A stretch of 64,000 bases of DNA, from positions 12,793-76,792 of the IMG/VR virus record IMGVR_UViG_3300032313_001281; one strand, given 5' to 3'. Below the pieces are notes generated by a model. It was not told where the DNA came from and searched no databases. It worked only from the letters and a program-made list of their open reading frames with translations. Position numbers and translations under genes: made by a program. The DNA is from a virus. Positions within the stretch are counted from its first letter, which is position 1; each line of letters starts with the position of its first letter. Positions 1 through 64,000 of this stretch are shown here, in pieces.

Positions 1-916
1 CCATGGACCCAGACGCATCAATGCTGATGGCAATATCAATCATTTCATCGTTTTTCATACCCGGCATGACAGCGTCCATGTGCCAACCTCTACGACTGGC
101 ACGCATCCAGGTAAAGTCACTCTTGATTGTGGACTCCAATTGCATACGCAAAAATTCACGCCAGTTCATCTTGGGTGCAGTTATGTCCTGGATCAAGCGT
201 CGGACACCTGCGGGCAAGTTGCCAGCACCATCTGACGCCGCGGCAGCTGCCAGGACTGCTTCTTTGATTTCATCACGGATCTTTTGACGATCCTCGGCTG
301 ACAGTTTGGGTTTCTTGCCCCGGCCATCTTTTTCGTCGCCATCATCGTCGTCTCCGCTGTTACCCTCGCCATCCAGGTGATCGTCCAAGAGCTTGTCGAT
401 GAGATCCGACATGTTGATTTTTTCAGCATTTTCATACAGGTCGTCATAGATTTCTTCTGAACTCTTGCCTTCATACTTGCTGTCATACAAGCAAGGTACC
501 GACGTAATAAACTCGCCCACACGGTGTTTTTTCAAGTCGCCGTTGACAGCATAATCATTGGCCACATTGAACAACATGGGGTCACGGTCGCCTCTACGAC
601 CAAAGTGGTCATACACACAATGCAAGACCTCGTGACCAAACAAGAACTCAATCTCTTTGGGCCGGAGCATGTCAATGAATCGGCTATTGTAATAGAAATG
701 ACGTCCGTCTGTGGCCGCGGTGCTGCACCATTCGTCAGCGTTGACTAACTTAAGACGGGTGGCCAAGTTACCAAAGAAACTGGCACGGAGCAGTAAACCC
801 ACACGGGCTGTGATCAGCTTTTCACGCACTTCACGATCCAGTTTGGGATCCATGGGTCCGCATAGATCTTTGAACTTGTCACTTTCTTTTTTGTTTTGTG
901 TGGTTGCTGTGCTCAT
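1..916 (-). CDS. DUF2201-like metallopeptidase + vWA domain protein (runs off the left edge; absent from ORF track)
   Basis: Manual translation from ATG at 916 (AGGAG upstream): MSTATTQ...TAATDG...HEVLHCVYDH (HExxH)...acidic linker...IAISIDASGSM (start of MIDAS DxSxS); open to position 1. Confidence 0.85.
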   Translation of the reverse strand, partial: MSTATTQNKKESDKFKDLCGPMDPKLDREVREKLITARVGLLLRASFFGNLATRLKLVNADEWCSTAATDGRHFYYNSRFIDMLRPKEIEFLFGHEVLHCVYDHFGRRGDRDPMLFNVANDYAVNGDLKKHRVGEFITSVPCLYDSKYEGKSSEEIYDDLYENAEKINMSDLIDKLLDDHLDGEGNSGDDDDGDEKDGRGKKPKLSAEDRQKIRDEIKEAVLAAAAASDGAGNLPAGVRRLIQDITAPKMNWREFLRMQLESTIKSDFTWMRASRRGWHMDAVMPGMKNDEMIDIAISIDASGSM

Positions 917-945
917 ACTGCTCCTATTATCTGACTGTATATAAC

Positions 946-974
946 ATTATAGCAAAAACGGATTTATTGGTCAA
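946..974 (-). promoter_or_regulatory. sigma70-type early promoter
   Basis: TTGACC-17 nt-TATAAT on minus strand upstream of the vWA gene. Confidence 0.8.
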
Positions 975-1296
975 CCAGGGCATTATTAAGGTATTTTAGC
1001 ACAAACCAAGTCTGTTGGGCTTGATCGTAGAAATCCAGGTGTATTTCCATCTGATGAGTGTAACGATTAGACAAATCTTGACCAATACTGGAAAGAAAAG
1101 TGTTTTCATCATCCGTATATTTCTCACTCCAGGGCACATAGGTTTTGTGCCTACGTACAGTGAATCCCAACTCTCTCCGACACACATAACTGATCAACAC
1201 ACGGGTTCCATAATCACATCCAAGACGATATTGTATGGGCTCCCAATCTTTGGGATTGTGGAATACGATCAGGCCGGGTTTGACGGTAATTTTCAT
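964..1296 (-). CDS. small hypothetical protein (D-x(4-6)-F-x-L-x-W/F family)
   Basis: 110 aa, C-term LDFYDQAQQTWFVLKY. Confidence 0.7.
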   Translation of the reverse strand: MKITVKPGLIVFHNPKDWEPIQYRLGCDYGTRVLISYVCRRELGFTVRRHKTYVPWSEKYTDDENTFLSSIGQDLSNRYTHQMEIHLDFYDQAQQTWFVLKYLNNALVDQ

Positions 1297-1574
1297 TGGC
1301 CAAATTTCAACAAGAATACTGTGTATTTTTTCTCATCTACAATCACATAGTCCAGATCAATGCCACCCAGCTTGTGATTCATAGCGAGTTTGATTCCGTA
1401 GTATTCTCTTATGTAATCTTCAAAGGTCAGGAAGCCTTGGCCTACGGGCACAGCCGCAGCCAACTGATCCCATTCTCGTTTGGCCTGTTGTAGACGTGCA
1501 AAATTTTGGGTATCCCCTCCAATCAAAGTATCCAGTCGGGCCGCTGTGTCGGCATAATAAGAATCCTTACTCAT
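1293..1574 (-). CDS. small hypothetical protein (same family)
   Basis: Likely start MSKDS overlapping upstream gene end; C-term IVDEKKYTVFLLKF. Confidence 0.7.
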   Translation of the reverse strand: MSKDSYYADTAARLDTLIGGDTQNFARLQQAKREWDQLAAAVPVGQGFLTFEDYIREYYGIKLAMNHKLGGIDLDYVIVDEKKYTVFLLKFGQ

Positions 1575-1845
1575 CTTCCCACCATTTAATCGTCTTTGCA
1601 CGCAGTTTAATCATGGTAAACTCGTGCGGATCTATGGAGCGACGTATACCCCAGACAGGTTTGACCAAGTAAACACCATTGGCATTTTCCAACCAAACTC
1701 TACGGCTGTTGGACACAAAGTCGTCATGTGTTTTGAAACACATGCGGCCACCTTCTGCTGGCGAGCAGTTGGGCATGCACCAAAGATGCCACTGCTCCAG
1801 CGTGGCTTTCTTTGTGCGCTCGTCTAGTTCGTAATAGTAGTTCAT
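1567..1845 (-). CDS. small hypothetical protein (probably same family)
   Basis: 92 aa, tight packing, IDPHEFTMIKLR. Confidence 0.65.
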   Translation of the reverse strand: MNYYYELDERTKKATLEQWHLWCMPNCSPAEGGRMCFKTHDDFVSNSRRVWLENANGVYLVKPVWGIRRSIDPHEFTMIKLRAKTIKWWEDE

Positions 1846-1848
1846 GAT

Positions 1849-3366
1849 TTATTTGTTACAGTAAGATCTGGCTCTGGCCAATTCAGGAATATAGTCTTCT
1901 AACCTACTGTTTCTTGATTCATCTAGTTTGTCATTGTATTCAAAAAAACTTGTCAGCAATCTTGGATCGTATTCATGATTTTGATGCCTTGAAATCACTT
2001 CATCTACAAGGTTGTTGGTGTTTCTACCATTGTTATGATACACTTTGGTTTCTCTGCATCTATACATGGATTCCAATACTTGTTCCTTTAGAGGATTGTG
2101 CCAGGGGCCAAGATAGTTGTCTACAGTGCTGGCCGGTTGCACCAAAGTATTATGCCCAGGAAATTCACGATCATAAAACTCATAAACCTCATGTATTCTG
2201 GTAGCATTGTACATCATAAACACTGTCTGAAATGCCAGTTGATGTCCTTTTTCAATTATCTGATAGCAATTTTTTCTCACAGATTCAAAATCACTGCCCC
2301 ACCTGATGTAATCATTGATTTTTTTATAGCCATCAAAGCTGACACTGAAATTTACCTGAGAAAATTCCTTCAGCAGATCCCATAAGGTGTTGCTGATCTT
2401 GTGTCCATTGGTTCCAATGGTAAGATAAAAGTTTGTTTGATTTTGCTTGATACATCGTCGCAAAAAAGTATAAAATTCAGGTATAACTGTTGGATCACCA
2501 CCGGTGTAATGTATTCGTTTCACAGTGTCAAAGTTGATTTTGTCCCAGGGAAAATCTTGCATGCGCCATTGGTCAGTTCGAATCGGCCAGCCAATTTTCT
2601 TGTATTCTTTTTCAATAAGATGGCTATGCACGTCATCACACATCCTACACATGATATTGCACTTGTTACTTGGACGTATTTCAATGTATGCTGGATCTCT
2701 GACATCTTTGAGATCAGTTATGTTTTTCAGTCTTAGCTCCATGGCCCATTCTAACGATTCAAATTGTCTGGCAGATTCTCCATCGTGTTGTTCTCTTTCG
2801 TAGCATACACCGCAACGTTCGTGCATTTGAATTCCAGCCAACATATTATCTCTTATGACACCAAATGCTGGATCAGTTGACCAGTTGGTAATTTTTTCAA
2901 TCTTGGTCACAGGTGTGGGATTTTTTTGACATTGTACAACGTTGCCATAATCATTGTTTAACCCTATAAAAGGGTAAACGCAGACACTTTTGTTGGTTCT
3001 CAATAAGTCGTACCAATACAGTATGGTCTCATTTCCAAGATTGTTTCTGAACTCGGTAGCAATACCTTTTTTCTCCAACGCAATCATTAGTTTGAAGGTA
3101 TGGACAAATGATTTCCAGTGTGGATAACTGTCAATGTCTTGATCTATCATTACAACCAAATCAAAGTGCTTGGCCAAATTACTGATAATATCGCCAGAAG
3201 ATATGTCTGCTATGCTGGTATGGTAGTAACCATTTTTAACAGGAGCAAAATGTTCTGAGGTAATAAGGCCATGATTAATGGCAGAATTTTTTTTGGCCAG
3301 TTCGATGACCAAGATGTCGGTATTCTCAGTTTCGTTGCCAATACATAGTATTTTTTTATCGGGCAT
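1849..3366 (-). CDS. radical SAM protein with twitch/SPASM-like Cys cluster
   Basis: CNIMCRMC (CxxxCxxC), YTGGDPT, TNG, SFDG motifs; extra Cys (CVYPF...C...CGVC). Confidence 0.85.
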   Translation of the reverse strand: MPDKKILCIGNETENTDILVIELAKKNSAINHGLITSEHFAPVKNGYYHTSIADISSGDIISNLAKHFDLVVMIDQDIDSYPHWKSFVHTFKLMIALEKKGIATEFRNNLGNETILYWYDLLRTNKSVCVYPFIGLNNDYGNVVQCQKNPTPVTKIEKITNWSTDPAFGVIRDNMLAGIQMHERCGVCYEREQHDGESARQFESLEWAMELRLKNITDLKDVRDPAYIEIRPSNKCNIMCRMCDDVHSHLIEKEYKKIGWPIRTDQWRMQDFPWDKINFDTVKRIHYTGGDPTVIPEFYTFLRRCIKQNQTNFYLTIGTNGHKISNTLWDLLKEFSQVNFSVSFDGYKKINDYIRWGSDFESVRKNCYQIIEKGHQLAFQTVFMMYNATRIHEVYEFYDREFPGHNTLVQPASTVDNYLGPWHNPLKEQVLESMYRCRETKVYHNNGRNTNNLVDEVISRHQNHEYDPRLLTSFFEYNDKLDESRNSRLEDYIPELARARSYCNK

Positions 3367-3473
3367 GGCTTATTTACGTATTAAATTTTAACCGTCACAA
3401 ACTCTATCTAAGAGCATATTCTTGCTTTACAAAAACCAGCACAGACATCATGGTCACAACAACCCTGGGTGCA

Positions 3474-3701
3474 TCATGACCAATGTAATCCAAATACTGT
3501 AGCGTCACGGGCATCTTCAAATCTAAACGCAAATCCTTCTGTGTTCTTGTATCCATGCAGGTGCCAACGCCCGTGCCCAGGATAACGATAGCACCACTCA
3601 GTGATAGCATTTGGGGCCCGATCAGCATTGTGCAACATGATCTTCCAGGTAACAACAATCTCGGTCCAGTTGGGTGGTGGCCATAAGTCTAACTTAATCA
3701 T
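3474..3701 (-). CDS. small hypothetical protein (same family)
   Basis: C-term FRFEDARDATVFGLHW. Confidence 0.7.
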   Translation of the reverse strand: MIKLDLWPPPNWTEIVVTWKIMLHNADRAPNAITEWCYRYPGHGRWHLHGYKNTEGFAFRFEDARDATVFGLHWS

Positions 3702-3916
3702 TCAAACCGCATCCTAAAAAAGGTTTCCTGTACTGGGTCACGGAATATAAATCTGACCTCAGGATGTGCATGTAAACTGTCATCGTATCCATCATAGGGA
3801 TCAGGTCGATATTCCCAGGTAAAATCTTCATGTAAGATCAGGCCGGCGGTCAAGACCTGCTCCTTAAATTCCAAGGCTTCCTGTGCGTTTTGAACAAGAA
3901 CTCGTATCACGACCAC
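3698..3916 (-). CDS. small hypothetical protein (same family)
   Basis: C-term FIFRDPVQETFFRMRF. Confidence 0.65.
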   Translation of the reverse strand: MVVIRVLVQNAQEALEFKEQVLTAGLILHEDFTWEYRPDPYDGYDDSLHAHPEVRFIFRDPVQETFFRMRFE

Positions 3917-4122
3917 CTCAACCGGAACAGCACAGCATGCCGCTCATCTCGAAACATGTAGGTGCTTTTGTAATCTGTCATCATGCTAGCCATAATATCT
4001 TCTCCTAACTTGTACCAGTCCAGATCAAATTGACCAATGTTGGCCTCACACCATTGTTGTACTTCGGGATAAGGATGCCTGGTGTAGCACACATAGGGCC
4101 ACTCGGGATCAGGCTGGCGCAT
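3907..4122 (-). CDS. small hypothetical protein (same family)
   Basis: C-term YMFRDERHAVLFRLRW; likely start MRQPD. Confidence 0.7.
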   Translation of the reverse strand: MRQPDPEWPYVCYTRHPYPEVQQWCEANIGQFDLDWYKLGEDIMASMMTDYKSTYMFRDERHAVLFRLRWS

Positions 4123-4453
4123 GCTGTCTCCATCGAAGTTCAAACATGGTCAAGGCTGAATCACTCACATAGATCCTGTATTCTTGATATCTACAACTGT
4201 AGGCCCAGTCAGTGTTGATGTAGCTGAAGTCGTGTACGTCTATGTTCATACGCACCTTGCTTTTGATCATCTCTATACGGGTCTCTACTTCCTGACTCCA
4301 ACCATAGGTCGCATTGAACCACTTTCGTGCTTGATCAAAGTCCAGCACACCTGTGCCCTGACCCCACTCACGATTTTTATGGAATTCAATCATGTAGTTG
4401 AATTCTTCCCAGTGGGCGTATCTACGATCCAGGCGAGTAACGGTATAGTTCAT
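4109..4453 (-). CDS. small hypothetical protein (same family)
   Basis: C-term IYVSDSALTMFELRW. Confidence 0.7.
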   Translation of the reverse strand: MNYTVTRLDRRYAHWEEFNYMIEFHKNREWGQGTGVLDFDQARKWFNATYGWSQEVETRIEMIKSKVRMNIDVHDFSYINTDWAYSCRYQEYRIYVSDSALTMFELRWRQHAPA

Positions 4454-4558
4454 AGTTTTTCTAGTAAAATACAAAATATTTTGTTGTTACCTTGTCAGGG
4501 TTATTCCTTACAAACACTCTGGTTAGGCTGGTATAAGTGATTATAATGCTATCAAATT

Positions 4559-5605
4559 TTAACAAATCCGTTGATCTGATATTTTATTATCAATATATTT
4601 CCTTAGTTCACTGGTGTTTTCAAAAAAATTCTTTTTATACATTGGAAATTTTATTTTAAAATAATTTTCACACAGGTATTCCACATACGACTCCTCACTG
4701 ATGTTAAGAGTAATAAGAATATCTATATTGTTTTTTACAGCATCAAATACGGTTTCACATAATTGTCTTGAATTTTTATTAGGAACTTTTGATACATAAT
4801 CATTATGTATACTTTCTGAAAAATAATCTAGATCAAAATCCATGCCAAAATAATTTCCAATATCGATCAACTCTTGTTTAAAAAGATTAATGTCGTAAAT
4901 ATTTCTCAAACTTAAAGAATACATATTAGGAAATTGCGTATTATTACATCTTGTAAAGTCAGGCATTTTAGAAGGTGGAGCCCGATGAAACCAAGACTTA
5001 AACATGTGTCTAATGACCCATCGCGGTGCATTGGTACTGTGTTTATCTAAATAAAATGGTTCAAAACCAAATACATTTACACATTCGTTGATAATATTTT
5101 CTGGTAGATTCCAAAAATCATCTACCGAATTGATATCGGGCCAACTTGGGTCTTTTATATTGTTATATGGAGTAATGTCAGAGTATCGGTTGATATTATC
5201 AATAACTTCATGTAGCTCAGCTGTTGCTAATTTATTATAGGTATTTTCGGTCAGTAATTCCAGATCAATAGAAATGTTCGGACCCCGTCTTAGAGCAAGT
5301 TGTTTCACGGTTATATCTTCTGCTGATTCAAAGTTTATTTTTATAAAAAATTCATCCTTTTTAATATGTTTAACTATTGGATCCATGTTATATTCCACTA
5401 AAGTTTGCCAAGGATGCCAACATTCAAAAAATTTATTTTTTCTATAAGTATCAGTTCCTGTTACGTTATGAAAGGTACCGCCCGGATCAATAGGATTGTT
5501 CACATATTTTCTTTTGGTAGCCAGGGTGTTTAATACAAATTCAATATAATGGCCATGGGTTCCTGAGTAAAAAATAATTTTAATTGGTAAATTTGATCTA
5601 AACAT
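4559..5605 (-). CDS. AT-rich hypothetical protein (possible sulfotransferase-like N-terminus) carrying a DxSWPD module
   Basis: 348 aa ORF; FYSGTHGHY near N-term; YNNIKDPSWPDINSVDDFWNLP. Confidence 0.7.
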   Translation of the reverse strand: MFRSNLPIKIIFYSGTHGHYIEFVLNTLATKRKYVNNPIDPGGTFHNVTGTDTYRKNKFFECWHPWQTLVEYNMDPIVKHIKKDEFFIKINFESAEDITVKQLALRRGPNISIDLELLTENTYNKLATAELHEVIDNINRYSDITPYNNIKDPSWPDINSVDDFWNLPENIINECVNVFGFEPFYLDKHSTNAPRWVIRHMFKSWFHRAPPSKMPDFTRCNNTQFPNMYSLSLRNIYDINLFKQELIDIGNYFGMDFDLDYFSESIHNDYVSKVPNKNSRQLCETVFDAVKNNIDILITLNISEESYVEYLCENYFKIKFPMYKKNFFENTSELRKYIDNKISDQRIC

Positions 5606-5685
5606 TTTATTCTTGCCATTATATTAAAAGATTGGAAGGCTGTAGCGACACAGCCTGTGAAATCCACAGCCTTCCGGGCCTATTT

Positions 5686-6771
5686 CTAGGCCGAAGCTTG
5701 CAGGATGTACTTACCGTAGCGGTTGTGGAACTCATCAAAGTTCTTGAGCTTGGTAGGCTGAAACGGTAAGTTGTAAGTGGTAAGTGCAATTCTGGCACCC
5801 ATAACAACCAACTCGGTCTCAAAGTTCTTCATCATGTAGGCAAAGAAATGATCGGCCATTTCGTGGAACTGCTTGTCAGCAACCTTGCGTTCAATAGCAC
5901 CTTTGAGCTCGTAGCACATACTGATCACCAAGCTGTACATGGCTGACACTTCTTTGACATCTAGATCCTTGACCTTGCCCGACAAGATATCTTCGGGTTT
6001 GGGCATGCGTCCAGCAATCTTACGGTGTGCCATGAACTTGACAGCAAGGCCTTCGCCCACAGTACCAGCAATCAAGTTCATGACAGTGTCATCATCACCA
6101 TCTTCATCTTCTAAAAGCTGGCTCACAAATGTCCACGATCTTGGTGTTGCAAAGGCACGACTTGCACTTTTAGGATCAAAGTCATAGAGATCTTGTTTGG
6201 CAAAACTCAAATAACCTACCACGTCCTTGTGGATGTTGTTGTTGACTGCCCACTCTTGGTAGCTGGCAAAGTCCACACGCATCTCTTGGTGAATGAAACG
6301 ATTGGCCAAGGGCGTGGGCATGCGGTATGTGACACCTTTGTCGCTTTCTCTGTTACCGGCAGCAACCAAGACCACGTTGTCGGGCAAGAAATATTTGCCC
6401 ACTCTGCGATTCAAAATCAATTGATAAGCCGCGGCCTGTACGCTAGGAGCCGCACTATTCATCTCGTCCAAGAACAGCACCACCATCGGATATTGATCAG
6501 CAAACTCTTTGGTAGGAAGATCTACAGGTTCAGCCCAGTCCATTTTACCTGAATCTTTGTTGTAGAAAGGAATACCACGAATGTCTGTGGGCTCCATTTG
6601 ACCAAGACGAAGGTCGATCATGTAACCACCAAGTTCCTGGGCAATATCGGCTACCAGTTCACTTTTACCAATACCAGGAGGACCCCACAGGAATAGCGGG
6701 CGTTTTTTTGCGAATGCTTTGAGCAAGCTCTTGCGAGCCTGCACCGATGTTACGGTTCTTGTGTCTGACAT
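5686..6771 (-). CDS. MoxR-like AAA+ ATPase (AAA_5 type)
   Basis: Walker A GPPGIGKS, Walker B LFLDE, AAGN sensor, LANRF arginine finger. Confidence 0.9.
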   Translation of the reverse strand: MSDTRTVTSVQARKSLLKAFAKKRPLFLWGPPGIGKSELVADIAQELGGYMIDLRLGQMEPTDIRGIPFYNKDSGKMDWAEPVDLPTKEFADQYPMVVLFLDEMNSAAPSVQAAAYQLILNRRVGKYFLPDNVVLVAAGNRESDKGVTYRMPTPLANRFIHQEMRVDFASYQEWAVNNNIHKDVVGYLSFAKQDLYDFDPKSASRAFATPRSWTFVSQLLEDEDGDDDTVMNLIAGTVGEGLAVKFMAHRKIAGRMPKPEDILSGKVKDLDVKEVSAMYSLVISMCYELKGAIERKVADKQFHEMADHFFAYMMKNFETELVVMGARIALTTYNLPFQPTKLKNFDEFHNRYGKYILQASA

Positions 6772-6824
6772 GGCTGTGTCCTTTTACGTACTTACTACAG
6801 GTTGAAATTAACTACTATACGACT

Positions 6825-6853
6825 ATTATATAACAAAGGACTTTTGAGGTCAA
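6825..6853 (-). promoter_or_regulatory. sigma70-type early promoter
   Basis: TTGACC-17-TATAAT upstream of the AAA gene. Confidence 0.8.
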
Positions 6854-6888
6854 CCAGGCATTATTTAATGTTAGTGTATACTAACTTG

Positions 6889-8046
6889 TCAGACTGTGCT
6901 AGAGATATCACTGATTTCGCCAAGATATCTGCCAATGGAAAATTTTGGTTTAACCCCACCAACATACATGTTGTTTTCTCTCATCTCATTGACCGGAACC
7001 ACCGAGTTCATATACTGCATGCCTTGACGCCAAATCCTTAAAAAATCAGAATTCTCATCACGATGAAACCAACTATCCCATTCTCTCAGAAAACCATGAC
7101 TGGATTTTTCACAATCCCAGTGCGGTAAAAATCTTTTGGGATAAATTACAGATGCTATCCAGTCCTGAATGTTGCGACTGCTCCAATTGATTAAGAGTTT
7201 GTCTGCATGCGATTTACCATTTTGCATGCGATTTAATGCCGTCAAAACCAGATGACCTTGTTTGCACAGCAGTTCGCCAGCCGAAGGAGCCCAATAAAAA
7301 TGTTCAATAAAATTATAGTTGCTATTGTTGTTGCGCAAGGGATTCTGTCGATTCAAATTTTCATCATCAAATACCAGGTGCAGGCCATTCCCTCGGCGAA
7401 AAAATCTGGGTTTTTCCATGCCTGTGATATGTGCTACAGTCTTGCCTTGATCCACCATCTTGGTGTATCTTTGATCCAAACAATTTGGGGTCGAAAGTAC
7501 CAACATGCCAGGATCTAAATTGTTGTATTCTTCAAACCAGGCAGGGTTGTCTCTCATGATATCAACGGCTAATTGTTTGGTTTCTACTACGGTAATTTTT
7601 AGATCAGGTTGATATTGTTCTTTGAAAATTTTTGCAGCAGGAACAGCAGCAATGCCGATTTCGGCATAGGTATTTTTCGCAGATCTAACTGTGGAATCTT
7701 GGATGCTGTCAGAAAAAGGACCACGTGTAACCACTTCATCTAGTTTGATATCATTAACAGCAAAGGTCTGCAATATATTTCCACTGTCATGTCCACCACT
7801 GAGATGCAGGACAAGATAATCGTATTTGTTTCTGATTTCTTGTGCTCGTTGCGTATATAAATCTTGTATGCTAGATTTCGGCTCAACAGACCAATCTATT
7901 AGATCAAAGTAATCGTTGTTAAAACACCATGAAAAATCTAAACCATGCGCCTTACAGTGCAAAATACATTCTAGTTTGTTGTAAAACTTTTTTTTGTCGG
8001 ATGATAGATAGTAACCGTATCTGTCAAAGTCAAATATGCTATACAT
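6889..8046 (-). CDS. PP-loop (adenine nucleotide alpha-hydrolase-like) protein, paralogue 1
   Basis: LHLSGGHDS motif; colinear similarity with 20329-21513. Confidence 0.75.
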   Translation of the reverse strand: MYSIFDFDRYGYYLSSDKKKFYNKLECILHCKAHGLDFSWCFNNDYFDLIDWSVEPKSSIQDLYTQRAQEIRNKYDYLVLHLSGGHDSGNILQTFAVNDIKLDEVVTRGPFSDSIQDSTVRSAKNTYAEIGIAAVPAAKIFKEQYQPDLKITVVETKQLAVDIMRDNPAWFEEYNNLDPGMLVLSTPNCLDQRYTKMVDQGKTVAHITGMEKPRFFRRGNGLHLVFDDENLNRQNPLRNNNSNYNFIEHFYWAPSAGELLCKQGHLVLTALNRMQNGKSHADKLLINWSSRNIQDWIASVIYPKRFLPHWDCEKSSHGFLREWDSWFHRDENSDFLRIWRQGMQYMNSVVPVNEMRENNMYVGGVKPKFSIGRYLGEISDISSTV

Positions 8047-8984
8047 CAGTTTGGTTCCAAAATCTTCATTTGATCATTTATCATACGCCATTGATGAGCT
8101 TGTTTTTTTACCTGTGTTTCAAAAGTGCCATCTAGCACAGACATCACCGCCATTCCTTGTTCGTGTGCCTGTTTTTGAAAATCTTTTGAAAAAACATGTC
8201 GTGAATATTTTTTCCTAAGTTCTTGGATTTGTGCTTGGTCTAACTTACTGTTTACTGCCAGTGCTGACCAGTTGTAAAAAACGAATCCATCCAGCCAATC
8301 ATGCATCAACGGATACTGATTGAATCGAGAATCGTTTGGTGCTGATCCCAATGCCATTATGTCAATGTCTTTGCCTATGTTTGCAGCTACAATGCCCAGA
8401 TTATCTAGCATGATATCAATGTGTCCACCCAACAGTGCAGCTTTCACATCGCCGCTGCCTTTGAAAGGAACTACAATCAACTCGTGTGCTGTGTATTTTT
8501 GCATCCAACGTGCAAAAAATTCATGTGCGGTCCCGCCCACACCAATGGTTATACTCAACCTGTTGTTGGTAGGCCCAAATAATTCTTTCATTGTTTTGAC
8601 CTTGCTGGTTTTTGTGTTGATTGCCATGACCTCGGGACTGGCCAGAAAGGGAGAAATTATAGTCAAGTCTCGCAAAGGGTCAATTTTTTTGGTGCGCATG
8701 GGTTCAAACAGTATTATACCTGGCCCCACGCCGATCAAGGAGGTTGCATCCGGTGGCAATGTCAGATAAGCATGGTAGCCTACTAGTCCGCCTGCACCTG
8801 CACGATTTTGGATTATGGTTCGTGTGTTATCGTATTTGTCTGAAAAGTTGGCTAGTTGTCTGGACCACAGGTCAACATTTCCACCCGTAGAAAAGGGAAC
8901 GATGATTGTAGTATTGGCTATGGCCATGTTGCCAAACAAGCACAAGATAGCCGTGACCAATACCAAAGTGAGTTTTTTAATCAT
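8046..8984 (-). CDS. Bug/TctC family periplasmic solute-binding protein
   Basis: Signal peptide, IIVPFSTGGNVD, NRAGAGG, VPFKGSG...ALLGGHID. Confidence 0.9.
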   Translation of the reverse strand: MIKKLTLVLVTAILCLFGNMAIANTTIIVPFSTGGNVDLWSRQLANFSDKYDNTRTIIQNRAGAGGLVGYHAYLTLPPDATSLIGVGPGIILFEPMRTKKIDPLRDLTIISPFLASPEVMAINTKTSKVKTMKELFGPTNNRLSITIGVGGTAHEFFARWMQKYTAHELIVVPFKGSGDVKAALLGGHIDIMLDNLGIVAANIGKDIDIMALGSAPNDSRFNQYPLMHDWLDGFVFYNWSALAVNSKLDQAQIQELRKKYSRHVFSKDFQKQAHEQGMAVMSVLDGTFETQVKKQAHQWRMINDQMKILEPN

Positions 8985-9016
8985 TTTTTTTCTTCAAATA
9001 AAAATTTTGTTGCGTG

Positions 9017-9301
9017 TTATCGGCCACGTCCAGCACTTCGTGTGGGTGGTTTTTTGCCTGTGGGCGGCGCAGTCTTGACCTTCTTGACTTTAATATCGGT
9101 AGCGGCCACATCACTGCCGTCCACGTGGGTCTTGCCCTGTTTCTTTTCCAGGGCACGGGCCAGGGTTTCAGACATCTTGCTCATTTCTCTATCCTTTCGT
9201 TTTTGATCTAGCCGATCTAACAAGGCCAGCAATTCTGTTTTAGTAAGTGTTTTGCCCCAGGTGGGCTTGGTCTGTGTAGTTTTGGATTTTTTAGTTGCCA
9301 T
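9017..9301 (-). CDS. basic hypothetical protein
   Basis: 94 aa Lys/Arg-rich ORF just downstream of tRNA-Thr. Confidence 0.6.
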   Translation of the reverse strand: MATKKSKTTQTKPTWGKTLTKTELLALLDRLDQKRKDREMSKMSETLARALEKKQGKTHVDGSDVAATDIKVKKVKTAPPTGKKPPTRSAGRGR

Positions 9302-9306
9302 ATTTT

Positions 9307-9381
<75 letters not shown>

Positions 9382-9386
9382 CGATA

Positions 9387-9605
9387 CTATTCTGCCACAG
9401 TTTCTGCTACCGCCGGCGCCCGATAGCTGGAACGACCTTTTAGTTCTGCGATTCTGCGTGTAATTTTTGCCACATGACGTTTGCGAGACGAAGTCAACAG
9501 CTTTTCCAATTGTGCCACATTGAGTGGTCCCAAGCGTGGGTTACCATTCTTGGTACGCATAGGATCTGCCTTGCGTGATTTTTGTCCTGTTTTGTTGCTG
9601 GCCAT
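9387..9605 (-). CDS. basic hypothetical protein
   Basis: 72 aa, AAGGAG SD upstream. Confidence 0.7.
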   Translation of the reverse strand: MASNKTGQKSRKADPMRTKNGNPRLGPLNVAQLEKLLTSSRKRHVAKITRRIAELKGRSSYRAPAVAETVAE

Positions 9606-9662
9606 GTATTACTCCTTGTTTTGCATCTGTACTTATTTTGCATGACCACTGATAAAAATATT

Positions 9663-9737
9663 TGGTACACCCTAGGAGAATCGAACTCCTCTTCCGCCCG
9701 TGAAAGGGGCGTGTCCTAACCGATAGACGAAGGGTGC
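9663..9737 (-). tRNA. tRNA-Glu(UUC)
   Basis: Cloverleaf, loop CUUUCAC, encoded CCA. Confidence 0.92.
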
Positions 9738-9740
9738 AGG

Positions 9741-9896
9741 TTATTTCATGTGTTGTTGTTGGGCAAACTGCTTTAGTATCAGATGTGTTTGTTTTTTAGC
9801 CGCTGCAATACTTCTACTGGCGGCCGAACGCTTTTCGGTCTTTGACCACTGTCCAGCGATAGTTCGACTCAATTCACCTGCTGATTGCTTTTTCAT
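9741..9896 (-). CDS. small basic hypothetical protein (51 aa, not in ORF track)
   Basis: MKKQSAGELSRT...QQQHMK, AAGGA SD. Confidence 0.55.
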   Translation of the reverse strand: MKKQSAGELSRTIAGQWSKTEKRSAASRSIAAAKKQTHLILKQFAQQQHMK

Positions 9897-9906
9897 ATGG
9901 GTTCCT

Positions 9907-10128
9907 TTATTTTACCTTGGCCATGTAATCGATCATGTTTAACTGACCGGCTTGCGCCTCCAGCAATGCATCAATGGGTGTGACATACTGATTGGTTTCG
10001 CGAGCACGGCGTTTCATTTCTCTCAGGCGTTGTGCGGCGGCGATCACAAGATCATAACGACCACCGGCATGTTTAACACAGCGTTCGGTATCAATTTGAC
10101 CATTACGACTTTCGATTCTTACACTCAT
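9907..10128 (-). CDS. rpoZ: RNA polymerase omega subunit-like protein
   Basis: RCVKHAGGRYDLVIAAAQRLREM...ALLE matches the omega N-terminal consensus. Confidence 0.8.
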   Translation of the reverse strand: MSVRIESRNGQIDTERCVKHAGGRYDLVIAAAQRLREMKRRARETNQYVTPIDALLEAQAGQLNMIDYMAKVK

Positions 10129-10149
10129 GATTTCTCCTTGTAAAATACA

Positions 10150-10178
10150 ATTATACTACAAAATTTTTTGTGTGTCAA
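10150..10178 (-). promoter_or_regulatory. consensus sigma70 promoter for rpoZ
   Basis: TTGACA-17-TATAAT. Confidence 0.85.
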
Positions 10179-10255
10179 TGGTACCCCGGGAAGGATTTGA
10201 ACCTTCAACAGCTCCCTTCTGAGGAGAGTGCGTCTACCAATTGCGCCACCGGGGT
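10179..10255 (-). tRNA. tRNA-Leu(CAG), short variable loop
   Basis: Anticodon loop CUCAGAA, A discriminator, CCA, 5-nt variable region. Confidence 0.85.
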
Positions 10256-10301
10256 TTTTACTACATGACCTGTGTGGTATTTATTTCACCCCAGTGATTG
10301 G

Positions 10302-11345
10302 CTAACTGGGATTTTTACGTTTGAACTGGATCTTTTTATTGGTGGCTTTGAATCTTGTCACGGTCATGTTTTCCGGGCAAAGACTGCATTGTGGCACAGG
10401 TACGGCACTGCGCAGATCATCCACAAATGATTCCAACTGATCGGTTGGCCAATCAACTTCGGCCGGCACATATGATTCTATTAGATGTCGTTGAGCAACT
10501 GACATGGTTACCGGAAACTGCTTGATGAAATCCGGTAGTATGCCCACGGGCCCGCATTTATAAAGTTTGCCCTTGATTATGTGATGGCATTTTTTAAAAT
10601 AGCATACCTCCATGGCTCGCACGGGATCACTGTTGTGCAGAAACAGTCCGTGATTCACGGGATCATATGTCACAGTGGAAGTATTGAAACTGTCTGCCAT
10701 GGCCAATTCAACCCTGATGCCATTGCGATCAACTATGCGATGGGTGAAGACTTCGCGAGACCAGATTTTGGGACTGAAATGATGTATGTCGTGGCATTCC
10801 TTCTGTATGTGTATGGGCAAATCAAAAAAGTCATCCAGTGTGGCACAATCCGGCCAGCTGTCGTCGCGGATCCTGTGATAGCAAGAATTCCAAAGATTGA
10901 GCATACGTTGATCAACTAAGACATGTGCTGGATCGACCACGTCATCTAAAAAATCCATGATGTTGCGAGATATTTCAGATTTTGAATCTAGATTATGGCA
11001 ATTGACTTCTAACATTATGCGACCGTTGTGTTCCAGCAACACATCGTACAACTGAGGCCAGCGAGCAAACTGTGTGCCATTGGTTATTATCTTGATCTTG
11101 CTGTGTGGCCATAGACTGGCGATGCCCTTGACCCATAACAGGAAATCTGGGTTGGTCATGGGTTCGCCGCCCAGTATTCCAACAGTGTCAAGATCTAGCA
11201 ACTGGGCCCATTTCTGATTTTGGCTGACATGATCCTGCCAGCGAGTGTGCCCGGAAAAACTGTAATTGTTGCAGCGATTACAATTTGGACAGTTGAGATT
11301 GCACACATTGGTTATATAAAATTCAGTATAGTCTAGCTTGAGCAT
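10302..11345 (-). CDS. radical SAM protein with DxSWPD insertion
   Basis: CNLNCPNC, LGGEP, ITNG; likely start MLKLD at 11345. Confidence 0.85.
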   Translation of the reverse strand: MLKLDYTEFYITNVCNLNCPNCNRCNNYSFSGHTRWQDHVSQNQKWAQLLDLDTVGILGGEPMTNPDFLLWVKGIASLWPHSKIKIITNGTQFARWPQLYDVLLEHNGRIMLEVNCHNLDSKSEISRNIMDFLDDVVDPAHVLVDQRMLNLWNSCYHRIRDDSWPDCATLDDFFDLPIHIQKECHDIHHFSPKIWSREVFTHRIVDRNGIRVELAMADSFNTSTVTYDPVNHGLFLHNSDPVRAMEVCYFKKCHHIIKGKLYKCGPVGILPDFIKQFPVTMSVAQRHLIESYVPAEVDWPTDQLESFVDDLRSAVPVPQCSLCPENMTVTRFKATNKKIQFKRKNPS

Positions 11346-11364
11346 TGCTGTATATATACACAAA

Positions 11365-11441
11365 TGGTCTCGGTGGCAACAATCGAACCTTCAACAGCTC
11401 CCTTCTGAGGAGAATACGTCTACCTGTTGCGCCACCGGGGT
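11365..11441 (-). pseudogene. chimeric/pseudo tRNA-Leu(CAG)
   Basis: 11385-11441 matches 10199-10255 at 53/57 nt, but the 3' T-stem/acceptor half (GUUGCCACCGAGACCA) is different and pairs poorly. Confidence 0.75.
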
Positions 11442-11500
11442 ATAGTGCAGGGATTCCACCTGCGCCCACTTCACTTTAGAGTCTGCGTGTCCAAGACTTG

Positions 11501-12115
11501 TTACATGGTTACTTGTGTAGTGCCATTTCCGTTTTTAAATCCTACAGTACCACCTTCGGCTTCAATCCTCTTGATAACGTCTTCAAACAGGATAGGCGCA
11601 AAGTCAGGAGTTTGTTCCACGCACACACAGTGATATCTTGTATCGATCTCGTTGCTGTATAGCGTTTCTCCGGTTCTAGCATCTACACCACGGGCACGCA
11701 TCACACGATTTGCATGCGTGTGTCCGTGTATGTTGACACCAAACCGCCCCAGACTGGCTTCGTGTACAGGAATATGGCTGAGAATCATGCCGTTCATCAC
11801 ATGGTAAGCACGCAGTTCACGGAAGTGTTCACGATAGTCAGTGTCCCGGAAGATGTCGTGGTTACCGCGGATCAGGACCTTGTCACCGTTGAGACGGGCT
11901 AGGGTGGCCAAGGCTCTACGATTGATCACCACATCACCCAAGTGATACACCTTGTCGTTGGGACGCACACGATCATTCCAAGCCGCAATCATGGCTTCGT
12001 CCATTTCCTCTGCCGAATCCCAGGGACGAAGCGGTGTGCAACCATCGCTACGTGTGAAGCGACATACGCCGGCATGGCCAAAGTGTGTGTCGCTGACTAA
12101 AAATACTGCTGGCAT
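11501..12115 (-). CDS. calcineurin-like metallophosphoesterase
   Basis: SDTHFGH, HLGD, GNHD, HGHTH motifs; start MPAVF. Confidence 0.9.
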   Translation of the reverse strand: MPAVFLVSDTHFGHAGVCRFTRSDGCTPLRPWDSAEEMDEAMIAAWNDRVRPNDKVYHLGDVVINRRALATLARLNGDKVLIRGNHDIFRDTDYREHFRELRAYHVMNGMILSHIPVHEASLGRFGVNIHGHTHANRVMRARGVDARTGETLYSNEIDTRYHCVCVEQTPDFAPILFEDVIKRIEAEGGTVGFKNGNGTTQVTM

Positions 12116-12140
12116 ACATGCCTCCTTTCTATGCAAAACA

Positions 12141-12214
12141 TGGCGCCGGCCTAGGGAATTGAACCCCAATTAACGGTTTTGGAGACCGCTGTAATGCCAT
12201 TATACCAGACCGAC
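12141..12214 (-). tRNA. tRNA-Trp(CCA)
   Basis: Loop CUCCAAA, CCA end. Confidence 0.9.
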
Positions 12215-12215
12215 C

Positions 12216-12293
12216 TGGAAGTGAGGGTCGGATTTGAACCGACGGCTTTAGGGATTTGCAGTCCCTTGCATTGGGCCTCTCTGCCACCTCACT
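12216..12293 (-). tRNA. tRNA-Cys(GCA)
   Basis: Loop CUGCAAA, U73 discriminator, CCA. Confidence 0.92.
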
Positions 12294-12299
12294 GTTGTT

Positions 12300-12373
12300 T
12301 GGTTGCGGGTGATGGAATCGAACCACCAACTGGAGCTTATGAGACTCCCGAGATACCGTTTCTCTAACCCGCG
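12300..12373 (-). tRNA. tRNA-Met(CAU), initiator-like acceptor stem
   Basis: CGCGGG...CCCGCAACCA with C1:A72 mismatch; loop CUCAUAA. Confidence 0.88.
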
Positions 12374-12379
12374 TCTGTT

Positions 12380-12553
12380 TCACTGTTCTTGTTGCATTCT
12401 ACGAAATTGCTCTTGCGCCCGAATCATTGCGGCCGCACGATCAATCTTGTTTTGAAACAGCCGTTGCTTTTGATCTTCGTTCAAAAAAACCGAAGTATGG
12501 TCATACGCTTGTTTCACAATCTGATCGTTTAATTTTGTATAATCAATCGACAT
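12380..12553 (-). CDS. small hypothetical protein (57 aa, not in ORF track)
   Basis: MSIDYTKLNDQ...RMQQEQ with AAGGA SD. Confidence 0.6.
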   Translation of the reverse strand: MSIDYTKLNDQIVKQAYDHTSVFLNEDQKQRLFQNKIDRAAAMIRAQEQFRRMQQEQ

Positions 12554-12571
12554 CTTTTTTTTCCTTAAAAT

Positions 12572-12605
12572 AAAAAACCCCGGAGTTGTTAGTTCCAGGG
12601 TCTTT
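12572..12605 (-). terminator. putative intrinsic terminator/attenuator upstream of the tRNA cluster
   Basis: GACCCUGGAAC...CUCCGGGGUUUUUU hairpin plus U-tract on minus strand. Confidence 0.6.
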
Positions 12606-12735
12606 GAATATGATATAATATGCTATACTATTCGTTGCCCTGAATTTTTTCTTCACAAATGGACCATAGACCCACACTCCCATTTAAATTGGGTTGTGGT
12701 ACAAGATGGGCGACTTTGCGATTCAACATAGTAGT

Positions 12736-12764
12736 ATTATATATGATTATTTATACCTTGTCAA
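12736..12764 (-). promoter_or_regulatory. sigma70 consensus promoter with nested T4-late-like TATAAATA
   Basis: TTGACA aggTATAAATAatcata TATAAT. Confidence 0.85.
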
Positions 12765-12788
12765 CCTGGGCTATCCATAAATATTCCT

Positions 12789-13817
12789 ATGCTTGATCTA
12801 GCCGATGTACGTCAAGTTCAAATTGAACTAACCACCCGTTGCAATGCCCGTTGTCCAATGTGTATGAGAAACTATCGTGGATACGATTACAACAGCGGGT
12901 ATCCTGAGACTGAACTTTCTTTGGAAGATATCAAAAAAATATTACCTGTTGAATTTTTAAAACAGTTGACCAAATGCATCAGCTTCAATGGTAATTTGGG
13001 AGATTTTGGTCTGGCACGCGATGCTCAAGAAATTGTGCATTATTTAACAGACTTGGATGTTCCGGTCCGTATCAACACCAATGGCAGCATGCGCACACCC
13101 GATTGGTGGGCCAATTTGGCCAGACCCGAAGTCACAATTGGTTTTGCACTGGATGGCATTGATCAACCTACGCATGCTCTGTATCGTCAAGACACAAATT
13201 GGGATACAGTTATAAAAAATGCCAAAGCATTTATATCTGCTGGGGGTAAAGCCATTTGGAGATTCATTCCCTTTGATCACAATCGTCATCAAGAATCTGC
13301 TTGCCGGCAAATGGCCCAGGACCTGGGATTTGCCATATTTGAAAACATTGATGAAGGCCGCAATCGTGGTGCTGTGTATACAAGATCGGGAGAATTCAGT
13401 CACTGGCTAGGGGAACCGTGGACTGAACAAGAAAGAATCAATCCTACTCCAGTGAAGCAGTTGCTTGACCATCATGTTACTTGGTTTGATACTAAAACCG
13501 TGCTGTCAGAAAAAGACACTCAACCACTGAATTTAATCTGTCAACACAAACGTCTTGAAGAGATATACATAGCTGCCGACGGCACAGTGTGGCCTTGTTG
13601 TTTTTTAGGGTTTTATCCGGCTACCATGCACCATCCTGGCAACAGTCAGTTGGCACCTCTGGTGGCAGAAAACAATGCCTTGGAATATGATCTAGCTCAC
13701 TGTATGGCCTGGTTTAGCAGAGTAGAAGAAACCTGGAGCAAAAACAGCATAGCTGAAGGGCGTCTGTATGGGTGTGTGAACAGTTGCGCAAACAATAAAT
13801 CAAATTACCCTGGGTGA
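12789..13817 (+). CDS. radical SAM/SPASM-type protein (only plus-strand gene)
   Basis: CNARCPMC, NTNG, FALDG, C-terminal IAADGTVWPCC. Confidence 0.88.
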   Translation: MLDLADVRQVQIELTTRCNARCPMCMRNYRGYDYNSGYPETELSLEDIKKILPVEFLKQLTKCISFNGNLGDFGLARDAQEIVHYLTDLDVPVRINTNGSMRTPDWWANLARPEVTIGFALDGIDQPTHALYRQDTNWDTVIKNAKAFISAGGKAIWRFIPFDHNRHQESACRQMAQDLGFAIFENIDEGRNRGAVYTRSGEFSHWLGEPWTEQERINPTPVKQLLDHHVTWFDTKTVLSEKDTQPLNLICQHKRLEEIYIAADGTVWPCCFLGFYPATMHHPGNSQLAPLVAENNALEYDLAHCMAWFSRVEETWSKNSIAEGRLYGCVNSCANNKSNYPG

Positions 13818-13834
13818 TTGATACCACAATAACA

Positions 13835-14650
13835 TTATTGTATGCTGTGGTCCTGAGTTATGCGTCTATGCCAATTTTCAGCTATGAGCTCTTGACTGTA
13901 GGGACTGCCATGATAGCCTGGATCTTGGCCTTCAAAGCTGTTGTTGCCAGTGAGTGGTAACACACTTTCGCGTTCATTGAGCATGATATATTGATCGGGC
14001 AACATGCTAGGAAAGGCTTGACGCCATTGCTTGGTATTGTCGGGATCCCATGGCCATAGCAGACTGGGTTGTACAAAAAATGCCAGGCCATCAAAATACA
14101 TCTGCAAGATGCCTTCCACAATGATCCATTCGTCTTGTTGTTTTTTCCAGTTGCTGTCATACAGCTGGTCAATGTAGTATTTCATTGCTGTTTGAGTTTC
14201 TTTGGGAATTAGATCCAAGCGATATGGATGCGTTCCGTTGTCGGCCAAAGTAAAAATAGTCTCGCATATCATGTTTGCCGGTTCGTTGCCATAGTTCACA
14301 TTGCGAATGCCGGCCAGGCGATCATACCCGTTGCCTAGCGCACGATTTTGCAAGTGGTTCTGTAGATGATTTTGATCGCGCTGTGTTTGTTTGGGCCATT
14401 CAAAGTTGGCACCACGGGCAGGAATTTCCATCCGGTCCCAGAATGTGGGAGTCACAATGGCAAAGTCCGGACGCTGTCTGCGGATTTCTTCCATTTGGAT
14501 CCTGATGCCACCATTGGAGCATCCTTGCCGGGCTAGATTGGTCAGACGCCAGCCCAGGCGGTGGGCCAGACGTTCGCTCCAGCTGGTGCCAGGTAATTTT
14601 TGACTGGGTGCGCTGTAACTGCAACCTGCTACCATTAGGTGTTTTTGCAT
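13835..14650 (-). CDS. SGNH/GDSL-like hydrolase or acyltransferase
   Basis: VAGCSYS...NLARQGCSN...DPGYHG. Confidence 0.65.
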   Translation of the reverse strand: MQKHLMVAGCSYSAPSQKLPGTSWSERLAHRLGWRLTNLARQGCSNGGIRIQMEEIRRQRPDFAIVTPTFWDRMEIPARGANFEWPKQTQRDQNHLQNHLQNRALGNGYDRLAGIRNVNYGNEPANMICETIFTLADNGTHPYRLDLIPKETQTAMKYYIDQLYDSNWKKQQDEWIIVEGILQMYFDGLAFFVQPSLLWPWDPDNTKQWRQAFPSMLPDQYIMLNERESVLPLTGNNSFEGQDPGYHGSPYSQELIAENWHRRITQDHSIQ

Positions 14651-15153
14651 GTGATATACTCGTTGGTATGTGTGTTTGAATGAAATCCAGCAATTACATC
14701 TCTATGCAAGGGCAGTTCTTCTAAGCTGTAACAACCAGGTTCTATAGAGTATTTAACAGTGCCAGATCCGGGTCCTGCAAAAGTCACACGGTGTGGATGC
14801 CCTGCTGTGGCCTGATTCACAAACACATGATGCAGATGTCCATAGTCGCCTTGCTCATTGTGTGTGAGTATCAAATCGTAATTTGAAATGATATCGCCAA
14901 TTTCTTTGCGAGCCTGTGCTTCATCAAAGCTGATGCGTTTATTTTCGATGTCGTGCCAGTCATCTCGATAGCCCAAAAATACTGTTGGTATGTTTCTGCG
15001 ATTCCAAAACTGTCGGAATTCTTGTGCCCGTGGTTGCCAATCACAGTAGGTAAGATAACATATGGTCCATTCATGTTCGGGATGATTGTGTATGTAACTG
15101 TAGGCAAATATCACACAGTCATCCGGGTGCGCCACCATGGCCATGGCTTTCAT
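14635..15153 (-). CDS. PIG-L/LmbE family N-deacetylase
   Basis: AHPDD and THN..GDYGHLHH motifs. Confidence 0.85.
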   Translation of the reverse strand: MKAMAMVAHPDDCVIFAYSYIHNHPEHEWTICYLTYCDWQPRAQEFRQFWNRRNIPTVFLGYRDDWHDIENKRISFDEAQARKEIGDIISNYDLILTHNEQGDYGHLHHVFVNQATAGHPHRVTFAGPGSGTVKYSIEPGCYSLEELPLHRDVIAGFHSNTHTNEYITCKNT

Positions 15154-15782
15154 GCCAGATAAGTTCCGTTGGTTGTTGATCTAAAAAGATTGTGTAAATC
15201 CTGCCAGTTAGTGATCCAATCTTTGAAGTTGTGGGGACTGGGTCTATTGATTTTGCCCACCTTGTTTCCGTCATAGTAGATGCCCAGGGTGTTGGCTATA
15301 TGCACCACGCCGTGATGCATTATATCTTCATAGTATATGGTGACAACTTTTTTGAAATTATCAAAGTTGCCATTGGGCCATGAACTATAAGACCGCAACA
15401 CTGACAGAAATTTTTGTTCCGACACAACAGTGGGCAATGCTGGTTTATCTGTGTAGTCCTTGCCATTCCATTCTTGTGTGATTTCCGCCACCAATAAACT
15501 AATGGTCTGCGCAAATTTGTCTTTTCGATCACTCAAAATCAAAATTGCATGTTCTGGGTCAATTCCCAAGTTTGCGACAGTGAGATTCAAATTGTGTGTG
15601 TGTATGACAATATTTTGATCTGTATCATAACTTTCGTAAGGCTGGGGATTTTTAGGATGCCAATAACATTGGGCATTGCCCAGCCCTCCTGCTGTGTTGC
15701 CCACGCCAGACATTGCTTCAAGAATGATATGGCTGCCGGTTCTACCGGGAGTATTAATAATGTAAGTTTCTCTGGTATTCAT
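15150..15782 (-). CDS. sulfotransferase-like protein (Stf0-like)
   Basis: TPGRTGS PAPS-binding-like loop, R..K.AQ.IS, IYYED. Confidence 0.6.
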   Translation of the reverse strand: MNTRETYIINTPGRTGSHIILEAMSGVGNTAGGLGNAQCYWHPKNPQPYESYDTDQNIVIHTHNLNLTVANLGIDPEHAILILSDRKDKFAQTISLLVAEITQEWNGKDYTDKPALPTVVSEQKFLSVLRSYSSWPNGNFDNFKKVVTIYYEDIMHHGVVHIANTLGIYYDGNKVGKINRPSPHNFKDWITNWQDLHNLFRSTTNGTYLA

Positions 15783-16618
15783 ACCAGGTCTTGAGCTGTG
15801 GCAAGCCCATGAGTCAACAACAGATTCTTGTAATGGTTGCGTTGGTCTTGACTCATCTGTGCCCAGGCATATCTATGCACACTCACAGTCAGATTATCTG
15901 GGTCGTGCATCAACTTCAATTTTTCATCAATTTGGTGCGTTTGATTGCGACACAAGTTACATACGGTATAAGGATTAGTCAAACTATAGAACTTGTCCAT
16001 CGACCCGTGCAACAGCAGATTGAATCCAACATACAACAAATATTCAGTTACCATGCCTTGTTTTTGAAACCAATCGCTGAATTTTTCACCGGTTCGAGAA
16101 TGAATTTCATCTAACATTTTTCTTATAGTTTGACCATGGAAGAAAAATGGAACACCCGATGAGCCACCATTTTTGGTGAGTTTCACATCAAACAAGTGTC
16201 CCACAATTTTGGCGCTGGTGTCAAATACTTCTGGTATTGGCATGGTGCCACCGATAGGTTTGCCCTCAGGTAATACCAAATCCAATGTAACGGGTTTTAC
16301 TATTATGGTTTTGGCATCTAGGATCATGATGAATTCATTTTCACTGTGGGCAGCTCCAAGAACCTTTAAGGCTTGTTGGCTTACCCAACCATCATCCACA
16401 TACCAATCTGCTAGGGCACTTCTATGCAACACACGCACACAATTTTGTAAAGGTCCCCACCATGTTTTGTCAATCAAATCAACAACTTGGGGATCATCGT
16501 TGACCACAACAAATATATTCTTTATACCTATGTGCTGGCAATTTTTAGAAATGCTTTCAGCCTGAACCTTTAAAATAGGCAGTTCGGGTTTAAAAACCAC
16601 AGTCAATGTGTCAATCAT
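15779..16618 (-). CDS. glycosyltransferase-like hypothetical protein
   Basis: GWVSQQALK...ILDAK (DxD-like), TEY; start MIDTL. Confidence 0.55.
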   Translation of the reverse strand: MIDTLTVVFKPELPILKVQAESISKNCQHIGIKNIFVVVNDDPQVVDLIDKTWWGPLQNCVRVLHRSALADWYVDDGWVSQQALKVLGAAHSENEFIMILDAKTIIVKPVTLDLVLPEGKPIGGTMPIPEVFDTSAKIVGHLFDVKLTKNGGSSGVPFFFHGQTIRKMLDEIHSRTGEKFSDWFQKQGMVTEYLLYVGFNLLLHGSMDKFYSLTNPYTVCNLCRNQTHQIDEKLKLMHDPDNLTVSVHRYAWAQMSQDQRNHYKNLLLTHGLATAQDLV

Positions 16619-16632
16619 CTTTTTACTTATAC

Positions 16633-16660
16633 AAAAAAAGCCCCCTAAGGAGCTTTTTTG
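16633..16660. terminator. intrinsic terminator after the porin gene
   Basis: aaaaaaagc-cccctaagga-gctttttt hairpin flanked by A/T tracts. Confidence 0.7.
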
Positions 16661-16675
16661 TATCACTTTTAAAAA

Positions 16676-17416
16676 TCAATTAAAAGTTTTTGTCAACCCA
16701 ACTACCACTGCGTTCTTGTAGAGCTTTTGGCCCGATACAGTGTTGGCAGTTTCAAAGGCGCCGGTTGTGCCAGTATTGGTGAAATACTTGACACTGACGT
16801 CATACTCTCGTGGTAAGCTGTAAACAAACCCAGCATTGATGTCATTGTAATCATATGCTGAACTGTTGGCCACATTGGTACGACCATAGTGAGCAACCAC
16901 AGCAAGATTCTTGATCACAGGAACTGGTAACTTGCCATCAACTTGTGTATAGTTGGTGCCACGAGCATTGGCTGTACCGAAGTAACCGTTGCCCAAGGTT
17001 TGGCTATACTTGGCAGAAATAATATCTTTGTAACCCAATCCAACATAGCCTTCATAGGTGTCAAAGCCGGAGCCAGTTGAGGCTGATGTGGCGGCACGTG
17101 GATAGAAATAGTTGTAGCTACCAACGTCAACGCTGATACCTTTAAAAATTTCTTTCTTGTAACCGGCATAGAGGTCGCTTTCTAAGCCTGCACCTGAAGT
17201 GTAGACTTGGCTAGAAACCGAGCTGTTCCAGTTACCAACGTAGAAGCCACTCTTGGTTGCATAGTCAATGCCGCCCTGAACTGCAGGAGCATTTTGGGTT
17301 TGGCTAACACCGCGGAAACGGTAGTCGCTGGTCAAACCTAAATTGCCAGTGAGTTGAGCTTGAGCCGAGGCAACAAAGCCAGCGGACAAGGCTAATGCGA
17401 TTAATAATTTTTTCAT
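16676..17416 (-). CDS. TorF-family putative outer-membrane porin
   Basis: Signal peptide, SDYRFRGVSQT...PAVQGG.DY...GFY.GNW.S, C-terminal F. Confidence 0.88.
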   Translation of the reverse strand: MKKLLIALALSAGFVASAQAQLTGNLGLTSDYRFRGVSQTQNAPAVQGGIDYATKSGFYVGNWNSSVSSQVYTSGAGLESDLYAGYKKEIFKGISVDVGSYNYFYPRAATSASTGSGFDTYEGYVGLGYKDIISAKYSQTLGNGYFGTANARGTNYTQVDGKLPVPVIKNLAVVAHYGRTNVANSSAYDYNDINAGFVYSLPREYDVSVKYFTNTGTTGAFETANTVSGQKLYKNAVVVGLTKTFN

Positions 17417-17492
17417 GCTTGAGATTTTCCTTTTAGAAGAATGCTGGACGATCGCCCAACAAATTATTTAGTGGTTATCACTGACGGACCAA

Positions 17493-17520
17493 CAAAAAAG
17501 CCTGATTTCTCAGGCTTTTT
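17493..17520. terminator. intrinsic terminator after the tmRNA
   Basis: aaaaaagcctga-tttc-tcaggcttttt. Confidence 0.8.
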
Positions 17521-17852
17521 AGACTAGTTTGGGTGACAAGGCATAGTTGCCCCGGAGATCATGCCGCTAAGGCAAAGACCTCGTTATTAGATGCGTTTGC
17601 ATTTAATAGAGTTGCTTGATTTACAGTCATCGCCTACTGTGTAGATCCTGTTCATACTTGTTGCCACGTCGAAACTGTGTATGGCCCATCAAAAGCATAT
17701 TGTAACGCGAACAAGAGTGAGTCGTTCCAAGTCGCCAGATCAACAAACACATTTCTGCGTTGTTCTCGCACCTGCAATATGCTTTTGGTGGACCATTCGG
17801 GCACTGCCCCCGAGTCCGCAACACCTTTCTGTCAAGGCATTAAACTACAATT
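17521..17852 (-). ncRNA. ssrA: two-piece (circularly permuted) tmRNA
   Basis: Acceptor piece ending ...GACUCGGGGGCAGUGCCCGAAUGGUCCACCA (3' end 17786) precedes the coding piece starting GGGCCAU...UUCGAC (17687); G3:U70; tag ANASNNEVFALAA* at 17600-17559. Confidence 0.9.
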
Positions 17853-17859
17853 CTTTAAT

Positions 17860-17888
17860 ATTATACGACACACCTATTTATGTGTCAA
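17860..17888 (-). promoter_or_regulatory. sigma70 consensus promoter of the tmRNA
   Basis: TTGACA-17-TATAAT with nested CATAAATA. Confidence 0.85.
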
Positions 17889-17927
17889 CCAGATCCGACC
17901 CACCACCACGTTTTGAGAACGTGGAAA

Positions 17928-17996
17928 CTATAATACCAACAAGAATACCACAACAACAATGACCACACCAATGGCCCAACTGTAGTCTTGATTCAT
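17928..17996 (-). CDS. 22-aa hydrophobic micropeptide
   Basis: MNQDYSWAIGVVIVVVVFLLVL; ATGA overlap with the upstream ORF, GGAGG upstream. Confidence 0.5.
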   Translation of the reverse strand: MNQDYSWAIGVVIVVVVFLLVL

Positions 17997-18076
17997 TCGT
18001 TATCCCTCCATGCCTTCAACTCAATCATGGCATACAACAACAGGGACACTGCAATTATGGAAAACATGATCAACAT
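17993..18076 (-). CDS. 27-aa hydrophobic micropeptide
   Basis: MLIMFSIIAVSLLLYAMIELKAWRDNE. Confidence 0.45.
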   Translation of the reverse strand: MLIMFSIIAVSLLLYAMIELKAWRDNE

Positions 18077-18077
18077 G

Positions 18078-18251
18078 TTAATTGTAACCTTTGATGTTTT
18101 TGCCGTCAATCTTAGGATTGCCTCGTACAATCGCGTTTTCAAGTCGACGGTTGCGATCACGTTCGGGCGGTAACGGCCCACAACCTAACCTTGCCCACTC
18201 ATCATCTGAGTAGTAGTAGCTTTCCACCGGTAGTTTCTTTTGCTGTCCCAT
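18078..18251 (-). CDS. small hypothetical protein
   Basis: MGQQKK start 5 nt after TATAAATA. Confidence 0.6.
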   Translation of the reverse strand: MGQQKKLPVESYYYSDDEWARLGCGPLPPERDRNRRLENAIVRGNPKIDGKNIKGYN

Positions 18252-18263
18252 AAAAATATTTAT

Positions 18264-18290
18264 AAAAAAACCCACCATTGGTGGGTTTTA
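18264..18290. terminator. intrinsic terminator after dctP
   Basis: aaaacccacc-att-ggtgggtttt. Confidence 0.8.
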
Positions 18291-18308
18291 TTTGATGCGT
18301 CTAATCGA

Positions 18309-19265
18309 TCAAGCCTTGCGGATACGTTGAATTAGATTGTCAGCAAATGTGCTTTCAAATTCAGCATACACTGACTGCATCTTGTCCTTCATTGATGCTG
18401 TTTCTTCTGCGGTAGGCTCATACACCGTCTTGCCTTCACTGATCAAACGATCACGTGCTTGGATACCATCAACAATTGTGGTTTGACGTTCGTTACGGCC
18501 GGCTTGGATAGCGGCTGTCTTGATCACTGCTTTGACTTCTGCACTGAGACTGTCCCAGAAACGATCACCAATTATCATTGTGGTCAAGAACAAGCTGTGC
18601 TTGCTGTCAACAACACTTTGGATTACATCGTTCTGGTTCAACGGATAGATGCGGCTATACACTGTGTCATTACCGTTGCAATCGCCACGGGCCACGTGTT
18701 CACGTGCTTCTTCAGTTTCGCAAATGAATGGCTCAACGCCACTCATGGTACGGATCACAGCACGGCCCACTGGGTTACGATTTGAACGTAGTTTTTCACC
18801 AGTCAAGTCGGCCAATGTGCTCACTGGCTTGTTCACGCCCAAGCAACGGAAGCCGCCCGAGTATGTGTAAGCAAGTCCGCGAACATTGCTGTTGTCTGTG
18901 AGTTTGGCTAACAAAGTTTCGCCAACTTCACCTTCAAGCACACGGCTAGCATGGTCATGATCGTTGAAAATGTAAGGCATTTCAAACGCCAAGAAATCGT
19001 GTTCATAATGTTCAGCCAACCAAGTGGTGTACATCTGACTCATTTCAATTTTGCCCTGTTCCATCAGGTCTAACAAATCGTGCTTAGTGACTACAATGCC
19101 ATCGTTATACCTGGCACTGTATTCACCCAACGTCATAACTTCAATTTCAATTTTCTCTGCAGATTGCTGTGCATTGATTTCTTTTTCAAAATCTTGTGCT
19201 GCACGTACAAACAAGCTGAGTGGCTCGTGGGCAATAACCCAACGAATTTTAGTAGTTTTGCTCAT
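18309..19265 (-). CDS. dctP: TRAP transporter substrate-binding protein (DctP family)
   Basis: F..E+...S..KIEIEV, G.IEM, FEMPYIF.D.DH, GFR, PV.TLADL.G.KLR; no obvious signal peptide. Confidence 0.82.
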   Translation of the reverse strand: MSKTTKIRWVIAHEPLSLFVRAAQDFEKEINAQQSAEKIEIEVMTLGEYSARYNDGIVVTKHDLLDLMEQGKIEMSQMYTTWLAEHYEHDFLAFEMPYIFNDHDHASRVLEGEVGETLLAKLTDNSNVRGLAYTYSGGFRCLGVNKPVSTLADLTGEKLRSNRNPVGRAVIRTMSGVEPFICETEEAREHVARGDCNGNDTVYSRIYPLNQNDVIQSVVDSKHSLFLTTMIIGDRFWDSLSAEVKAVIKTAAIQAGRNERQTTIVDGIQARDRLISEGKTVYEPTAEETASMKDKMQSVYAEFESTFADNLIQRIRKA

Positions 19266-19279
19266 TTAAAATGAACTCC

Positions 19280-19402
19280 TTAATTATTAGTTGCTTACGA
19301 CAGTGTCGCATACGGTCGGCGTCCCAGTGTATCACACTGGTAAAAGGGTATCACTACCCTAAGCGTCTTTATTTCCGACGTCAGAAGAACCCGGCGTTGC
19401 AA
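19280..19402 (-). ncRNA. candidate structured leader RNA upstream of dctP
   Basis: UUGC/GCAA and GUCGG/CCGAC outer stems enclosing GGGUA-GUGA-UACCC and CCAGUGU-GAU-ACACUGG hairpins. Confidence 0.5.
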
Positions 19403-19404
19403 TA

Positions 19405-20319
19405 TTATTTATCCAATGATACACCTTGTGTCAAACGTTTCCACTGTGCAACCTGTGAATTAAACCAAGCATCAATTTGATTGTCAGGCATCTGGTTATT
19501 TGGAACACAGTTATCAGCATCATTGGCATTGCGTACACTTTGAGCACGACTGGCTTCCACCAGGATCTTGCGTATTTCACGGAACTTTTCATCTGACAAT
19601 TTACGTGATGCAAAAATCTGCTGTGGAGTACTCATGTCACCGAGGTCTTTATTAAATCCCTGCTTTGACAACAATTCTGTGCCTTTGATACTGGCTTGTC
19701 CGGTTTGCCCAAGCCAATAAACTTTTTTAGCAGATCCAGGAACAGTGTACTGTTCGCTGTCACCGTGGAATCCCACTGAAAAATCTACTGAACCATTGAG
19801 AACCCCTAACAAAGCTTCGCTGGTGCTTTTAAACGGCACAATGGTTAAATTTGGATAATTTTTGGCAATCTGAATACTGACCAAATGTGTGGTAGTGCCC
19901 ATGCCGCTCATGCCAATGGATAGTTTAGCATCACGTGGCACGTCTTGCCAGCTTTTGTATCGGGCGCTGCTGATCACAAAAGGACTCACACACATAGGCA
20001 GAATACTGCGAAAATCTGCCATGCTGTGACTGTCAGCTGGCAACAAATTTGGACGAATAAATCCAGCAGAACTGTTAATCCACAAGGTATTTGAAGGGTT
20101 GTTTGTGGTGTAATTTGCTGCCACGGTACCACCAGCTCCGGGTTTGGTATCAAACAAAAATGTGTATTGCGTCTGTAGTTTGTTGGCTTCTTCGGTTAAT
20201 GCACGATAGAAATTTGCTGCCTTGTCGGCAGCTGTCCAACTATAAGCCAGGGTAATAGTTTCTTTTGCTGACACTGTCAACGACAGGGTGGCTAGCAATA
20301 ATGTTAATAATTTCTTCAT
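19405..20319 (-). CDS. Bug/TctC family periplasmic solute-binding protein
   Basis: Signal peptide, KPGAGG, G.GTTTHL, VPFKS. Confidence 0.85.
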   Translation of the reverse strand: MKKLLTLLLATLSLTVSAKETITLAYSWTAADKAANFYRALTEEANKLQTQYTFLFDTKPGAGGTVAANYTTNNPSNTLWINSSAGFIRPNLLPADSHSMADFRSILPMCVSPFVISSARYKSWQDVPRDAKLSIGMSGMGTTTHLVSIQIAKNYPNLTIVPFKSTSEALLGVLNGSVDFSVGFHGDSEQYTVPGSAKKVYWLGQTGQASIKGTELLSKQGFNKDLGDMSTPQQIFASRKLSDEKFREIRKILVEASRAQSVRNANDADNCVPNNQMPDNQIDAWFNSQVAQWKRLTQGVSLDK

Positions 20320-20328
20320 AATTTTCCT

Positions 20329-21513
20329 TTAAAATTTAAAATGTACATTGGTTCCAGGATCCTCAAAAGATGCTTCGCCAAGATAATAAAACGGACTAAT
20401 GAACCCTACAAATCCAACAGGACGGCCCATTTCATTGTTAAAATATTTTGGATCAATTGAATCGACTAGATACTTTAGGCCACTTTGCCAGGCGCGATAT
20501 GCATGAGTTTCTTGAAAGTTGGTGTAAAACCAATGATCCATTTCGTTGTAAAAACTATTGGTGGGTTTTGATGTTTGAAATGTGGTTGGGTCAAATTCGG
20601 GATAGATCAAGGGTTTGATAATGTGTTCATAAGTGGTGCGTTGTGTAAAACTATAGTTGGGCCAACGAACCAGGTGCTGAAGATATTTGTTGCTGTCTAG
20701 ATTGAACCAATTTTTTATCATGTGTGCCTGTTTGGCCAGCAGTTCCGGCAAGTCTGGACTCCAGAAAAAATATTCATTGGTAACATTGGTATATCCGGCT
20801 GTATCAGGATTGGCCGCATTGGCCTGAACATCCATAAAATACAAATACCACTTTTTATCTTTAATGCAAATCTTGGGTTTATCTATGCCCCACAGCACAC
20901 AAACTCGCTGGCCTTGATCCAATTTTCTTTTATGGTCATCCACTGCGTCCACTGTGTGTTTAAAAGGATGCCCGGGTTGAAAGTAATCTCTGGTTTTAAA
21001 AACCCAACTTTCGTCATGTCGACTTCGAAGCATGTCTTCACTGTAATCGTGTATGGTAATTCGTGTTTGTGGACTGTGCGTAGCAATCCAGTCCAACACA
21101 GGCATGGCCGCATAACGAGCTTCACTTAAGGTGTTTTCTGGTTTGGTATTGAAGGGGTCGTCAGTGACATTTTTCTCTCCAGTTTTGGGATAGCGAAACA
21201 CCACTTCATCTAGATGTATGCCGTTGTTGATAAAACTGTAGGCCGCAGTCACTGAATCACCACCGCCTGAAAATTCTAGTCGCACATAGTCATATTTTTC
21301 TCTGATCTGTTGAGCACGTATTCGATAAAGTTCGAGCAGATTAATTTCGGGTTCCTCTAACCAATTCACACTGTCAAACGTTGATCGATTGAAATTCCAT
21401 TCTGGAAATTGGTTGCGTTGGGTACCTTGAATCAACGCCTGAACTTTGTTGTGGAACTTGTCTGGCCCTAATTGATAAAATCCCAGCTTGTCGTTTTTTT
21501 CAATGTTTAACAT
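20329..21513 (-). CDS. PP-loop protein, paralogue 2
   Basis: LEFSGGGDS; RAQQIREKYDY, GIDKP, EYFFWSP shared with 6889-8046. Confidence 0.75.
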   Translation of the reverse strand: MLNIEKNDKLGFYQLGPDKFHNKVQALIQGTQRNQFPEWNFNRSTFDSVNWLEEPEINLLELYRIRAQQIREKYDYVRLEFSGGGDSVTAAYSFINNGIHLDEVVFRYPKTGEKNVTDDPFNTKPENTLSEARYAAMPVLDWIATHSPQTRITIHDYSEDMLRSRHDESWVFKTRDYFQPGHPFKHTVDAVDDHKRKLDQGQRVCVLWGIDKPKICIKDKKWYLYFMDVQANAANPDTAGYTNVTNEYFFWSPDLPELLAKQAHMIKNWFNLDSNKYLQHLVRWPNYSFTQRTTYEHIIKPLIYPEFDPTTFQTSKPTNSFYNEMDHWFYTNFQETHAYRAWQSGLKYLVDSIDPKYFNNEMGRPVGFVGFISPFYYLGEASFEDPGTNVHFKF

Positions 21514-21524
21514 ATATTAGTAGT

Positions 21525-21599
21525 TGGTGGGCCTTCTAAGAATTGAACTTAGACTCCAACGATTATGAGTCGTTTGCTTTACCATTAAGCTAAAGGCCC
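21525..21599 (-). tRNA. tRNA-CAU, probably Ile2 (lysidine) or elongator Met
   Basis: GGGCCUU acceptor stem fully paired, loop CUCAUAA, ACCA. Confidence 0.85.
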
Positions 21600-21616
21600 T
21601 GATTTACAGTATAGCA

Positions 21617-21988
21617 TCAGGGCCGGTAATTGTCAAGGAATTGTTTGAGATTTCCATACAGGTTTACCATTACAGCTTCTCGGCTGCCAAAGAACACAAT
21701 TTTTTTGGGTATGCCTTTGGTGGCTGAGATATAGTAAGGCATCTGCATTTTTCTATCTAGATCTAAAATGGTCTGTTGATTGAACAGCATGGGATCTGCT
21801 ATTGCATATTCATAGTGCTCGAGATCAAGATCCTTGACAAAGGTCCGATGTCCCGGACCTGTCAGGCGCATGCCTCCATTTTTTCTAAGATTGAACCACC
21901 AGGTCTTCATGGCTGTGTCAACACTGACAGCTAGATGTTCGGGTAACTGCGATACCAGTTCGGTGGTTAGACGTCGTTTGTCTCGCAC
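21617..21988 (-). CDS. hypothetical protein
   Basis: 123 aa ORF, WW.N....GGMRLT. Confidence 0.65.
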   Translation of the reverse strand: MRDKRRLTTELVSQLPEHLAVSVDTAMKTWWFNLRKNGGMRLTGPGHRTFVKDLDLEHYEYAIADPMLFNQQTILDLDRKMQMPYYISATKGIPKKIVFFGSREAVMVNLYGNLKQFLDNYRP

Positions 21989-23076
21989 AATTTATGTTGA
22001 GTTGTCAGCGATAAAAGATCGATTCGATCGTACGATTTTTCATAAAACATATTTTTATTATGTAGTAATATACTCATATTATTATCCCAGTGCTTTTTCC
22101 ATGTATCAACGTCTAAATCTAGCAATCTTTTAACTTCTTCCTGGTAACTTTGATACCGCTGTTCATCGTCGACTACTGCATCGTACGAATAGTCTATAAA
22201 ATTGGGGAATTTAAACCCTAGCAAGGTTAAGTGGCTTATAAACCCGCTAGCACTAAACGGCAGTATAAAATGCCCTTTAAATAGCGGATCGTAAGTTTTT
22301 TCTGTCACAGCAATAGTTGTTCCGTACTCGATAGTTTCGCCGTATATGCTAATAAATGTATTTTTATAATACTCGTTGTGCGGCGGCGAATACCCAAAAT
22401 AGGATTGCGACGGACAAACTTGTTTTTCAAGATCTTGGATATTATTAATAAAAGGAAAGTCGCCGTGCGAATATAAAAATTTTGATGGATTATCGTCGCT
22501 ATTTCCAATATAACCTAAATTTTGATATTGGACACTGTCTAATAACTCAACCAACCGTGGCCTAAATTTTATAATCCTGGATCCATAACTTCTATACGTT
22601 TTATTTGGCGCTACAAAAATTTTAGATTTATTATTGGAGTCGGGTAAATTAACATCAACGTAGTTATTTTTATTATAATAATACCATTTTACGGTATTGT
22701 CTCTAAACGGATAGTTGTTGTAGTATGCTTTGGTGCGATTGAATAAAAAATCATTGTGTATAATTTTGTTAGATGCTTCTGTAGTACTGATTGTGTTTGA
22801 TATTATAAAAAAATTATCTGGTAAGTCTTTTAAAGTATCAATACACCTTGAAATTTGATCTTCAAAATTATGAAAAATATCTAACATTATGTAAAGTTTA
22901 GCTTTTACATTATTGATTACTACGCCCCCAAAAAAATCGTTAAATTCACAAACTGCGATATCAATAGTTGGGTGAGAAATATCATTAGTAACAGTATAAT
23001 CATTGGGATTATTTAAATCAAAAAACATTTTTAAATCACGGGTAGAAGAACTAGGAATGTATATAGTCAACGGCAT
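21967..23076 (-). CDS. AT-rich hypothetical protein, possibly glycosyltransferase (GT10-like C-terminus)
   Basis: ISIYGET...TEKTYDPL...F.LP, IDYSYD. Confidence 0.55.
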   Translation of the reverse strand: MPLTIYIPSSSTRDLKMFFDLNNPNDYTVTNDISHPTIDIAVCEFNDFFGGVVINNVKAKLYIMLDIFHNFEDQISRCIDTLKDLPDNFFIISNTISTTEASNKIIHNDFLFNRTKAYYNNYPFRDNTVKWYYYNKNNYVDVNLPDSNNKSKIFVAPNKTYRSYGSRIIKFRPRLVELLDSVQYQNLGYIGNSDDNPSKFLYSHGDFPFINNIQDLEKQVCPSQSYFGYSPPHNEYYKNTFISIYGETIEYGTTIAVTEKTYDPLFKGHFILPFSASGFISHLTLLGFKFPNFIDYSYDAVVDDEQRYQSYQEEVKRLLDLDVDTWKKHWDNNMSILLHNKNMFYEKSYDRIDLLSLTTQHKLCETNDV

Positions 23077-23744
23077 ACACTATTAATCTTTATAGTTGTC
23101 AATAGTCTTTGAACCAAATCGGCATGAGCCTTTGCACCAGGATGGCTGGCGTCTGGGAACAGGGGACTTGTCTTTTTAAGCTTCTGTAAGTAAAGTTCAT
23201 GGTCCATGTATTTAAATTCTAGCTCTGGATCATCCATGCTTAGATTTGCAGTTGGGACCTGTAAAATCAAAGAGCTCCAGCTGGGTATGACAAAATCTGG
23301 AACAAAGTATTCTTTGTGGCAAGGGTGTAGATCTCCATTGCCACCTATCAAGGCAACCTTGCATTGCAGTGAGTCAAAGAATTTTTGAAACTGTTGGTAG
23401 GTAAATCTTGCTACGGTTTGAATCCTATTGATTGAATTTGTGGGCACATTATCAAAATCTCTCAAGAAATCAGTTTGAAACCAGACCACCCAGTCGATAT
23501 TTTTGATGTCGGTGGTCATTTGCATTGTCACACCATGCAACCCAGGGTGCAAAATTTCTTCCCCAGCCAAATATTCTTGTGCCCTTTGCAAAGAATAAAG
23601 ATTACTGCCACCATTTTTGGCACAGTTTATGACCTTGTGGTCAAACGATTCAAGGAGATATTCTGTATGAGTTTTGGGAGGATCTCCCGGGGCACCATGG
23701 TAGTTGGGAACGCCCCAACTACACCCCATCAACAAAAAGTTCAT
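23067..23744 (-). CDS. SGNH/GDSL-like protein
   Basis: MGCSWG...NCAKNGGSN...DASHP. Confidence 0.65.
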   Translation of the reverse strand: MNFLLMGCSWGVPNYHGAPGDPPKTHTEYLLESFDHKVINCAKNGGSNLYSLQRAQEYLAGEEILHPGLHGVTMQMTTDIKNIDWVVWFQTDFLRDFDNVPTNSINRIQTVARFTYQQFQKFFDSLQCKVALIGGNGDLHPCHKEYFVPDFVIPSWSSLILQVPTANLSMDDPELEFKYMDHELYLQKLKKTSPLFPDASHPGAKAHADLVQRLLTTIKINSVCR

Positions 23745-24028
23745 GGATATATCTGGTCGCCGGCACGAAGCAACACCACGGTGAACTGATCTGTACGGAA
23801 CTGTGTATTCAGCTTGCGAGCCAGATTTCTGGCATGGCCGGGATTTGAGAATGAAACTTTTTTGTACTTGGGTCCTGGGTACTGCACCAGCATGTTGGAT
23901 GTTTTGAGATTGATAGGTTGGTTGTCATAAAACACGGCCCACACTCCTTCCGACGCCAGGACTTGTTCGGTCTTGTAGGTGGATTTGTTGGTGTGTTCGA
24001 TCAACACACGAGGTTTGGGTCTGCTCAT
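23741..24028 (-). CDS. conserved-looking phage hypothetical protein
   Basis: MSRPKP...GPKYKKVSFSNPGHA; AGGAG SD. Confidence 0.7.
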   Translation of the reverse strand: MSRPKPRVLIEHTNKSTYKTEQVLASEGVWAVFYDNQPINLKTSNMLVQYPGPKYKKVSFSNPGHARNLARKLNTQFRTDQFTVVLLRAGDQIYP

Positions 24029-24073
24029 AGCATAATACTCCTACATTTATTTATGCCAAAATGTAGGTATATT

Positions 24074-24283
24074 TTAGAACTGTCCGCCCTGTATTTCCAC
24101 TTGAATTATGTCTGCAGTGGCAGTTTTAATCTGTTTTTCTTGCAGAGCCTGCAAGGTCAACAACAAACGAGTAATGTCAGCGTGCAAATCTCGTGCTTCG
24201 TTCATGGTCATTACAAGATCTCGGGCACCGCGGGCTTCTTGGCCCCGTACACGGTCAACGAATTTCTGTAGATGTATGGTCAT
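24074..24283 (-). CDS. hypothetical protein
   Basis: Likely start MTIHLQKF. Confidence 0.6.
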   Translation of the reverse strand: MTIHLQKFVDRVRGQEARGARDLVMTMNEARDLHADITRLLLTLQALQEKQIKTATADIIQVEIQGGQF

Positions 24284-24719
24284 TGGCCTGAGCCTCCGAG
24301 TAGAATGGTCCAGCATGTTCATAGCGTTGTAAAACAATGAGTTTTGGTGCCAGCATGGTGTGCCAGACACGACTTCGTCGCACACAATACCAACCAGCGG
24401 CGAACCAACTTTTGCTTTTGGCTGTCTTGGTGTATACTGGCAACTGTTGAGACACGTCCCACATGGGATTGTGAATTCGACCGCTGACTGGATATCCATG
24501 CACCTGGTCCATGGCCGACTTGGGTTTGGATAATTTCACCGCAGGTTCAAATTCAATGTTGGCACGCTGGGCCGCCATCTTTATGGTCTTGAATTGTGCC
24601 ACTTGATTGTTGAGCCGGACTTGATAACCGCCGGCACAGGCCTCCACATTACCTACCTTGCGATTGTTTTCTTGCAAGATCCAAAACTGTTTGTCTATTA
24701 CGGGTTTAGCTACTAGCAT
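24255..24719 (-). CDS. hypothetical protein
   Basis: 154 aa, KSKSWFAAGWY. Confidence 0.7.
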   Translation of the reverse strand: MLVAKPVIDKQFWILQENNRKVGNVEACAGGYQVRLNNQVAQFKTIKMAAQRANIEFEPAVKLSKPKSAMDQVHGYPVSGRIHNPMWDVSQQLPVYTKTAKSKSWFAAGWYCVRRSRVWHTMLAPKLIVLQRYEHAGPFYSEAQANDHTSTEIR

Positions 24720-25713
24720 TCAATATTCCTTTGTATGTTTCATTCATCCATCGACCAAAACTTTCAGCCGACTCCGAACATTTGTTCAGTTCATACTTGC
24801 CACAGAACTGCATGAATCGCACACCCACTTGACCCACATCCTTGTGCGAAATCTGTTCACGTATGGCCGCATCCACTGTGGCCTTGATGTCTTCTGGCTG
24901 TGCTGTGAGATCGATCAAGGTTCTGTTGCGTTCATAATCGTCCAACACACGATGTTCTGCACCGTCGGGATCTGACCAGCGTTGCAACATCATGTTGTTC
25001 CAGTTGTAACCTTTTTTGTCCTTGTCCGCAAACGCTTCCTGAAGCCCAACCTTGTTCTTAGTGCCTTTGGTCCTGACACCCGGGAAGGCGCTAAACACAT
25101 TGTCGCTACTATCTCCCCGCATGCATTTTTCAAACAGAAGCCACGCTGGATCAGGGATTGTTTTAGGTTCTTTAGTTTTCTTATCGATAACCGCTTTGCC
25201 TTTGGCATCGAAGATTCCTTCCGTGGTGTGCAATTCGTCGGTAATGCCGTTGTATTGTTTGACGTTGGGTGCAAGTAATTGCACAAAATCTGTGTCGCTT
25301 GAAATTACTACATGTTCATCTTGGGGGTGTAATGCTATCCAGCGAGCTATGATATCGTCGCCTTCTGCGGTTGGGCACCGTATTACGCTACAGTTGGTCC
25401 TCTCACTCAAGTATTTAGTCAAAGCGTCATAGGTTTCCCAGAACATCTTGTCTTCTTCAGCTTCGGCTTCAGTGAGTGCTTGCCGGGCCACAGCACGATT
25501 GGCCTTGTAGGGTTTATAATGATCCTTACGCCACGACCTGCCCTCCAAAGCAAATACCATGTGATCGGCTTCAAAACGCCGGGCCATTTTGTTGGCAGCC
25601 ATCAAGGTCACATGCAGGGCAAAACCTACTTTTTCCCAGGTATCACTGGCTCTAAAAGCACCGTGTCGGGCACGGAAGAACATGTTTGCTGTGTCAATCA
25701 GCACATACCGCAT
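24706..25713 (-). CDS. rnh: T4 RNase H-like 5'-3' exonuclease/flap endonuclease
   Basis: LIDTAN, YKANR, EGDD, SSDTDF, GDSSDN motifs. Confidence 0.9.
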   Translation of the reverse strand: MRYVLIDTANMFFRARHGAFRASDTWEKVGFALHVTLMAANKMARRFEADHMVFALEGRSWRKDHYKPYKANRAVARQALTEAEAEEDKMFWETYDALTKYLSERTNCSVIRCPTAEGDDIIARWIALHPQDEHVVISSDTDFVQLLAPNVKQYNGITDELHTTEGIFDAKGKAVIDKKTKEPKTIPDPAWLLFEKCMRGDSSDNVFSAFPGVRTKGTKNKVGLQEAFADKDKKGYNWNNMMLQRWSDPDGAEHRVLDDYERNRTLIDLTAQPEDIKATVDAAIREQISHKDVGQVGVRFMQFCGKYELNKCSESAESFGRWMNETYKGILNASS

Positions 25714-25722
25714 AGCACCACC

Positions 25723-26424
25723 TTAGATGAATTTGTTTGCAATAATATATTGTAACATAAAACGGTGAAAATAGCTATGCCCGTCCTTGCCAAAATGCCA
25801 TGAATTGGGCGCAACTGTTTCTATACCATGTGTTCTAATGATGGAATCATAGGTTTGTTTGGGATCATACGGACCAATATAATTGGGTCCCCAATCATGA
25901 TGATCGATTAGCTGTGAAAAATCATTATTGCCATTGAAAAAAATATGCTTGATATTTTGTTGTTCTAGCTCAAGATGAAGTTCCCAAATTTCATTGTGAG
26001 CCTCTTGGGTTTTTTGTTTCCAGTTGGTACCAACAATATAATTGCGATATCTTTCTGCGGCTTCTGCAGGCACACTGTCGGTGCCGCTGGCGCCCACTTG
26101 ATAATACACGCCATCGTACAGCCATTCTTCTCTCTCCCAGGTGCTCCACTGAATTATTACCAACCTGTCGTCATATGCCACTTGTTGACGCAACCATTCT
26201 CTTGTGGTGCGCAAGATCCTAGTGTTGGAGCTGGCACTTTCGGCTGCACAATGAAATCCTGCTTTGATCGATTTACTGAGAAGATGCCCCCAACTTACAG
26301 CCAAGTTGGCTGGATGAGGTGTCCTGCCTAGACAGACCAGCGCCGGATCATCTTCGGCAAAGGCGTAAGGGTTAACAGCTTCTGCACCAGCCGTGTGACT
26401 ATCACCGTTGACATACAGGATCAT
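25723..26424 (-). CDS. SGNH/GDSL-like protein
   Basis: VNGDSHT...SASSN.RI.R...WHFG.DGH. Confidence 0.65.
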   Translation of the reverse strand: MILYVNGDSHTAGAEAVNPYAFAEDDPALVCLGRTPHPANLAVSWGHLLSKSIKAGFHCAAESASSNTRILRTTREWLRQQVAYDDRLVIIQWSTWEREEWLYDGVYYQVGASGTDSVPAEAAERYRNYIVGTNWKQKTQEAHNEIWELHLELEQQNIKHIFFNGNNDFSQLIDHHDWGPNYIGPYDPKQTYDSIIRTHGIETVAPNSWHFGKDGHSYFHRFMLQYIIANKFI

Positions 26425-26807
26425 GACACTTCACTTCGTCCATCTCCGATGTCTCGACTTTTGACCACACGGTTGGGATTCATGGCCTGTTCCTGCTCCC
26501 AAGTTTCCAGCACAACGTTGCGGCACACAGCCTGGAACCAACGGTCCACAATGTCGTTGTCGGTGTCGTTGGGTTTCATTTGATATCCAGCCCGTACTAG
26601 ATTGGCCACAAACTTTTCATTCCAGTCCAGTTCAAAACTGCCTTGGTGCAGGTTGTTGGGATCTACTTCCATGCTGAGCATGGCCACATAGGGTTCTCCA
26701 CGTTCGGTAGCCAAATCTTTTTCTGATTTCTCTTTGGGCTTGGGTGCTTCTTTGACTTTGGGTTTCTTTTTACCAAAAGTATTTTTTAAATTGTCAAAAA
26801 ATTTCAT
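26421..26807 (-). CDS. hypothetical protein
   Basis: 128 aa, FELDWN..FV..L...GY. Confidence 0.7.
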   Translation of the reverse strand: MKFFDNLKNTFGKKKPKVKEAPKPKEKSEKDLATERGEPYVAMLSMEVDPNNLHQGSFELDWNEKFVANLVRAGYQMKPNDTDNDIVDRWFQAVCRNVVLETWEQEQAMNPNRVVKSRDIGDGRSEVS

Positions 26808-26810
26808 TTG

Positions 26811-27044
26811 TTATTCCTTTAGTTGCCATACAAGATGTTCCTGGCGATCGTGCCAGTGTTCTTCTACCAAGGGTGTGCCCGGTCCGTGCCATACTGCACG
26901 TCCACGGTAAGCCCAGGTTCCAGGCCATAATCTGCGACCTGTGATCTCACAGCATTGGGGCCATATTACTCGGCACAACTGCCAATCAGCTCGTATGTAA
27001 AAATGTCCATTGGGACGGGCTATGCGTTCTGGAATGGGACTCAT
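26811..27044 (-). CDS. hypothetical protein
   Basis: WP..C..TG..LW motif; ATGA overlap with upstream gene. Confidence 0.55.
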   Translation of the reverse strand: MSPIPERIARPNGHFYIRADWQLCRVIWPQCCEITGRRLWPGTWAYRGRAVWHGPGTPLVEEHWHDRQEHLVWQLKE

Positions 27045-28279
27045 AATCTGCGGGTGTTTCCATAGTGCAACACAGTCATACCCGGCATGTCCACAGGCAA
27101 TTTTCGCCAAGGATCCACAATCACACTGCCAGGTTTGATGCTGTAATAAAACTTGTCGATATGATCACCGGCCACATAGTCATAGGTCACTGAACGATTG
27201 TGGGCCATCAACACCACAGCTGGCCGATCAAAGTCAATGATCACATCTTGGGTGTCGTCGGCCAACGGGTCCACATATCTGATCTGATGACCTGCTTGCG
27301 TGACATAGTGGCCAATCAAGGTCGAATAACTGCCAATACAATAGGGCACGTCTGGCTTGTAGGCCTTGCCGTGTATGATGATGGGCAGATTGTGTTTGAC
27401 AGCTTGTGCTACTAGAAAATCAGCTAGATTGCGAGCCTGTTGTTCTCGAGCCAGCATGATTGTGTCAAACAGATCATAACCAATGTTGTATTCTTCGGCC
27501 AACCAACGCAGGGCTATGTTGTCTCTGGGATGGCAGGCACCTGCATCACCCATGCCTGCGGTCATGTACTTGGGTCCCATGATGCGCTGGGTACTGTGTG
27601 CAAGAGCGTTGGTTACAACATCCACGTTGATGTTGCCTATGCGCTGGGCAAAGTCTTGTATCATGTTGACCAAACCAACCTTGGCACTGATAAATGTGTT
27701 GTAGAATATCTTGATAGCTTCACACTCTTCCCAGGTTCCTATTTCAAAACGTGGATTGTTTCGGACCATGGGTCGGTATAGTTCAACCAGTTCTTCGGCC
27801 AGTTCAGTGCGGTTTCCGTATTCAGTGCCAATCATGATCATTTCCGGATTGACCATGTCCCACTTGACACTGCCCATGGCTATGAGATACGGATTGTATA
27901 GAAACTGATGTTGTTTGTTCAGCAGCCCTGCAAAATGCTGTCTGGTAGTGCCCGGTAACACTGTGCTGATCAACACAACCCGTTTAGAAGTGGTGGCATA
28001 GTGATTGATCTTGGTCAAACTACTCTGCACAGCTTCATGGATAAAATCTTTGGGAGGCATGTGACTGCTAGGAACACTTCCGTCGTAGCCCTCCAAATGT
28101 GGAGTAGGCACTGCTACAAATATCCAATCGCTGGCTTGCACTACTTCTTGAATGTCACACACTTTTACAGTGTTGCTGGTGCGTGGAACAATGTCATAGC
28201 CACGCACTGTGTAATGTTCGGCAAACACCTCTGCCGCATCCATGCCCAGTTTTCCTAGTCCAACAAATCCAATGTTCAT
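27041..28279 (-). CDS. UDP-glucose/GDP-mannose dehydrogenase family protein
   Basis: GLGKLG Rossmann motif, AVPTP, STVLPG, YNP, GACHPRD, AYKP. Confidence 0.88.
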   Translation of the reverse strand: MNIGFVGLGKLGMDAAEVFAEHYTVRGYDIVPRTSNTVKVCDIQEVVQASDWIFVAVPTPHLEGYDGSVPSSHMPPKDFIHEAVQSSLTKINHYATTSKRVVLISTVLPGTTRQHFAGLLNKQHQFLYNPYLIAMGSVKWDMVNPEMIMIGTEYGNRTELAEELVELYRPMVRNNPRFEIGTWEECEAIKIFYNTFISAKVGLVNMIQDFAQRIGNINVDVVTNALAHSTQRIMGPKYMTAGMGDAGACHPRDNIALRWLAEEYNIGYDLFDTIMLAREQQARNLADFLVAQAVKHNLPIIIHGKAYKPDVPYCIGSYSTLIGHYVTQAGHQIRYVDPLADDTQDVIIDFDRPAVVLMAHNRSVTYDYVAGDHIDKFYYSIKPGSVIVDPWRKLPVDMPGMTVLHYGNTRRL

Positions 28280-29157
28280 TTGCCCCATCCGTTACCCCAT
28301 AAGTCTACATGCAATCTTGGACTGTAGTTCCATCCATGCTTGACACAGATGTCTGCTATGCGTAACTTGTTTCGATCGTAGGGTTCAACTACTCCACCCT
28401 GTGGCATTAAATAAATTTGTCCTGTAAATCCACCAGCACGGAAAGCATCTGCAGCCTTGATTGCTTCTGTAATATGCTCGTCTGTTTCAACAACAAACTT
28501 GAGATATGTGTGACCAATGTCTTGATAGCTCTTAACAATGTCTGGACAAATTGCATCTTCCCATGACTCACCTGACGCACTTAGCTTTGCACTTACACTA
28601 AATGTCAAATTGTTATAACCACGTCTTTTGTATTTGGGATTCAGTGTCCAATCCAACATCGTGTGCCTAAAGTCTGCGTGAATCTTTTGTGTGCCGTTGG
28701 TCTCAAATGTAATATTACGCAGATCCTGCATGCGTTCATGTTGCAACAGTTCTGTATATGCACGTTGCCAGCCCAACAAAGGTTCTCCACCAGTAATCAC
28801 AAGATGCACATCGTTGCCATTGTTCTGCTGCCACATGTTGTTGGGAGTCAGTGCCAACATGCGTTCTACCAGTTCTTCTGTGGTCTGTGACGGGCTCAAG
28901 TGTTTGTAAGCTGGGTGCCACGACGCATAACTATCGCATCCGGTCTCCACTAGGGGTAGATCATTGAATGTAGGATACATATGGACCACTTCGGCCACGT
29001 CGTCAGCACCGGTGCTTTTTTCGCCTGGCTTACAACCAAATCCTGCACAGGTAAAGTTACAGCCATAGGTGCGTAAGAACACACTAGGCACACCAACAAA
29101 GCGACCTTCGCCTTGTAAACTGTAGAATACTTCTGAAACTTTTATCTTTGCCACCAT
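28276..29157 (-). CDS. queE: 7-carboxy-7-deazaguanine synthase
   Basis: EVFYSLQGEG...G.PSVFLR..GCN..C...CDS, ITGGEP, ETNG, SPRLH..LW. Confidence 0.92.
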   Translation of the reverse strand: MVAKIKVSEVFYSLQGEGRFVGVPSVFLRTYGCNFTCAGFGCKPGEKSTGADDVAEVVHMYPTFNDLPLVETGCDSYASWHPAYKHLSPSQTTEELVERMLALTPNNMWQQNNGNDVHLVITGGEPLLGWQRAYTELLQHERMQDLRNITFETNGTQKIHADFRHTMLDWTLNPKYKRRGYNNLTFSVSAKLSASGESWEDAICPDIVKSYQDIGHTYLKFVVETDEHITEAIKAADAFRAGGFTGQIYLMPQGGVVEPYDRNKLRIADICVKHGWNYSPRLHVDLWGNGWGK

Positions 29158-29645
29158 GCCTCCCAAGGAAATACAATCCACGAATCTTCTTCAGCTTTAT
29201 TTAGATCAACGGCTGAATAACTAATTTTTAATTTGCTCTTACTTGCTTCGTTATCTACCAGCACCGCCACACGTACATTGTTGCCCCATACGTCTTTCCA
29301 ACGCTTGTCTTTGGGAAAACACCCACTAGGCCAATCTTCCTTGATCCAATTTAATGTGGCACCCGAGTCGTTGATATCGTCTACAATAAGGATCTGCTTG
29401 CCTTCATATGCATCTTCGGCCATCCACAAGTTACTTTCGCAAGCATTTTCATCACCGTCACGCAGACTTACCTTTAGTGTTTGCATGGGAACTTCTAGAT
29501 ATTGGCTAATAAGGTTGGCCGGAACCAAGCCGCCACGTGTGAGCCCAACCACATAGTCTGGACGCCAGGCATCTGCGTGTAGTTGTCGTAGAATTTCTTG
29601 TGTCTGGCACTCTACATCTTGCCAGGTATGATAGATTTTTTTCAT
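29142..29645 (-). CDS. purine phosphoribosyltransferase (Gpt-like)
   Basis: GLTRGGLVPA, LIVDDINDSG.T PRPP motif, WIVFPWE. Confidence 0.88.
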   Translation of the reverse strand: MKKIYHTWQDVECQTQEILRQLHADAWRPDYVVGLTRGGLVPANLISQYLEVPMQTLKVSLRDGDENACESNLWMAEDAYEGKQILIVDDINDSGATLNWIKEDWPSGCFPKDKRWKDVWGNNVRVAVLVDNEASKSKLKISYSAVDLNKAEEDSWIVFPWEAWWQR

Positions 29646-29679
29646 ACTTAATTGTACACTATTTGTGAAAAGATTGCAA

Positions 29680-30582
29680 CTATTTAGATCTCTTGCCAAT
29701 GATAGATTTCATTCCTTCGGCAAAATTTCTAGGCCGATATGCAGGCATGATTGAAAGTAATCGGTTGATGTTGGGTCTGCGTGTAGCAGTTGAGCCAGGT
29801 AACCCAGATTTCAGTGTCCACTTGGCCGATTCATAGCCCATGGCTTTGGCTATGATGTCAGCGGCTTCGGGTATGGTAATTTCCACATCTGTGCCAACGT
29901 TGACTACTTCACGCAACACCGTATTGGCACAGTGTATGGTGGCTTCTACAGCATCTTCAATGTAGCAAAAACTACGAGTTTCGGCACTGCCAGTAACTTC
30001 AAACACACCAGATTCAATCTTGGCCATTTGGTCAGCAATGAAATGGCCAGCCTTGCTGTCCGCACCGTAGATGTTGAAATATCTAAGTGCTACCCAAGGC
30101 AATTCACTATTGACCAAATAATTCTCGCTGGTAATTTTGGCCAGTCTATAACTCCAACGAGCATTGTGTATATTTTTGATAGTGATGTCTGTGTGCTCGG
30201 GTGTTGGACTTACTGGATCATCGGACACCAGTTCACTGCTTGACGCATACACCAACTTGGTCAAGGTATCACATTGTTGAGCAAACTCAAACACATGTAT
30301 ATCTGTGATAAAATTGTTGGTCAGCACTTGGTTAGGCCGCTCGTAAAAGTTCTTGGTACCGTTGATGGCTGCATAGTGGTAAATCTGATCAAAGTCACGA
30401 GGCAAATTGTCAAAGTTGCTCTGGTTCATAAGGTCCAGATTGACCCAGACATCACAGGGCGGTATGGTATTGCTACGACTATGGTTGTCCACAGCCCACA
30501 CTTCGTTGTCGGCGCTGGATTTTAATTGGCGGCAGATTTCTGTGCCCAATAAACCACTGGCACCTGTGACTAATATTTTCAT
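29680..30582 (-). CDS. NAD-dependent nucleotide-sugar epimerase/dehydratase
   Basis: TGASGLLG, YASSS, Y...K, RYFNIYG. Confidence 0.88.
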   Translation of the reverse strand: MKILVTGASGLLGTEICRQLKSSADNEVWAVDNHSRSNTIPPCDVWVNLDLMNQSNFDNLPRDFDQIYHYAAINGTKNFYERPNQVLTNNFITDIHVFEFAQQCDTLTKLVYASSSELVSDDPVSPTPEHTDITIKNIHNARWSYRLAKITSENYLVNSELPWVALRYFNIYGADSKAGHFIADQMAKIESGVFEVTGSAETRSFCYIEDAVEATIHCANTVLREVVNVGTDVEITIPEAADIIAKAMGYESAKWTLKSGLPGSTATRRPNINRLLSIMPAYRPRNFAEGMKSIIGKRSK

Positions 30583-31352
30583 TGTTTGACTTTCTCGTTG
30601 TCTTGTATAATGCTTTGGATCATGGTATATGGTAGTCCAAGATTTTGTATGAGATTGTTCCAGGCTGCGGTGTCTTTGGGCAGGCAATGCCCGCCATATC
30701 CACGCATGTTGGGATTGGCCATCAGATAGGCCGGATTGAAACATTCACGACGGGTAATGGCCTTGTAAACATTCATGTAGTTGGCCCCCATTTTATCACA
30801 CACATCAAATGTGATATTGGCAAAGGTCACACTCATGGCATGATGCACATTGTTGAAATATTTGATTATTTCGGCTTCGGTAGGTGTAACTCTGGCCACG
30901 TGCTGTGGAAAGCTGCCATGCAACTCTACAATAATCTCAGCATCTTCCTTGTTGTAACAACCTGCGACCAAAAGATCATGATTGTACACAAAGTCAGCCA
31001 GGGCACTCTTGGCCCTTAAAAACTCTGGAACCATGCAGAGACGCAAGGTAGGATACAGTTGATGTAATCGATCTGTGGTACCAGGAATCACAGTGCTCTT
31101 GATTGACACTAGACCCGGATAGTTGTTGACGGCCAATTCAGCAACCACGTTGTCAACAATACTGGTATCACAATCTCCATTGGCGGTCTGGTCGGTAGGC
31201 ACGCTGATAAACACCACTTCGGTGTCCAGCACATCGTTCATGGTGCTACCTGCATGCTTGGGATCAAAGAACGTCATGGTGTGTCCAAGATATTCTAAAC
31301 CTTCAAATACTGCACTGCCCACAGTGCCTCGTCCTATAATTCCTATTTTCAT
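30579..31352 (-). CDS. UDP-glucose dehydrogenase-like protein (lacks C-terminal domain)
   Basis: GRGTVG, KSTVIPG, PEFL, GYGGHCLPKD; only 257 aa. Confidence 0.85.
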   Translation of the reverse strand: MKIGIIGRGTVGSAVFEGLEYLGHTMTFFDPKHAGSTMNDVLDTEVVFISVPTDQTANGDCDTSIVDNVVAELAVNNYPGLVSIKSTVIPGTTDRLHQLYPTLRLCMVPEFLRAKSALADFVYNHDLLVAGCYNKEDAEIIVELHGSFPQHVARVTPTEAEIIKYFNNVHHAMSVTFANITFDVCDKMGANYMNVYKAITRRECFNPAYLMANPNMRGYGGHCLPKDTAAWNNLIQNLGLPYTMIQSIIQDNEKVKQ

Positions 31353-31966
31353 GTTGCTTCCTTAAAAGTCATATCTACACATCTACTGGTTTGATTCTCT
31401 TTGACCAGTTTATAAATTTGCTCCGCCACTTGTTCGGGACGCAAATAATCCAATTTGGGATCAATTTCTTTGCCTGCTGTGGCCATCCGGGTCAAGGTTC
31501 TTACCGGATTGATCAAGTCAATGGTAATGTTTGTGCCTTCTAGAGAGTCTTTGACTCCTTGCCAGAGATTATGCAATGCAGCCTTGCTGGCACTGTAAAG
31601 CGGATACAGTTTTTTTCCGCTGACATAACTGCTGGAACCAATCATGATCAATCGTGTGACATGATTTTGATTTTCTGGATTCATATAGTGTCTGACAATA
31701 CTCCAGTTGCTGCCGAAATTCACATTCATGGTTCTTGTGTGATCTTGTTCCCAGCCGTTTTCAAAAACACCTGCACAGTTTATGATCACATCGGGTTGCG
31801 CATTGGCCAATAGGCCACGTATTTCTTGATCCGCTGAAGACTTGTTGAAATCTATAATAGAACTATTGACCGGAATGATCCTGAATCCGTTTTGTAAAAA
31901 CATTTTTCTAGTGGCAGATCCAATCCCGCCACGGTCTCCAAAGATAAGAGCTGTTTGTTTTTTCAT
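31349..31966 (-). CDS. short-chain dehydrogenase/reductase
   Basis: G..GGIG, NCAG, YSASK. Confidence 0.85.
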   Translation of the reverse strand: MKKQTALIFGDRGGIGSATRKMFLQNGFRIIPVNSSIIDFNKSSADQEIRGLLANAQPDVIINCAGVFENGWEQDHTRTMNVNFGSNWSIVRHYMNPENQNHVTRLIMIGSSSYVSGKKLYPLYSASKAALHNLWQGVKDSLEGTNITIDLINPVRTLTRMATAGKEIDPKLDYLRPEQVAEQIYKLVKENQTSRCVDMTFKEAT

Positions 31967-32370
31967 TATCGTACTATGCTATCAACTCTATAAGTATCAC
32001 TCTCATAATCTTCACCGCCGCGTGGACCTTCGGCAAAGGCTATGAATGTGCATCCATGTTCACCTGTTCGCATGGCATGTATTTCCATGGGTTCGCTGAT
32101 GATCATGTCCCCATGTCCGGCCACAAACTTTTGAACTGGCTCCTCTCCATCCACAGCCTTGCTGTAGTAGGTCAACGTGCCATTTAGTACCAAGGTATAC
32201 TGTGTGGTCAGTTTGTGATAGTGATTGCCACGTACGGCACCAGGAGCATTGGTTATAATGCAACCATGGTTCATGTTACGGGCATAGAACATGTCAGTGA
32301 TTGTGCCACGATCGTCGGTGTGTTGACCTAGACCTTGTTCGATGTTTTTGTTGATATTGTAGTATTTCAT
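31966..32370 (-). CDS. cupin, NDP-sugar epimerase/isomerase-like
   Basis: DDRG...RGNHYH...H. Confidence 0.8.
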   Translation of the reverse strand: MKYYNINKNIEQGLGQHTDDRGTITDMFYARNMNHGCIITNAPGAVRGNHYHKLTTQYTLVLNGTLTYYSKAVDGEEPVQKFVAGHGDMIISEPMEIHAMRTGEHGCTFIAFAEGPRGGEDYESDTYRVDSIVR

Positions 32371-33596
32371 TGTTGTAAGAACCTTGTGTTGGGATTTATA
32401 TTCGATATGGCTTGTTTGAGACCTGCACCAATGTTCCAGCTCAAGATCACAGCATACGGCTTGTCATACTGAGCAAAGATTGTGTCGTCAGCAATGGGTA
32501 TTCTGCTCAAAGGAGTGTATTTTCCTTGTTTGAATGCGCTGGAATCAGTTATGTATTTCAAGTGTGTTCGGTTGAGACCGTGCCAGGTCAGCCAGGTATT
32601 AGCCTTGGCAGCAGCACCCACTCCTATAAACACAGCTTCTGGTTCGTTCTGTCGTATTTCATAGAACTGACGCAACCATTGATCTCGCTGTTGTTCAAAT
32701 CTGCGTTGCACTACCTCATAGAAACGTGTGTCAAATAGACCAATCTGTGTTTCTCTGGCTATGGCATCTTCTATGGCCACGGGCATAGCGGCTCCGGTGT
32801 CACGACGAGCAAACACTCTAAGGCTGCCGCCGTGGTAGTCAACCACATCAAAGTCTGTGATTTCTAGTCCCGCGGTCCTGAGCATATTCCAGGCCATCTT
32901 GATAGTAAAGTATGTAGGATGTTCATGATACACCATGTCAGTGAAACGACCTGACTCAATCATGCTGAGCCAATAAGGCACTTCAAACACAAACACAGCA
33001 TCATCGGACAACAAAGAGGCCACAGCTCTAGCAAATGCAACAGGATCGTTGGCATGATTGAACACATTATTGGCCATTACAACATTGGCACTGCCCACAC
33101 GTTTAACTAGATCTTTGGCCACAGATTCGCAGAACATGGCTGGCATGACCTCTACACCACGTTCTTTGGCAACATGACACATGTCCATGCTGGGGTCTAT
33201 TCCTATGGCACGCACTCCTTCTCCGCGGAACTGATTGATTAGATAGCCATCGTTACTGCCTATTTCCACAGCAAACTTTATTGCTGGACATCTATTCTTC
33301 ACAGTGGTGGCATATTCATTCCAGTGTGCTCGAGCTGTGGCACTGTTGCTGGAAGTATAGCTGTAGCTGTAGAGACTGTACCGATCCTCGGCATGGCTCA
33401 CATAGCCCAACTGTATGCTGCCAGAGTCAGCATTGAGATTGACCTGTAGTGGAAACACAGGCTCGCTGAGATTGAGTTGGTTCTCAGCGACGAAAGTGTC
33501 TGCATAGGCATGCTGACCAAAGTCAAGTATTTTTGTCACTGGTTGCTGGCTGATCAAACAATGTGTCACTGCTTGGCTGGTAGTTATATTGGTCAT
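32367..33596 (-). CDS. NDP-sugar C-methyltransferase family
   Basis: EIGSNDG, ANNVFNH, YHEH..YF, HGGSLR, GAAAK, KQGK.TP. Confidence 0.88.
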   Translation of the reverse strand: MTNITTSQAVTHCLISQQPVTKILDFGQHAYADTFVAENQLNLSEPVFPLQVNLNADSGSIQLGYVSHAEDRYSLYSYSYTSSNSATARAHWNEYATTVKNRCPAIKFAVEIGSNDGYLINQFRGEGVRAIGIDPSMDMCHVAKERGVEVMPAMFCESVAKDLVKRVGSANVVMANNVFNHANDPVAFARAVASLLSDDAVFVFEVPYWLSMIESGRFTDMVYHEHPTYFTIKMAWNMLRTAGLEITDFDVVDYHGGSLRVFARRDTGAAMPVAIEDAIARETQIGLFDTRFYEVVQRRFEQQRDQWLRQFYEIRQNEPEAVFIGVGAAAKANTWLTWHGLNRTHLKYITDSSAFKQGKYTPLSRIPIADDTIFAQYDKPYAVILSWNIGAGLKQAISNINPNTRFLQQ

Positions 33597-34453
33597 TATT
33601 TGTCGAGTACCATTTTGATGTGACCATTGGCATCTTTAACTCTTGTAAAAGAACTTATTTGATTATTAGGGTCATTTTCCTTGATGCGTTGTATGGGAGG
33701 AATTTTTCCACTCTTGGTGTCTTCCCACCATTGTGTGCTGAGACCACGAGATTTCATGTAGGCGGCCAAGCGTTCAGCGTCAATGTATCTGTGCTGGACA
33801 AAAAACTCATTGTGTAGATCTCGAGGATTGTTGGGATTACCCTCGAGATATTCACGTTTTTTGTAGGCTTCGTCCTTGTTGTTGCCAGTAAGGTCAGCAC
33901 GATCGTGTGTGACATCTACTTCGATTATTTTCATTATGTCTAACCAATAGGCCATTTGGCTGCCTTCGGCATCTAGCATTTGATGACGGCTGAGTTGTCC
34001 CAGAGTTTCCATCCATTCTTTAGGAAAAATAGGAAATATGCTATAAGGATGTTCGTTGTGTGTGTGCACCTTGAGCAATCGAAACTCGCCGGTGCACTCG
34101 CGTATGCGCTGATCCCAATCTTGTGTTTGCATGACAGCGTCATCACACCATACAAACAACCAATCGGCGTCGGCATCTCGAGCCAGAGTGTTGAAATACT
34201 GATTGAGACCGGCATAGCCCAATGGTTCAAATCCCAGGGCTTCATAGTCTATGTCCCGTGCATCCAATTCGGGTTGTATGTTATTGGTAAAATAGTCAAG
34301 ACCTATGCTATCATTGTTGTCAATGCCCAATCTAAACTGCACAGAGTCTAGATCATGTGCCAGATCGATTAAGCTGAACAGGCTGCGACGCAAGGCATCT
34401 GTGCGCTTGTGTGTGGGCAACAATACAGCTATGTCGTATTGGCGTGATTTCAT
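33596..34453 (-). CDS. GT-A fold glycosyltransferase
   Basis: VLLPT..R, WCDD (DxD-like). Confidence 0.75.
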   Translation of the reverse strand: MKSRQYDIAVLLPTHKRTDALRRSLFSLIDLAHDLDSVQFRLGIDNNDSIGLDYFTNNIQPELDARDIDYEALGFEPLGYAGLNQYFNTLARDADADWLFVWCDDAVMQTQDWDQRIRECTGEFRLLKVHTHNEHPYSIFPIFPKEWMETLGQLSRHQMLDAEGSQMAYWLDIMKIIEVDVTHDRADLTGNNKDEAYKKREYLEGNPNNPRDLHNEFFVQHRYIDAERLAAYMKSRGLSTQWWEDTKSGKIPPIQRIKENDPNNQISSFTRVKDANGHIKMVLDK

Positions 34454-34457
34454 AATT

Positions 34458-35093
34458 TTAGTTTTCAATTTGTATTTTTTGCGGAGATATGCCCACACGA
34501 TCCAATTTCAATTCAATGGCCAAGGCAATGGTATGAGCCACCTGGGCCGGACCCAGCACAGGACCACGTGCATATTCCTCGGCTATGTCCTGATCCGAGC
34601 GGGTGCCTTGGTAATTTTGTCGCAACATGTTGGTCTGAGTTTTTCCAGGAACAATCTCGGTAAACAAGATTCCCGGATAGTCTCGCTTGACAGCGTTTAG
34701 ACTTTGGCGCAGGGCGATCTTGGAACCTACCATGAATATGGTATAGCTGATAGGATCATCTGCGCTGGTACTGGTTAGGTAGATGAATTGTCCTGTGGTT
34801 CTTTGTTGTGTGTATTGTTTGGCCAACAATAACGGCGCTGTGAAATTCACAGCCACATGATTCTGTTGATTCTGCCAAGAATTTTTGTGCCAACCCAAAT
34901 ATGCACCGCCATTGGCACCTGCACAATTCACTACCACATCGTACTCGGCTAGATCCAGACGATCTATTGAGGCAAAATCACCAAGATCAAATTCTTGTCT
35001 TGTGGGGGCCGTGACCACGTGTCCCTGGCGGCCTAGCAACTGTTTTACGGCTTGCCCAATTCCGCTGTTGCCTCCGGTCAAGAAAATTTTCAT
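34458..35093 (-). CDS. short-chain dehydrogenase/reductase (atypical catalytic motif)
   Basis: TGGNSGIG, NCAG; MVGSK in place of YxxxK. Confidence 0.8.
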   Translation of the reverse strand: MKIFLTGGNSGIGQAVKQLLGRQGHVVTAPTRQEFDLGDFASIDRLDLAEYDVVVNCAGANGGAYLGWHKNSWQNQQNHVAVNFTAPLLLAKQYTQQRTTGQFIYLTSTSADDPISYTIFMVGSKIALRQSLNAVKRDYPGILFTEIVPGKTQTNMLRQNYQGTRSDQDIAEEYARGPVLGPAQVAHTIALAIELKLDRVGISPQKIQIEN

Positions 35094-35101
35094 ATAGTTG
35101 A

Positions 35102-36667
35102 TTAGGATTTGCCAGGGGTAATGTTTGTTATGTTGTTGCCGTTGTAGGCTATGTCGAATTGAAACATGTGCTGATTGATGTCATTGGCTTGAAGACGTTC
35201 CCATGGATCTTGAGTTTTGTTCTTGACACCTTGCCAAAAACTGGTATTCTGCCCTAGGTTTTTCATGTAGGCGCAAAGTTGATCACAGTCTGTATGGCGT
35301 TGTTCTATGGTTGCTGGATAATGAAAGTCTTGGACATTCTCAGGATGGCCTTCAAATCTGTGCTTGGGTTTGATGACTTCTATGGCGTTCTGGACCAACT
35401 CCACTTGATTGTGGGTCACATCAATGTCCACAATCTCCATCAGGTCCAACATGTAGGCTATCTGACTGATCTCGGCATCAATCATCTGATGACGGCTCAA
35501 CTGACCCAGTTGTTCATACCAGACTGCGGGCATTATAGGAAATATGCTGTAGGGATGCTCGTTGTGAGTGTGTACTTTGAGCACTTTGAATTGACCATTG
35601 TAGGCTTTGACAACCTGATCCCAATCCTGTGTTTCCATCACAGCATCGTCGTTCCAGACAAACAACCAATCAGCTGAAGCCTGTTGTGCTAGATAGTTAT
35701 AGTAATGATTCAGACCTTCGTAGCCCATGCTTTCAAAGGCCTGAGCTTCGTAGGCTATGTCCCGTTCATCCAGCCAAGGCTGTATCACAGATGTAAAATA
35801 GTTCAATCCTGTTTCGTCATCATTGTCAAACCCAAACACCAGTTGTAGGTCGGAAGCATCGTAGGCACGTTCTACAATGCTGGTCACGCTGGCTGTCAAC
35901 TCGTCGGTCCGACCTCGACTGGGCAACAACACCGCAATTGAAAATTCACGGCTGGGTTTTTCAAAATAAAATTCGTAATCATCTAGACCCAGCACATTAC
36001 TGACATCTATGCCCGGCAAATAAAATTCTGGACGATCGGTAAAGTCTGTGCAGAGATCGTGCCGTAAAAAAGTAAATTCATAACAGTCACAGCTGCCGTC
36101 TGCGCTCAATGGAGTGTGGTTGTTGCCGTGCAAATGTACCAACACATATTCAGTCTGTAGTTTTTTTACTGTGTTGACGAATTGTTGTCTGCGATGATTG
36201 GCAAAGTGTATTTCAATTACTATGCCAGGAAAAATCTCTCGATTGGCTAAAATTTCATCAATAAGGGGGAATTCACCACCTTCAATATCCATCTTGAGCA
36301 ATACTCGTTTGCTGTCCAAACGTTGGATGGCCGTGGAAAATGCAGTGTATCCTGGACCTATGTTTTCTTCATAGTGTGTGGCCTTGGTTGAAAAAAAATC
36401 TTGGTAAGGAGCACGCAGGTAATCTTTCATGTTGTTGATGTTCACAGTTCCATCATACATGTGTATTTTGGACTGGGGCTTGAGATCTCGCCAGCCTTGA
36501 TCAAAACTCCAGTTCTCGCCTAGCCCACAACTGAGCAGGTCATCGCAGTGATCCAACAGCATTTGTGGTATGATATAACCGCCATCGCTGGCACACCCTA
36601 TACGCACAGGGTCGGCAATGATCTTGGGTAAACAACATATCAGTTCATTGGGTAATTGTATTTTCAT
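35102..36667 (-). CDS. FkbM-like methyltransferase fused to GT-A glycosyltransferase
   Basis: RIG...DGGY, LKMDIEGGE, HLHGNN; C-terminal half paralogous to 33596-34453. Confidence 0.8.
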   Translation of the reverse strand: MKIQLPNELICCLPKIIADPVRIGCASDGGYIIPQMLLDHCDDLLSCGLGENWSFDQGWRDLKPQSKIHMYDGTVNINNMKDYLRAPYQDFFSTKATHYEENIGPGYTAFSTAIQRLDSKRVLLKMDIEGGEFPLIDEILANREIFPGIVIEIHFANHRRQQFVNTVKKLQTEYVLVHLHGNNHTPLSADGSCDCYEFTFLRHDLCTDFTDRPEFYLPGIDVSNVLGLDDYEFYFEKPSREFSIAVLLPSRGRTDELTASVTSIVERAYDASDLQLVFGFDNDDETGLNYFTSVIQPWLDERDIAYEAQAFESMGYEGLNHYYNYLAQQASADWLFVWNDDAVMETQDWDQVVKAYNGQFKVLKVHTHNEHPYSIFPIMPAVWYEQLGQLSRHQMIDAEISQIAYMLDLMEIVDIDVTHNQVELVQNAIEVIKPKHRFEGHPENVQDFHYPATIEQRHTDCDQLCAYMKNLGQNTSFWQGVKNKTQDPWERLQANDINQHMFQFDIAYNGNNITNITPGKS

Positions 36668-36706
36668 CACAATATTTATATACGCCGTTTACTACGAAAA
36701 CAAATC

Positions 36707-37246
36707 TTATCCTTCGTATACTGCTGAGTTTGCATTGTGCTCAAACACTTCAACTGAACGCAACTTAACACCTTGCCCAACAGGATAGCGACACTTGAAT
36801 TCTTTTACAGTATTTCCGTCTTGTGAAACCAGAAACCAAGAGTTACCTGCTTGAAATGCCCGGAGAATATTTTCCATGGTTTTGTAAGCAAGTTCGGCAA
36901 ACTTTTCGCAACCTACACCCTCAACAATACGAACATCGCATACTCCACCTTGATCTTGCAACCCTAGTTCGGCCATCTTTTCAAACATAGTACGATGAGG
37001 ATCATCTTCGGCAATCACTAACGTGTGATCAAACATATACTCAGACCACTCTTTGAATGCTTTGAGTCCACCAAAGTCCATGACCCAATTACGATCATCC
37101 AATGTTTCACTTTCAAAAATTAGTTTGATACCAATCGAGTATCCGTGTAGTAATGAGCAATGACTGTGTGTGCTTCGCCATTGTCTAAAACAGCATGAAA
37201 GTCCGCGGTCGTTACCGTAAGTTTTTGTTGAAAGATATTTTGCCAT
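36707..37246 (-). CDS. queD: 6-carboxy-tetrahydropterin synthase
   Basis: C..LHGY, WVMDFG, FDH, E..A, FEH..NSA.Y. Confidence 0.88.
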   Translation of the reverse strand: MAKYLSTKTYGNDRGLSCCFRQWRSTHSHCSLLHGYSIGIKLIFESETLDDRNWVMDFGGLKAFKEWSEYMFDHTLVIAEDDPHRTMFEKMAELGLQDQGGVCDVRIVEGVGCEKFAELAYKTMENILRAFQAGNSWFLVSQDGNTVKEFKCRYPVGQGVKLRSVEVFEHNANSAVYEG

Positions 37247-37274
37247 TTGTTTCTCCTATGTTAGATTATAGCAT

Positions 37275-37317
37275 AGGTGGCAGAGTTTGTAAAGCGGGGT
37301 GACACCAAAGACCGCTG
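37275..37317 (-). promoter_or_regulatory. preQ1-I-like pseudoknot riboswitch candidate in the queD leader
   Basis: AGCGG-UCUUUGGUGUCACC-CCGCU-UUACAAACUCUGCCACC; TAAATA box at 37324-37329. Confidence 0.55.
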
Positions 37318-37322
37318 TAGTG

Positions 37323-37691
37323 CTATTTACGATAGTTTCCTTTGCCCGGAATGGTATTACGGACTCCGCCCACTGGGTCCGCTACATCGCCTGTCCTGCG
37401 TGGAATAAGATGCACATGCGGATACATCACAGTTTGGCCGGCAGCTTCTCCTGAATTGTATCCAATATTAAACCCATCGCACTCGCCTGATACAACCATA
37501 TGGTTACCATCAGCCAGAGCGTGTTCCATAGCCTGCACAATCCAATGAGAATTGTCATCTTTGGGCACATACAATCTATGCCCAGGGGTGCATGGATAGC
37601 GGTCTAAATACACAGCAACCAACGGACGATCTTCTACAAGATTGTCCCATGGTGCTACGCCCCTCTTTTGTGCTTCTAGTAGTGTTGTCAT
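37323..37691 (-). CDS. HIT family nucleotide hydrolase
   Basis: PGH.L.VP, AGQTV..PHVHLIPR. Confidence 0.9.
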   Translation of the reverse strand: MTTLLEAQKRGVAPWDNLVEDRPLVAVYLDRYPCTPGHRLYVPKDDNSHWIVQAMEHALADGNHMVVSGECDGFNIGYNSGEAAGQTVMYPHVHLIPRRTGDVADPVGGVRNTIPGKGNYRK

Positions 37692-37692
37692 A

Positions 37693-40137
37693 TTAGTCTA
37701 TCCAAAATTTCAATTCGGTCATTGCACGATACTGTCCTGCTGTGGTGCCCATAGCACTTAATTTTAACTGGGTCTGACGGGTCAGTTGATTGGTGTACAA
37801 GGCACGTAGATATCCAGTGGTCTGATTTTGCACTTGCAATGTTTTGTTAGTATACACTATGTTTCCGCCCGTGTCAACAGCGGTGGGTATCCGGGCTTGC
37901 ACCGAACCAGATAACACCACGGGCTTGACTCCGGCATATATGCCCACGTCTCCGGCACGTTGGACGTTGCCAAATCTATATCCGGATTCGGCCCAGGCAC
38001 CCCACATGTTATCTACTCTAGTGACCAAGCCCGGTTGTATGTTTGTGGTCACGTGCATGGCACTGGCCTGCGCCGAGAATCCGCCTTTGCGGTAAGTGAC
38101 CACATTGTCCATGACGCCCGATCCGGTGATCTCACCCCAGGCACCACCAAAGGCCATCCACGGATTGGAATTCAAATAGGTATATTGTGTGCCCACACTC
38201 CAGTTGCCGTTACTGTACCATCTTGGTACTCCTACTGTGTATTGAGTGGGCTTGTTTAGACCCATACCGTTGGCATCTCTACCAGCAAAGTCAGCACCCA
38301 CTCGCATGCCGTTGACAGTGGTTAATGCTCCATTGACCAAGTATTCGGCATGGCTGGTCAGTTCGTATTGATCATTGTGCTGAGTATTATATCCAAAAGC
38401 ATTCATGGCCGTGATGTTCATGGGTTTGATATTGGTGGAGAATGCACGACCCAAGCTGTCAGTGACCACGGCTGCTCCGTCACCAATGTTGAGACCTGTG
38501 ATATAACCACGTATGGGTGCTACACCACCGGTGGCCAAGGGCAAGCCAAGACCTCCAATGGGCTGGAATGCTTTTTCTGGATCCAACACATTCATGCCAA
38601 ACCATGTGGTCGAACTCTGTGCCAACACTGTGTTGATCTGTCCGTCGCTCATCCAGGGCCATGCCTGTTTGATTGCAGCGGCAGTGGCCTGTGCTGAAGC
38701 GGCAGTGGCGCCCAGTTGGCTGAGATAAATGGCTTTTTGTTGCACACCGCCGCTGACATAACTGACCGCAGTGGCCAGGTACACATTGCCATCTGGGCCC
38801 TTTACAAACACAATACCGTTAGCGCCGTTTTCAGCACTGGCGTTGATGGCCTTTTCCAAGGCCAAGGACTGTCCAACAAAAGCGTCGATCACTGTGCCGT
38901 AACTGGCAACATATTTGTGTTCTGAGGTGTGTATCAAGACCTGGGCTCCAGTGGCACTGGTCCAACTGGTTCCGCCCAACACTATGTCAATGAGCCCATC
39001 GTTGTTCACGTCCATTAGTTTGGGATTGTAGTGTTGTGAAGATGAGGCAGTGTTATATCCAACCAAGGTAGTGTCTGTGACATCAGTAAATGTTCCGCCA
39101 CCGCGATTTTTCAAGAACTGTATTTCACTGTAGTCGGGCCAAGTGTATCCGCCGGCACCGTTGGCTTTAACCGGTCGGCTGAATATTACAGCACTAGCAA
39201 GGCCCGAGTTGTCAAAGTCAAATGCTAGAGAGCGATAATCGTGACTACCGCTAAATCCGTATCCATTCCACTTGGGCAGGAGAAATCTTGAATCCGGTAG
39301 GACACTGATCATAGTCAGGTGAAAATCCAGTGTGGGTCTACCACCGTCGACCATGCTCCAACTATACAGTCTATTGTTGCCTGCTTGCCAGGCATTTTGA
39401 TCAGTAAGTATGACGCTACTACCGCCGGTGCCCATAAAGTCCGCTATGGCCACTGAGCCGGCACTACCGCCATAATTTCTATCCCCCGATACTGTGTGTG
39501 TAGTAAAAGTTCGATCTGCATTGCCAAAACTCACACGGCTACCGGTGGTAAAGATATCAGATCGGCCATCTCGGTTGATATCATAGACTGCGCTGTCATG
39601 GCCGTGTATGCCAAGATTTAAATCAGCACGAGTGAATCTGGTACCGTTGTTGAAAAATACCCAACCTGATCCGGTTGAGCTGGCATCGGTATTGGGTGCC
39701 ACATACATATCTTTTTTACCATCACCGTCAAAGTCGGCAAACTTAACGCTGGGTTCTGTGCCTAAAATCACATTATCTGTGCCTGAAAACCATTGACTGG
39801 TTCGGTTGACCAAGGTACCGTTACTCCAACCAAACACATTGAGATTATAGCTGGGATATGATCCTTGGTTGGCCGAGCCGGAACGCCCAGCTGTGATTAG
39901 TTCTTCTCCGGAGCCGCTAAGGCTTTCAGCATACATGGCACTGGAATCAGATTCTCGTGCGGTGCTGTTTATAGGAGTAACTGATCCAACACGAGTCGGG
40001 GTTGAGTATGGAACTTGTCTAAGTATAGGGCTAGGACTATTGTATGGAGAGCCACCTCCACCACCACCGCCACCACCACAGCCTGTGATGACTACAACTG
40101 TGCCAAAAAGACAAGTCCAAAGCAGTTTGCGACGCAT
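37693..40137 (-). CDS. large lipoprotein with FG-GAP/VCBS repeats and possible beta-barrel C-terminus
   Basis: Lipobox ITGC followed by poly-Gly; DFDGDGKKD, DINRDGRSD, DVNNDGLID repeats. Confidence 0.75.
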   Translation of the reverse strand: MRRKLLWTCLFGTVVVITGCGGGGGGGGGSPYNSPSPILRQVPYSTPTRVGSVTPINSTARESDSSAMYAESLSGSGEELITAGRSGSANQGSYPSYNLNVFGWSNGTLVNRTSQWFSGTDNVILGTEPSVKFADFDGDGKKDMYVAPNTDASSTGSGWVFFNNGTRFTRADLNLGIHGHDSAVYDINRDGRSDIFTTGSRVSFGNADRTFTTHTVSGDRNYGGSAGSVAIADFMGTGGSSVILTDQNAWQAGNNRLYSWSMVDGGRPTLDFHLTMISVLPDSRFLLPKWNGYGFSGSHDYRSLAFDFDNSGLASAVIFSRPVKANGAGGYTWPDYSEIQFLKNRGGGTFTDVTDTTLVGYNTASSSQHYNPKLMDVNNDGLIDIVLGGTSWTSATGAQVLIHTSEHKYVASYGTVIDAFVGQSLALEKAINASAENGANGIVFVKGPDGNVYLATAVSYVSGGVQQKAIYLSQLGATAASAQATAAAIKQAWPWMSDGQINTVLAQSSTTWFGMNVLDPEKAFQPIGGLGLPLATGGVAPIRGYITGLNIGDGAAVVTDSLGRAFSTNIKPMNITAMNAFGYNTQHNDQYELTSHAEYLVNGALTTVNGMRVGADFAGRDANGMGLNKPTQYTVGVPRWYSNGNWSVGTQYTYLNSNPWMAFGGAWGEITGSGVMDNVVTYRKGGFSAQASAMHVTTNIQPGLVTRVDNMWGAWAESGYRFGNVQRAGDVGIYAGVKPVVLSGSVQARIPTAVDTGGNIVYTNKTLQVQNQTTGYLRALYTNQLTRQTQLKLSAMGTTAGQYRAMTELKFWID

Positions 40138-40167
40138 ACTATACCCATAAGAGTTTACAATATTACT

Positions 40168-40196
40168 ATTATAGCAAAACGGGTATTTTGTGTCAA
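40168..40196 (-). promoter_or_regulatory. sigma70 consensus promoter
   Basis: TTGACA-17-TATAAT. Confidence 0.85.
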
Positions 40197-40202
40197 ACTA
40201 GG

Positions 40203-40631
40203 TTAGTGTACACTAACTTCTTGTTCTAAATAGCGAATCAGCTCTTTGTCTGTGGGTTCTACTGTGTAATTGTTCTTGAAGAAGATTTCATAACTGTCTG
40301 ATCCGTATTTGCCTATACCATACAGTTTGTCGGCTTGGTTGCCATCCCATTCCATAAAATCCAGGGTCATCTGTGTGAGCCTTTCGTAGCGACGATTCAC
40401 CATGCCCAGACTCCAAATCACATCACGAACCTCGTCCGGAGTGGCCTGCAGGAATGCATACGGACTAGGCCACTTGTGCCAAAATACAGGTGCAACTGAC
40501 TTCACAGGCTTGCGACCAGTTTGATTCAGCATGATCACTGCTACCATGTGTTGCCAGGCCGCATTAACACTCTCCAAGCCATCAGGCAACTGTTGTTGCA
40601 CCATGAGATCATCACGGAGTGGCTGTATCAT
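40203..40631 (-). CDS. minimal HhH-GPD DNA glycosylase (MBD4-like)
   Basis: W...VA.IMLNQT, LYGIGKYG.DS, PTDK. Confidence 0.82.
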   Translation of the reverse strand: MIQPLRDDLMVQQQLPDGLESVNAAWQHMVAVIMLNQTGRKPVKSVAPVFWHKWPSPYAFLQATPDEVRDVIWSLGMVNRRYERLTQMTLDFMEWDGNQADKLYGIGKYGSDSYEIFFKNNYTVEPTDKELIRYLEQEVSVH

Positions 40632-41479
40632 CTTGGAGCAAAGTCCTGTTGTAGTTTGATATTGTCCATGAACTCTTTCTTGGTGCCAGGATCTGTTTGG
40701 AACACACCTTTTAACACTGTAGTCTGTGTTAAACTACTGTGTGCCATTATGCCCCTATTTTCGCAACACCCATGTTGAGCTTGTATGTAAACTCCGACAT
40801 TCTCTGAGTCGGTTGCTTTCATTATTTCTCTTGCGATGTCGTTGCACAGTTCTTCTTGTAGCGTACCACGGCGAGCGCACCACTGAGCGATCCTAGTATA
40901 CTTAGACAGACCGATAAGTTTGTTAGCGGCGATGATGCCAATATAAGCAACACCACTGACAGGCTGATGGTGATGAGAGCACATGCTTCGTAACTCAGAA
41001 CGCACCACAAGCATGCCTTCATAGCGGTCCGCCGAATCATTTGGAAAAGCTGTTGCATCTGGTGCTGGATCATATCGACCTCCCATAATTTCGTTGTAGT
41101 ACATTTTAGCAAGACGACGGGCGGTACCTTGGCTGTTAGGATCATTCTCACGATCAATCAACAAGGTATCTAATACTCGTTCAAACGCTTCTGCGGCTTC
41201 ATCAATCAAGCGTTCTTTATCACCCTCGTGTAAATATTCGCTAATGTTATCGCCAGCCCAGAAACGTTTTTTATCACGCTTCATGTTAAACCGGATAGCA
41301 TCGGCTAGATACTTGCCTTCTTCGTAACCTTTATCGCTCATGTGCATTACAGCATCTTCGTAGCCGGGATGGTATGGAGCTTCGGCTACTATGCGGCTTT
41401 GCTTCAAAGCGTCAAATGTTGCTTGGCTGTCATTATTTTTCACTGCGTTCTCTCTATCGTCTGAAGTAAATGTTGTCAT
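40628..41479 (-). CDS. folE: GTP cyclohydrolase I
   Basis: SMCSHH, IGLSK..R, QE, H.C...RG. Confidence 0.93.
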   Translation of the reverse strand: MTTFTSDDRENAVKNNDSQATFDALKQSRIVAEAPYHPGYEDAVMHMSDKGYEEGKYLADAIRFNMKRDKKRFWAGDNISEYLHEGDKERLIDEAAEAFERVLDTLLIDRENDPNSQGTARRLAKMYYNEIMGGRYDPAPDATAFPNDSADRYEGMLVVRSELRSMCSHHHQPVSGVAYIGIIAANKLIGLSKYTRIAQWCARRGTLQEELCNDIAREIMKATDSENVGVYIQAQHGCCENRGIMAHSSLTQTTVLKGVFQTDPGTKKEFMDNIKLQQDFAPR

Positions 41480-41504
41480 GGCGTCCTCTTATTATACATG
41501 TTAT

Positions 41505-42092
41505 TTAGATTTTTGCAAGATCAAATGGAATTTTTCTCAAGTCTGGATACACGGCCGCTTGGCTTTGGGGTGTGATGGCGGGCAATAATTCTAATCCTTT
41601 AACACATAGTTCTAATGTTGGGCAATAATGGTAGCCCAGGATCAAGTCTGTTTCGGTTTCCCATGGTATGTGTAGGTCTCTTCCATCACTGCGCTGGCGA
41701 CTCATTGTGCGATATGCTTCTGCATCATCTAGTAAGATAGCTCCTACTTTGCCCAACTGTAGCGGCTTGGTCCATCCAAAACTTAGACACTGCATGGTTC
41801 CAGAATTATACATGTTGCGCTCTAACCTACGAGCCGAATCCCAAATTCTAGTTCCGTAGAATTGATATTCGCCCGACCATTTTTCAGTGACCATCTCGTA
41901 CTCAATGCCCAAGTGATGCATCAGCATGGGAACACTGAGATAGGTATAAGCAGAGAATCGAGTGCGTTTAACTTGATCATACCGCATGCACAATTCAATG
42001 GCATGTGTACAACCATCGGTTACAACCACATATGGCGCACCGGTATATTCGGCTAGGGCTGATTCAAAATCAAACAGTGCCCGAAAGCTCAT
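41505..42092 (-). CDS. DegT/DnrJ-family aminotransferase, short form
   Basis: FE..LAEY.G, DSA, SF...K.L..G..GA; 195 aa. Confidence 0.75.
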   Translation of the reverse strand: MSFRALFDFESALAEYTGAPYVVVTDGCTHAIELCMRYDQVKRTRFSAYTYLSVPMLMHHLGIEYEMVTEKWSGEYQFYGTRIWDSARRLERNMYNSGTMQCLSFGWTKPLQLGKVGAILLDDAEAYRTMSRQRSDGRDLHIPWETETDLILGYHYCPTLELCVKGLELLPAITPQSQAAVYPDLRKIPFDLAKI

Positions 42093-43042
42093 CTATTGTA
42101 CCACGCCCAGGCATGACTAATCATATTTTCAAGCGTGAACTTGGGTTTCCATGTACTCACACCCATGAACTTACCGGCATCAGCTGTGAGCACAGCCGGA
42201 TCACCTTCACGTTTTGGACCATGAACAACTGGTATTGAAGTTTTGGTTATTTGTGCAGCCAACTGTATCACAGCAAGATTGCTGTTGCCGGCGTTTGTAC
42301 CAAGATTATAGATGTCACTTGGAATATCTTTGTCTATAGCAACAATGTGTGCGTTGGCCAGATCTTCTACGTGGATATAATCTCGAACACAAGTGCCATC
42401 ATCGGTGGGATAGTTGGTGCCATACAGTGTAAAGTCGGTGCCGTTCTTGACTGATTCTAGTACTCGAGCAATGATATGCGTGGCACCCGGTGCTTGGCCG
42501 TGTCTGCCTTGACTGTCTGCACCACAGGCATTGAAGTAACGGAATGACACAAAGTCTAATCCATAAGCCTGCTTGTAGCTGGTCAGCATCCAGTCCGTCA
42601 TCAGCTTGCTTTGACCGTATGGACTGATGGGCTCGGTAGGATCAACTTCTTGCACCGGCGTCATGACGGGATTGCCGTAGGTTGCGGCACTGCTACTGAA
42701 AATGAATCTAACTTGTTTGTCATGATTCTTGACCAGGTAGTCTAGTAGGATCTTGGTTTTAACAAAGTTATTATCGTAGTATTCTTGCGGATTTGATACA
42801 CTGGGGCCAACAAGACTAGTGCCAGCACAGTGTATGATGGCATCTGGGCAAAATCTTTTAATTGCATCCAATCCCAACTCAGCTGAAAAATCACCGGTGT
42901 GCCACTGACATGGAACCGGAATCAGATGCCCGGGTGGCATTGCTCGATCAATGGCCAACACGTCGTGGCCAGCGTCTACTAACTTGATTAAGGTTTCTCC
43001 GCCAATAAATCCAGCTGCTCCAGTAACTACAACTTTAGTCAT
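42089..43042 (-). CDS. galE: UDP-glucose 4-epimerase
   Basis: GAAGFIG, FSSSAATYG, SPYG.SK, RYFNACGA, DGTCVRDYIHV. Confidence 0.9.
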   Translation of the reverse strand: MTKVVVTGAAGFIGGETLIKLVDAGHDVLAIDRAMPPGHLIPVPCQWHTGDFSAELGLDAIKRFCPDAIIHCAGTSLVGPSVSNPQEYYDNNFVKTKILLDYLVKNHDKQVRFIFSSSAATYGNPVMTPVQEVDPTEPISPYGQSKLMTDWMLTSYKQAYGLDFVSFRYFNACGADSQGRHGQAPGATHIIARVLESVKNGTDFTLYGTNYPTDDGTCVRDYIHVEDLANAHIVAIDKDIPSDIYNLGTNAGNSNLAVIQLAAQITKTSIPVVHGPKREGDPAVLTADAGKFMGVSTWKPKFTLENMISHAWAWYNR

Positions 43043-44244
43043 CTTTCAATTTTCCTTACATGGTATTTGGCTTGACTAACATGATCTCTATACCGATTGC
43101 CGGCACGATTCCAAGATTCGCCTTTACCTTCTAGGATGTCTACAACACGATCTACTGTGCCATCAGTCCAATCCGAGATCAATCCCATGTTGTGATGTGG
43201 CTTGTTCAATAGCAATTCTAACTTGTGATAAGCGTCGTCGATACTCCAAGGAACATATAAACGATTAGGATCATCAGCAAAAGTCTCGGGAAAACTTCTA
43301 TAAGCAGGATAAAGAACATTGCAACCCAAAGTATCAGCTTCTGAAACGGTGTTAGAAACCCAGTCTTGTAATGCACAATTAAACAATACACGAGTATCAT
43401 TAAGCAAATTATAGTAATCATTTTTCTTTAAGTTTTCATAAATTACAAGTTTACCTTCCGCCTCTAGTTGTCTAGCACGATCGATGTACCTGGGATTATT
43501 GCTACGCAAAGGGCCGCCTTGAAATATAGTAAACTCTACATTCTTATGCCGACCTTGATTGTGATACATTTCGATCAGGTCCATGTAAAAGTCTGGTTGT
43601 TTCTCTTGGTCAAATCTGGCAGCAAAGCCCACACGCATTTTTCTTTGGTCAAAGGATTTTATATTCTGTGCACCGCCTATGCGTTCTAACACTTCCGCTT
43701 TGCCAAAGGCCAGCCCTGAGATATTGTAGATAGGAGCAGTCCAGCCGGCAATACGCATGTGTGCAACCATTTCTTCGTTGGTAGCCAATACACCTGTTAC
43801 AAATTCGTTAACCATCTTTTCATACAGGTCCATCCACTTCGCCATGCCCCACACATGTACAAAATCGTCAGGGTCAATGGCCTGTGCAAGGCAACGAACA
43901 AATACACGAGGCCGCTGATTACTAGGTATTTGATCCATAATATAAGGGAGACTTTCGATACCAGGTTGAAACATGTCTTCAAAGTAGATAACATCTTCAT
44001 TGGTAACCTTTCCATTACGCATCATTTGTACCAGATTCATCATTTGACTCATACCAAAGTAACTGCGGCCGTGGGCATCCAAGACTTGACCCACGCTGAT
44101 GCTCTGGGTGTTGTCAATAGTCTGTCCAGGCACGATCACATAGTTGATGCCGCGCTGTTCAAACACACGAGTATTCCACTCAGTGAGTTGCAAGGTATAT
44201 CTGGCTTCATAACTCTCTAAGCCCATGTAGAATAGTTTTCTCAT
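43039..44244 (-). CDS. GT-B fold glycosyltransferase
   Basis: FAARFDQEKQP, QDWVSNTVSEA, YP.YRSFPE nucleotide-sugar binding region. Confidence 0.72.
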   Translation of the reverse strand: MRKLFYMGLESYEARYTLQLTEWNTRVFEQRGINYVIVPGQTIDNTQSISVGQVLDAHGRSYFGMSQMMNLVQMMRNGKVTNEDVIYFEDMFQPGIESLPYIMDQIPSNQRPRVFVRCLAQAIDPDDFVHVWGMAKWMDLYEKMVNEFVTGVLATNEEMVAHMRIAGWTAPIYNISGLAFGKAEVLERIGGAQNIKSFDQRKMRVGFAARFDQEKQPDFYMDLIEMYHNQGRHKNVEFTIFQGGPLRSNNPRYIDRARQLEAEGKLVIYENLKKNDYYNLLNDTRVLFNCALQDWVSNTVSEADTLGCNVLYPAYRSFPETFADDPNRLYVPWSIDDAYHKLELLLNKPHHNMGLISDWTDGTVDRVVDILEGKGESWNRAGNRYRDHVSQAKYHVRKIER

Positions 44245-44816
44245 AAAGTCCTCTGTTTATACAATTTTACTTGATCCTTCACAAATTTAGCAACCAGTTG
44301 GTTGCCAGTTTCATCCAAGTGGTTGATTGTGCCAGGATGATTGTTCCAGATATGGTGTAGAATTTTTATATCTGCAATGTAGCCAATTTCAAAAAAACTT
44401 ACGTGTAACACTGGTTTATGTGCTACTAGTGCTTTGATTTTGTCACACAGTAGCTCATGTGTGTGTTTGGCCTGCTCCAGATCAAACACGTTTTCAAACC
44501 ACCAAGTTACATGTCCCGCAAAACTGTCAGGCAATTTTGAACGCATGTCTTCATAGATTAAGTCACAGTTGTGATGAGTCTGGCTTTGTTGATAATACGG
44601 ATTTTTTTCTACATAAATCCTGTTGGGACTTGTGTGTCCCACTACCACAAAATCAAATCCGTCAAGATTTGTTTGTGTGACAGTTCGAAACAATCTGTAT
44701 TGACTGGCACCGTTAGAAGCAAGATTTGTGACTTCATAATCATTGCCAAGTTGACAAGTCCAACCCTGAGGATGGTGCGCCGCAAAACTGTCTCCAATTA
44801 TAAGAATTCTTGACAA
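44241..44816 (-). CDS. SGNH/GDSL-like protein
   Basis: IIGDSF...NLASNGAS...NHL...GN. Confidence 0.65.
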   Translation of the reverse strand: MSRILIIGDSFAAHHPQGWTCQLGNDYEVTNLASNGASQYRLFRTVTQTNLDGFDFVVVGHTSPNRIYVEKNPYYQQSQTHHNCDLIYEDMRSKLPDSFAGHVTWWFENVFDLEQAKHTHELLCDKIKALVAHKPVLHVSFFEIGYIADIKILHHIWNNHPGTINHLDETGNQLVAKFVKDQVKLYKQRTL

Positions 44817-44825
44817 TTTTGACTC

Positions 44826-45047
44826 TTAGAGGTTGCGTCCCAGGCGTCGACCGTCTTCTACCCACATGTTCTTGGCATTCTTGCCTTGGCTGAACTTGTT
44901 GTACTGTTGCCAGGCATAGGCTTTGAAGTTGTATAGGTCTTCTTCACGGAATCTGTAACCGTACTCCTGGCAGAATTCCAAGAAGTTGCTCAAGTCTTCC
45001 AATGCCTGAATGGCTCTGGGGTTTACACGATGTTGGGGCTTGCCCAT
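44826..45047 (-). CDS. hypothetical protein
   Basis: 73 aa, AAGGA SD. Confidence 0.7.
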   Translation of the reverse strand: MGKPQHRVNPRAIQALEDLSNFLEFCQEYGYRFREEDLYNFKAYAWQQYNKFSQGKNAKNMWVEDGRRLGRNL

Positions 45048-45057
45048 GATAGTTCCT

Positions 45058-45507
45058 TTAAATTACAATTGATTGAGTTGGACGAGTAAGGTTATAACTA
45101 ATAGAGCATCCGTTCTCGCCGTCTTCGGACACTTCAATTACTACAGCACGACCCGGATAACGATCTGCTATCTGTACATACAAGTCATCCGCGATCATTT
45201 CACAACTTTTCCAGTCTAGTTCTAAAACGGTATTCGAACCGTTATACAACGACTCGAGCCATCGCTTGAATTGGATGAACTCGATGTCCCGGTCATTGTG
45301 GAACACATCGATTGACACCCGGAAATGAAATATATGGCGATGAGGATTAGCAAGGAACGAAACATCATATTCTCCTGCTGTATTTAACCGGGGATCTGTC
45401 GCGGCCGCTGGATAGCAATGGATGCCTTCCTTGCGGAATGTAACCCAAATTTTACGTTCTGCGGCATCCATAATGCGTGTTACGGTTTCTCTTTGTTCCT
45501 GTATCAT
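45058..45507 (-). CDS. QueD-like T-fold protein, DpdL-like (putative CDG decarboxylase)
   Basis: LANPHRHIF (LxxxHRHxF), RDIEF, SCE, VSEDGENG; lies in the dpdA cluster. Confidence 0.65.
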   Translation of the reverse strand: MIQEQRETVTRIMDAAERKIWVTFRKEGIHCYPAAATDPRLNTAGEYDVSFLANPHRHIFHFRVSIDVFHNDRDIEFIQFKRWLESLYNGSNTVLELDWKSCEMIADDLYVQIADRYPGRAVVIEVSEDGENGCSISYNLTRPTQSIVI

Positions 45508-45731
45508 AGTGCGCTCCTCATCTCACGGAGCCACTCATCCACACGAGTCTCGGCTTCGGCCTGGCTCATGGCCGGCACAGTGATACGGTATGGTGTGCCA
45601 GGTCTGTGACGGATGTCATAGCGTATGGTTCCGTTAAGGATCATGTCGTTTTCGTCACGCAACACTGTGAACTCTTGCAAGTTCTGAGCACGATAAATGG
45701 CTCGTTCTGCTAGTACTCTAACATCATTCAT
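45504..45731 (-). CDS. hypothetical protein
   Basis: 75 aa, overlaps both neighbours. Confidence 0.6.
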   Translation of the reverse strand: MNDVRVLAERAIYRAQNLQEFTVLRDENDMILNGTIRYDIRHRPGTPYRITVPAMSQAEAETRVDEWLREMRSAL

Positions 45732-46246
45732 TTTAACACCTCATCTTGTGTATATTTAGACCAGTCGGTGAACTGACTGCGTTTTTGTAAATCATGTAGG
45801 CTGTGACACCACACTCCGGCATTGGTAGCACGAAAGTCTCGGTCATCCAGTTTGAGTGTAGCATTGTAGCCAAACTGACGGATATAAGGTAGTTTAACAC
45901 TGATCATAGGAATAAAGTTATGGAACTCTACCAACGAGGATTCTAGTAGTCCTTCCGCTTGTGCATGATCTAGATCAAGGGTGCAATAGTTGGGGCGTTG
46001 TTCTAAACAAGGCTGAATCATTGTTTCCCAATGACGCCAGCCAAAATTATCGTTAATGTCTAATGGTGGAAAACTTTGGTTGGCCCCAAAGTAGATATGC
46101 TCACAATTGTTGTTGTCAAACTCTTGCAGAACAATCTGCGGATCCTGCCGACCCACCACAAACAAGGTGCGTAGGCCAAATGCAGGTGTGTGTTCTACTT
46201 CGTTTCCAACAAAGAAACTTACTGCTTCATGTCCGTCTCGGTTCAT
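45728..46246 (-). CDS. hypothetical protein coupled to the dpdA-like gene
   Basis: G.EVEHTPA.G..TLFV, HIYFGANQS, KLDD.DF.ATN.GVWC. Confidence 0.7.
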   Translation of the reverse strand: MNRDGHEAVSFFVGNEVEHTPAFGLRTLFVVGRQDPQIVLQEFDNNNCEHIYFGANQSFPPLDINDNFGWRHWETMIQPCLEQRPNYCTLDLDHAQAEGLLESSLVEFHNFIPMISVKLPYIRQFGYNATLKLDDRDFRATNAGVWCHSLHDLQKRSQFTDWSKYTQDEVLK

Positions 46247-47835
46247 TATGCTTGATCATGTTCGAGTTGATCTAATCGGGCCAGTTGGTCCGGGCTAAAG
46301 TCTTCTTCTAATTGTACACTATCTTCGTCTGCATCGTCAACAGTTTTGAACAAAGCATTGAACTGGCTGTGTGCGTTTTTGGCCTTCTTGCCTTTGAATC
46401 CACGTGTGCCCACAATGTCCATCCAATAACGGTCATAGTGCTCGATAATGGCTTCGGCTTCGGCACGGTCTGGTGTGGCAAATATGGCATCCACAATGTC
46501 CTTGAATCGAGCATGGTCACCATTTTGATTCCACATCATGGCCGGCCATGAACCCGAATCATATTCACGATTGGCACGTTGCACTGCTTCAATATGCATC
46601 CAAACATTGTGACCCATTAATAGAGCATAGCTGAAACTATCCCACGACGTCTTGCCTTCCTTGCCAATCTTGTTGAGATCGCCGGGCTTGTAGATACAGA
46701 CATCTTTCATCTGTAGTTGCTGGCTGATTGGGCTTTCATCAAAGTGATTGATCAAGCCATCAGCAATCACAGCAGGTCCAAACTGGCGTGTATCCGTGGC
46801 ATACTTTTTGTCATCCACAATAGGGCTCATCCTGTAGCACCATTTGTCATTGTGTGGTAAATCAATGTGATGATATACTTGACCGTTGGCAGTTGCTAAA
46901 AACGGACTGGCACAGTCAAAGCTGATGGTAAAACTTGGATTCACATACTTACGCACAGCACGTTGGATATCTGTGAGCAATACTGCCCACTCTAACTTAC
47001 TTGTGCCCAAGAAGTGCATCCAATCATGAACACCTTCTTGCAATAGATTATCATGACGCAAGGCCACCAGTCGCTTCAACACTAGATGCACATCACACAT
47101 GTTCTGACCGCCCATACTCCAGCCATCAAAGTGAGTGTCAGGATATACTTTGGGATCACAATAGTGCTTCATGATGTCATACCACCGATCTGCATCAGCA
47201 TGATTGGCACCCTGCAACACATTCAAGAACTTGGCACCGCCATTCTTGACACCTTTACGGTGTCGCATGAAGTAGTCGTTATTGAACTTGGTGGCATCTA
47301 CAGCTTCTTCTAGTGTGGTGATCTGACAGGCCGCTGATGCTTTTTTGTCGTGTATGACCCAGGTCGGAATATCAAGAATCATACCATAGTCAGCAATACT
47401 ATCCAACCAGGTCAACACTGCCGCACGCTTCTTTTGTGCTTTGGGACAACCTGAGTTGGCCTTCCAGTCGCCTTCCCACAAGCCTTTGGCTATTTGGAAT
47501 CCACCCGAGTCACCTAACATTAGTGTACCAGGTTCACGATTGCGAACCATGTCCTCTGACCAATCCTGTTTGTTCAAATCCAAGTTGGCGTGTCCACCTG
47601 AATATAAACTCCACTTGTAAGGAAACAGACCTTTAGAACTGTTGAGCCAGTTCATCTGTTCCATGTCCGGAATACCCGCAGGCATCCTGGCCGGATCTAC
47701 ATAAGGACCTGCCGCAGGATCACGTTGCTTGCCTACGAATGTGGCATAGAATCCTGAAATGGCCGGCAAGAACACAGCATACTGGCTACGTCCATCTGGG
47801 CCAAGTTGCTTGGCAGTTAGATTGTCTTGGATCAC
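46246..47835 (-). CDS. dpdA: TGT-fold DNA 7-deazaguanine transglycosylase (DpdA/DpdA2-like)
   Basis: GDSGGFQ, LD.P, NVLQG, HFLG, SFD..S TGT-family motifs; no CxCxxC zinc site; folE/queD/queE nearby. Confidence 0.8.
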   Translation of the reverse strand: MIQDNLTAKQLGPDGRSQYAVFLPAISGFYATFVGKQRDPAAGPYVDPARMPAGIPDMEQMNWLNSSKGLFPYKWSLYSGGHANLDLNKQDWSEDMVRNREPGTLMLGDSGGFQIAKGLWEGDWKANSGCPKAQKKRAAVLTWLDSIADYGMILDIPTWVIHDKKASAACQITTLEEAVDATKFNNDYFMRHRKGVKNGGAKFLNVLQGANHADADRWYDIMKHYCDPKVYPDTHFDGWSMGGQNMCDVHLVLKRLVALRHDNLLQEGVHDWMHFLGTSKLEWAVLLTDIQRAVRKYVNPSFTISFDCASPFLATANGQVYHHIDLPHNDKWCYRMSPIVDDKKYATDTRQFGPAVIADGLINHFDESPISQQLQMKDVCIYKPGDLNKIGKEGKTSWDSFSYALLMGHNVWMHIEAVQRANREYDSGSWPAMMWNQNGDHARFKDIVDAIFATPDRAEAEAIIEHYDRYWMDIVGTRGFKGKKAKNAHSQFNALFKTVDDADEDSVQLEEDFSPDQLARLDQLEHDQA

Positions 47836-48554
47836 TTGCTTTGTGCTGGAAGAATATAGTTATAAACAGCAAGTCCAGAATCCACAGTGATCATTGCAGC
47901 ACCATCATCACTGATCTTGAATGTCTTGTCACCGGTTAGATCAAGAATACTGATTACTGTTTTGATGGGCCAAGACCATGCACGTTTGAGTGTGCCGGTC
48001 ACACCTGGATGAAACACAAAGTTTCCTGCATGGGTGCTATGGTCACCAAAGAAAAACTTTAAATCGCCGTTTTCAGTCTTGGCCTGGAAGTTGACTTCTT
48101 CAGCATTGGCCTGTGCCTGCATTTTAAGGCGTTGGATTGCGGCCACAGTAGGAGTAAACTCAATGTGCCAGTTCACACCTTTGAACTTGACAGTTTTTAA
48201 CTTTTCATTCACAATTTCACTGGCCATGAATCTGTAGTTGTTTTTAAAGTCTCCGGTGGCATTCACAAAGTTGATGCCGTCGGGTGCACCAGTGTCTTTC
48301 CTTGTTAAACTTAATTGAGCATTTTCTCGATACTCTTGCAAGTTCAAAAGAATCTTTAACTTGCTCAAGTTTGGCATGCCAAAGTTTCCAATAAAATCTG
48401 CATGTGGTCCTGCAAATGTGCCTTCCACTACCACACTACGATCTTCTGCTAGTCCATTGATCACTGTGCTTTTGTCGTCGCCAGTGATTTTGACCAAGTC
48501 GATTACGCCCAGGTCATGTGTGTGTTCTACTAAGTCTAATAAGTGATCTCTCAT
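47832..48554 (-). CDS. putative DNA polymerase sliding clamp-like protein
   Basis: 240 aa, beta-rich, next to the polymerase, C-term Y.YILPA; positional inference. Confidence 0.5.
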   Translation of the reverse strand: MRDHLLDLVEHTHDLGVIDLVKITGDDKSTVINGLAEDRSVVVEGTFAGPHADFIGNFGMPNLSKLKILLNLQEYRENAQLSLTRKDTGAPDGINFVNATGDFKNNYRFMASEIVNEKLKTVKFKGVNWHIEFTPTVAAIQRLKMQAQANAEEVNFQAKTENGDLKFFFGDHSTHAGNFVFHPGVTGTLKRAWSWPIKTVISILDLTGDKTFKISDDGAAMITVDSGLAVYNYILPAQSK

Positions 48555-48587
48555 TGATAATTCTCCTTGTGTTTGATTATACGGGAT

Positions 48588-49544
48588 TTATTTAGATTCT
48601 GCAACGGGTTTGGGTATTATTTTTGCCAAAGCCTGTCCGCCACGCAGGCTATGCTGTTCACCGGGCTTGCGCAGTTCCAACCAGGTGCTAGGACCTTGGT
48701 CAGTCCAACTGAAGGCTATTTCATAGCCCAGAGTCTGGGCCAGTTCGCGCACCAGATAACCGGGGGTATAACAACAATAGTGTTGTTCTACCAACATGAC
48801 TGCCTTGGCACGATCACAATCATTGAATGTCATGACCAACATGCCACCGGGTCTCAGTTTTTGATATATTTCTGTGAGATACTGTCGTAGTACTTCAAAA
48901 GGTCTGAAGTTAAAAAAGTTGTAGGCAAATACCAGTCCAAACTGACTTTTAGGCAACTGTCCTAATATGGCCTCGCCCGATCGTTCCTGGATGGTATAGG
49001 GTCGCAGGCGTTGCTGATACTGTTCGTTGAACTGAGTCATGGCCGGTTGCAGGAGATCATGGCTTTCATCCACCAAGTACAACGGATCTGAAGCCAACAG
49101 GTCATTGATAAATGTTTCTCGTCCGGGACGTATGATCATGGCAGCATGGTGCCAACTATTGTAGCGTGTCAGGCGAGTGCGATAGAACTGTTCAGTGTTG
49201 GCAGAAATTTCAGGACGGCGATCCAAGATGTATTCAGCGGTTTCATGCAACATCTCTTGCTCGTAGAGCCTGTAGCTTTCAGCAAACCAGGGCTTTTCGG
49301 TGACGGTAATCAGCTCACGCAAGGTCTGTTTTAATGCGTCCAGATCAGACTGATATTGTCTCAAGGAGTCGGCTACCTCAGTTTGCCTCCGGGCCAGCAC
49401 AGCGCTGAACTGTTCCAATTGTATAGCAGAGGTTGATACCACATGCGTGATCTTGGACAAATTTTGATCAGTTTGCTGTGCTGTGTTGACCGCAGACATT
49501 ACATCCAGCTGGTTCATGTAGTTTACGAGTTCACTGAGCTTCAT
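48588..49544 (-). CDS. coiled-coil + class I SAM-dependent methyltransferase-like protein
   Basis: QFGLVFAYN.FN...L.EI...LRPGG. Confidence 0.65.
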   Translation of the reverse strand: MKLSELVNYMNQLDVMSAVNTAQQTDQNLSKITHVVSTSAIQLEQFSAVLARRQTEVADSLRQYQSDLDALKQTLRELITVTEKPWFAESYRLYEQEMLHETAEYILDRRPEISANTEQFYRTRLTRYNSWHHAAMIIRPGRETFINDLLASDPLYLVDESHDLLQPAMTQFNEQYQQRLRPYTIQERSGEAILGQLPKSQFGLVFAYNFFNFRPFEVLRQYLTEIYQKLRPGGMLVMTFNDCDRAKAVMLVEQHYCCYTPGYLVRELAQTLGYEIAFSWTDQGPSTWLELRKPGEQHSLRGGQALAKIIPKPVAESK

Positions 49545-49545
49545 A

Positions 49546-52203
49546 TCACCACTCAAACAAAGTTTGGAAAGTGTTTTCTGTATTGGTGGCCGACACCAGG
49601 TCCCAGTCCAACACACCTAGTAGATTATCCAATTTCTGATCCACTACTGTGGCTTCCATTTCGCTGTCGTCAAATGGTAGTTCTTTGAACCAAGTTGGCA
49701 AATGAATCTCATCGGTGGGATACCCTATGCTGGTCCAGCCCAGGGGATTGGATTTCAACTTGCACACAATGGTCTTCATGCCATCAACAATCTGCATTGA
49801 ATACTTGTCCGAGTTCATTCTGCGTAAGTTATTCCAATTGATAGCCGCACGCACATGGCCTGGCATGTTGGCTTTGCCCAGGCGTTCCTCTTCCTTGGCA
49901 TACTTGGTCAAGTTATTCACACGCTTGGGACTGCCCTTCTCCCAACCTGGACGTTCTTTGAACTTGTATTTGAACTCGCGAATCTTTTCAATGATCTGCT
50001 CACGACCGGTGCCAACCAGAACCTCGTCGAGAATTTCGCTTAAAAACTCCTGGATGACCTTAGGAGTGTCACTGCGTTTGAGATCAAGCCCCATGGCTTT
50101 TACTTTGCCAGGACTACCGTGGGTATCCACACGCTTATTTTCTTTGTCGTAATACATAACAGCATAACGTTTTTTAGTAATAAACAAGCCTTTGCTTGCA
50201 ACAATTTCGCGTCCACCTCGTATTACATCGCCCATTTCACGCGGCACATGGAATGCCTGTTCCATAAATCCAGGAAAGCTATCGTTGACTTGATCGGCAA
50301 TTGAATTGTACAGTTGTACAGCAATCTCACGACTCCAGGTCATGTTGCCGGCTTCAATTTCTTTTTGTAACACAGGATAAGCAGTAAAGTAACAGGAGTC
50401 TGTATCACCATAGATGATACTTTCGCCTACGTGGTCATACTTGCCAGTGATACATTCGTTTACATACGCATCCATATGTTTAGCAATTGCACGTCCAGTA
50501 AGAGTTGTAGACTGGCCAATACGCTTGTCAAAGAATCTGCAACCAGGATTAAGAATAGCACCATACAGACTGTTGAGGTTAATCTTTTTAACAAGTTGAC
50601 GCTTGTCCCAATACTCCTCATCTTCTGCATTTTTACATTCTTTTAGTTTGGCCTGCATTTCTTTACGCTCGGCATACCAGCGTTTTAGCAAGCCAGGAAT
50701 AACTGCTTCTTTCTCATAGGTAAAGATAGTGCCATTGGCTGTGATCATCCAGGGACGGTTGCTATCAAAAATTATTTTCCATACATCAGCGGCACTGTGT
50801 ACACTTTCTTCGCCATCTTTCCAATCAATGGTAATTTCTGTGCCGACTTCGGTATTCATAACAGCCGTGTATTCTAAACTACCAAACAGACCCTCCCATG
50901 CGCCAGCAAAACTCGAGCCACTGCGCATTTTATCACCGATATATCGTTCGGTCATTACAGGACGCAACTGCCCAATGATGGTTTCTGGTCCCATGTTGAG
51001 CGCACGAATAGCACTGGGATACAAACTGTTGATGTCTATGCTTCCTACATACTCGTGGATGCCTTTCTTTGGAAATGCAACATAAGCCCCAGCGGCCTGC
51101 GTGTCTTCATCACTGTAACGTTCCTTGCGATTGGGCACAACCATGCCACGCTCGTGTGCTTCGTTGATAATGGCCTGTTCTGTCACAGCTACAGCACCCA
51201 TTGTGGTTTGTAGTAGCACAGTATTTTCATGTGCCAGTGTATTGGCAAGATCCAAGAACTTTAATTTCTTGTCCAGCTTGCTGAGAATCATTGTGTCTTG
51301 ACGATTGTATTCAATGAACTTTTTGAAGTTTTGATTGTACAGTTGATCCAGTGTGCCTTCAAACACTGTCTTGGTTTCTTGCAGTTCATATTCAGCAATA
51401 GCATCCAGGCTATAACTGTGACGTTCTTCATATGTGTACTTGCGATACAGTTGCATATAGTCCATATGCACACGACCAATCAAGTCATAGGTTTCATTCT
51501 CTGCACCAAAGCGTTCAAACACACGCTTCTTGGGATATTGATTCCATAAACAAAATCTACGTGTGTCATCTTTGCTGAGGACACGGGTAACACGATTTAC
51601 TGTGTAGGGTATATCATATCCCTCACTGTTCCAACCTGAAAGTGCATCTGCGTCTTCAATAAGATCCAGGAAGGTTTTTAACATTTCTTCTTCTTGATCA
51701 AACACAATGCAGTTTTCAAACTCGCTGGCAATCTCATCCGCGGTAGTACGACTCATGTGCCGGGGAGGAACCACCAAGGTGACCATTTGCTCTAGCCATT
51801 GCAGATAAACTGAAATAGCAGTGATAGCATTGAATGGATCTGTTGTTGGGCTAAATCCACGTTCGGGATCAAAGTCCACCTCAATGTCAAAGAACGCTAC
51901 GTTTAATTTTGGACCGTCCTGGCCTTTGTAGTTTTCTTCCAGGCAACGAAAGATTGGATTGATATCCGATTCATACAGTTGTTTGCCTGACTGTATGCGG
52001 ATCTCTTTGCGGAACTCTTTGTTATTTCTTGTGCTGAACCTTGACACGGGTGTGCCAAACAGGCTTTGGAATTTACCACGAGGATCATCATAGTAGAATG
52101 TGTAGTTGGGTGCGTACTCCTGATAGCATCTTTTGCCATCTCGGCGTTCAACCACATGTATGCGATCGTGTTCACGATCAAATAGTGCGTCAATATAACT
52201 CAA
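49546..52203 (-). CDS. family B DNA polymerase (T4 gp43-like), TTG start
   Basis: Exo DIEVD, DINSLYPS, KINLNSLYG, YGDTDS, KKRY. Confidence 0.96.
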   Translation of the reverse strand: MSYIDALFDREHDRIHVVERRDGKRCYQEYAPNYTFYYDDPRGKFQSLFGTPVSRFSTRNNKEFRKEIRIQSGKQLYESDINPIFRCLEENYKGQDGPKLNVAFFDIEVDFDPERGFSPTTDPFNAITAISVYLQWLEQMVTLVVPPRHMSRTTADEIASEFENCIVFDQEEEMLKTFLDLIEDADALSGWNSEGYDIPYTVNRVTRVLSKDDTRRFCLWNQYPKKRVFERFGAENETYDLIGRVHMDYMQLYRKYTYEERHSYSLDAIAEYELQETKTVFEGTLDQLYNQNFKKFIEYNRQDTMILSKLDKKLKFLDLANTLAHENTVLLQTTMGAVAVTEQAIINEAHERGMVVPNRKERYSDEDTQAAGAYVAFPKKGIHEYVGSIDINSLYPSAIRALNMGPETIIGQLRPVMTERYIGDKMRSGSSFAGAWEGLFGSLEYTAVMNTEVGTEITIDWKDGEESVHSAADVWKIIFDSNRPWMITANGTIFTYEKEAVIPGLLKRWYAERKEMQAKLKECKNAEDEEYWDKRQLVKKINLNSLYGAILNPGCRFFDKRIGQSTTLTGRAIAKHMDAYVNECITGKYDHVGESIIYGDTDSCYFTAYPVLQKEIEAGNMTWSREIAVQLYNSIADQVNDSFPGFMEQAFHVPREMGDVIRGGREIVASKGLFITKKRYAVMYYDKENKRVDTHGSPGKVKAMGLDLKRSDTPKVIQEFLSEILDEVLVGTGREQIIEKIREFKYKFKERPGWEKGSPKRVNNLTKYAKEEERLGKANMPGHVRAAINWNNLRRMNSDKYSMQIVDGMKTIVCKLKSNPLGWTSIGYPTDEIHLPTWFKELPFDDSEMEATVVDQKLDNLLGVLDWDLVSATNTENTFQTLFEW

Positions 52204-52262
52204 CTCTTTCTCCAGTTATGGCTGGTTTGCCATGATTCATGTTCGTAACGTGAACGACTCGC
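52204..52262 (-). promoter_or_regulatory. structured translational operator overlapping the polymerase SD
   Basis: AUGGC-AAACCA-GCCAU hairpin whose CCAG can pair with CUGG of CUGGAG; upstream GUUC..GAAC hairpin. Confidence 0.5.
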
Positions 52263-52280
52263 TGTTAATAGTAACAGTAC

Positions 52281-52544
52281 TTATAGTGTCTTGCCCACGG
52301 TGGTCAAGATTTGTTCCAACAACTCATGATCCTGTTGCTCTCTACCAAACTCGCTCTTGTGTGCCAGCTTGATGGCCTTCTTGAGAATGTTGGGTTTGAT
52401 ATCCAGCTCTTCAGCAATGGCTTTCACTGTGTCATTGAGTCCACCTGTGAGGGTTTCAATCTCGTGCATAACCTGCATGCCTTCGTTGATTACTTGATTG
52501 AGTTTTTTGGTTTGATCTGCATTAAAGTTACGGCTGTTTGACAT
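52281..52544 (-). CDS. small dsDNA-binding protein (T4 DsbA/GapR-like)
   Basis: Helical 87 aa, ELDIKP..L.K.I..AHK. Confidence 0.6.
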   Translation of the reverse strand: MSNSRNFNADQTKKLNQVINEGMQVMHEIETLTGGLNDTVKAIAEELDIKPNILKKAIKLAHKSEFGREQQDHELLEQILTTVGKTL

Positions 52545-52566
52545 GTTATTTCTCCTTGAACTAGTA

Positions 52567-53163
52567 TTATACAGTGTTTTTGATCAAAGTCAATATGCGA
52601 TCAGCCCATTTTTGGTGACATTGTTCAGAATGATGCATGCTATCCGTGGCCGCCGAATCAAAATGCCAGGTTCGCCCAGGCTCTTTTTCGTCTAGGTGTA
52701 CTTTGATTTCTTGATCTAATAGGTGTTGTGCTGGTCCGGCCACGTTGCTGTCTAGGCTCTCTAGACAAATGTTGATCAAGTGAGGGCAACAACGCCGGTT
52801 CAAATCGATCACTGCCTGTTGCCATTCAGAGATAAAACTTTCAGGACACAGTCGTAATCTTTGGGCAAAATCCTCATCCATAGCATTGACATTGTAGAAA
52901 TGCGGCTGTTGATTGATCATTTTCATACTACGATAAGGATTGGGCCACTGTACTACTACCAGATCGGGTTGAGTTGAGATCTGTGCTAGATAATCTATCA
53001 ATGTATCTGCTACATATCGAGCGCAGGCACCGCCGCGAGCTAGATTTACAAGATTCAAGTCGAGTTGGCGACTCAGCACATTGGCCCAGCTACGATTGAT
53101 ATCTATACCTATTCCTGCGGTGTGACTGCAACCGGCCACTAGTATGTGTGAACTTGATGTCAT
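52567..53163 (-). CDS. SGNH/GDSL-like protein
   Basis: VAGCSHT...NLARGGA...DSMHH. Confidence 0.65.
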   Translation of the reverse strand: MTSSSHILVAGCSHTAGIGIDINRSWANVLSRQLDLNLVNLARGGACARYVADTLIDYLAQISTQPDLVVVQWPNPYRSMKMINQQPHFYNVNAMDEDFAQRLRLCPESFISEWQQAVIDLNRRCCPHLINICLESLDSNVAGPAQHLLDQEIKVHLDEKEPGRTWHFDSAATDSMHHSEQCHQKWADRILTLIKNTV

Positions 53164-53174
53164 GCACGTAATTA

Positions 53175-53260
53175 GCTCACTTTAAGGGTCACGGTAGCGA
53201 ATCGTTAACCTAGCCCAGCAGCCGGGCGCCCTCGCAACTAGTGCGGTCCTAAGGGTGTTC
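53175..53260 (-). ncRNA. candidate structured pseudoknotted ncRNA
   Basis: GC-rich intergenic segment with several hairpins; loop UUCGCU complementary to 3' AGUGAG. Confidence 0.5.
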
Positions 53261-53334
53261 TATACTGGTGAGTAAGGATTGAGTTTGCGATCTTCGTCAC
53301 CACGTTGTTCTGGATATACTGGATACTGGTTCAT
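53260..53334 (-). CDS. 24-aa micropeptide
   Basis: MNQYPVYPEQRGDEDRKLNPYSPV, ATGA overlap with the upstream gene. Confidence 0.45.
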   Translation of the reverse strand: MNQYPVYPEQRGDEDRKLNPYSPV

Positions 53335-53975
53335 TCTGTATCAGTGCCTCGATAAAACCAAGAGTCGTCACCACCGGCAGACCATTTGGCCCGATTTTCC
53401 ACACAGTATACTTCGGTGGGTATTTTAAAGTCAGGAGTTTTGAGTTGAGCAGGCACTAGACTCACATCGTACCACAAGCATCGATTGTTGGGTTGACAGG
53501 CAAACTGCCCATTGTCCAGGCGAATAAAATTGTAGCTCTTGTGTTCCTGCACACCTTCTGCAAATGAAACATCTAGTCTGTTGTGATCGGGTGCTGCAAA
53601 GTCTATGGTGAACAGGTACTGCCCAAAATGAAATGCCTTGTCCTTGCCAAAGTACTTGACCTTGAGCCCACGCAGATTTGATTTTTCCAACACAGCAATG
53701 TCGTAGCCTAAGCAGTCCCAGATCTGTAGGTGATCTAGCTCAAGATCTTGATCAGGGTCAACAGGCTTCCACACATAGGCACTGATAGGTAACTTGTCGT
53801 AGAGTGCACCGTATTCGGTTAGCATGCATTCAATTCGGAACGCCTGACCTTTAATGGCTTTGGCAGTGACCCAGTAGCAGGGCTCTAATTCGCCGTGACC
53901 GCGTTCATGATTATAAAGGAATTCTCGACGCACAAAACATTTGACAGGAGGTACGTTGGCTATCAGAAAGCTCAT
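53331..53975 (-). CDS. hypothetical protein
   Basis: 214 aa, GALYDKLPISA, QIWDC, EHKS.N...L.NGQFA.QPNNR. Confidence 0.75.
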   Translation of the reverse strand: MSFLIANVPPVKCFVRREFLYNHERGHGELEPCYWVTAKAIKGQAFRIECMLTEYGALYDKLPISAYVWKPVDPDQDLELDHLQIWDCLGYDIAVLEKSNLRGLKVKYFGKDKAFHFGQYLFTIDFAAPDHNRLDVSFAEGVQEHKSYNFIRLDNGQFACQPNNRCLWYDVSLVPAQLKTPDFKIPTEVYCVENRAKWSAGGDDSWFYRGTDTE

Positions 53976-53979
53976 GCGT

Positions 53980-54333
53980 TTACTTACCGTCTACGTGCAG
54001 TTGGCTACCTGTATTGAAACTGGGACTGAACGGACTCTGTGCAACTTTTCCGCCTCGGCTTTGGCTCCAGGCATAGCCAGCACGATGACCTGAACAGTCC
54101 TTGGTGCATTGGCTGCCTAGGAACTGTAATTCATCAAGATGTTGTTTGGTCCACTTGTCGGGGATAGTTCCATGTTTCCCCACAAACAAATCATGTAATT
54201 TTTTTGGTGTGATTTTGTATTTGCGTGCTATGCTCTGCATCATGTGATCTATGGCATCATATCCTGTGGGTTTTTTTAAAACTTTTTCCAGGTCTTCAAC
54301 ACTGCTTTCTATAACAAAATCAGCGGCTCTCAT
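53980..54333 (-). CDS. putative internal virion protein
   Basis: MRAADFVIE N-terminus; CTKDCSGH.AGY.W module. Confidence 0.65.
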   Translation of the reverse strand: MRAADFVIESSVEDLEKVLKKPTGYDAIDHMMQSIARKYKITPKKLHDLFVGKHGTIPDKWTKQHLDELQFLGSQCTKDCSGHRAGYAWSQSRGGKVAQSPFSPSFNTGSQLHVDGK

Positions 54334-54440
54334 CTTAAGCCCACTAGTTGTTTGAGTTTGGCCAAGGCCTCATGGAAACTTTCTGCCACAATAGTTACCC
54401 ATTCTTGAGTCTCAGGATGCTTGAATTGATAGTTTTTCAT
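54330..54440 (-). CDS. 36-aa hypothetical protein (not in ORF track)
   Basis: MKNYQFKHPETQEW...LVGLR, ATGA overlaps on both sides. Confidence 0.55.
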   Translation of the reverse strand: MKNYQFKHPETQEWVTIVAESFHEALAKLKQLVGLR

Positions 54441-55621
54441 TTTTTTCCTTTGTTGCCCCAGTTGGCGGCACCTTTTTTACGACACTGAACAAGGGCACCC
54501 GATGCATAAGCCGAAGGCCACACCTTGTAACGACTTTTTACTTTGCTGTAGCAGGCGTCCTGTTTTTCATCAAGGTCATCTTCTTTTACTCGAGTTGCCA
54601 CGTTTTTTGCCGCACCGCGACGCTCAGGATCAGGATCTTCTCTACGCTTTTTGGCCGCGGCACTGGCACGACCCTTCTTGCCCAGGGCCTGTGCTTTGGC
54701 CTGTGGCAAACACTTGGGTTTACCTTCTGAGCTAGATCCTCGAGCACAGTCGCCGCGGATTTTGCCGTCGGGACCAAATCTTACCCACTTTTCTCGGAAC
54801 CATTTTTTCAAATCTTCGGCTAGTTCTTTTTCTTTGGCAACTAGAGCAGTGTCAACAGCCTGTGGTTCGGGAGCACTGAGTTTGCCCATGACAATCATTT
54901 GCTCAATGCGTTTGGCCAACATCTTGGCTTGCTCGCCTTCATCATCCTTGAGTGCCTGACGAAATTGATCCAGCACGGGTTTGACCTGTTCATAGGTTTT
55001 ACGATTCATAGTCACGCCTTTGCGTTCCAGGGCATCTATGATTTGACTTCCTTGATATTTTTTTAGTTTGTTGAGTATGGTATAGTAGGTTCCTACTGCG
55101 AATGCGCCGCCGGCTATGATAACTAGACCCAGTAACTCTCTGGCCGTGTTGTCCAAGAATGGATCCACGGCTTCTTCCAGAGATTTGGTAGCAGGCTTGA
55201 TACGATCTGTAGGCAGGGCATGTGTCCGCCAATATTCTTCAGCACCAGCAGGTGTGGGTGCCAGCTTTTCTTGACGTCGGGCCCGGGCCACTTGTTTGCC
55301 TTGCTTCAGCAGGGCCAACTGGCGATCTATTTCTGCACGTTGTGCCAGTAACCTAGGTAGCTCACTGGGCTGGTAATGTATACCATACATTTTACTGGCC
55401 TGCTTGATGGCCTGTTCATAGTCCAGACTGATGCCTTCATGGCTGGCATCTCGCATGGCCATGGCAGCTGCTTTGAACAGCAGATCCCGGCCAGTGATTT
55501 CTGGACCCGTTTTTACTTCCGCCACAGGCACACAGTTGGGCACCTGTCGGTCACCTTTTTTCTTCATGCCCTGTTGTTGATACCCGGTCCAGCAACGTTC
55601 GTATATTTCTTGGAATCTCAT
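54437..55621 (-). CDS. modular putative internal virion polyprotein
   Basis: Start MRFQEIYE; Cys-containing modules separated by hydrophobic-x-E sites. Confidence 0.7.
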   Translation of the reverse strand: MRFQEIYERCWTGYQQQGMKKKGDRQVPNCVPVAEVKTGPEITGRDLLFKAAAMAMRDASHEGISLDYEQAIKQASKMYGIHYQPSELPRLLAQRAEIDRQLALLKQGKQVARARRQEKLAPTPAGAEEYWRTHALPTDRIKPATKSLEEAVDPFLDNTARELLGLVIIAGGAFAVGTYYTILNKLKKYQGSQIIDALERKGVTMNRKTYEQVKPVLDQFRQALKDDEGEQAKMLAKRIEQMIVMGKLSAPEPQAVDTALVAKEKELAEDLKKWFREKWVRFGPDGKIRGDCARGSSSEGKPKCLPQAKAQALGKKGRASAAAKKRREDPDPERRGAAKNVATRVKEDDLDEKQDACYSKVKSRYKVWPSAYASGALVQCRKKGAANWGNKGKK

Positions 55622-58600
55622 GCGTCCACACCCAGGATCTGTTTGACTTGTTGCACCCAACCCGACACATCACTGGAGCCAATCTCGTCGGTGTCACCCA
55701 CATTGTAGGCAACTTCTTCAATGGCCTGCACTACCTTGTCAAGACCAAACTCAACAATGAGATCAGTGTGTGCTACCAACATTCTACGCATGATGGCCAT
55801 TTCCACAGCTTCACCGCCGTCACTGTCTTCACGCACCATGCGTTGTTGCATGGTAATCCAACCCTCGGCTTCGGCCTGGCTTTCTAATTTTCGTATTTCT
55901 GCTTTAATGATCTGTTTGTTGGCTGAATTTGAATCAGCACTTATCATGCGCAACAGATAATCTCTGCGATCTAAGAAATCATTCTTGGTTACTATTTCCT
56001 TAGCTTCGTTGAGATCAGACTCAATCTTGGTTATGAGTCGGTCAGCGGCCAGACGGAAGTTCTTCATGCTTGGTGTTCCTATCCGTGCCTGCTCAATGGC
56101 TGCTTCTTCACTGTCACCACCACGTGTGATTGACACCGAGCGAGTTTTAGGATTAAAGAAAACTGTGTAGCCTTGTATCACACTCTTGAGTGGTATAGTG
56201 GTTCCGGGCATGCCAAACTCTTCTTTTATTCTACCTTCAAAGTTGTCTGTGGGCCTTTGTACAATTGATCCAGATTGACCTGCTGACTTTACTGTCGCTT
56301 GTGCTCCAGTGGCTGGCTGTTGTGCTCCGGTGGCGTTTTTCTTGCTAAGAGCATTGATAACACTGTCTGCGCCGTGTCCTGGCAGACCAGCCTTGTTTTG
56401 AAGAATCTTAAAGACCGCTTGTTTATTACTGGCATTGCCCAGAGCTGATGCCAAATCATTTTGATTTTGAATTTTGCCAGACTGAATCTGTTGTATGATT
56501 GTTGTGGGATTGGCTAGGTTAGGGCCGCCGGATGCTGATTGTGCTTGAGCAGCACCGGCTCCGCCTAAGGCCATTGCTCCAGCAAGTGCAGCACCAGCTA
56601 GAGTTGACTTCAATCCTTCAGTCATGTCCGAATGCAGTTGAAAATCATAGTCCACACGGTCCACAGCCTGTCCACGTTTGTTGTAGTAATCGGCCACATC
56701 AACTTCGTCGCTGGTCACACGTATGCGTTTTTTAGTGCCATCTTTGAAATACACTGTGTGTACATAATACTCGCCTGGTTTTAAGCTTTCTGACATGCTT
56801 TGCGATAATTTTTGTTTGAGTGATTGAATCTTTTGCTGATACATTTTGCATTTTGCATCATCACCGGCACGATTTGCAGCCAGAGCCAGTGCTTCCAACT
56901 TTGACATTTTCTTTTTCAGCTCATCAGTGCCTTCCGTCATGGAGTCATCTTCAAAGGGCAAAAACCAGAACCAGTTTTGGAATCCACCCGGGTTGGTGTC
57001 ATATTCCATGTGGGCACGATTCCTGGCTGTAGCCATCATCCTCTTGAACTCGCCTTCGGCACCATGCAGTTCAGCATAGTTTTCCAACTCGTCATACAGT
57101 TGGCCAGCAAGGAAACTGTCCCTGTGGCGTTCGATCTTGGGAGCCAAGCGGCGATATATTTCAGCCATGCCTGCTCGAACATTTTCTACTGTTTCATTTA
57201 CTCCGGGCTTGTCCGACTTGGCCACAATGGCCGCGGCCTCTCTGCGGCTGTCAGCATCCATACGCGGATCACTGAGTATGGCCTTGGCTGTGTCTAGTCT
57301 GTGTTTCACAGTGGCCGGATCTTGAGGATACTCTGGCACTCGGGCACGATCTAGTTCCACAGCTTCCATGTACTGTCTCATGAACTGATAGTAAGCACGC
57401 CCAATAGGCAAGCGATGACGCTTGATTATCATGCCAATCTGCCCCAGCAGGCGAGATTTGCTGTTTGCACCCAAAGCAGAATCTCTGCTAATGGCCTGTA
57501 TGGCTGCTCGCACTGCATCTACATCATTTTCAGCATCAATGGCCAGATAACGATGTATGAGTTCTTGTGGCTGACCTTCTCGCATGAGATCTTGCCAGTG
57601 TTGCTTAGGACCAATGCCACCCCCGTGTTCTTTTATCTTGGACTCGGCTGCTTTTCTCTCACCATCGTTGTCTGCTTTTCTCTCACCATCGTTGTCTGCT
57701 TTTCTTCCATCAAGTGCTGCTTTTCTCATACTTGCTGGAGGTGGTTTAATGGTATCAAGTGGTCGCTCACTGGAAAAACCTTTAGTGAGTTGTCGTGCCA
57801 TAGATCCCATGGCTGATTTGGTCGGAATTGGTTTGGATTCAGGTTCTGCCACTTGTTTAACAGGTTCTGCTGATACTGGGGCACCCACATCAATTATGCC
57901 GCCCTGGGCTACGTCAGCAGAGACTTGTGGCACAGTTGTTTTAGTTTTAGTGGCGGCCTTTTTGGTGCCAGTCATTTGACCAATGGCCTGTTGCAGTCGA
58001 TCATTGGTGGCCTGTACCTGTGCCAGGCGTTGTTCTAGGCTGTTGTTTTCTTGATCAAGTCCGTCAATTTCGCCACCCTGTTGTTTGTCCAGATCAACCA
58101 GTTGTTTAAGCAGGGCATCTTGTTTTTCATTGGCACCACGTATGGCTGCCAGTTGTTGTCGACTGCGTTCTGCACTGTCTATTTCTGCACTAGCCACAGC
58201 TTCAATGTCGCTACGCACAGCAGGATATCGCGCACGGAGTTTTTGAAGTTCCCTAGCAACCTTGACGTCACCGGCTTCTAGATCGTCGCTGTTAGACTTT
58301 TTTTTTTCTTGCAACGGCAGTTCGCCCTGTGTGGGTATGCCAGGTAAGGATGGTTGTACTTGTTGTGTGGTCCAACCCAGTTGTTTGAGGATTTTTTTAG
58401 TTTCGTCACCACTGGGTAGCACACGATAGATGAAATAATTTTTGGCTTGGTCGCTTTCCAGGCCATCATAATAGTCACTGATAAGATCCAGTCCCTTTTG
58501 ATCCAGTTTGAAATTTTCTTCGGGTCGAATGAATTCCAAACTCACAATGGGAATGTTGCCCATGTTGGCTTTGACCAGGCGCTGGAAATTGGCCACACCC

Positions 58601-59052
58601 AGAGCACGAGGATTTACTGTTTGTTGTTCTTCGTCCATGGGCTCGGGTTCGCCTTTGATAAAGGCCCGGAGACCAGCACCCACATTGGCCAAGGGACCTT
58701 TCTTGGATCGTTGTGCCAGTTGTGCCATTTTTTGTCGAGGATCTTGAACATCACCGACACCTTTTGGCTCAGGTTTGACATAGGCAAATGGATCCTGCTT
58801 GCTGGGAACTTGTTGTTCTTGAGTTTGAGTTTTACGATCTAAAATAATGTCCAGGCGTTTTTGAACCAGTTCTTCGTATTCTTTTTCCAGCTTGGAAACT
58901 TGCGCAGGATCAAGTCGTCTACTGCGTAGTTGTGTGCGTATGTCCATGGCTCTTTGACTCAAGGGCTCAATGAGATGAGCAATGGCATCATCTACAGCAC
59001 CTTCGTGCAATTTTTTCTCATATCGTGAGTTAAACAAATCTATACTTAACAT
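55618..59052 (-). CDS. 1144-aa modular putative internal virion polyprotein
   Basis: Coiled coils and many hydrophobic-x-E junctions. Confidence 0.75.
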   Translation of the reverse strand: MLSIDLFNSRYEKKLHEGAVDDAIAHLIEPLSQRAMDIRTQLRSRRLDPAQVSKLEKEYEELVQKRLDIILDRKTQTQEQQVPSKQDPFAYVKPEPKGVGDVQDPRQKMAQLAQRSKKGPLANVGAGLRAFIKGEPEPMDEEQQTVNPRALGVANFQRLVKANMGNIPIVSLEFIRPEENFKLDQKGLDLISDYYDGLESDQAKNYFIYRVLPSGDETKKILKQLGWTTQQVQPSLPGIPTQGELPLQEKKKSNSDDLEAGDVKVARELQKLRARYPAVRSDIEAVASAEIDSAERSRQQLAAIRGANEKQDALLKQLVDLDKQQGGEIDGLDQENNSLEQRLAQVQATNDRLQQAIGQMTGTKKAATKTKTTVPQVSADVAQGGIIDVGAPVSAEPVKQVAEPESKPIPTKSAMGSMARQLTKGFSSERPLDTIKPPPASMRKAALDGRKADNDGERKADNDGERKAAESKIKEHGGGIGPKQHWQDLMREGQPQELIHRYLAIDAENDVDAVRAAIQAISRDSALGANSKSRLLGQIGMIIKRHRLPIGRAYYQFMRQYMEAVELDRARVPEYPQDPATVKHRLDTAKAILSDPRMDADSRREAAAIVAKSDKPGVNETVENVRAGMAEIYRRLAPKIERHRDSFLAGQLYDELENYAELHGAEGEFKRMMATARNRAHMEYDTNPGGFQNWFWFLPFEDDSMTEGTDELKKKMSKLEALALAANRAGDDAKCKMYQQKIQSLKQKLSQSMSESLKPGEYYVHTVYFKDGTKKRIRVTSDEVDVADYYNKRGQAVDRVDYDFQLHSDMTEGLKSTLAGAALAGAMALGGAGAAQAQSASGGPNLANPTTIIQQIQSGKIQNQNDLASALGNASNKQAVFKILQNKAGLPGHGADSVINALSKKNATGAQQPATGAQATVKSAGQSGSIVQRPTDNFEGRIKEEFGMPGTTIPLKSVIQGYTVFFNPKTRSVSITRGGDSEEAAIEQARIGTPSMKNFRLAADRLITKIESDLNEAKEIVTKNDFLDRRDYLLRMISADSNSANKQIIKAEIRKLESQAEAEGWITMQQRMVREDSDGGEAVEMAIMRRMLVAHTDLIVEFGLDKVVQAIEEVAYNVGDTDEIGSSDVSGWVQQVKQILGVDA
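57648..57705. repeat. 24-bp in-frame tandem repeat (about 2.4 copies)
   Basis: ctgcttttctctcaccatcgttgt x2 plus partial; encodes RKADNDGE repeats. Confidence 0.9.
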
Positions 59053-59774
59053 TATTCTTCTTCCAGGTAATCTTGTGATTCATCTTGCTTCTTTTTTCTA
59101 GCAACAAACATTTCAATGGCCATTTCGGCCTGGTCCAAGTTTCGAAAACGTGAAGGCATGCAACGGCCTCCACTGCGAATTTCAAAGCCATCGCGTTCAT
59201 TGCCATGCATTTCGTAAACACCGTATTCATTCATGACAGTCTTGACTGCGGCAGACTCCGTCTGAGGCTCTGGAGCATCATAGGGACTTTCTCCACGCTG
59301 GTAAGCAAGATCGCTAGGCAAATCTTGTTGTTCATCATCGTCGGGGTCTGTAGCCGCTGGTCGGTCCTTGGCTTTTAGACCGCGATCCTTCTTGTCGCGG
59401 CTTTTGAGATCTGTATCTTCTTGTTTCTTTTCTTTGATGTCAGAATCTTTGATCTGTTCTTCGGCCTGTTTGATAAAGTCTTTGAATGATCGTTGCACTT
59501 TGGCCAACACATCTTCGGCCATGTCTGCTTCCAGCATGGCCGCTTCATGTTCTACACTTTCGTCACTGCCGACCATGTAGCCCGACATGGGATTTTTGGC
59601 ATTAGGATCGCCGCCAAGTATTTTTTGTGTTTTAGGTTTGAACAAGGCTGGCATCTGTGGCACTGACCGTTGTTGTGGATTGAGACCTTTCTTTACACCA
59701 GTGGGAGTGATGCGGCCTTCAAGGATGGCCAGTTTTTCCACGATGGTGTAGATGTCGTTATGGTCTTGTGCCAC
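59052..59774 (-). CDS. acidic hypothetical protein (putative virion-associated)
   Basis: 240 aa, ends DYLEEE. Confidence 0.65.
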   Translation of the reverse strand: MAQDHNDIYTIVEKLAILEGRITPTGVKKGLNPQQRSVPQMPALFKPKTQKILGGDPNAKNPMSGYMVGSDESVEHEAAMLEADMAEDVLAKVQRSFKDFIKQAEEQIKDSDIKEKKQEDTDLKSRDKKDRGLKAKDRPAATDPDDDEQQDLPSDLAYQRGESPYDAPEPQTESAAVKTVMNEYGVYEMHGNERDGFEIRSGGRCMPSRFRNLDQAEMAIEMFVARKKKQDESQDYLEEE

Positions 59775-59777
59775 GGT

Positions 59778-60218
59778 TCATGCCCTTGTGTCTTTCAAAT
59801 AACTGCGTAGTTGCCATGCATATTTGCCGTGTGAGCTTTGGCGTTCTGCGGCAAAATTTGCAACATCTTCACGACCGTCGGCAGCGGCAGCATCAAATAC
59901 TTGCTTGCTCATGTCAATCATGGTCTGTGTATCTGCGAGTAATTCTTCTAACATTAATCGGGCACGAGGGACCTTGGTCTGTCCCTGTATCATGCTAAGT
60001 TCCTGATAGCGTTCAAAGCTGCCAGGTGCATATTCTTCTGTGGTACGGATGTATTCAGCAATGGGATCTACGGCATCAAATGCATCTTCGTAGATCTTTG
60101 AAAGAAATTTGTGTAACTCACCAAAATCTGGACCTTCCACATTCCAATGGAACATGTGTGCTTTTAGGTAATAAGCAAATGTTGATGCCAAATAGGTTTT
60201 TAATAAATCAGCGAGCAC
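59778..60218 (-). CDS. dps: Dps/ferritin-like DNA-protection protein
   Basis: HWNVEGPDF..LH, D.IAE, H.K..W.L. Confidence 0.9.
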   Translation of the reverse strand: MLADLLKTYLASTFAYYLKAHMFHWNVEGPDFGELHKFLSKIYEDAFDAVDPIAEYIRTTEEYAPGSFERYQELSMIQGQTKVPRARLMLEELLADTQTMIDMSKQVFDAAAADGREDVANFAAERQSSHGKYAWQLRSYLKDTRA

Positions 60219-60411
60219 GTGACTTCTTTCCTTTTTTCATATAGGCGGGAGTATTCGGATACGGATCCGCACTGTTAGAGTATTTACCAGAAAAGAACGA
60301 TCCGCTGTTTCTTGTTATCATCCCGCCCAGGGGCATGGCAACAGGTGCTATGCTACCTGCAGTGGTGCTGGCAACGCTGGCGTTTTCTGCTATAAACTCA
60401 CTGGCTCTCAT
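60208..60411 (-). CDS. small putative internal virion protein
   Basis: MRASEFIAE N-terminus. Confidence 0.7.
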   Translation of the reverse strand: MRASEFIAENASVASTTAGSIAPVAMPLGGMITRNSGSFFSGKYSNSADPYPNTPAYMKKGKKSRAR

Positions 60412-60694
60412 CTTGTATCCTTAACAACACATTGTTTTTTACGCTTCCTGGACCCAGATCCACACGCACATTGCTGACCGTGAGTTGCGCCAAGCAAGGC
60501 TGTACCAGTTCCCAACGCAACCGGTATTTGCCAGGTTCTGCTTCGATCTGCAACATTTCTTCCAGATAGCTATCAGTCCAGCGCCAGGTACGTTCAGCAA
60601 ACAGTTCATCGTTGACATACACGCGATAGGAGGGCATGAGTCCTTCCCAATCACAGTCCACATCAGCCAACACACGCACAAACTTTTTGCTCAT
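60398..60694 (-). CDS. hypothetical protein
   Basis: YRVYVNDELFAERTW. Confidence 0.7.
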   Translation of the reverse strand: MSKKFVRVLADVDCDWEGLMPSYRVYVNDELFAERTWRWTDSYLEEMLQIEAEPGKYRLRWELVQPCLAQLTVSNVRVDLGPGSVKNNVLLRIQDESQ

Positions 60695-60712
60695 GCTGTA
60701 TTTAGCGATGTA

Positions 60713-60901
60713 TTATTTTACTTCTTTTACACTGCCTATGTGCCAGTCCTCAACTCCATACTGACTTCGCATGAGTCTACGGGCATCGTTCATGTTGGGG
60801 GCCGTGACTGTCACTTCTATGTAGCCGGTGTAGTTGGGTTGTTGGATACGCACAGGTGCGGTCCACAGTTTGTATTTGGGATATATTTCTTGAGCTTTCA
60901 T
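60713..60901 (-). CDS. small hypothetical protein
   Basis: MKAQEIY start, ATGA overlap. Confidence 0.65.
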   Translation of the reverse strand: MKAQEIYPKYKLWTAPVRIQQPNYTGYIEVTVTAPNMNDARRLMRSQYGVEDWHIGSVKEVK

Positions 60902-62085
60902 TGGCCTGTCCATCGAGCCACCATTGTGGTGTCTGGTCTAGTATATATGCCCGTTCCGGGTCTGCTGCTTCGCATGCTGCGGCGGCCAGCACGCACAGGA
61001 AATGTGTAGTGCGTGTAGTTTTCATCCTGTAACACAATGTTGTCCCCAGGTCTGGGTCGATAGTCTGATGTGCGATCCATAGCAGACCCTACTACTTCTA
61101 CTCCTGGTATGCTGTTCAACATGAGCCACATTTTTTGACCGTAGCCGGTTTGTAGTTGGCCAGCTTCTACTGGTAGTCTAAGTATGCTGAGTGCTATGCC
61201 GTAAAGAGCCTTGGCAATGCCACGGCCACGGTGTTGAGGATCCACTGCTAGATTTTCTACACTCCATGTTTTCATTGGACCACGGGTGTCTGCTAGATCC
61301 AGTTCGCCCACTATCTTATCCTGGTCAAATATCATGATCTCTAGAAATTCTGTATCTTTTTGGTTGATGCCATAGGTCAAGCCGGATCCGCCAGGCAGTT
61401 CTTTGCGGGCTACGTCTGGCACACGTTCCGTGTCAATGGTGCCGGCTGTGCCGTAATCACCTTGTGGTATGCGGGCTATTTCTGTTACAGCACTCTCATT
61501 GGTTCTGTGATATTCTGACGCTTGGCCATTGGGATCCACGTGCCAGGCATAAAATTTGCTGTAGGGATAATCCTGCTTCAAACTCAAGAAAGCATTCAAG
61601 TTGGGCACTGAATCATCATACATGATCAGCTTGTCAAAATGCTCTTTGCCCAACAGGTGTTTAAGAATGATTTTTTTCTTTTCTTCTGTGGCTGCTTTGA
61701 TGGCCATGTTGCCGGCACGATACACATGTACCTGATCCATGTCTATGCCAAAGCGTCGGAATGTGTCCAGGAACACATCACGATCATTGAAGTCCGATCT
61801 AGCAGTAAGCATGATCACTCTGTTGCCAGTGGCTATGTCTTGTTTTAACTGTCGGATCATGCCAGGTATGGGCTTGGCCTTGGTAAAAAACTCTCTAGCA
61901 TCCTTGAATGCTCCAAAGTCAAATGTTTCACCGGGGCCCAGTTTATAGTGCGTAAAGTCGTGGCTGTTCAATTGTTTAATGATTTTGCCATCCTGAACCA
62001 CATTGACTCTAGTATCGGTGTTGACCAAAGTGTCGTCAATGTCGAATATGACCAGTTTTCCGGATCCTAGTTCTTGTGCTCTCAT
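60898..62085 (-). CDS. HAD-superfamily phosphatase domain + GNAT-like domain fusion
   Basis: FDIDDTL, LTAR, YDD..NL; then V.PQHRGRGIAKALY acetyl-CoA motif after a VTE linker. Confidence 0.75.
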   Translation of the reverse strand: MRAQELGSGKLVIFDIDDTLVNTDTRVNVVQDGKIIKQLNSHDFTHYKLGPGETFDFGAFKDAREFFTKAKPIPGMIRQLKQDIATGNRVIMLTARSDFNDRDVFLDTFRRFGIDMDQVHVYRAGNMAIKAATEEKKKIILKHLLGKEHFDKLIMYDDSVPNLNAFLSLKQDYPYSKFYAWHVDPNGQASEYHRTNESAVTEIARIPQGDYGTAGTIDTERVPDVARKELPGGSGLTYGINQKDTEFLEIMIFDQDKIVGELDLADTRGPMKTWSVENLAVDPQHRGRGIAKALYGIALSILRLPVEAGQLQTGYGQKMWLMLNSIPGVEVVGSAMDRTSDYRPRPGDNIVLQDENYTHYTFPVRAGRRSMRSSRPGTGIYTRPDTTMVARWTGQ

Positions 62086-62792
62086 TTTTGATCCAATTCC
62101 TGAAACAGTTTTACCAGATGTTTGGCTTGGGTGCCAAATACCAATTTCATTTGTGATCCTGTGTAAAGATAAGCTGCTGCTTCTTCGTCTACATGATTCA
62201 CATAGTCCAGTTTCTTGATCAGCGTTTGCGTTATAGCTTTGAATGCAGGATCATTTTTGTGTGCTTGGATCAAGGCATCGGCTTGGCTCTTGAATGTGCT
62301 GTCTAAATAATACCTAGCATGGAACATTTCGTGTCTCAAGGTGGCTGAGTCCGTGCCTCCTACACCGATTACACAATATTTTTTTAGTCCTTTGGAGGCC
62401 CGGTTGACTGCATCCACCATGACCTGTTCAGCACTGGTCAAGCCACCTGCAGAACGTTTCCAGGCCCGGAATGCATGATCTGGAATGTTGAATCCGTCCC
62501 AGAATTTGAAATAGTCCACATTGCCTGCACGATCCATCCAGTTGTCCAAGAAATCTACCAAACTAACCGAACGATCGCTACCGCCATAGTGTTTGCCATC
62601 GTAGTATTCGGTCACACGGAAGAAACTGCGGGCCACATCGGGCACAGTTTTGTACTTTAATAATATGCAACCATCAAAGGGCTCGCTGACTTGGACGTCA
62701 CTGTTTTTGAAGTCCAGATCTTGTTTGTGGTCAAAATAGTTGTCCAGGGTCTTTTTAGTCCAACGCTCGATTAGGAATTCTGTGGCTCTCAT
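62082..62792 (-). CDS. putative zincin metallopeptidase-like protein
   Basis: MRATEFLIE start; HEMFH...DE. Confidence 0.55.
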   Translation of the reverse strand: MRATEFLIERWTKKTLDNYFDHKQDLDFKNSDVQVSEPFDGCILLKYKTVPDVARSFFRVTEYYDGKHYGGSDRSVSLVDFLDNWMDRAGNVDYFKFWDGFNIPDHAFRAWKRSAGGLTSAEQVMVDAVNRASKGLKKYCVIGVGGTDSATLRHEMFHARYYLDSTFKSQADALIQAHKNDPAFKAITQTLIKKLDYVNHVDEEAAAYLYTGSQMKLVFGTQAKHLVKLFQELDQK

Positions 62793-64000
62793 TTTTTTAC
62801 AGATTCAAAATTTTTGTAATTTGATGAACGACGTATCTCACTGGGTTGTGTGCCAGGAAGAGTAGACTTAGCCTGTGGTGCTTGTGGTTGTTGTTGAATG
62901 CTAAGTGCAGCCGCATCTTCTGCTTTTGCCTTGAGCATATTTAGAGTTCTGCGATCCATAATACGACCATCTTCTTTGGCACGGCGAACTAACTCATTAT
63001 AATAGCGTTGAGTCAAATTGGCTTTAGTTTGAATTTGCTGTATTTCAGCTGGAGTTAACTTCTTATTAAAAACGTCAGTGTCGTCTTGGGCAGTGCCGCC
63101 ACCCAGGGCCATTCCAGCACCCAACACACCGGCTGCAACATTTTGCTTCCAACCTTCATCCATTTCAGATTCATTCTTTTTGCCCGACTTCATGTTGGCA
63201 CACCAATGATACATCCGGGCTTTTTCCCCACTTGCACGTTTGGCACGGGCTCGTAGATCAGTCACACTTCCGTTGCAACTGGCTCCACTACGTTTTACAC
63301 GTCCTGGGCGACTTTTACCTTTGACTCGACCGTCGGCAAAGTTTTCTTTAACAGTGTCTAAAAATGCTACTTCGTCTGGAATACCAAGTTTTTTAATGCT
63401 CCAAAGTATTTGATTGTATTTGCCATCATATAACATAGTTCCTGGGCCTTGACGATTTAATCCCAATTCAGCAGCCTTATACATACTGGGTTTGAGATGT
63501 TCACCAGCTTCAGCAGGCCAACCACCCTTGGCAACATTGTATAGTGTGACTAAACTAAATCCCTCAGCATCGGGTTCCCAGCCATTGGGACCATGCGGAT
63601 CTACTACAAATATAGCACCACGTTTGATGAGTTCAGGAACATTTAATGGGCGCCTTGGCAAATTATAAGTTGCTGGATTGGCATTATATTTGCCTTCCGA
63701 CATACCTTGTTGATCCTTGATCCCAACATAAGCTCGGATTGTAGGAATGCCCAACTCTTTCGCCGCTACAGCTCTATGGTATCCATCTAATATATAACCG
63801 TCGCCCATCACAATAGGAGGCGCTTTGGAAAAATCCATCTGCTTATAACGTTCTACCTTGGCTGGATCCAATCCAGCCAACTCTGTTTTAAGTGTGTTGG
63901 TTGGAATATTTTTCAACGCAAACTTGCCAAAAGTGTTTATGTGATCAAGATAATCCTGATGTAGATTTGTATCGTGATGCTGTCTTAGATACGCAATCAT
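62789..64000 (-). CDS. modular protein with ParB/Srx-like domain (probably begins beyond the window)
   Basis: PPIV....ILDGYHR..AA..LG; later modules after MSE, VKE, MDE. Confidence 0.7.
   Translation of the reverse strand: MIAYLRQHHDTNLHQDYLDHINTFGKFALKNIPTNTLKTELAGLDPAKVERYKQMDFSKAPPIVMGDGYILDGYHRAVAAKELGIPTIRAYVGIKDQQGMSEGKYNANPATYNLPRRPLNVPELIKRGAIFVVDPHGPNGWEPDAEGFSLVTLYNVAKGGWPAEAGEHLKPSMYKAAELGLNRQGPGTMLYDGKYNQILWSIKKLGIPDEVAFLDTVKENFADGRVKGKSRPGRVKRSGASCNGSVTDLRARAKRASGEKARMYHWCANMKSGKKNESEMDEGWKQNVAAGVLGAGMALGGGTAQDDTDVFNKKLTPAEIQQIQTKANLTQRYYNELVRRAKEDGRIMDRRTLNMLKAKAEDAAALSIQQQPQAPQAKSTLPGTQPSEIRRSSNYKNFESVKK

Follow-up and report, generated by a model that had tools for sequence, protein, structure and literature searches.

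The window, i.e. the whole stretch of 64,000 nucleotides that was analysed, carries at positions 18309–21599, on the minus strand, a tRNA(CAU), a gene for a PP-loop protein (P0001), a gene for a Bug/TctC solute-binding protein (P0003), a spacer RNA and a gene for a DctP-family protein (P0004). All five features had been named in an initial annotation, made from the sequence alone, and each was confirmed at the coordinates listed in Table 1. The PP-loop and Bug genes had been taken there as the second such pair of the window. A first pair is present as well (P0002 and P0005), and both partners are paralogous between the copies, with 30% identity (E 3e-45) for the two PP-loop proteins and 26% identity (E 5e-9) for the two Bug proteins.

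Table 1 Coordinates of the module, its control elements and the first PP-loop/Bug pair in the window
Feature	Position	Strand	Basis
tRNA(CAU), tRNA-Ile2-like	21525..21599	-	ARAGORN; Rfam 73.4 bits
Candidate sigma-70-type promoter TTGACA-17-TATACT, extended -10 (TG)	21608..21636	-	11/12 consensus matches
PP-loop ATP pyrophosphatase-fold protein (P0001, 394 aa)	20329..21513	-	SGGGDS at residues 82-87
Bug/TctC solute-binding protein with Sec-type signal peptide (P0003, 304 aa)	19405..20319	-	PF03401 34.5 bits
Putative promoter box ATAAATA, T4-late-promoter-like, few nt upstream of RNA motif	19406..19412	-
Structured leader RNA	19291..19402	-	covariance model R1; within 139-nt spacer 19266-19404
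Leader RNA core: hairpins P1, P2, P3 and CGG:CCG closing stem	19309-19402	-
Fourth hairpin after core	19297-19309	-
Conserved AGC	about 19291-19296	-
Shine-Dalgarno AAGGAG of DctP gene	19276..19281	-	sequence
Leaderless DctP-family (TRAP-type) binding protein (P0004, 318 aa)	18309..19265	-	PF03480; NF037995
Copy 1 Bug/TctC (P0005)	8046..8984	-	PF03401 62.1 bits; signal peptide by sequence; stop overlaps PP-loop start
Copy 1 PP-loop paralogue (P0002, 385 aa)	6889..8046	-	SGGHDS motif

Related contigs of uncultured jumbo phages from lakes, about 50 in number, carry the module as well. Genes for PP-loop, Bug and DctP proteins were found together in 49 IMG/VR loci, with a shuffled gene order and PP-loop paralogues in tandem; the arrangement, for which a synteny survey had been proposed, is therefore not due to chance. 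The 49 loci represent one related phage lineage, and the conserved neighbourhood is partly a matter of common descent. Gene order and content of the region are highly variable among the phages, and a Gcw_chp porin-like protein, a DUF6492 protein, a PIG-L deacetylase, radical SAM enzymes and a tmRNA are encoded in the same region.

At the upstream end, the best E. coli matches of the tRNA(CAU) were all annotated as tRNA-Ile; a tRNA-Ile2(CAU) would need lysidine for reading AUA. The sigma-70-type element lies just upstream of the tRNA and may serve as its promoter, and the PP-loop gene starts 11 nt downstream of the tRNA. The same tRNA stands directly upstream of the PP-loop orthologue in many loci, and in other phages this place is taken by tRNA-Arg, tRNA-Thr, Bug, DUF2061 or the leader RNA. 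The tRNA(CAU) is probably the first gene of an early transcript and part of the phage tRNA region, not the substrate of the enzyme.

The spacer between the Bug and DctP genes had been annotated as a structured RNA, which was confirmed by comparative covariation, single-sequence folding alone not being significant (fold energy of 19266–19404 not unusual, z −0.92). Covariance model R1 gave 47 matches in the first 52 sources and matched at 36 further loci. In an alignment of 41 distinct sequences, 96.9% of the cells were paired and compensatory changes occurred in 15 of 21 pairs; 0 of 500 shuffles were as good, slid controls reached 25–54%, and an independent MAFFT/RNAalifold alignment returned the same stems. 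Judged by this sequence covariation, the spacer RNA is a real structured RNA of about 95–125 nt; three or four of its hairpins show covariation, and its junction bases are invariant. An alternative closing stem can be drawn, which is without covariation.

The leader RNA was always located on the strand of the downstream gene, mostly 5–77 nt before its start, and was present in 1–2 copies per near-complete genome (320–350 kb), always in this module. Downstream genes were DctP (32), Bug (17), PP-loop (5), TauD (3), DUF2061 (3) and others; at distant loci the RNA is followed by Bug, DUF2061 or a membrane protein (or none of these) and then by a PP-loop gene. The proposed link of the binding proteins with the PP-loop enzyme hence goes beyond adjacency, as the same RNA heads the genes of all three. 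A TAAATA box lies at most 25 nt upstream in 62 of 66 instances of the RNA, and all eight ATAAATA copies of the window are intergenic, which is consistent with a role of the box as a promoter. The interval 19266–19404 matched none of the 4,227 families of Rfam 15, whether the gathering threshold was applied or E values up to 1 were admitted, and the RNA was not found in 150 sampled Pseudomonadota genomes, being seen only on phage-like DNA. Like a riboswitch, it combines a multi-helix junction with compensatory stem changes and invariant unpaired bases, and it is sense-oriented in the 5′ leaders of a coherent set of genes (binding proteins, membrane proteins and one enzyme family). Unlike one, it matches no Rfam family, and no terminator or Shine-Dalgarno-sequestering helix was recognised in it as an expression platform. 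The element is previously undescribed and looks like a riboswitch or a similar control element.

Export signals of both binding proteins were judged by inspection of the N-termini. P0004 starts with MSKTTKIRWVIAH and has no hydrophobic N-terminus; a longer form does not exist, since an in-frame TAA immediately precedes the ATG. The leaderless state is common to all phage DctP homologues examined, in sub-clades of 33–93% identity, so that the missing signal peptide of the initial annotation was borne out. Its match to PF03480 is full-length (134.2 bits, cut-off 23.4), NF037995 is matched with 104 bits (cut-off 50), and DctP subunits are its closest relatives in the PDB (E 3e-23). In TRAP binding proteins an arginine holds the carboxylate of the ligand (PMC4646407). 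Arg160 of P0004, in a G-x-K-L-R strand, corresponds in the alignment to the K-I-R arginine of 4p47 and 4xfe; its conservation reaches at least 90% among 22 phage DctP homologues, and it would be equivalent to R147 of SiaP. P0004 thus resembles the TRAP proteins SiaP, DctP and the isethionate-binding IseP type in its full-length domain and conserved arginine. It differs from them in the missing signal peptide of the phage homologues and in a gene that is preceded by a dedicated structured RNA; moreover, in at least 8 phages this gene is split at residue ~157 into two overlapping ORFs. Nor were the partner subunits DctQ/M (PF06808) found in the three phage records searched, G000, G002 (89% complete) and G003 (97% complete); genes of the host might supply them. 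Conservation of the DctP protein amounts to 61–96% identity across hundreds of metagenomic clusters.

The Bug protein P0003, by comparison, has a Sec-type leader (MKKLLTLLLATLSLTVSA, followed by KE), and a signal peptide is kept in all Bug homologues examined. Because the phage DctP proteins lack a leader where the Bug proteins keep theirs, a cytoplasmic binder is the natural reading of P0004, which is presumed to reside inside the cell. We know of no role in uptake for a cytoplasmic TRAP-type binding protein. P0003 shares with the Bug/TctC family the PF03401 domain, the leader and a length of ~300 aa; it departs from the family in being encoded by a phage and in its recurrent pairing with a PP-loop enzyme, and its weak match (cut-off 27 bits) marks it as a diverged member. 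This contig yielded neither tctA nor tctB. In a relative (PP-loop 81% and DctP 91% identical) the order is PP-loop, TctA (PF01970, 4e-29), Bug-like, DctP and an MFS transporter, with tctA adjacent to the Bug gene; TctA was seen in one of the three phage records searched. A review already counts phage tctA among the auxiliary genes (PMC6359870).

In P0001, an intact SGGxDS pyrophosphate-binding loop follows the first strand. Among 120 diverse members of its family, G84 and D86 do not vary, and conservation is at least 90% at S82, G83 and S87. The family, with 1,712 clusters at 50% identity, was seen on phage-like DNA only. It has 1–5 matches per phage record; several diverged paralogues are present per genome. 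It was not found in 400 other bacterial genomes sampled, the sole match in a bacterial bin being a phage-like MAG contig. P0001 had no match in Pfam, NCBIfam, PHROG or PDB sequences, and INPHARED phage proteins contained nothing similar at E 1e-5. PF00733 (Asn_synthase) was matched neither by P0001 nor by any of the 120 members at E up to 1, PF06508 (QueC) was not matched by P0001, and the Pfam models ATP_bind_3, TilS and TilS_C gave no match. QueC was the commonest, though very weak, Pfam match (4 of 120 members, best E 0.011, PP-loop only). In profile comparisons, hhalign aligned E. coli AsnB over 16 columns only, the PP-loop itself, and E. coli TilS better, over 53 columns around the PP-loop at 54% probability. 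These phages also encode other PP-loop ORFs of ~300 aa, two of which adjoin queD in two relatives.

The structure model of P0001 (pLDDT 94) adopts a Rossmann-like alpha/beta nucleotide-binding fold that matches AsnB, TilS, NAD synthetase, GMP synthetase, LarE, QueC and others, against a generic PP-loop background of Z about 7. The top solved fold was AsnB (1ct9; Z 11.8, 289 residues aligned at an rmsd of 5.1 Å, a resemblance that is structural only), followed by human ASNS (Z 10.5), beta-lactam synthetase (9.6), TsnB9 (8.8) and carbapenam synthetase (8.3), all four likewise of the AsnB family and well above that background; the last was also the best Foldseek match (E 4e-5). TilS (1ni5) reached Z 8.2 and was confined to a 157-residue nucleotide-binding core, whereas matches of the AsnB type span 266–289 residues and extend beyond this core into the C-terminal subdomain. 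By its predicted fold, P0001 is nearest to the synthetase domain of asparagine synthetase B and the beta-lactam synthetases, not to TilS. AsnB and the beta-lactam synthetases activate a carboxylate by adenylation before amide formation, and by analogy the same chemistry would be expected of P0001. Both have the SGGxDS core and a helical C-terminal subdomain; P0001, however, lacks the N-terminal Ntn glutaminase domain, in place of which a family-specific domain of ~60 residues precedes the PP-loop helix, and its sequence similarity is detectable at the PP-loop only. Longer, fused relatives of P0001 were not found, which is weak evidence.

Tentatively, and at somewhat less than even confidence, the locus is interpreted as an accessory module of a freshwater jumbo phage lineage (genomes of about 320–350 kb) which takes up, binds and ATP-dependently amidates a carboxylate under the control of a new leader RNA. 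The solute would be a small molecule with a carboxylate, or possibly a sulfonate. It would be caught in the periplasm by the exported Bug protein and passed to a TctA-type membrane carrier, here presumably that of the host, one relative encoding its own. Inside the cell it would be bound by the leaderless DctP, and the PP-loop enzyme would use ATP to adenylate its carboxyl group and form an amide, which might either trap the solute or yield a product that the phage needs. Expression of the module genes would be tuned by the leader RNA, in the simplest form as a riboswitch for the solute or the product. Several points stand against this reading. In the three phage records searched, no DctQ/M gene was found and TctA occurs in one only, which makes transport dependent on host parts; a cytoplasmic TRAP-type binder is not known to take part in uptake; the likeness to AsnB is one of structure only; the shared neighbourhood is partly due to descent within one lineage; the RNA showed no recognisable expression platform; and if ATAAATA is a late promoter, late timing would be odd for starting nutrient import. 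The ‘sensor or sponge’ role and the ‘synthesis-and-sensing’ system suggested at first were not directly supported, and the TctA and MFS transporter in the module of one relative point to uptake instead.

The best-surviving alternative, though an unlikely one, is that no common pathway exists: the flank of the tRNA array would be a dumping ground for host-like genes, in which Bug and DctP alter host uptake, the PP-loop protein is unrelated to them and the RNA acts as a general stabilising or translational leader. The other genes of the region, from the porin-like protein to the tmRNA, and the strong differences in order and content between phages would fit this, and phage binding proteins that plug into host transporters are established auxiliary genes (cyanophage PstS). 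However, the RNA is no general leader, given its 1–2 copies per genome within the module only, and the pairing of Bug and PP-loop genes recurs, in either order, where the PP-loop proteins are only 24–37% identical to P0001. The overlap of the copy 1 genes also argues against this alternative, and a leaderless DctP cannot serve periplasmic uptake.

Rather improbable is a second alternative, in which the PP-loop paralogues act as ATP-dependent amide ligases on a base with a carboxyl group, either in phage DNA or in its precursor, the binding proteins importing or holding the attached amine or acid. The phage AsnB-like ligase CmoY has been demonstrated to amidate a DNA carboxyl group (5-carboxymethylcytosine) with glycine (PMC12783734), and by analogy one candidate base would be 7-carboxy-7-deazaguanine from the phage FolE/QueD/QueE. 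Of 12 related phage records, 10 carried QueD, among them all 4 near-complete ones, while QueC exceeded the Pfam cut-off in none. Several diverged paralogues per genome would fit diverse amine specificity, the neighbours in an Atlas feature search include a viral cluster in which 38% of the members carry QueC, and QueC was the commonest weak match of the family. Against this, the PP-loop genes lie beside binding and transport genes and the tRNA region, the deazaguanine genes being about 15–25 kb away in the window; the missing QueC could be one of the other ~300-aa PP-loop ORFs, in view of the two next to queD; the co-occurrence stems from a single lineage and is not independent; and the INPHARED search gave no similar phage protein.

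It is very unlikely that the leaderless DctP is a cytoplasmic sponge for a carboxylate-bearing host signal, e.g. an immune second messenger, with the RNA and the PP-loop enzyme belonging to the same counter-defence. Phage sponges for defence signals are of a known kind, and the DctP protein is presumably cytoplasmic, strongly conserved and abundant in jumbo phages, its two-piece form being unusual for a transport protein; yet it is not known to resemble any described sponge and is linked to an exported Bug protein and, in relatives, to TctA and MFS carriers. Least probable is the TilS-like tRNA modifier considered in the initial annotation, which would convert base 34 of the adjacent tRNA(CAU), or of other phage tRNAs, to lysidine or a different adduct: the neighbouring gene is tRNA-Ile2-like, the PP-loop core is shared and TilS gave the better profile alignment, but TilS substrate-binding and C-terminal domains were not detected, the fold match ends with the core and scores below AsnB, several paralogues occur per genome, the gene upstream differs elsewhere, and the copy 1 PP-loop gene follows a Bug gene, not a tRNA.

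Returning to uptake and amidation as the preferred reading, a more specific version of it is doubtful: the leader RNA might represent a new riboswitch class that senses either the carboxylate bound by Bug and DctP or the amide made by the PP-loop ligases. These parts would make up a hitherto unknown, phage-encoded pathway of ‘capture, bind and amidate’, which might possibly provide a building block for hypermodified DNA, with a cytoplasmic, sometimes two-piece TRAP-type protein as the intracellular carrier.

Three results are new and open to experiment. The first is a very large PP-loop family, seen only on phage-like DNA, which has no Pfam model and is confidently modelled. Secondly, a TRAP-type binding protein shows conserved loss of its export signal and, in some phages, a split gene; this loss points to an intracellular function of a fold otherwise known from the periplasm alone. 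The third is the strongly covarying phage leader RNA; phage-specific riboswitch-like elements tied to transport or metabolic genes are, to our knowledge, rare, and the ligand of this RNA would show what these phages, abundant in lakes, obtain from their hosts or produce in them.

The feature list of the initial annotation was correct on every point, and each element was found on the minus strand where it had been placed. The source contig, an IMG/VR viral contig of 76.8 kb of which the window forms part, has a completeness of 22% (CheckV). Since its relatives are contigs of 317-357 kb, it was assigned to a jumbo phage; a T4-type DNA polymerase, many tRNAs and a two-piece tmRNA are encoded. Near-identical DNA was present in 20 sequencing runs of 11 studies, mostly lake or freshwater metagenomes, all of them DNA runs; no RNA run was among the 20 listed. 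The PP-loop gene of copy 1 is directly followed by genes for a MoxR-like AAA+ ATPase and for a protein of 348 aa without a Pfam family. Radical SAM proteins are encoded at three places, scattered among the tRNA genes and both modules; one of them gave a weak match to SPASM, below threshold.

Features of the module, of its surroundings in the window and of related phage loci (L- and G-numbers, own coordinates)
Feature	Coordinates	Strand	Remark
Near-consensus sigma-70-type promoter	21636-21608	-	First element in transcription order
tRNA(CAU)	21525-21599	-	After promoter
PP-loop protein	20329-21513	-	394 aa, SGGGDS
Bug/TctC protein	19405-20319	-	Sec-type leader
Spacer, 139 nt	19266-19404	-	Between Bug and DctP genes
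DctP-family protein	18309-19265	-	PF03480, 134 bits
Promoter of tmRNA	17888-17860		Sigma-70, 12/12 match
Permuted (two-piece) tmRNA	17559-17849	-	RF04321, 109.8 bits
Envelope-type gene run	13835-17416	-	Just downstream of tmRNA
Gcw_chp porin-like protein	16676-17416	-	In envelope-type run
DUF6492	15779-16666	-	In envelope-type run
PIG-L deacetylase	14635-15153	-	In envelope-type run
Radical SAM proteins	1849-3366; 10302-11363; 12789-13817	-; -; +
Second tRNA(CAU)	12300-12373	-
Copy 1, diverged second Bug/PP-loop pair	8984-6889	-	Stop and start overlap
MoxR-like AAA+ ATPase	5686-6771	-
348-aa protein	4559-5605	-
TauD-family, DUF2061 or fatty-acid-desaturase-type genes preceded by the RNA	L088:2264-3310; L135:414-1457; L090:561-1010; L102:10195-10644; L097:6811-7857		Other phages
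Split DctP genes	L009:7347-8299; L014:7359-8307; L022:7339-8270; L042:8235-9184		Also L011, L019, L036, L123
G002 module genes	TctA L005:7188-8486; diverged Bug-like 8644-9474; MFS (Sugar_tr) 10705-11988		TctA 432 aa
PP-loop-motif ORFs, ~300 aa	G412:C1:101946-102083; G410:C1:136893-137033; G003:C1:238420-238551		Two adjoin queD

Folded as a single sequence, the spacer gave z -0.92, which is not significant. The Bug-DctP spacers of seven phages were aligned, and conserved blocks (GCA-(A/G)CGCC, GACG(U/C)CGG, GACGC(C/U)U, UUUAC, AACGCC and CCGUA) were found between hairpins whose stems vary compensatorily. Searched with R1, the covariance model of this leader RNA, the first 52 sources yielded 47 matches, and loci fetched by a loose DNA pattern scan yielded 36 more; the scan itself returned many chance matches, and only the 36 confirmed by R1 were counted. 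Across 41 distinct sequences 96.9% of cells were paired and 15 of the 21 pairs had changes on both sides, a result equalled by none of 500 shuffles, while slid controls dropped to 25-54%. Hairpins P1, P2 and P3 were recovered by a model-independent alignment (RNAalifold), together with a CGG:CCG stem closing P2 and P3, and in most instances these are succeeded by a fourth hairpin and a conserved AGC. An alternative closing stem, ACGUCGG/CCGnCCGU, was rejected (about 80% paired, no covariation, only the CGG:CCG part recovered by RNAalifold). No Rfam 15 family matched the spacer, whether at the gathering threshold or with E relaxed to 1, and the RNA was not found in 150 other sampled Pseudomonadota genomes, the single match being a phage-like MAG contig.

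The RNA was always located on the gene strand, mostly 5-77 nt from the next start. In 62 of 66 cases it is preceded, within 25 nt, by a TAAATA box, whose consensus form ATAAATA(A) lies a few nt before the motif. This box is similar to the T4 late promoter, so the leader RNA may form the 5' end of a transcript of its own. Genes downstream of it encode DctP (32), Bug (17) and PP-loop family proteins (5), and further TauD-type dioxygenases, DUF2061 membrane proteins, a fatty-acid-desaturase-type protein and some unknowns. DUF2061 genes are induced under iron limitation in Caulobacter (PMC3751524), and a Shewanella DUF2061 gene appears in an iron-/Fur-related gene table (PMC12442407). In distant phages the RNA comes first in the unit and a PP-loop gene last, and the gene between them, where there is one, encodes a Bug, DUF2061 or membrane protein. 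Near-complete genomes carry one or two copies of the RNA, only within the module; the window carries one and the close relative G002 two.

The DctP protein starts with MSKTTKIRWVIAH, and its gene has AAGGAG 10 nt upstream of the ATG. The cytoplasmic location proposed for this binder holds up: an in-frame TAA directly precedes the ATG, and all phage homologues examined, in sub-clades of 33-93% identity, start M-x-K-x-x-(I/V)-(R/K)-W-V-x-A-H-(E/D)-P without a hydrophobic leader. All Bug homologues have a leader. Nearly all of the closest 120 DctP clusters are 317-319 aa long, and Arg160 is nearly invariant; in alignments with solved DctP proteins it falls on their arginine-bearing strand. At least eight phages have two ORFs in place of the single gene, overlapping by TGA/ATG (AATGA); the division is at residue ~157, immediately ahead of the strand K-(I/L)-R-T-N-R-N-P, which bears the ligand-binding arginine.

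The PP-loop protein had no match in Pfam, NCBIfam, PHROGs or PDB sequences (phmmer and profile searches of the latter gave nothing meaningful), nor in 50,697 phage records by tblastn. At least 821 close metagenomic relatives were found, and an exhaustive profile search extended the family to 1,712 clusters at 50% identity. Its sole bacterial-genome match (7-row profile search) was a 3-kb contig of a Methylococcaceae MAG, which is taken as phage DNA because it carries three tandem PP-loop copies, DctP and the RNA motif; the family was not found in 400 other sampled Pseudomonadota genomes. A structure model from 7 sequences was poor (pLDDT 52), and an AlphaFold model from 120 diverse sequences reached pLDDT 94. 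In an all-against-all structural search the top five folds were AsnB-family enzymes, in the order E. coli AsnB (Z 11.8, 289 residues), human ASNS, beta-lactam synthetase, TsnB9 and carbapenam synthetase; Foldseek agreed, and the nearest named viral models were 'asparagine synthase'. With hhalign, alignment of the family to E. coli AsnB and to TilS was confined to the PP-loop region, and sequence therefore cannot choose between the two. The protein was not filed under PF00733 because the sequence test fails. Longer, fused relatives were not found, which is weak evidence. From the fold matches and the PP-loop residues, which are invariant or nearly so throughout the family, the protein is read as an active N-type ATP pyrophosphatase with AsnB-like architecture but without a glutaminase domain, whose predicted chemistry would be to adenylate a carboxylate and then form an amide.

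Among 5,426 E. coli genomes searched, the best matches to the module tRNA(CAU) were all annotated as tRNA-Ile. Its C4:G69 and C5:G68 pairs and its anticodon arm are those typical of tRNA-Ile2 in the E. coli TilS literature; it therefore probably reads AUA and requires lysidine to do so. No E. coli tRNA gene resembled the second tRNA(CAU) at E up to 10; it may be an initiator, an elongator Met or an Ile2 tRNA. At the tmRNA, whose tag from the alignment is ANASNNEVFALAA, ARAGORN made no call; the betaproteobacterial tmRNA model scored 75.9 bits over 17494-17885, which may hint at a betaproteobacterial host. The envelope-type run, which includes two further genes of unknown product, is unusual phage cargo.

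Two carboxylate-binding protein families, occasional membrane carriers, an enzyme family predicted to adenylate carboxylates and a shared leader RNA together suggest, as the most economical reading, a pathway of which the parts are demonstrated and the links between them inferred: one solute class would be captured by phage-encoded proteins, bound inside the cell and amidated at the expense of ATP, with the RNA exerting control. A main rival is that a DNA base or precursor bearing a carboxyl group is decorated through an amide link, for which CmoY is a precedent (PMC12783734); QueD is present and QueC undetected. A Pfam TGT search found no DpdA-like gene in any of 12 records, this phage's included, and is therefore useless as a test of a deazaguanine link. 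The deazaguanine pathway's 'missing' QueC could be among other PP-loop-motif ORFs, of ~300 aa, in related phages. Unrelated accessory genes merely lying side by side are likewise a main rival. Synteny was read from IMG/VR loci: 49 related loci carry a PP-loop orthologue with Bug and/or DctP genes, in varying order and often with extra PP-loop or DctP paralogues, and the leader RNA is common to binding proteins, PP-loop proteins and occasional carriers; the functional linkage first claimed for the module is upheld. The order in G002 (PP-loop, TctA, Bug-like, DctP, MFS transporter, methyltransferase) places the module among uptake genes; DctM was not found in three phage records searched. DctP acting as a cytoplasmic sponge is a further main rival. 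The interpretation given in the initial annotation thus has support in part, and the sensor or sponge role that it suggested for DctP is hypothetical. A complex prediction of DctP with the PP-loop protein (score 0.00 in two runs) counts neither for nor against binding. A TilS-like role of the PP-loop enzyme, the alternative of the initial annotation, is unlikely; TilS came next after the AsnB family in the fold ranking (Z 8.2 over 157 residues), and generic PP-loop, USP and flavodoxin-reductase folds formed a background at about Z 7.

Neither the leader RNA nor the PP-loop family is described in any of the libraries searched, and the module, for which we suggest solute capture and amidation, brings known kinds of parts together in a new form.

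Follow-up and report, generated by a model that had tools for sequence, protein, structure and literature searches.

RESULTS

The queD leader and its parts

The window, that is, the whole 64,000-nt stretch analyzed here (positions 12,793 to 76,792 of the IMG/VR record IMGVR_UViG_3300032313_001281), is part of a 76.8-kb IMG/VR contig with a CheckV-estimated completeness of 22%. All genes around the queD leader are carried by the minus strand, to which every coordinate given below refers. Upstream lies a HIT-family gene (37691 to 37323) and downstream queD (37246 to 36707), coding for 179 amino acids. A TAAATA box (37329 to 37324), predicted to be −10-like or late-promoter-like, overlaps the TAG stop codon of the HIT gene and is followed, 7 nt further on, by the first helix (P1) of an H-type pseudoknot that extends from 37316 to 37276 and consists of the 5-bp P1, its loop, and a tail able to pair into the loop. 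The strands of P1 are AGCGG (37316 to 37312) and CCGCU (37297 to 37293), separated by the 14-nt loop UCUUUGGUGUCACC (37311 to 37298). The first loop segment, L1, is UCUUU (37307 to 37311), after which GGUG (37306 to 37303), the 5′ strand of P2a, pairs with the CACC (37279 to 37276) of the tail UUACAAACUCUGCCACC; the segment after the 3′ strand of P1 and before this CACC is UUACAAACUCUGC. Between the P2a 5′ strand and the P1 3′ strand, the loop reads UCACC (37298 to 37302): U37302 is mismatched opposite C37280, C37301 and A37300 are paired with G37281 and U37282 (P2b), C37299 is a variable junction base, and C37298, conserved and adjoining P1, occupies the place that the specificity base has in preQ1-I. 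L3 (37283 to 37292) is an A-rich UUACAAA followed by a conserved CUC.

The 3′ strand of P2 (UGC plus CACC, 37276 to 37282) is also the 5′ half of alternative helices over the Shine-Dalgarno (SD) sequence or the start codon. The ribosome site (37241 to 37257) comprises the SD AGGAG (37257 to 37253), which starts 18 nt after P2, the ATG (37246 to 37244), and the next codon, GCA. All the elements named in a preliminary description of this locus (TAAATA, P1, loop, GGUG/CACC tail pairing, and AGGAG) are present on the minus strand as described there. In addition, a platform hairpin, CCUAUG (37277 to 37272)/CAUAGG (37260 to 37255), spans 37255 to 37277, has its CC in common with P2, and contains the AGG of the SD. 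The loop of this hairpin holds the TATAAT of a sigma-70-like site inside the leader (TTTACA-17-TGcTATAAT, 11/12 with an extended −10) that overlaps the tail and that, in the window and its class, could give aptamer-less transcripts.

In the minimum free energy structure of the window leader, UGCCA pairs with UGGCA (37245 to 37241) and the CC is engaged in the CCUAUG/CAUAGG hairpin. Its energy (−17.6 kcal/mol, versus −15.3 ± 2.8 kcal/mol for shuffled sequences; z, −0.8) was not better than chance. Since a single-sequence z of −0.8 is uninformative, the comparison with relatives was decisive.

A predicted 7-deazaguanine pathway without QueC

The queD product belongs to the 6-carboxytetrahydropterin synthase family (PF01242, 1.7e-12; phrog_2389, 1.4e-34), carries the motif CxxxHGY of phage-type QueD, and shows 43 to 47% identity to QueD proteins from cultured phages that carry sets of 7-deazaguanine genes. 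The window also codes for a GTP cyclohydrolase I, FolE (40628 to 41479; PF01227, 2.9e-39; phrog_2197, 1.8e-45), for a QueE-like radical SAM enzyme (28276 to 29181; phrog_2076, 2.3e-53), and for a xanthine/guanine-type phosphoribosyltransferase (29142 to 29699; phrog_8995, 3.2e-20), whose gene overlaps the QueE-like one; the NCBIfam QueE and XPRT models match these two open reading frames (ORFs) below their cutoffs.

Another ORF (46246 to 47835, 529 amino acids) contains GDSGGFQ, invariant in five homologues (alignment A3); DSGG(F/Y)Q is the catalytic loop motif of tRNA-guanine transglycosylases (TGT). No match was returned for this ORF by Pfam TGT, by Pfam at E ≤ 1, by PHROGs, or by single-sequence and profile searches of the PDB, nor did it match the sequence of any known DpdA, and only the fold search worked. 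With an AlphaFold2 model of mean pLDDT 60 (70 to 89 in the core), the top 50 Foldseek matches in the PDB were all tRNA-guanine transglycosylases (E of ca. 2e-7; TM score of ca. 0.47 to 0.5). The model thus points to a TGT (beta/alpha)8 fold, and we consider the protein a candidate DpdA-like DNA transglycosylase. There was no Pfam-detectable TGT in its own contig or in a 99%-complete relative.

A T-fold protein with the motif LANPHRH (45058 to 45507) has homologues in Acidovorax phage ACP17 (56% identity) and Cellulophaga phage phiST (33% identity). These are the phages with which Cui et al. (2023) defined DpdL, a T-fold paralogue of QueD with LxxxHRH replacing CxxxHGH, found in QueC-less phages with FolE, QueD, QueE, and DpdA, for which they proposed the decarboxylation of CDG to 7-deazaguanine (PMC10516641). 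In phiST, whose pathway consists of FolE, QueD, QueE, DpdL, and DpdA3 (PMC10516641), DNA guanine is fully replaced by 7-deazaguanine. The window protein has the LxxxHRH motif and is accompanied by FolE, QueD, QueE, and the TGT-fold enzyme, with no QueC, which makes it a candidate 7-carboxy-7-deazaguanine decarboxylase. A DpdL-like gene was also found in 18 of 22 other large contigs that bear the pseudoknot motif, including each of the five with a completeness of 90% or more, and QueC gave only short, weak PP-loop matches in the large motif-bearing contigs. Searches for QueC and QueF in the window, the contig, and near-complete relatives found neither, and the pathway is thus not expected to extend to preQ1, as the preliminary description had already proposed. 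Judging from its gene content, it is of the QueC-less phiST type and should make 7-deazaguanine. A pterin (BH4-like) pathway, considered on the grounds of FolE, a PTPS, and an SDR, was dropped after the QueE, DpdL, and TGT-fold genes were found.

Covariation in both helices of the pseudoknot

A protein search of viral contigs with QueD gave 596 relatives, and among the best 80 of them (73 to 98% identical), ca. 73 share the leader, so that it is conserved upstream of homologous queD genes. From phage contigs picked by QueD protein similarity, we collected 132 distinct copies of the motif. P1 was 100% paired in the 49 distinct sequences of a first alignment, with compensatory changes, and 99.7% of its cells were paired in a second, protein-anchored set. 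Its variants include AGCGG/CCGCU, AGAGG/CCUCU, AGUGG/CCACU, UGCGG/CCGCA, and ACCGG/CCGGU; the two top pairs are invariant G-C, and pairs 1 (A-U/U-A), 2 (G-C/C-G), and 3 (C-G/A-U/U-A) covary. Parsimony on a FastTree phylogeny of 151 QueD proteins gave 35 state changes for the middle pair (pair 3) and 17 for the outer one (pair 1), counts that are inflated by tree error and that nonetheless suggest recurrent, independent changes rather than one inherited event.

P2 required a different treatment. Because MAFFT and covariance model (CM) alignments placed its shorter variants in the wrong register (69% paired), we adopted an ungapped rule that matched the kth base upstream of UCAYC with the kth base downstream of CUGC. 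Under this rule, 90% of the cells at P2 positions 1 to 5 were paired in 53 sequences, compared with 59 ± 3.6% for permuted tails (maximum of 72% in 2,000 permutations) and 26 to 54% when the register was slid. At every P2 position, G-U intermediates occurred alongside three or four kinds of Watson-Crick pair, and the covariation of P2a is illustrated by GGUG/CACC, GGCG/CGCC, GGUG/CGCC, AUGACGC/GUGUCAU, and GCAA/UUGC. We also sampled, by protein similarity, two far more distant QueD subfamilies, whose flanks were searched with the CM and with no sequence pattern imposed. The loop UCA and the tail UGC were found to change jointly, with UCG accompanied by CGC in five different sequences that represent three or more lineages; this A-U to G-C replacement in P2b came with no single-sided change among 121 sequences (alignment A5, 50 A-U, 4 G-C, and none unpaired). 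P2 therefore extends past the variable pairs through a U-C mismatch to a C-G and an A-U pair, amounting to four to seven variable pairs plus the two conserved ones, or 7 to 10 layers, and leaving only two bases (Y and a near-invariant C) between P2 and the 3′ strand of P1. Taken as a whole, the compensatory changes, G-U intermediates included, are the signature of selection on RNA pairing, and the claim of the preliminary description that a phage queD leader holds an H-type pseudoknot with a preQ1-I-like layout is borne out by the covariation of both P1 and P2, the check that it had suggested.

The unpaired parts are also constrained. In alignment A1, ca. 20 of 51 positions, located in loops and junctions, are invariant, among them L1 positions 2 and 3 (CU), the UCA, the last loop C, and A and U columns in L3; L1 itself ranges from 4 to ca. 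10 nt among relatives. At the position of C37298, 122 of 123 parsed distinct sequences have C and a single one, common to three contigs, has U, a natural variant that hints at a second ligand specificity. The base before it is U in 87 sequences, C in 18 (one of which precedes the U variant), and A in 14, with a one-base insertion in 4.

These data bear directly on the reading that we favored first, in which the leader has no RNA function and combines a weak terminator of the HIT gene with a sigma-70 promoter for queD, the pseudoknot being due to chance. The promoter score of 11/12 with an extended −10, the stem followed by UUU, and the fold z of only −0.8 are what it would predict. We dropped it since the TATAAT loop varies while the stems covary in relatives: the TATAAT is not conserved and the hairpin stem surrounding it is, other leader classes (see below) keep the knot without such a promoter, and the covariation already contradicts it, so that it can now be given almost no weight.

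Distribution and gene association

When six phage genomes or large contigs were searched with a CM built from the alignment, each had a single strong copy (45 to 63 bits), and this copy invariably stood immediately before queD. With a degenerate 23-nt pattern, at least 120 viral-contig stretches were matched, and in 75 of 80 examined matches out of these, a QueD-family gene lies directly downstream, its product being 36 to 98% identical to that of the window; most of the remaining five were ORF miscalls. At three loci, queD is part of a small operon, with the motif at its head. Where queD has no leader of its own, it is either inside another operon or has the motif one gene further upstream, the intervening gene being a second PTPS paralogue (one locus) or a methyltransferase (two loci).

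Outside these contigs, the motif is scarce. The pattern scan of 185,579 prokaryotic species genomes (596 Gb, one genome per species) gave mostly chance matches and only three true copies, all on small contigs of metagenome-assembled genomes that resemble binned phage. Among cultured phages, the genomes of Xanthomonas phage PhiXhv-15, Synechococcus phage BUCT-ZZ01, and Acinetobacter phage HD01 gave no CM match, and blastn did not find the motif in the GenBank phage collection. As far as these searches reach, the motif is phage specific, and its strong conservation extends over hundreds of jumbo and T4-like phages, all uncultured. T4-like traits of these phages include a family B polymerase and TAAATA boxes.

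Promoter-like boxes were examined in 126 distinct upstream regions by scanning for hexamers with at least five of the six TATAAT positions. Such −10-like hexamers peak 6 to 9 nt before P1 (43 there, against ca. 1 to 3 at most other offsets), and TAAATA itself occurs 5 to 8 nt upstream of P1 in 21 of the 126 regions. This spacing suggests that the pseudoknot probably begins the mRNA, as riboswitch aptamers do.

Relationship to the preQ1-I family

Genes of the que group are the classic targets of preQ1-I riboswitches. The preliminary description had likened the leader to class I and taken it for a variant aptamer. Membership in the family was not supported: the Rfam scan of the whole window at gathering thresholds gave nothing at the motif, a cmscan of two leader types against all 4,227 families at E ≤ 10 listed no PreQ1 class (preQ1-II and preQ1-III included), and a single-family search with RF00522, whose gathering threshold is 39 bits, found no match at the motif in its own contig and five related genomes even at E ≤ 10. 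We therefore describe the motif as preQ1-I-like and do not file it as a member; for the same reason, its binding pocket may differ from that of preQ1-I. The topology, the two G-C pairs at the top of P1, the specificity C, the A-rich beginning of L3, and the kind of gene all agree with class I as described previously, and in preQ1-I structures, the A-rich L3 docks in the minor groove of P1 (PMC11625349). We infer by analogy that L3 of the window would dock in the same way.

The leader could still be an ordinary, divergent preQ1-I riboswitch that senses the preQ1 or preQ0 of the host and represses queD as in bacteria. It has the same topology and precedes the same kind of gene, both helices of its H-type pseudoknot covary, a conserved C preceded mostly by U (as in type I) stands directly 5′ of the 3′ strand of P1, and L3 is A rich. 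Besides the silence of RF00522 in the six genomes, however, the A-rich L3 does not run straight into a short P2 of ca. 4 steps at the SD or a terminator; P2 has 7 to 10 layers, the 3′ end of L3 is a conserved YUC where preQ1-I has A, and the SD lies 15 to 35 nt beyond P2 and outside it. In addition, QueC and QueF are missing from these phages and the wiring of the leader predicts activation (see below). We consider this reading quite improbable. We describe the motif as working like preQ1-I, from which it is probably descended or with which it has probably converged.

Expression platforms and direction of control

Downstream of the knot, the leaders fall into at least four classes, and in each of them RNAalifold finds a conserved helix that uses the 3′ strand of P2. 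Class A, to which the window belongs (48 leaders), has CCUAUG/CAUAGG, which covers the SD and has its CC in common with P2; the stem is kept in 48 of 48 leaders, and the loop is variable. In class B (45 leaders), GUCAUC/GAUGGC covers the start codon, as does UGYCAUUG/CAAUGGCA in class C (16 leaders), and in class D (9 leaders), UGUCUU/GGAGACA covers the SD. The covariation of these alternative helices is thin because AUGGC is coding and the helices vary little. In many relatives, the loop strand of P2 is AUGGC or AUGAC, matching the letters of the start site; the loop strand thus copies the start site, and the tail would choose between a decoy and the real start.

Computed as isolated duplexes, P2 had a median energy of −5.5 kcal/mol and the alternative helix one of −9.0 kcal/mol, so that the knot needs extra stabilization to win. 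In 95 of 124 leaders, the tail paired more extensively with the ribosome site than did shuffled tails of matched composition (mean of 4.2 versus 3.2 pairs), a control that is moderate for each single leader, since 9 of 124 reach ≤1/25. With the aptamer locked, the mean unpaired probability of the ribosome site rose from 0.43 to 0.61, with an increase of >0.1 in 90 of 124 leaders and a decrease in one, a result that is partly trivial in that locking any upstream (5′) strand tends to open downstream sites.

Given that the 3′ strand of P2 sequesters the SD or the start codon in every class, formation of the knot should free the ribosome site. The feedback control put forward in the preliminary description is thus doubtful, and the predicted folds argue for a translational ON switch rather than feedback repression. 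The leaders combine, as expected of riboswitches in general, a conserved aptamer, variable platforms that follow one logic, and a location in the 5′ untranslated region of genes of one pathway.

DISCUSSION

Proposed mechanism and ligand

We propose, with a probability of roughly 0.6, that the queD leader is a cis-acting RNA ON switch built on an H-type pseudoknot that is most likely stabilized by a guanine-like small molecule. The putative aptamer would comprise P1, the loop, the A-rich L3, and the tail pairing into the loop, with the conserved C at the P1/P2 junction, at the site where preQ1-I reads the Watson-Crick face of its ligand. When no stabilizer is present, the more stable alternative helix, formed by the 3′ strand of P2 with the SD and/or AUGGC, would hide the ribosome site. 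Stabilization of the knot, most likely by a guanine-like small molecule, would capture the tail, free the ribosome site, and allow QueD to be translated. Ligand dependence, ligand identity, and the ON direction are what we infer from this arrangement, and the candidate ligands would be 7-deazaguanine, CDG, preQ0/preQ1, or guanine released by DNA transglycosylation.

The same structure and gene association would fit any cis-regulatory RNA, including a real regulatory pseudoknot that binds no small molecule and acts as a protein operator or as a constitutive or temperature-sensitive fold setting the translation of QueD. The pseudoknot in the T4 gene 32 mRNA is such a protein operator, and the phages that carry our motif are T4-like (family B polymerase and TAAATA boxes). 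Rfam has no match at the motif, and a long Watson-Crick P2 might fold without a ligand. Against this, the ca. 20 invariant positions out of 51, in loops and junctions, are arranged as the preQ1-I pocket, the gene controlled is the classic preQ1-I target, the alternative helix beats the knot by secondary-structure energy so that an extra stabilizer is needed, and the motif is not associated with any candidate RNA-binding protein. We regard a ligand-free element as unlikely, yet clearly less so than an ordinary preQ1-I riboswitch.

Returning to the ligand-dependent switch, the junction C argues for a ligand with a 2-amino-6-oxo purine-like face. A base of the 7-deazaguanine family is the leading candidate, held with somewhat less than even confidence; guanine or another purine is a possible but considerably weaker one, the absence of any small-molecule ligand comes slightly below it, and a pterin appears improbable. 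Because it would be unusual for a biosynthetic gene to be turned on by what it produces, an ON switch agrees more readily with guanine or a precursor as the signal than with a product of the pathway. The signal might be one of demand or supply, either guanine expelled from DNA by the transglycosylase, which could be recycled by the phage phosphoribosyltransferase, or a pterin precursor; otherwise, 7-deazaguanine or CDG might act through positive-feedback commitment.

In its most specific form, the proposal is a new riboswitch class of preQ1-I-like architecture in which a rebuilt pocket senses a base of DNA hypermodification (7-deazaguanine, CDG, or expelled guanine) and turns queD on. This version is a tentative one, to which we give a little less than an even chance.

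Implications

To our knowledge, phages seldom carry riboswitches, and DNA hypermodification is not known to be under the control of any. Full-text literature searches found no paper on a riboswitch of a phage queD, and the word “riboswitch” is absent from two studies of phage 7-deazaguanines, Cui et al. 2023 (PMC10516641) and Hutinet 2019, neither of which refers to an RNA regulator. The RNA described here is only 41 to 50 nt long, and the gene that it would control is the second step, after FolE, of the 7-deazaguanine pathway. If the proposal is true, a viral DNA modification pathway would for the first time be known to be under riboswitch control; the leader would show how phages time an expensive anti-restriction chemistry and how a riboswitch fold was retuned outside bacteria. 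If it binds a 7-deazapurine or guanine, it would provide a natural aptamer that is very small, novel in its specificity, and of the ON type, which would be of use for sensors and genetic tools. The decoy start site design, in which the loop AUGGC and the real start codon compete for one tail, would also be a clean model of a translational switch.

Comparison with known systems

The pathway most similar to that of the window is the one of phiST: both have FolE, QueD, QueE, an LxxxHRH DpdL homologue (DpdL itself in phiST), and a transglycosylase (a TGT-fold enzyme in the window), and the window, like phages of that type, has no QueC. Unlike phiST, the window adds the purine phosphoribosyltransferase and a large sugar-nucleotide cassette. 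The queD genes also differ in their 5′ regions, as that of phiST starts 11 nt after the preceding gene and has no leader, whereas that of the window has one.

Among RNAs, the closest counterpart is preQ1-I (RF00522), known from Bacillus subtilis queC, T. tengcongensis, C. antarcticum, and Escherichia coli and divided into types I to III. Both are small H-type pseudoknots in que leaders, with a 5-bp P1 topped by G-C pairs, a conserved C directly 5′ of the P1 3′ strand (mostly after U, as in type I), and an A-rich L3 after P1, and in both, regulation acts through capture of the 3′ tail in P2, as proposed here for the phage motif. They differ in that the motif has a P2 of 7 to 10 fully Watson-Crick layers instead of ca. 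4 partly noncanonical ones, 2 nt (YC) between P2 and P1, an L1 of 4 to 10 nt that begins with NCU, and an L3 that is A rich for 7 nt and then carries the extra conserved YUC in place of A. The SD, moreover, is outside P2 and 15 to 35 nt downstream, and the tail is an anti-SD/anti-start strand, with ON as the predicted outcome. Finally, the motif has turned up only in uncultured phages with a pathway that ends at CDG or 7-deazaguanine.

In its predicted logic, the leader resembles the adenine (add) riboswitch, where part of the aptamer likewise pairs with the ribosome site in the free state and is released when the ligand folds it. The add aptamer is an unrelated fold, a three-way junction, whereas in the phage motif the choice would be between a pseudoknot helix and a start-site helix, and, unlike in add, the loop strand copies the sequence of the start site.

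Gene neighborhood of queD

The sugar-nucleotide enzyme cassette lying between queD and the PRTase-queE pair (window positions 29680 to 36670, minus strand) encodes an FkbM-like protein, two SDRs, a C-methyltransferase and a cupin, together with two UDP-glucose dehydrogenase-like proteins and epimerases, and further epimerase, aminotransferase-fragment and glycosyltransferase genes are found at 41505 to 44244. The genes after queD differ in relatives, where they encode an unknown 300-aa protein and a methyltransferase. The tmRNA encoded by the phage contig is of the two-piece (permuted) type (RF04321, 109.8 bits), and the contig has six tRNAs as well, with tmRNA and tRNA genes on the minus strand at 17559 to 17849 and at 9310 to 9381, 10182 to 10255, 12144 to 12373 and 21528 to 21599.

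In some related loci (L056, 2426 to 3525; L058, 2205 to 3525; and L310), the leader motif heads a two-gene unit that is under its putative control. Behind it, QueD is preceded by a Methyltransf_9-family methyltransferase in two of these loci and by a second PTPS paralogue (40% identical) in the third. The window QueD (36707 to 37246, minus strand), like all diverged QueD subfamilies behind the motif, has CxxxHGY and not the canonical CxxxHGH, that is, a tyrosine in place of one zinc-ligand histidine.

Variation and a promoter-like site within the leader

Three IMG/VR contigs (L395, 334 to 382; L396; and L397) share an identical leader in which the conserved junction base adjoining P1 is U instead of C (UCACU CCACU), the sole case among 123 distinct leader sequences. 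In purine and preQ1-I riboswitches, the equivalent C-to-U change re-tunes ligand specificity.

The window leader also contains a sigma-70-like promoter (TTTACA-17-TGcTATAAT, 11/12; 37265 to 37293, minus strand), whose -35 element shares bases with the end of P1 and with L3 and whose -10 element forms the SD hairpin loop. Among class A leaders, the type found in the window, TATAAT- or TAAAAT-like loops co-occur with ACA in L3; the other leader classes mostly have U or A at this site and no such loop. This site may act as a second promoter, giving an unregulated queD mRNA that lacks the aptamer.

Pathway genes in cultured phages

The cultured cyanophage Synechococcus phage BUCT-ZZ01 (ON615601.1, 68014 to 73457 and also 66871 to 67185) has an operon of QueE, xanthine-guanine PRTase, a hypothetical protein, QueD and FolE, as well as a DpdL homologue (39% identity). 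The leader motif was not found in this phage, which is a possible cultured system for the PRTase-bearing QueC-less pathway. Two cultured jumbo phages, Pseudomonas phage PA5oct (MK797984.1, 223000 to 224280 and 225747 to 226121) and Sinorhizobium phage Phosso (PV764938.1), each encode homologues of the window's TGT-fold and DpdL-like proteins. Identity to the former is 35% in PA5oct and 30% in Phosso, and identity to the latter is 54% and 66%, respectively; every one of these homologues is annotated as hypothetical. Since both homologues occur together in each genome, PA5oct and Phosso may make 7-deazaguanine DNA.

Follow-up and report, generated by a model that had tools for sequence, protein, structure and literature searches.

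In bacteriophage T4, the capsid targeting sequence docks newly made protein onto the scaffolding core during prohead assembly, and the internal proteins IPII and IPIII are basic. The N-termini that can be read from the T4 genome (NC_000866) are MKTYQEFIAE for IPII and IPIII, MIDKDYIAE for Inh, MLKEQLIAE for gp22, MNEPQLLIE for gp21 and MAKINELLRE for gp24. The targeting sequence and the proteins that carry it (IPI, IPII and IPIII) have been described by Mullaney and Black 1996 (reviewed in PMC9026906, PMC3012670 and PMC5694885); residues 4 and 7 act in targeting, to which the aromatic residue at position 4 contributes, and residues 8 and 10 act in processing (PMC9026906). The ejection proteins of the phiKZ-like giant phages have propeptides that are mostly >100 residues long and are processed at an S/A/G-x-E motif by an S80 protease, such as SPN3US gp245 or phiKZ gp175 (PMC5694885).

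The phage and its relatives

The cluster described here lies in a window of 64,000 nucleotides (positions 12,793 to 76,792 of IMG/VR record IMGVR_UViG_3300032313_001281), from a 76.8-kb contig of an uncultured freshwater phage that makes up about 22% of a T4-superfamily jumbo phage genome of about 340 kb. Its PolB is 96% identical to that of G001, a complete 337-kb relative with terminal repeats, and <60% identical to all phage matches in the collection, among which Phosso comes nearest at 50%. The cluster adjoins the replication genes, on the PolB side, far from the head genes. This locus before PolB is syntenic in the relatives, and the cargo genes found there differ among them.

The tagged gene starts

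The earlier note had claimed six tag-like N-termini, and all are present: six minus-strand gene starts between 53980 and 62792 read M-[RK]-x-x-[ED]-[FIL] (Table 1). In four of them the tag is full, with a hydrophobic-x-Glu ending, while the remaining two (MKAQEIYPK and MRAQELGSG) have only its first six residues. A scan for the motif, also proposed in that note, was made with the pattern M[RK]xx[ED][FILVY] in six frames of the entire 76.8-kb contig. It gave 11 matches, six of which are the cluster gene starts; one more, MKLSELV at 49544, is the start of a methyltransferase-like gene after PolB. Tagged starts are found in 6 of 11 cluster genes versus 1 of 88 other contig genes (Fisher p = 3e-6). 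In five related genomes, the motif stands at 42 of 1453 gene starts, as compared with 34 of 7490 positions after an internal Met (odds ratio 6.5, p = 6e-15).

Table 1. Features of the cluster, in window coordinates.
Feature	Coordinates	Strand	Remarks
117-aa basic protein (pI 9.1)	53980..54333	-	full tag MRAADFVIE, start 54333
36-aa coupled ORF, MKNYQFKHPE	54330..54440	-	no clear tag; ATGA overlaps at both ends
394-aa basic protein (pI 9.7), module chain	54437..55621	-	tag MRFQEIYE (8-mer)
1144-aa protein, Gly/Ala-rich hydrophobic helix	55618..59052	-	18 hydrophobic-x-Glu sites
240-aa acidic protein	59052..59774	-	untagged
Dps/ferritin-like protein	59778..60218	-	Pfam PF00210, E 3e-20
67-aa basic protein (pI 10.2)	60208..60411	-	full tag MRASEFIAE
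98-aa acidic protein	60398..60694	-	untagged
TAAATAC, T4-late-promoter-like motif	60698..60704	-	4 nt ahead of the 98-aa gene
62-aa basic protein (pI 9.4)	60713..60901	-	half tag MKAQEIY
395-aa HAD phosphatase-GNAT fusion	60898..62085	-	half tag MRAQELG
236-aa HExxH protein	62082..62792	-	full tag MRATEFLIE, start 62792
Giant multi-enzyme protein, C-terminal 403 aa	62789..64000	-	operon opener, cut by contig end

The T4-type leader M-x-x-x-(x)-[ED]-[FYL]-[ILV]-x-E is found in the 117-, 394- (as an 8-mer), 67- and 236-aa proteins. The claim of a common T4-type tag was borne out in this propeptide layout, which is complete in four of the six, but two of the six lack a cleavable Glu. All families retain the first half of the tag, and only some retain the [ILV]-x-E half. 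This split conservation matches the genetics of targeting and processing in T4. On the other hand, the nine-residue tags have nothing equivalent to the aromatic residue at T4 position 4; most of them have Ala at the corresponding position 3.

The tag is a portable N-terminal module, carried by unrelated cargo in variable loci. The proposal that it sits on diverse cargo holds more widely than in the window, with at least 15 unrelated families tagged in relatives, including GNATs, HAD proteins, a deaminase, HTH proteins, zincin-like proteins and Cys-rich mini-domains. In G001 there is a second tagged island, between terS and terL, in which genes start MKNFQEYLAE, MKSLKDYITE, MRAREFLAE and MRAREFITE; the first of these, with ten residues, has Phe at the aromatic position.

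Genes of the cluster

The small tagged proteins are basic, with pI 9.1–10.2. The 117-aa protein consists of the tag, a VEDLEK module and a CTKDCSGH module; its position in relatives is taken by a tagged deaminase (MRAADFEIT..., MRISDFRIE...) fused to the same C-terminal module. In the 394-aa protein, the tag is followed by a CWxGY module, an insert with a hydrophobic helix, a KWFxEKW module and a DUF5872 module. Its start was taken as the ATG at 55621, which forms an ATGA with the upstream stop; the ORF list has an upstream TTG at 55660. The 1144-aa protein, with a 59% identical orthologue in G001, has a tag-like N-terminus, MLSIDLF, without the basic residue at position 2. For the 240-aa protein, a Pfam search gave no family match.

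The 67-aa protein has a Gly/Ser/Ala linker of variable length between its tag and a conserved GSIAPVAMPLGG core. All members of its family (n=19) have M1 and E5 and either F or I at position 6, and most have Glu at tag position 8, 9 or 11. The motif upstream of the 98-aa gene resembles NTAAATA, the most enriched intergenic 7-mer in G001, where it precedes the head genes. The 62-aa protein starts at an ATGA overlap at 60901 (an in-frame ATG at 60913 falls within the previous gene) and has no Glu at tag position 8 or 9; M-[KR]-A-x-[ED]-[IFL] is kept throughout its family (n=12). Dps had been placed in the same block, and a ferritin-like domain is indeed encoded there, but the protein is untagged (MLADLLKTY) and nothing ties it to the head.

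In the 395-aa protein, the GNAT match is above the Pfam cut-off, and borderline HAD-type matches are accompanied by a DxDxT motif (FDIDDTL). In L046 and in L023/L026, HAD and GNAT are encoded apart, each by a tagged gene of its own. The 236-aa protein is possibly a small zincin-type metallopeptidase, and the HExxH residues H154, E155 and H158 do not vary among 33 homologues. Nearly all of its full-length homologues (57–93% identical) are tagged, mostly as MRAxEFLIERW, with position 4 varying freely; the XacN1 homologue has no tag. In a structure model, the tag forms a low-confidence N-terminal segment outside the fold. The 403-aa part of the operon opener matches the end of a 1851-aa G001 protein weakly (40% identity over 58 residues). 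That protein occupies the same operon position, has NTP_transf_2 and Amidoligase_2 domains, and starts MNIHEL, with GTAAATAC 5 nt upstream.

Head proteins and protease

A gp21-like protease, which the earlier note had suggested looking for, is absent from this contig (22% complete) but present in near-identical complete relatives. G001, G002 and G005 have a Peptidase_S77 protease (E 1.6e-26 to 2e-25) within a head module in T4 order; in G001 (Pfam E 1.6e-26; PHROG head maturation protease, E 4.5e-56) the order is portal, 73-aa, 286-aa, S77 protease, scaffold-position gene and gp23-type capsid protein. From these relatives we infer that the window phage's own genome would also have a gp21-family protease. 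Two G001 head proteins start MILKEIYE and MTSKFEQLIE, and the N-terminus of the capsid protein includes LLE-7, LLE-19 and ILE-34. The last of these lies 9 residues before the point aligned with T4 gp23 residue 78; the T4 cut lies 13 before it.

Module joints

In every context examined, all seven module types are preceded by hydrophobic-x-Glu within 8 residues. The background frequency of this motif is 0.135 per position, and seven out of seven would be expected by chance with a probability of roughly 8e-7, which is a rough figure. The internal joint of the 395-aa HAD-GNAT fusion, AVTE|IARIPQGDYG, can be set beside the start of a free GNAT gene, MRFFE|IARIPQGDYG. The hydrophobic-x-Glu could also be merely part of each module's own conserved sequence.

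Homologues of the module proteins occur in marine T4-like cyanophages. ORF29 of S-SCSM1 is homologous to the 394-aa protein (E 1e-17, 1.4e-8 and 4.4e-4). It is annotated 'virion protein', and S-SCSM1 is a phage with a virion proteome determined by mass spectrometry; the annotated start of ORF29 has no MR-type tag. In T4-like cyanophages, a homologous module protein is encoded between terS and terL, beside genes with T4-format tags, MKSYNEFISE and MKTFKQFMSE.

What does the tag do?

We think it rather likely that the cluster tags are T4-type capsid targeting sequences with protease processing. Because the nine-residue tag closely resembles the T4 head-loading tag, the tagged proteins probably enter the capsid, are shortened by the head protease and travel into the host along with the DNA. 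The cluster would then encode cargo that a jumbo phage of the T4 superfamily carries inside its head. Through M-[RK]-x-x-[DE]-[FIL], a freshly synthesized protein would attach to the scaffolding core during prohead assembly, and a gp21-family prohead protease would cut after the Glu where the tag runs on as [ILV]-x-E. The same protease would also cut the hydrophobic-x-Glu joints before each internal module of the longer chains, so that small basic Cys-containing modules, the HAD phosphatase, the GNAT and the zincin-like protein would be released within the capsid, remain with the DNA and exit with it at infection. Cleavage would not be general, since two of the tags are half tags (those of the 62-aa and HAD-GNAT proteins) and the deaminase family, too, has no Glu at position 8 or 9. 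That the cargo has an anti-defence or host-takeover role is a guess.

Could the shared start have arisen for other reasons? It might be mainly a feature of translation initiation or translational coupling, with an ATGAGA overlapping the upstream stop, no Shine-Dalgarno sequence and A-rich next codons, and with a peptide that has no sorting role. In 27 of 29 distinct tags, codon 2 is AGA, which accounts for 21% of Arg codons genome-wide; in the window, four of the six tagged starts share an ATGA with the upstream stop, and no ribosome-binding site is obvious ahead of the starts. Part of the 'MR' is thus a nucleotide or translation-coupling feature. However, codons 3–9 vary synonymously in genome proportions (GAA/GAG, TTT/TTC, GCA/GCC/GCT), amino acid replacements are conservative (D for E; I or L for F), the tag is kept across the whole identity range of the 236-aa family, and coupling is just as tight for the operon's untagged genes. 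The tag is under selection at the protein level, with apparent nucleotide-level constraint only at codon 2, and we regard an explanation by coupling as distinctly unlikely. It is very improbable indeed that the common start is an inherited remnant of duplication and recombination at a short shared 5' sequence, now functionless as a peptide. Cargo has been swapped behind a retained start (L026 has MRAADFEIT and a deaminase where the window has MRAADFVIE and the VEDLEK module), and the tags have ATGAGAGC in common in their DNA, but this common stretch is a mere 8–10 nt. Furthermore, the peptide is under purifying selection, while the linker right after it varies in length and sequence, and the tag occurs in two separate genomic islands, on unrelated folds.

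The tag might also be an address for another partner, such as a chaperone, an enzyme that modifies proteins, a machinery for timed degradation or some assembly other than the capsid. The core M[RK]xx[DE]F is kept even where no cleavable Glu follows, the cluster is distant from the head genes, and its GNATs could in principle act on N-termini, although this last is only an idea. We consider such a partner unlikely, if the least so of these alternatives: no gene that might encode one is conserved alongside the cluster, the contig's radical-SAM genes (at 13.5–27.5 kb) are >40 kb off, and the window lacks the radical-SAM gene that follows the cluster in G001. Three things speak for the head: the likeness to T4 head propeptides, the terS–terL island and the homologue annotated as a virion protein. 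The Ser-rich 16–18-residue tag (FVSNSSS type) found beside a radical SAM/SPASM enzyme was also considered; the sequence of the cluster tag differs.

Within the head-loading explanation, we tentatively raise the possibility, slightly short of an even chance, that tag and joints form a system for plug-in cargo, in which one leader admits the chain, the head protease doubles as maturase of the injected arsenal, and modules are swapped exactly at the joints. The protease would split each chain into separate enzymes (GNATs, HAD phosphatase, nucleotidyltransferase, amidoligase, deaminase and zincin-like protein) and small Cys-rich basic modules, and marine T4-like cyanophages and freshwater jumbo phages would have one common module set.

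If head loading is correct, the injected protein set of an uncultured giant-phage clade becomes readable from sequence, as the genes that start MRxxEF. This set would be large, fast in turnover and rich in acetyltransferases and other enzymes, which could affect the host during the opening seconds of an infection, in the manner of T4 Alt. The T4 head-loading signal would then be old and widespread in the T4 superfamily, rather than a T-even speciality. The hydrophobic-x-Glu joints provide a rule, open to testing, by which phages would put cargo modules together and trade them, and the T4 protein-packaging system that already exists could serve to try out the nine-residue tag variant.

Comparison with known systems

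With IPI, IPII and IPIII of T4, the cluster shares a short M-basic-x-x-(x)-acidic-aromatic-[ILV]-x-E leader on unrelated, often basic proteins in variable loci, in a phage that would have a gp21-family protease cutting after Glu in [LI]-x-E. Here the leader has nine (or eight) residues rather than ten, Arg rather than Lys and no counterpart of Tyr4; the cargo would include multi-domain enzymes and long module chains. The exact nine-residue layout is found in T4 Inh, gp22 and gp21. T4 Alt, a packaged and injected enzyme, is the nearest precedent for the tagged GNATs, and the proteolysis of gp22, gp67 and gp68 into several fragments resembles what is proposed for the module chains here. However, the mature parts of Alt, Inh, gp21, gp22, gp24, gp67 and gp68, which are further substrates of gp21 in the prohead core, are not homologous to the cluster proteins, and T4, unlike the cluster, is not known to join unrelated enzymes in one chain.

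The phiKZ-like giant phages resemble the proposal in having many head-internal proteins that are processed after Glu, with multiple cuts, and ejected into the host. The cluster proteins nevertheless fall outside this inner-body class: the leaders are 8–10 residues long, the cleavage motif would be hydrophobic-x-Glu, and the relatives have an S77 rather than an S80 protease, together with a gp23-type capsid protein. In the cyanophages, S-SCSM1 ORF29, S-RIM8 gp114 and S-SCSM2R_117 share the CWxGY, KWF, DUF5872, VEDLEK and DUF6321 modules, each after a hydrophobic-x-Glu. There the modules are combined in one protein within the structural gene block, whereas here they are found in several separately tagged genes next to PolB.

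Source phage and relatives

The virus record, of which the window covers bases 12793-76792, is 76,792 bp long and 22% complete (CheckV), and its minus strand carries almost all the genes of the window. The family-B DNA polymerase (PolB) is a T4-type enzyme, most closely related to those of jumbo phages: Phosso (50%), Atu_ph07 (46%) and then Rak2-like phages. A collection of 50,697 phage records yielded no close DNA relative of the window. Contigs of the same clade are numerous in IMG/VR, and four are large: G001 (337,119 bp, PolB identity 96%, with direct terminal repeats and rated complete), G002 (317 kb, 94%), G003 (262 kb, 81%) and G005 (209 kb, 80%).

A shared start in the cluster

The earlier note had singled out six N-termini in a gene cluster as resembling the T4 capsid targeting sequence (CTS), and all six are present in the sequence, on the minus strand. 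They begin M-[RK]-x-x-[ED]-[FIL], here called the tag; a full tag has nine residues (eight in MRFQEIYE) and ends in [ILV]-x-E, and a partial tag has the first six only. The motif scan that had been proposed bears the grouping out: in all six frames of the entire contig, the strict motif occurs just 11 times, six of these being the cluster starts and one the start of a methyltransferase-like gene. The motif heads 6 of the 11 cluster genes versus 1 of the 88 others (p = 3e-6). Across five genomes, it stands at the start of 42 of 1453 genes, versus after 34 of 7490 internal methionines (odds ratio 6.5, p = 6e-15).

The methyltransferase-like start was not counted as a tag, since it belongs to a single orthologous family outside the cluster. 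The gene directly follows PolB and begins MKLSELVNY in all relatives, fitting the loose motif with no Glu at position 9; this start is probably not a tag. MRLNEIQLG, which heads a weak GIY-YIG match, was also set aside as a possible coincidence.

Probable tagged starts read ATG AGA or ATG AAA, and in four the upstream stop is overlapped as ATGA. This overlap fixes the starts of the 394-aa gene (rather than an upstream TTG) and the 62-aa gene as listed in the table.

Positions of features in the window and in other phage genomes
Feature	Position	Strand	Remarks
Methyltransferase-like gene	49544	minus	318 aa; starts MKLSELV
PolB	49546-52203		
Sigma-70-type promoter	52593-52566	minus	TTGACT, 16 nt, TATAAT
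Small hairpin	54341-54325	minus	GGCTT...AGCC across start codon of 117-aa gene; may be chance
Protein with hydrophobic helix	54437-55621	minus	LLGLVIIAGGAFAVGTYYTIL
Start of 394-aa gene	55621	minus	
Protein with hydrophobic helix	55618-59052	minus	LAGAALAGAMALGGAGAA
NTAAATA-type motif	60698-60704	minus	ahead of 98-aa gene
Start of 62-aa gene	60901	minus	
HAD-GNAT fusion	60898-62085	minus	395 aa, tagged
403-residue ORF at contig end	62789-64000	minus	hydrophobic helix AAGVLGAGMALGGG
G001 1851-aa protein	140115-145670 (L098:115-5670)		starts MNIHEL
S-SCSM1 CTS-like gene	L160:6216-6536		starts MKTFKQFMSE
S-RIM8 CTS-like gene	L006:9500-9826		starts MKSYNEFISE

A portable tag on modular cargo

At the locus syntenic to the cluster, before PolB in G001, G002 and G003, consecutive genes start MRAQEF[ILV]xE and similar, with different cargo. 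A set of 159 tagged sequences, drawn from these genomes plus 80 PolB loci and L002-L005, forms 30 sequence components. By our own count, the cargo comprises at least 15 unrelated families, among them single and double GNATs, HAD alone, GNAT alone, a dCMP-deaminase-like domain, a three-HTH protein, a GP88 domain, DUF6321 and DUF5872 mini-domains, and the HExxH protein. The halves of the window's HAD-GNAT fusion are separate tagged genes in relatives, L046, L023 and L026 (MRAHEIQPQKLVVFDIDD...; MRFFEIARIPQGDYG...). The 117-aa gene matches the deaminase gene of the relatives in its tag and its C-terminal CTKDCSGH module, and differs from it in the middle. The 236-aa HExxH gene is missing from G001, and its sole cultured-phage homologue, XacN1 ORF432, is without the tag.

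Seven module types were located by short motifs across all the sequences gathered, and the residues preceding them were read. In every true context, the conserved module core lies at most eight residues after a hydrophobic-x-Glu, the Glu of which either ends an N-terminal tag or sits within the chain. The joints (marked by a slash) are FISE/NLKKWF, LAE/DLKKWF and MEE/DLKKWF; FVSE/KWS and LDE/KWS; ILE/ACW and LDE/KCW; LDE/KQDACY; VIE/SSVEDL and IGE/GAVEDL; and MRFFE/IARIPQGDYG and AVTE/IARIPQGDYG, the last being the joint within the window's HAD-GNAT fusion. A hydrophobic-x-Glu precedes a random position with a frequency of 0.135, and seven out of seven corresponds to about 8e-7, a figure to be read with the non-independence of the contexts in mind. 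Insertions and deletions among 394-aa orthologues start and stop at these joints. The hydrophobic-x-Glu may be part of each module's own conserved sequence.

Cargo proteins and operon features

With pI values of 9.1-10.2, the small tagged proteins are basic. The 236-aa protein has no sequence matches in Pfam, PHROG or PDB. Its AlphaFold model has a mean pLDDT of 69.5, with low confidence at residues 1-25; Foldseek returned nothing at E 0.001 or better, and the best VIA-align score (Z 5.4) covers a 67-residue helical piece. The longest VIA-align alignments, to PPEP-2/3 and LF-like zincins, scored Z 4.2-4.3, below the tool's meaningful level. With fold matches this weak, the label "zincin-like" is based mainly on the invariant HExxH.

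The first protein of the G001 operon is 1851 aa long and contains NTP_transf_2 and Amidoligase_2 domains. The ORF at the contig end occupies the same operon position and matches this protein weakly (40% identity over 58 residues); a ParB-like LDGYHR motif can be seen in it by eye, and Pfam gives no match. Three otherwise soluble, charged proteins of the window contain Gly/Ala-rich hydrophobic helices, possibly segments with which ejected proteins insert into a membrane.

The T4 late promoter TATAAATA is not enriched. In G001, intergenic DNA is enriched for NTAAATA (26-fold) more than for any other 7-mer; this motif resembles a shortened T4 late promoter and lies 4-30 nt ahead of many genes, including portal, core, terS and the gene for the 1851-aa protein that opens the tagged operon. 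Many copies lie so near the ATG that the transcripts would be almost leaderless. Across the window as a whole, TAAATAY is not enriched. Within the cluster, no convincing sigma-70-type promoters or terminators were found; the sole strong promoter, a near-consensus sigma-70 type, is downstream, directly before an 87-aa gene and PolB. From its position, PolB may have its own early promoter, apart from the cluster.

Head machinery and the link to virions

The gp21-like prohead protease (family S77) that the earlier note had hoped to locate is encoded in G001, G002 and G005, and not on the contig itself. In G001, the head genes follow the T4 order: portal, a 73-aa protein (MILKEIYE), a 286-aa protein (MTSKFEQLIE), protease (289865-290503), a 366-aa gene in the scaffold position and a gp23-type capsid protein. 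The latter has LLE-7, LLE-19 and ILE-34; ILE-34 is nine residues ahead of the alignment point with T4 gp23 residue 78, and the T4 cut (E65) is 13 ahead. These N-terminal sites are consistent with a T4-like [LI]-x-E specificity. In G001, tagged genes also form an island between terS and terL (MKNFQEYLAE, MKSLKDYITE, MRAREFLAE and MRAREFITE).

T4-like cyanophages also have modules of the 394-aa and 117-aa proteins, combined in a single protein whose gene lies between terS and terL. The S-SCSM1 version is ORF29, with three modules at E 1e-17, 1.4e-8 and 4.4e-4; its GenBank product is "virion protein", and the supplement of the S-SCSM1 paper gives hypothetical only. That paper reports 45 virion proteins by mass spectrometry, 13 without known function. 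The sole "hot-spot" virion protein in the cyanophage proteomics of Sullivan et al. 2010 (T4-GC969) is a different, huge protein. Adjoining the module protein is a gene whose start in S-SCSM1 and S-RIM8 is nearly identical to the T4 CTS. Its conserved product, of roughly 107 aa, occurs in at least 137 records of T4-like cyanophages and is annotated as hypothetical only.

What does the tag do?

In 30 distinct full tags, synonymous codons occur at genome proportions for Ala3, Glu5, Phe6, aliphatic position 7 and Glu9, which argues for protein-level selection on positions 3-9. For Arg2, 27 of 29 tags use AGA, versus 21% of Arg codons genome-wide, so position 2 is partly a feature of the start region or of the stop overlap. 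A pure translation signal would explain this bias, but nothing beyond codon 2. Nor does a functionless remnant fit, as the tag peptide is under purifying selection beside a free linker. All 19 members of the 67-aa family share M1 and E5 and have F or I at position 6, and most have Glu at position 8, 9 or 11, followed by a Gly/Ser/Ala linker that differs in length. Among the full-length homologues of the 236-aa protein, which are 57-93% identical, the tag is nearly always retained; MRAxEFLIERW is its usual form, and position 4 is free.

The tag might instead be a handle for another enzyme, such as a radical-SAM enzyme, but no such enzyme travels with the cluster. Most likely, with moderate confidence, the cluster uses T4-type capsid targeting with optional trimming by the protease. 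The proposal that a common tag loads diverse cargo into the head for injection is partly supported, and the observation behind it is confirmed.

Comparison with T4

The CTS concept and its diversity in T-even internal proteins are already established (PMC3012670, PMC9026906), and giant-phage papers that mention the CTS concern phiKZ-like phages with long propeptides (PMC5694885). A literature search, with many subscription papers outside its coverage, found no account of enzyme cargo carrying short T4-type tags, either in jumbo phages of the T4 superfamily or in cyanophages.

Read directly from NC_000866, the T4 N-termini are MKTYQEFIAE (IPII/III), MAKINELLRE (gp24), MIDKDYIAE (Inh), MLKEQLIAE (gp22), MNEPQLLIE (gp21) and MELITE (Alt). 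The nine residues of MRASEFIAE, MRAADFVIE and MRATEFLIE are laid out as in Inh, gp22 and gp21. Across the tagged families, the first half of the tag is universal; the [ILV]-x-E half is present in some families only and is lacking in the 62-aa, HAD and deaminase families, and cleavage can therefore not be claimed for all six tagged proteins. In the T4 CTS, residues 4 and 7 are the main determinants of targeting and residues 8 and 10 those of processing, and Asp at position 10 stops cutting but not targeting (PMC9026906). A universal first half with an optional second half fits this division between targeting and processing.
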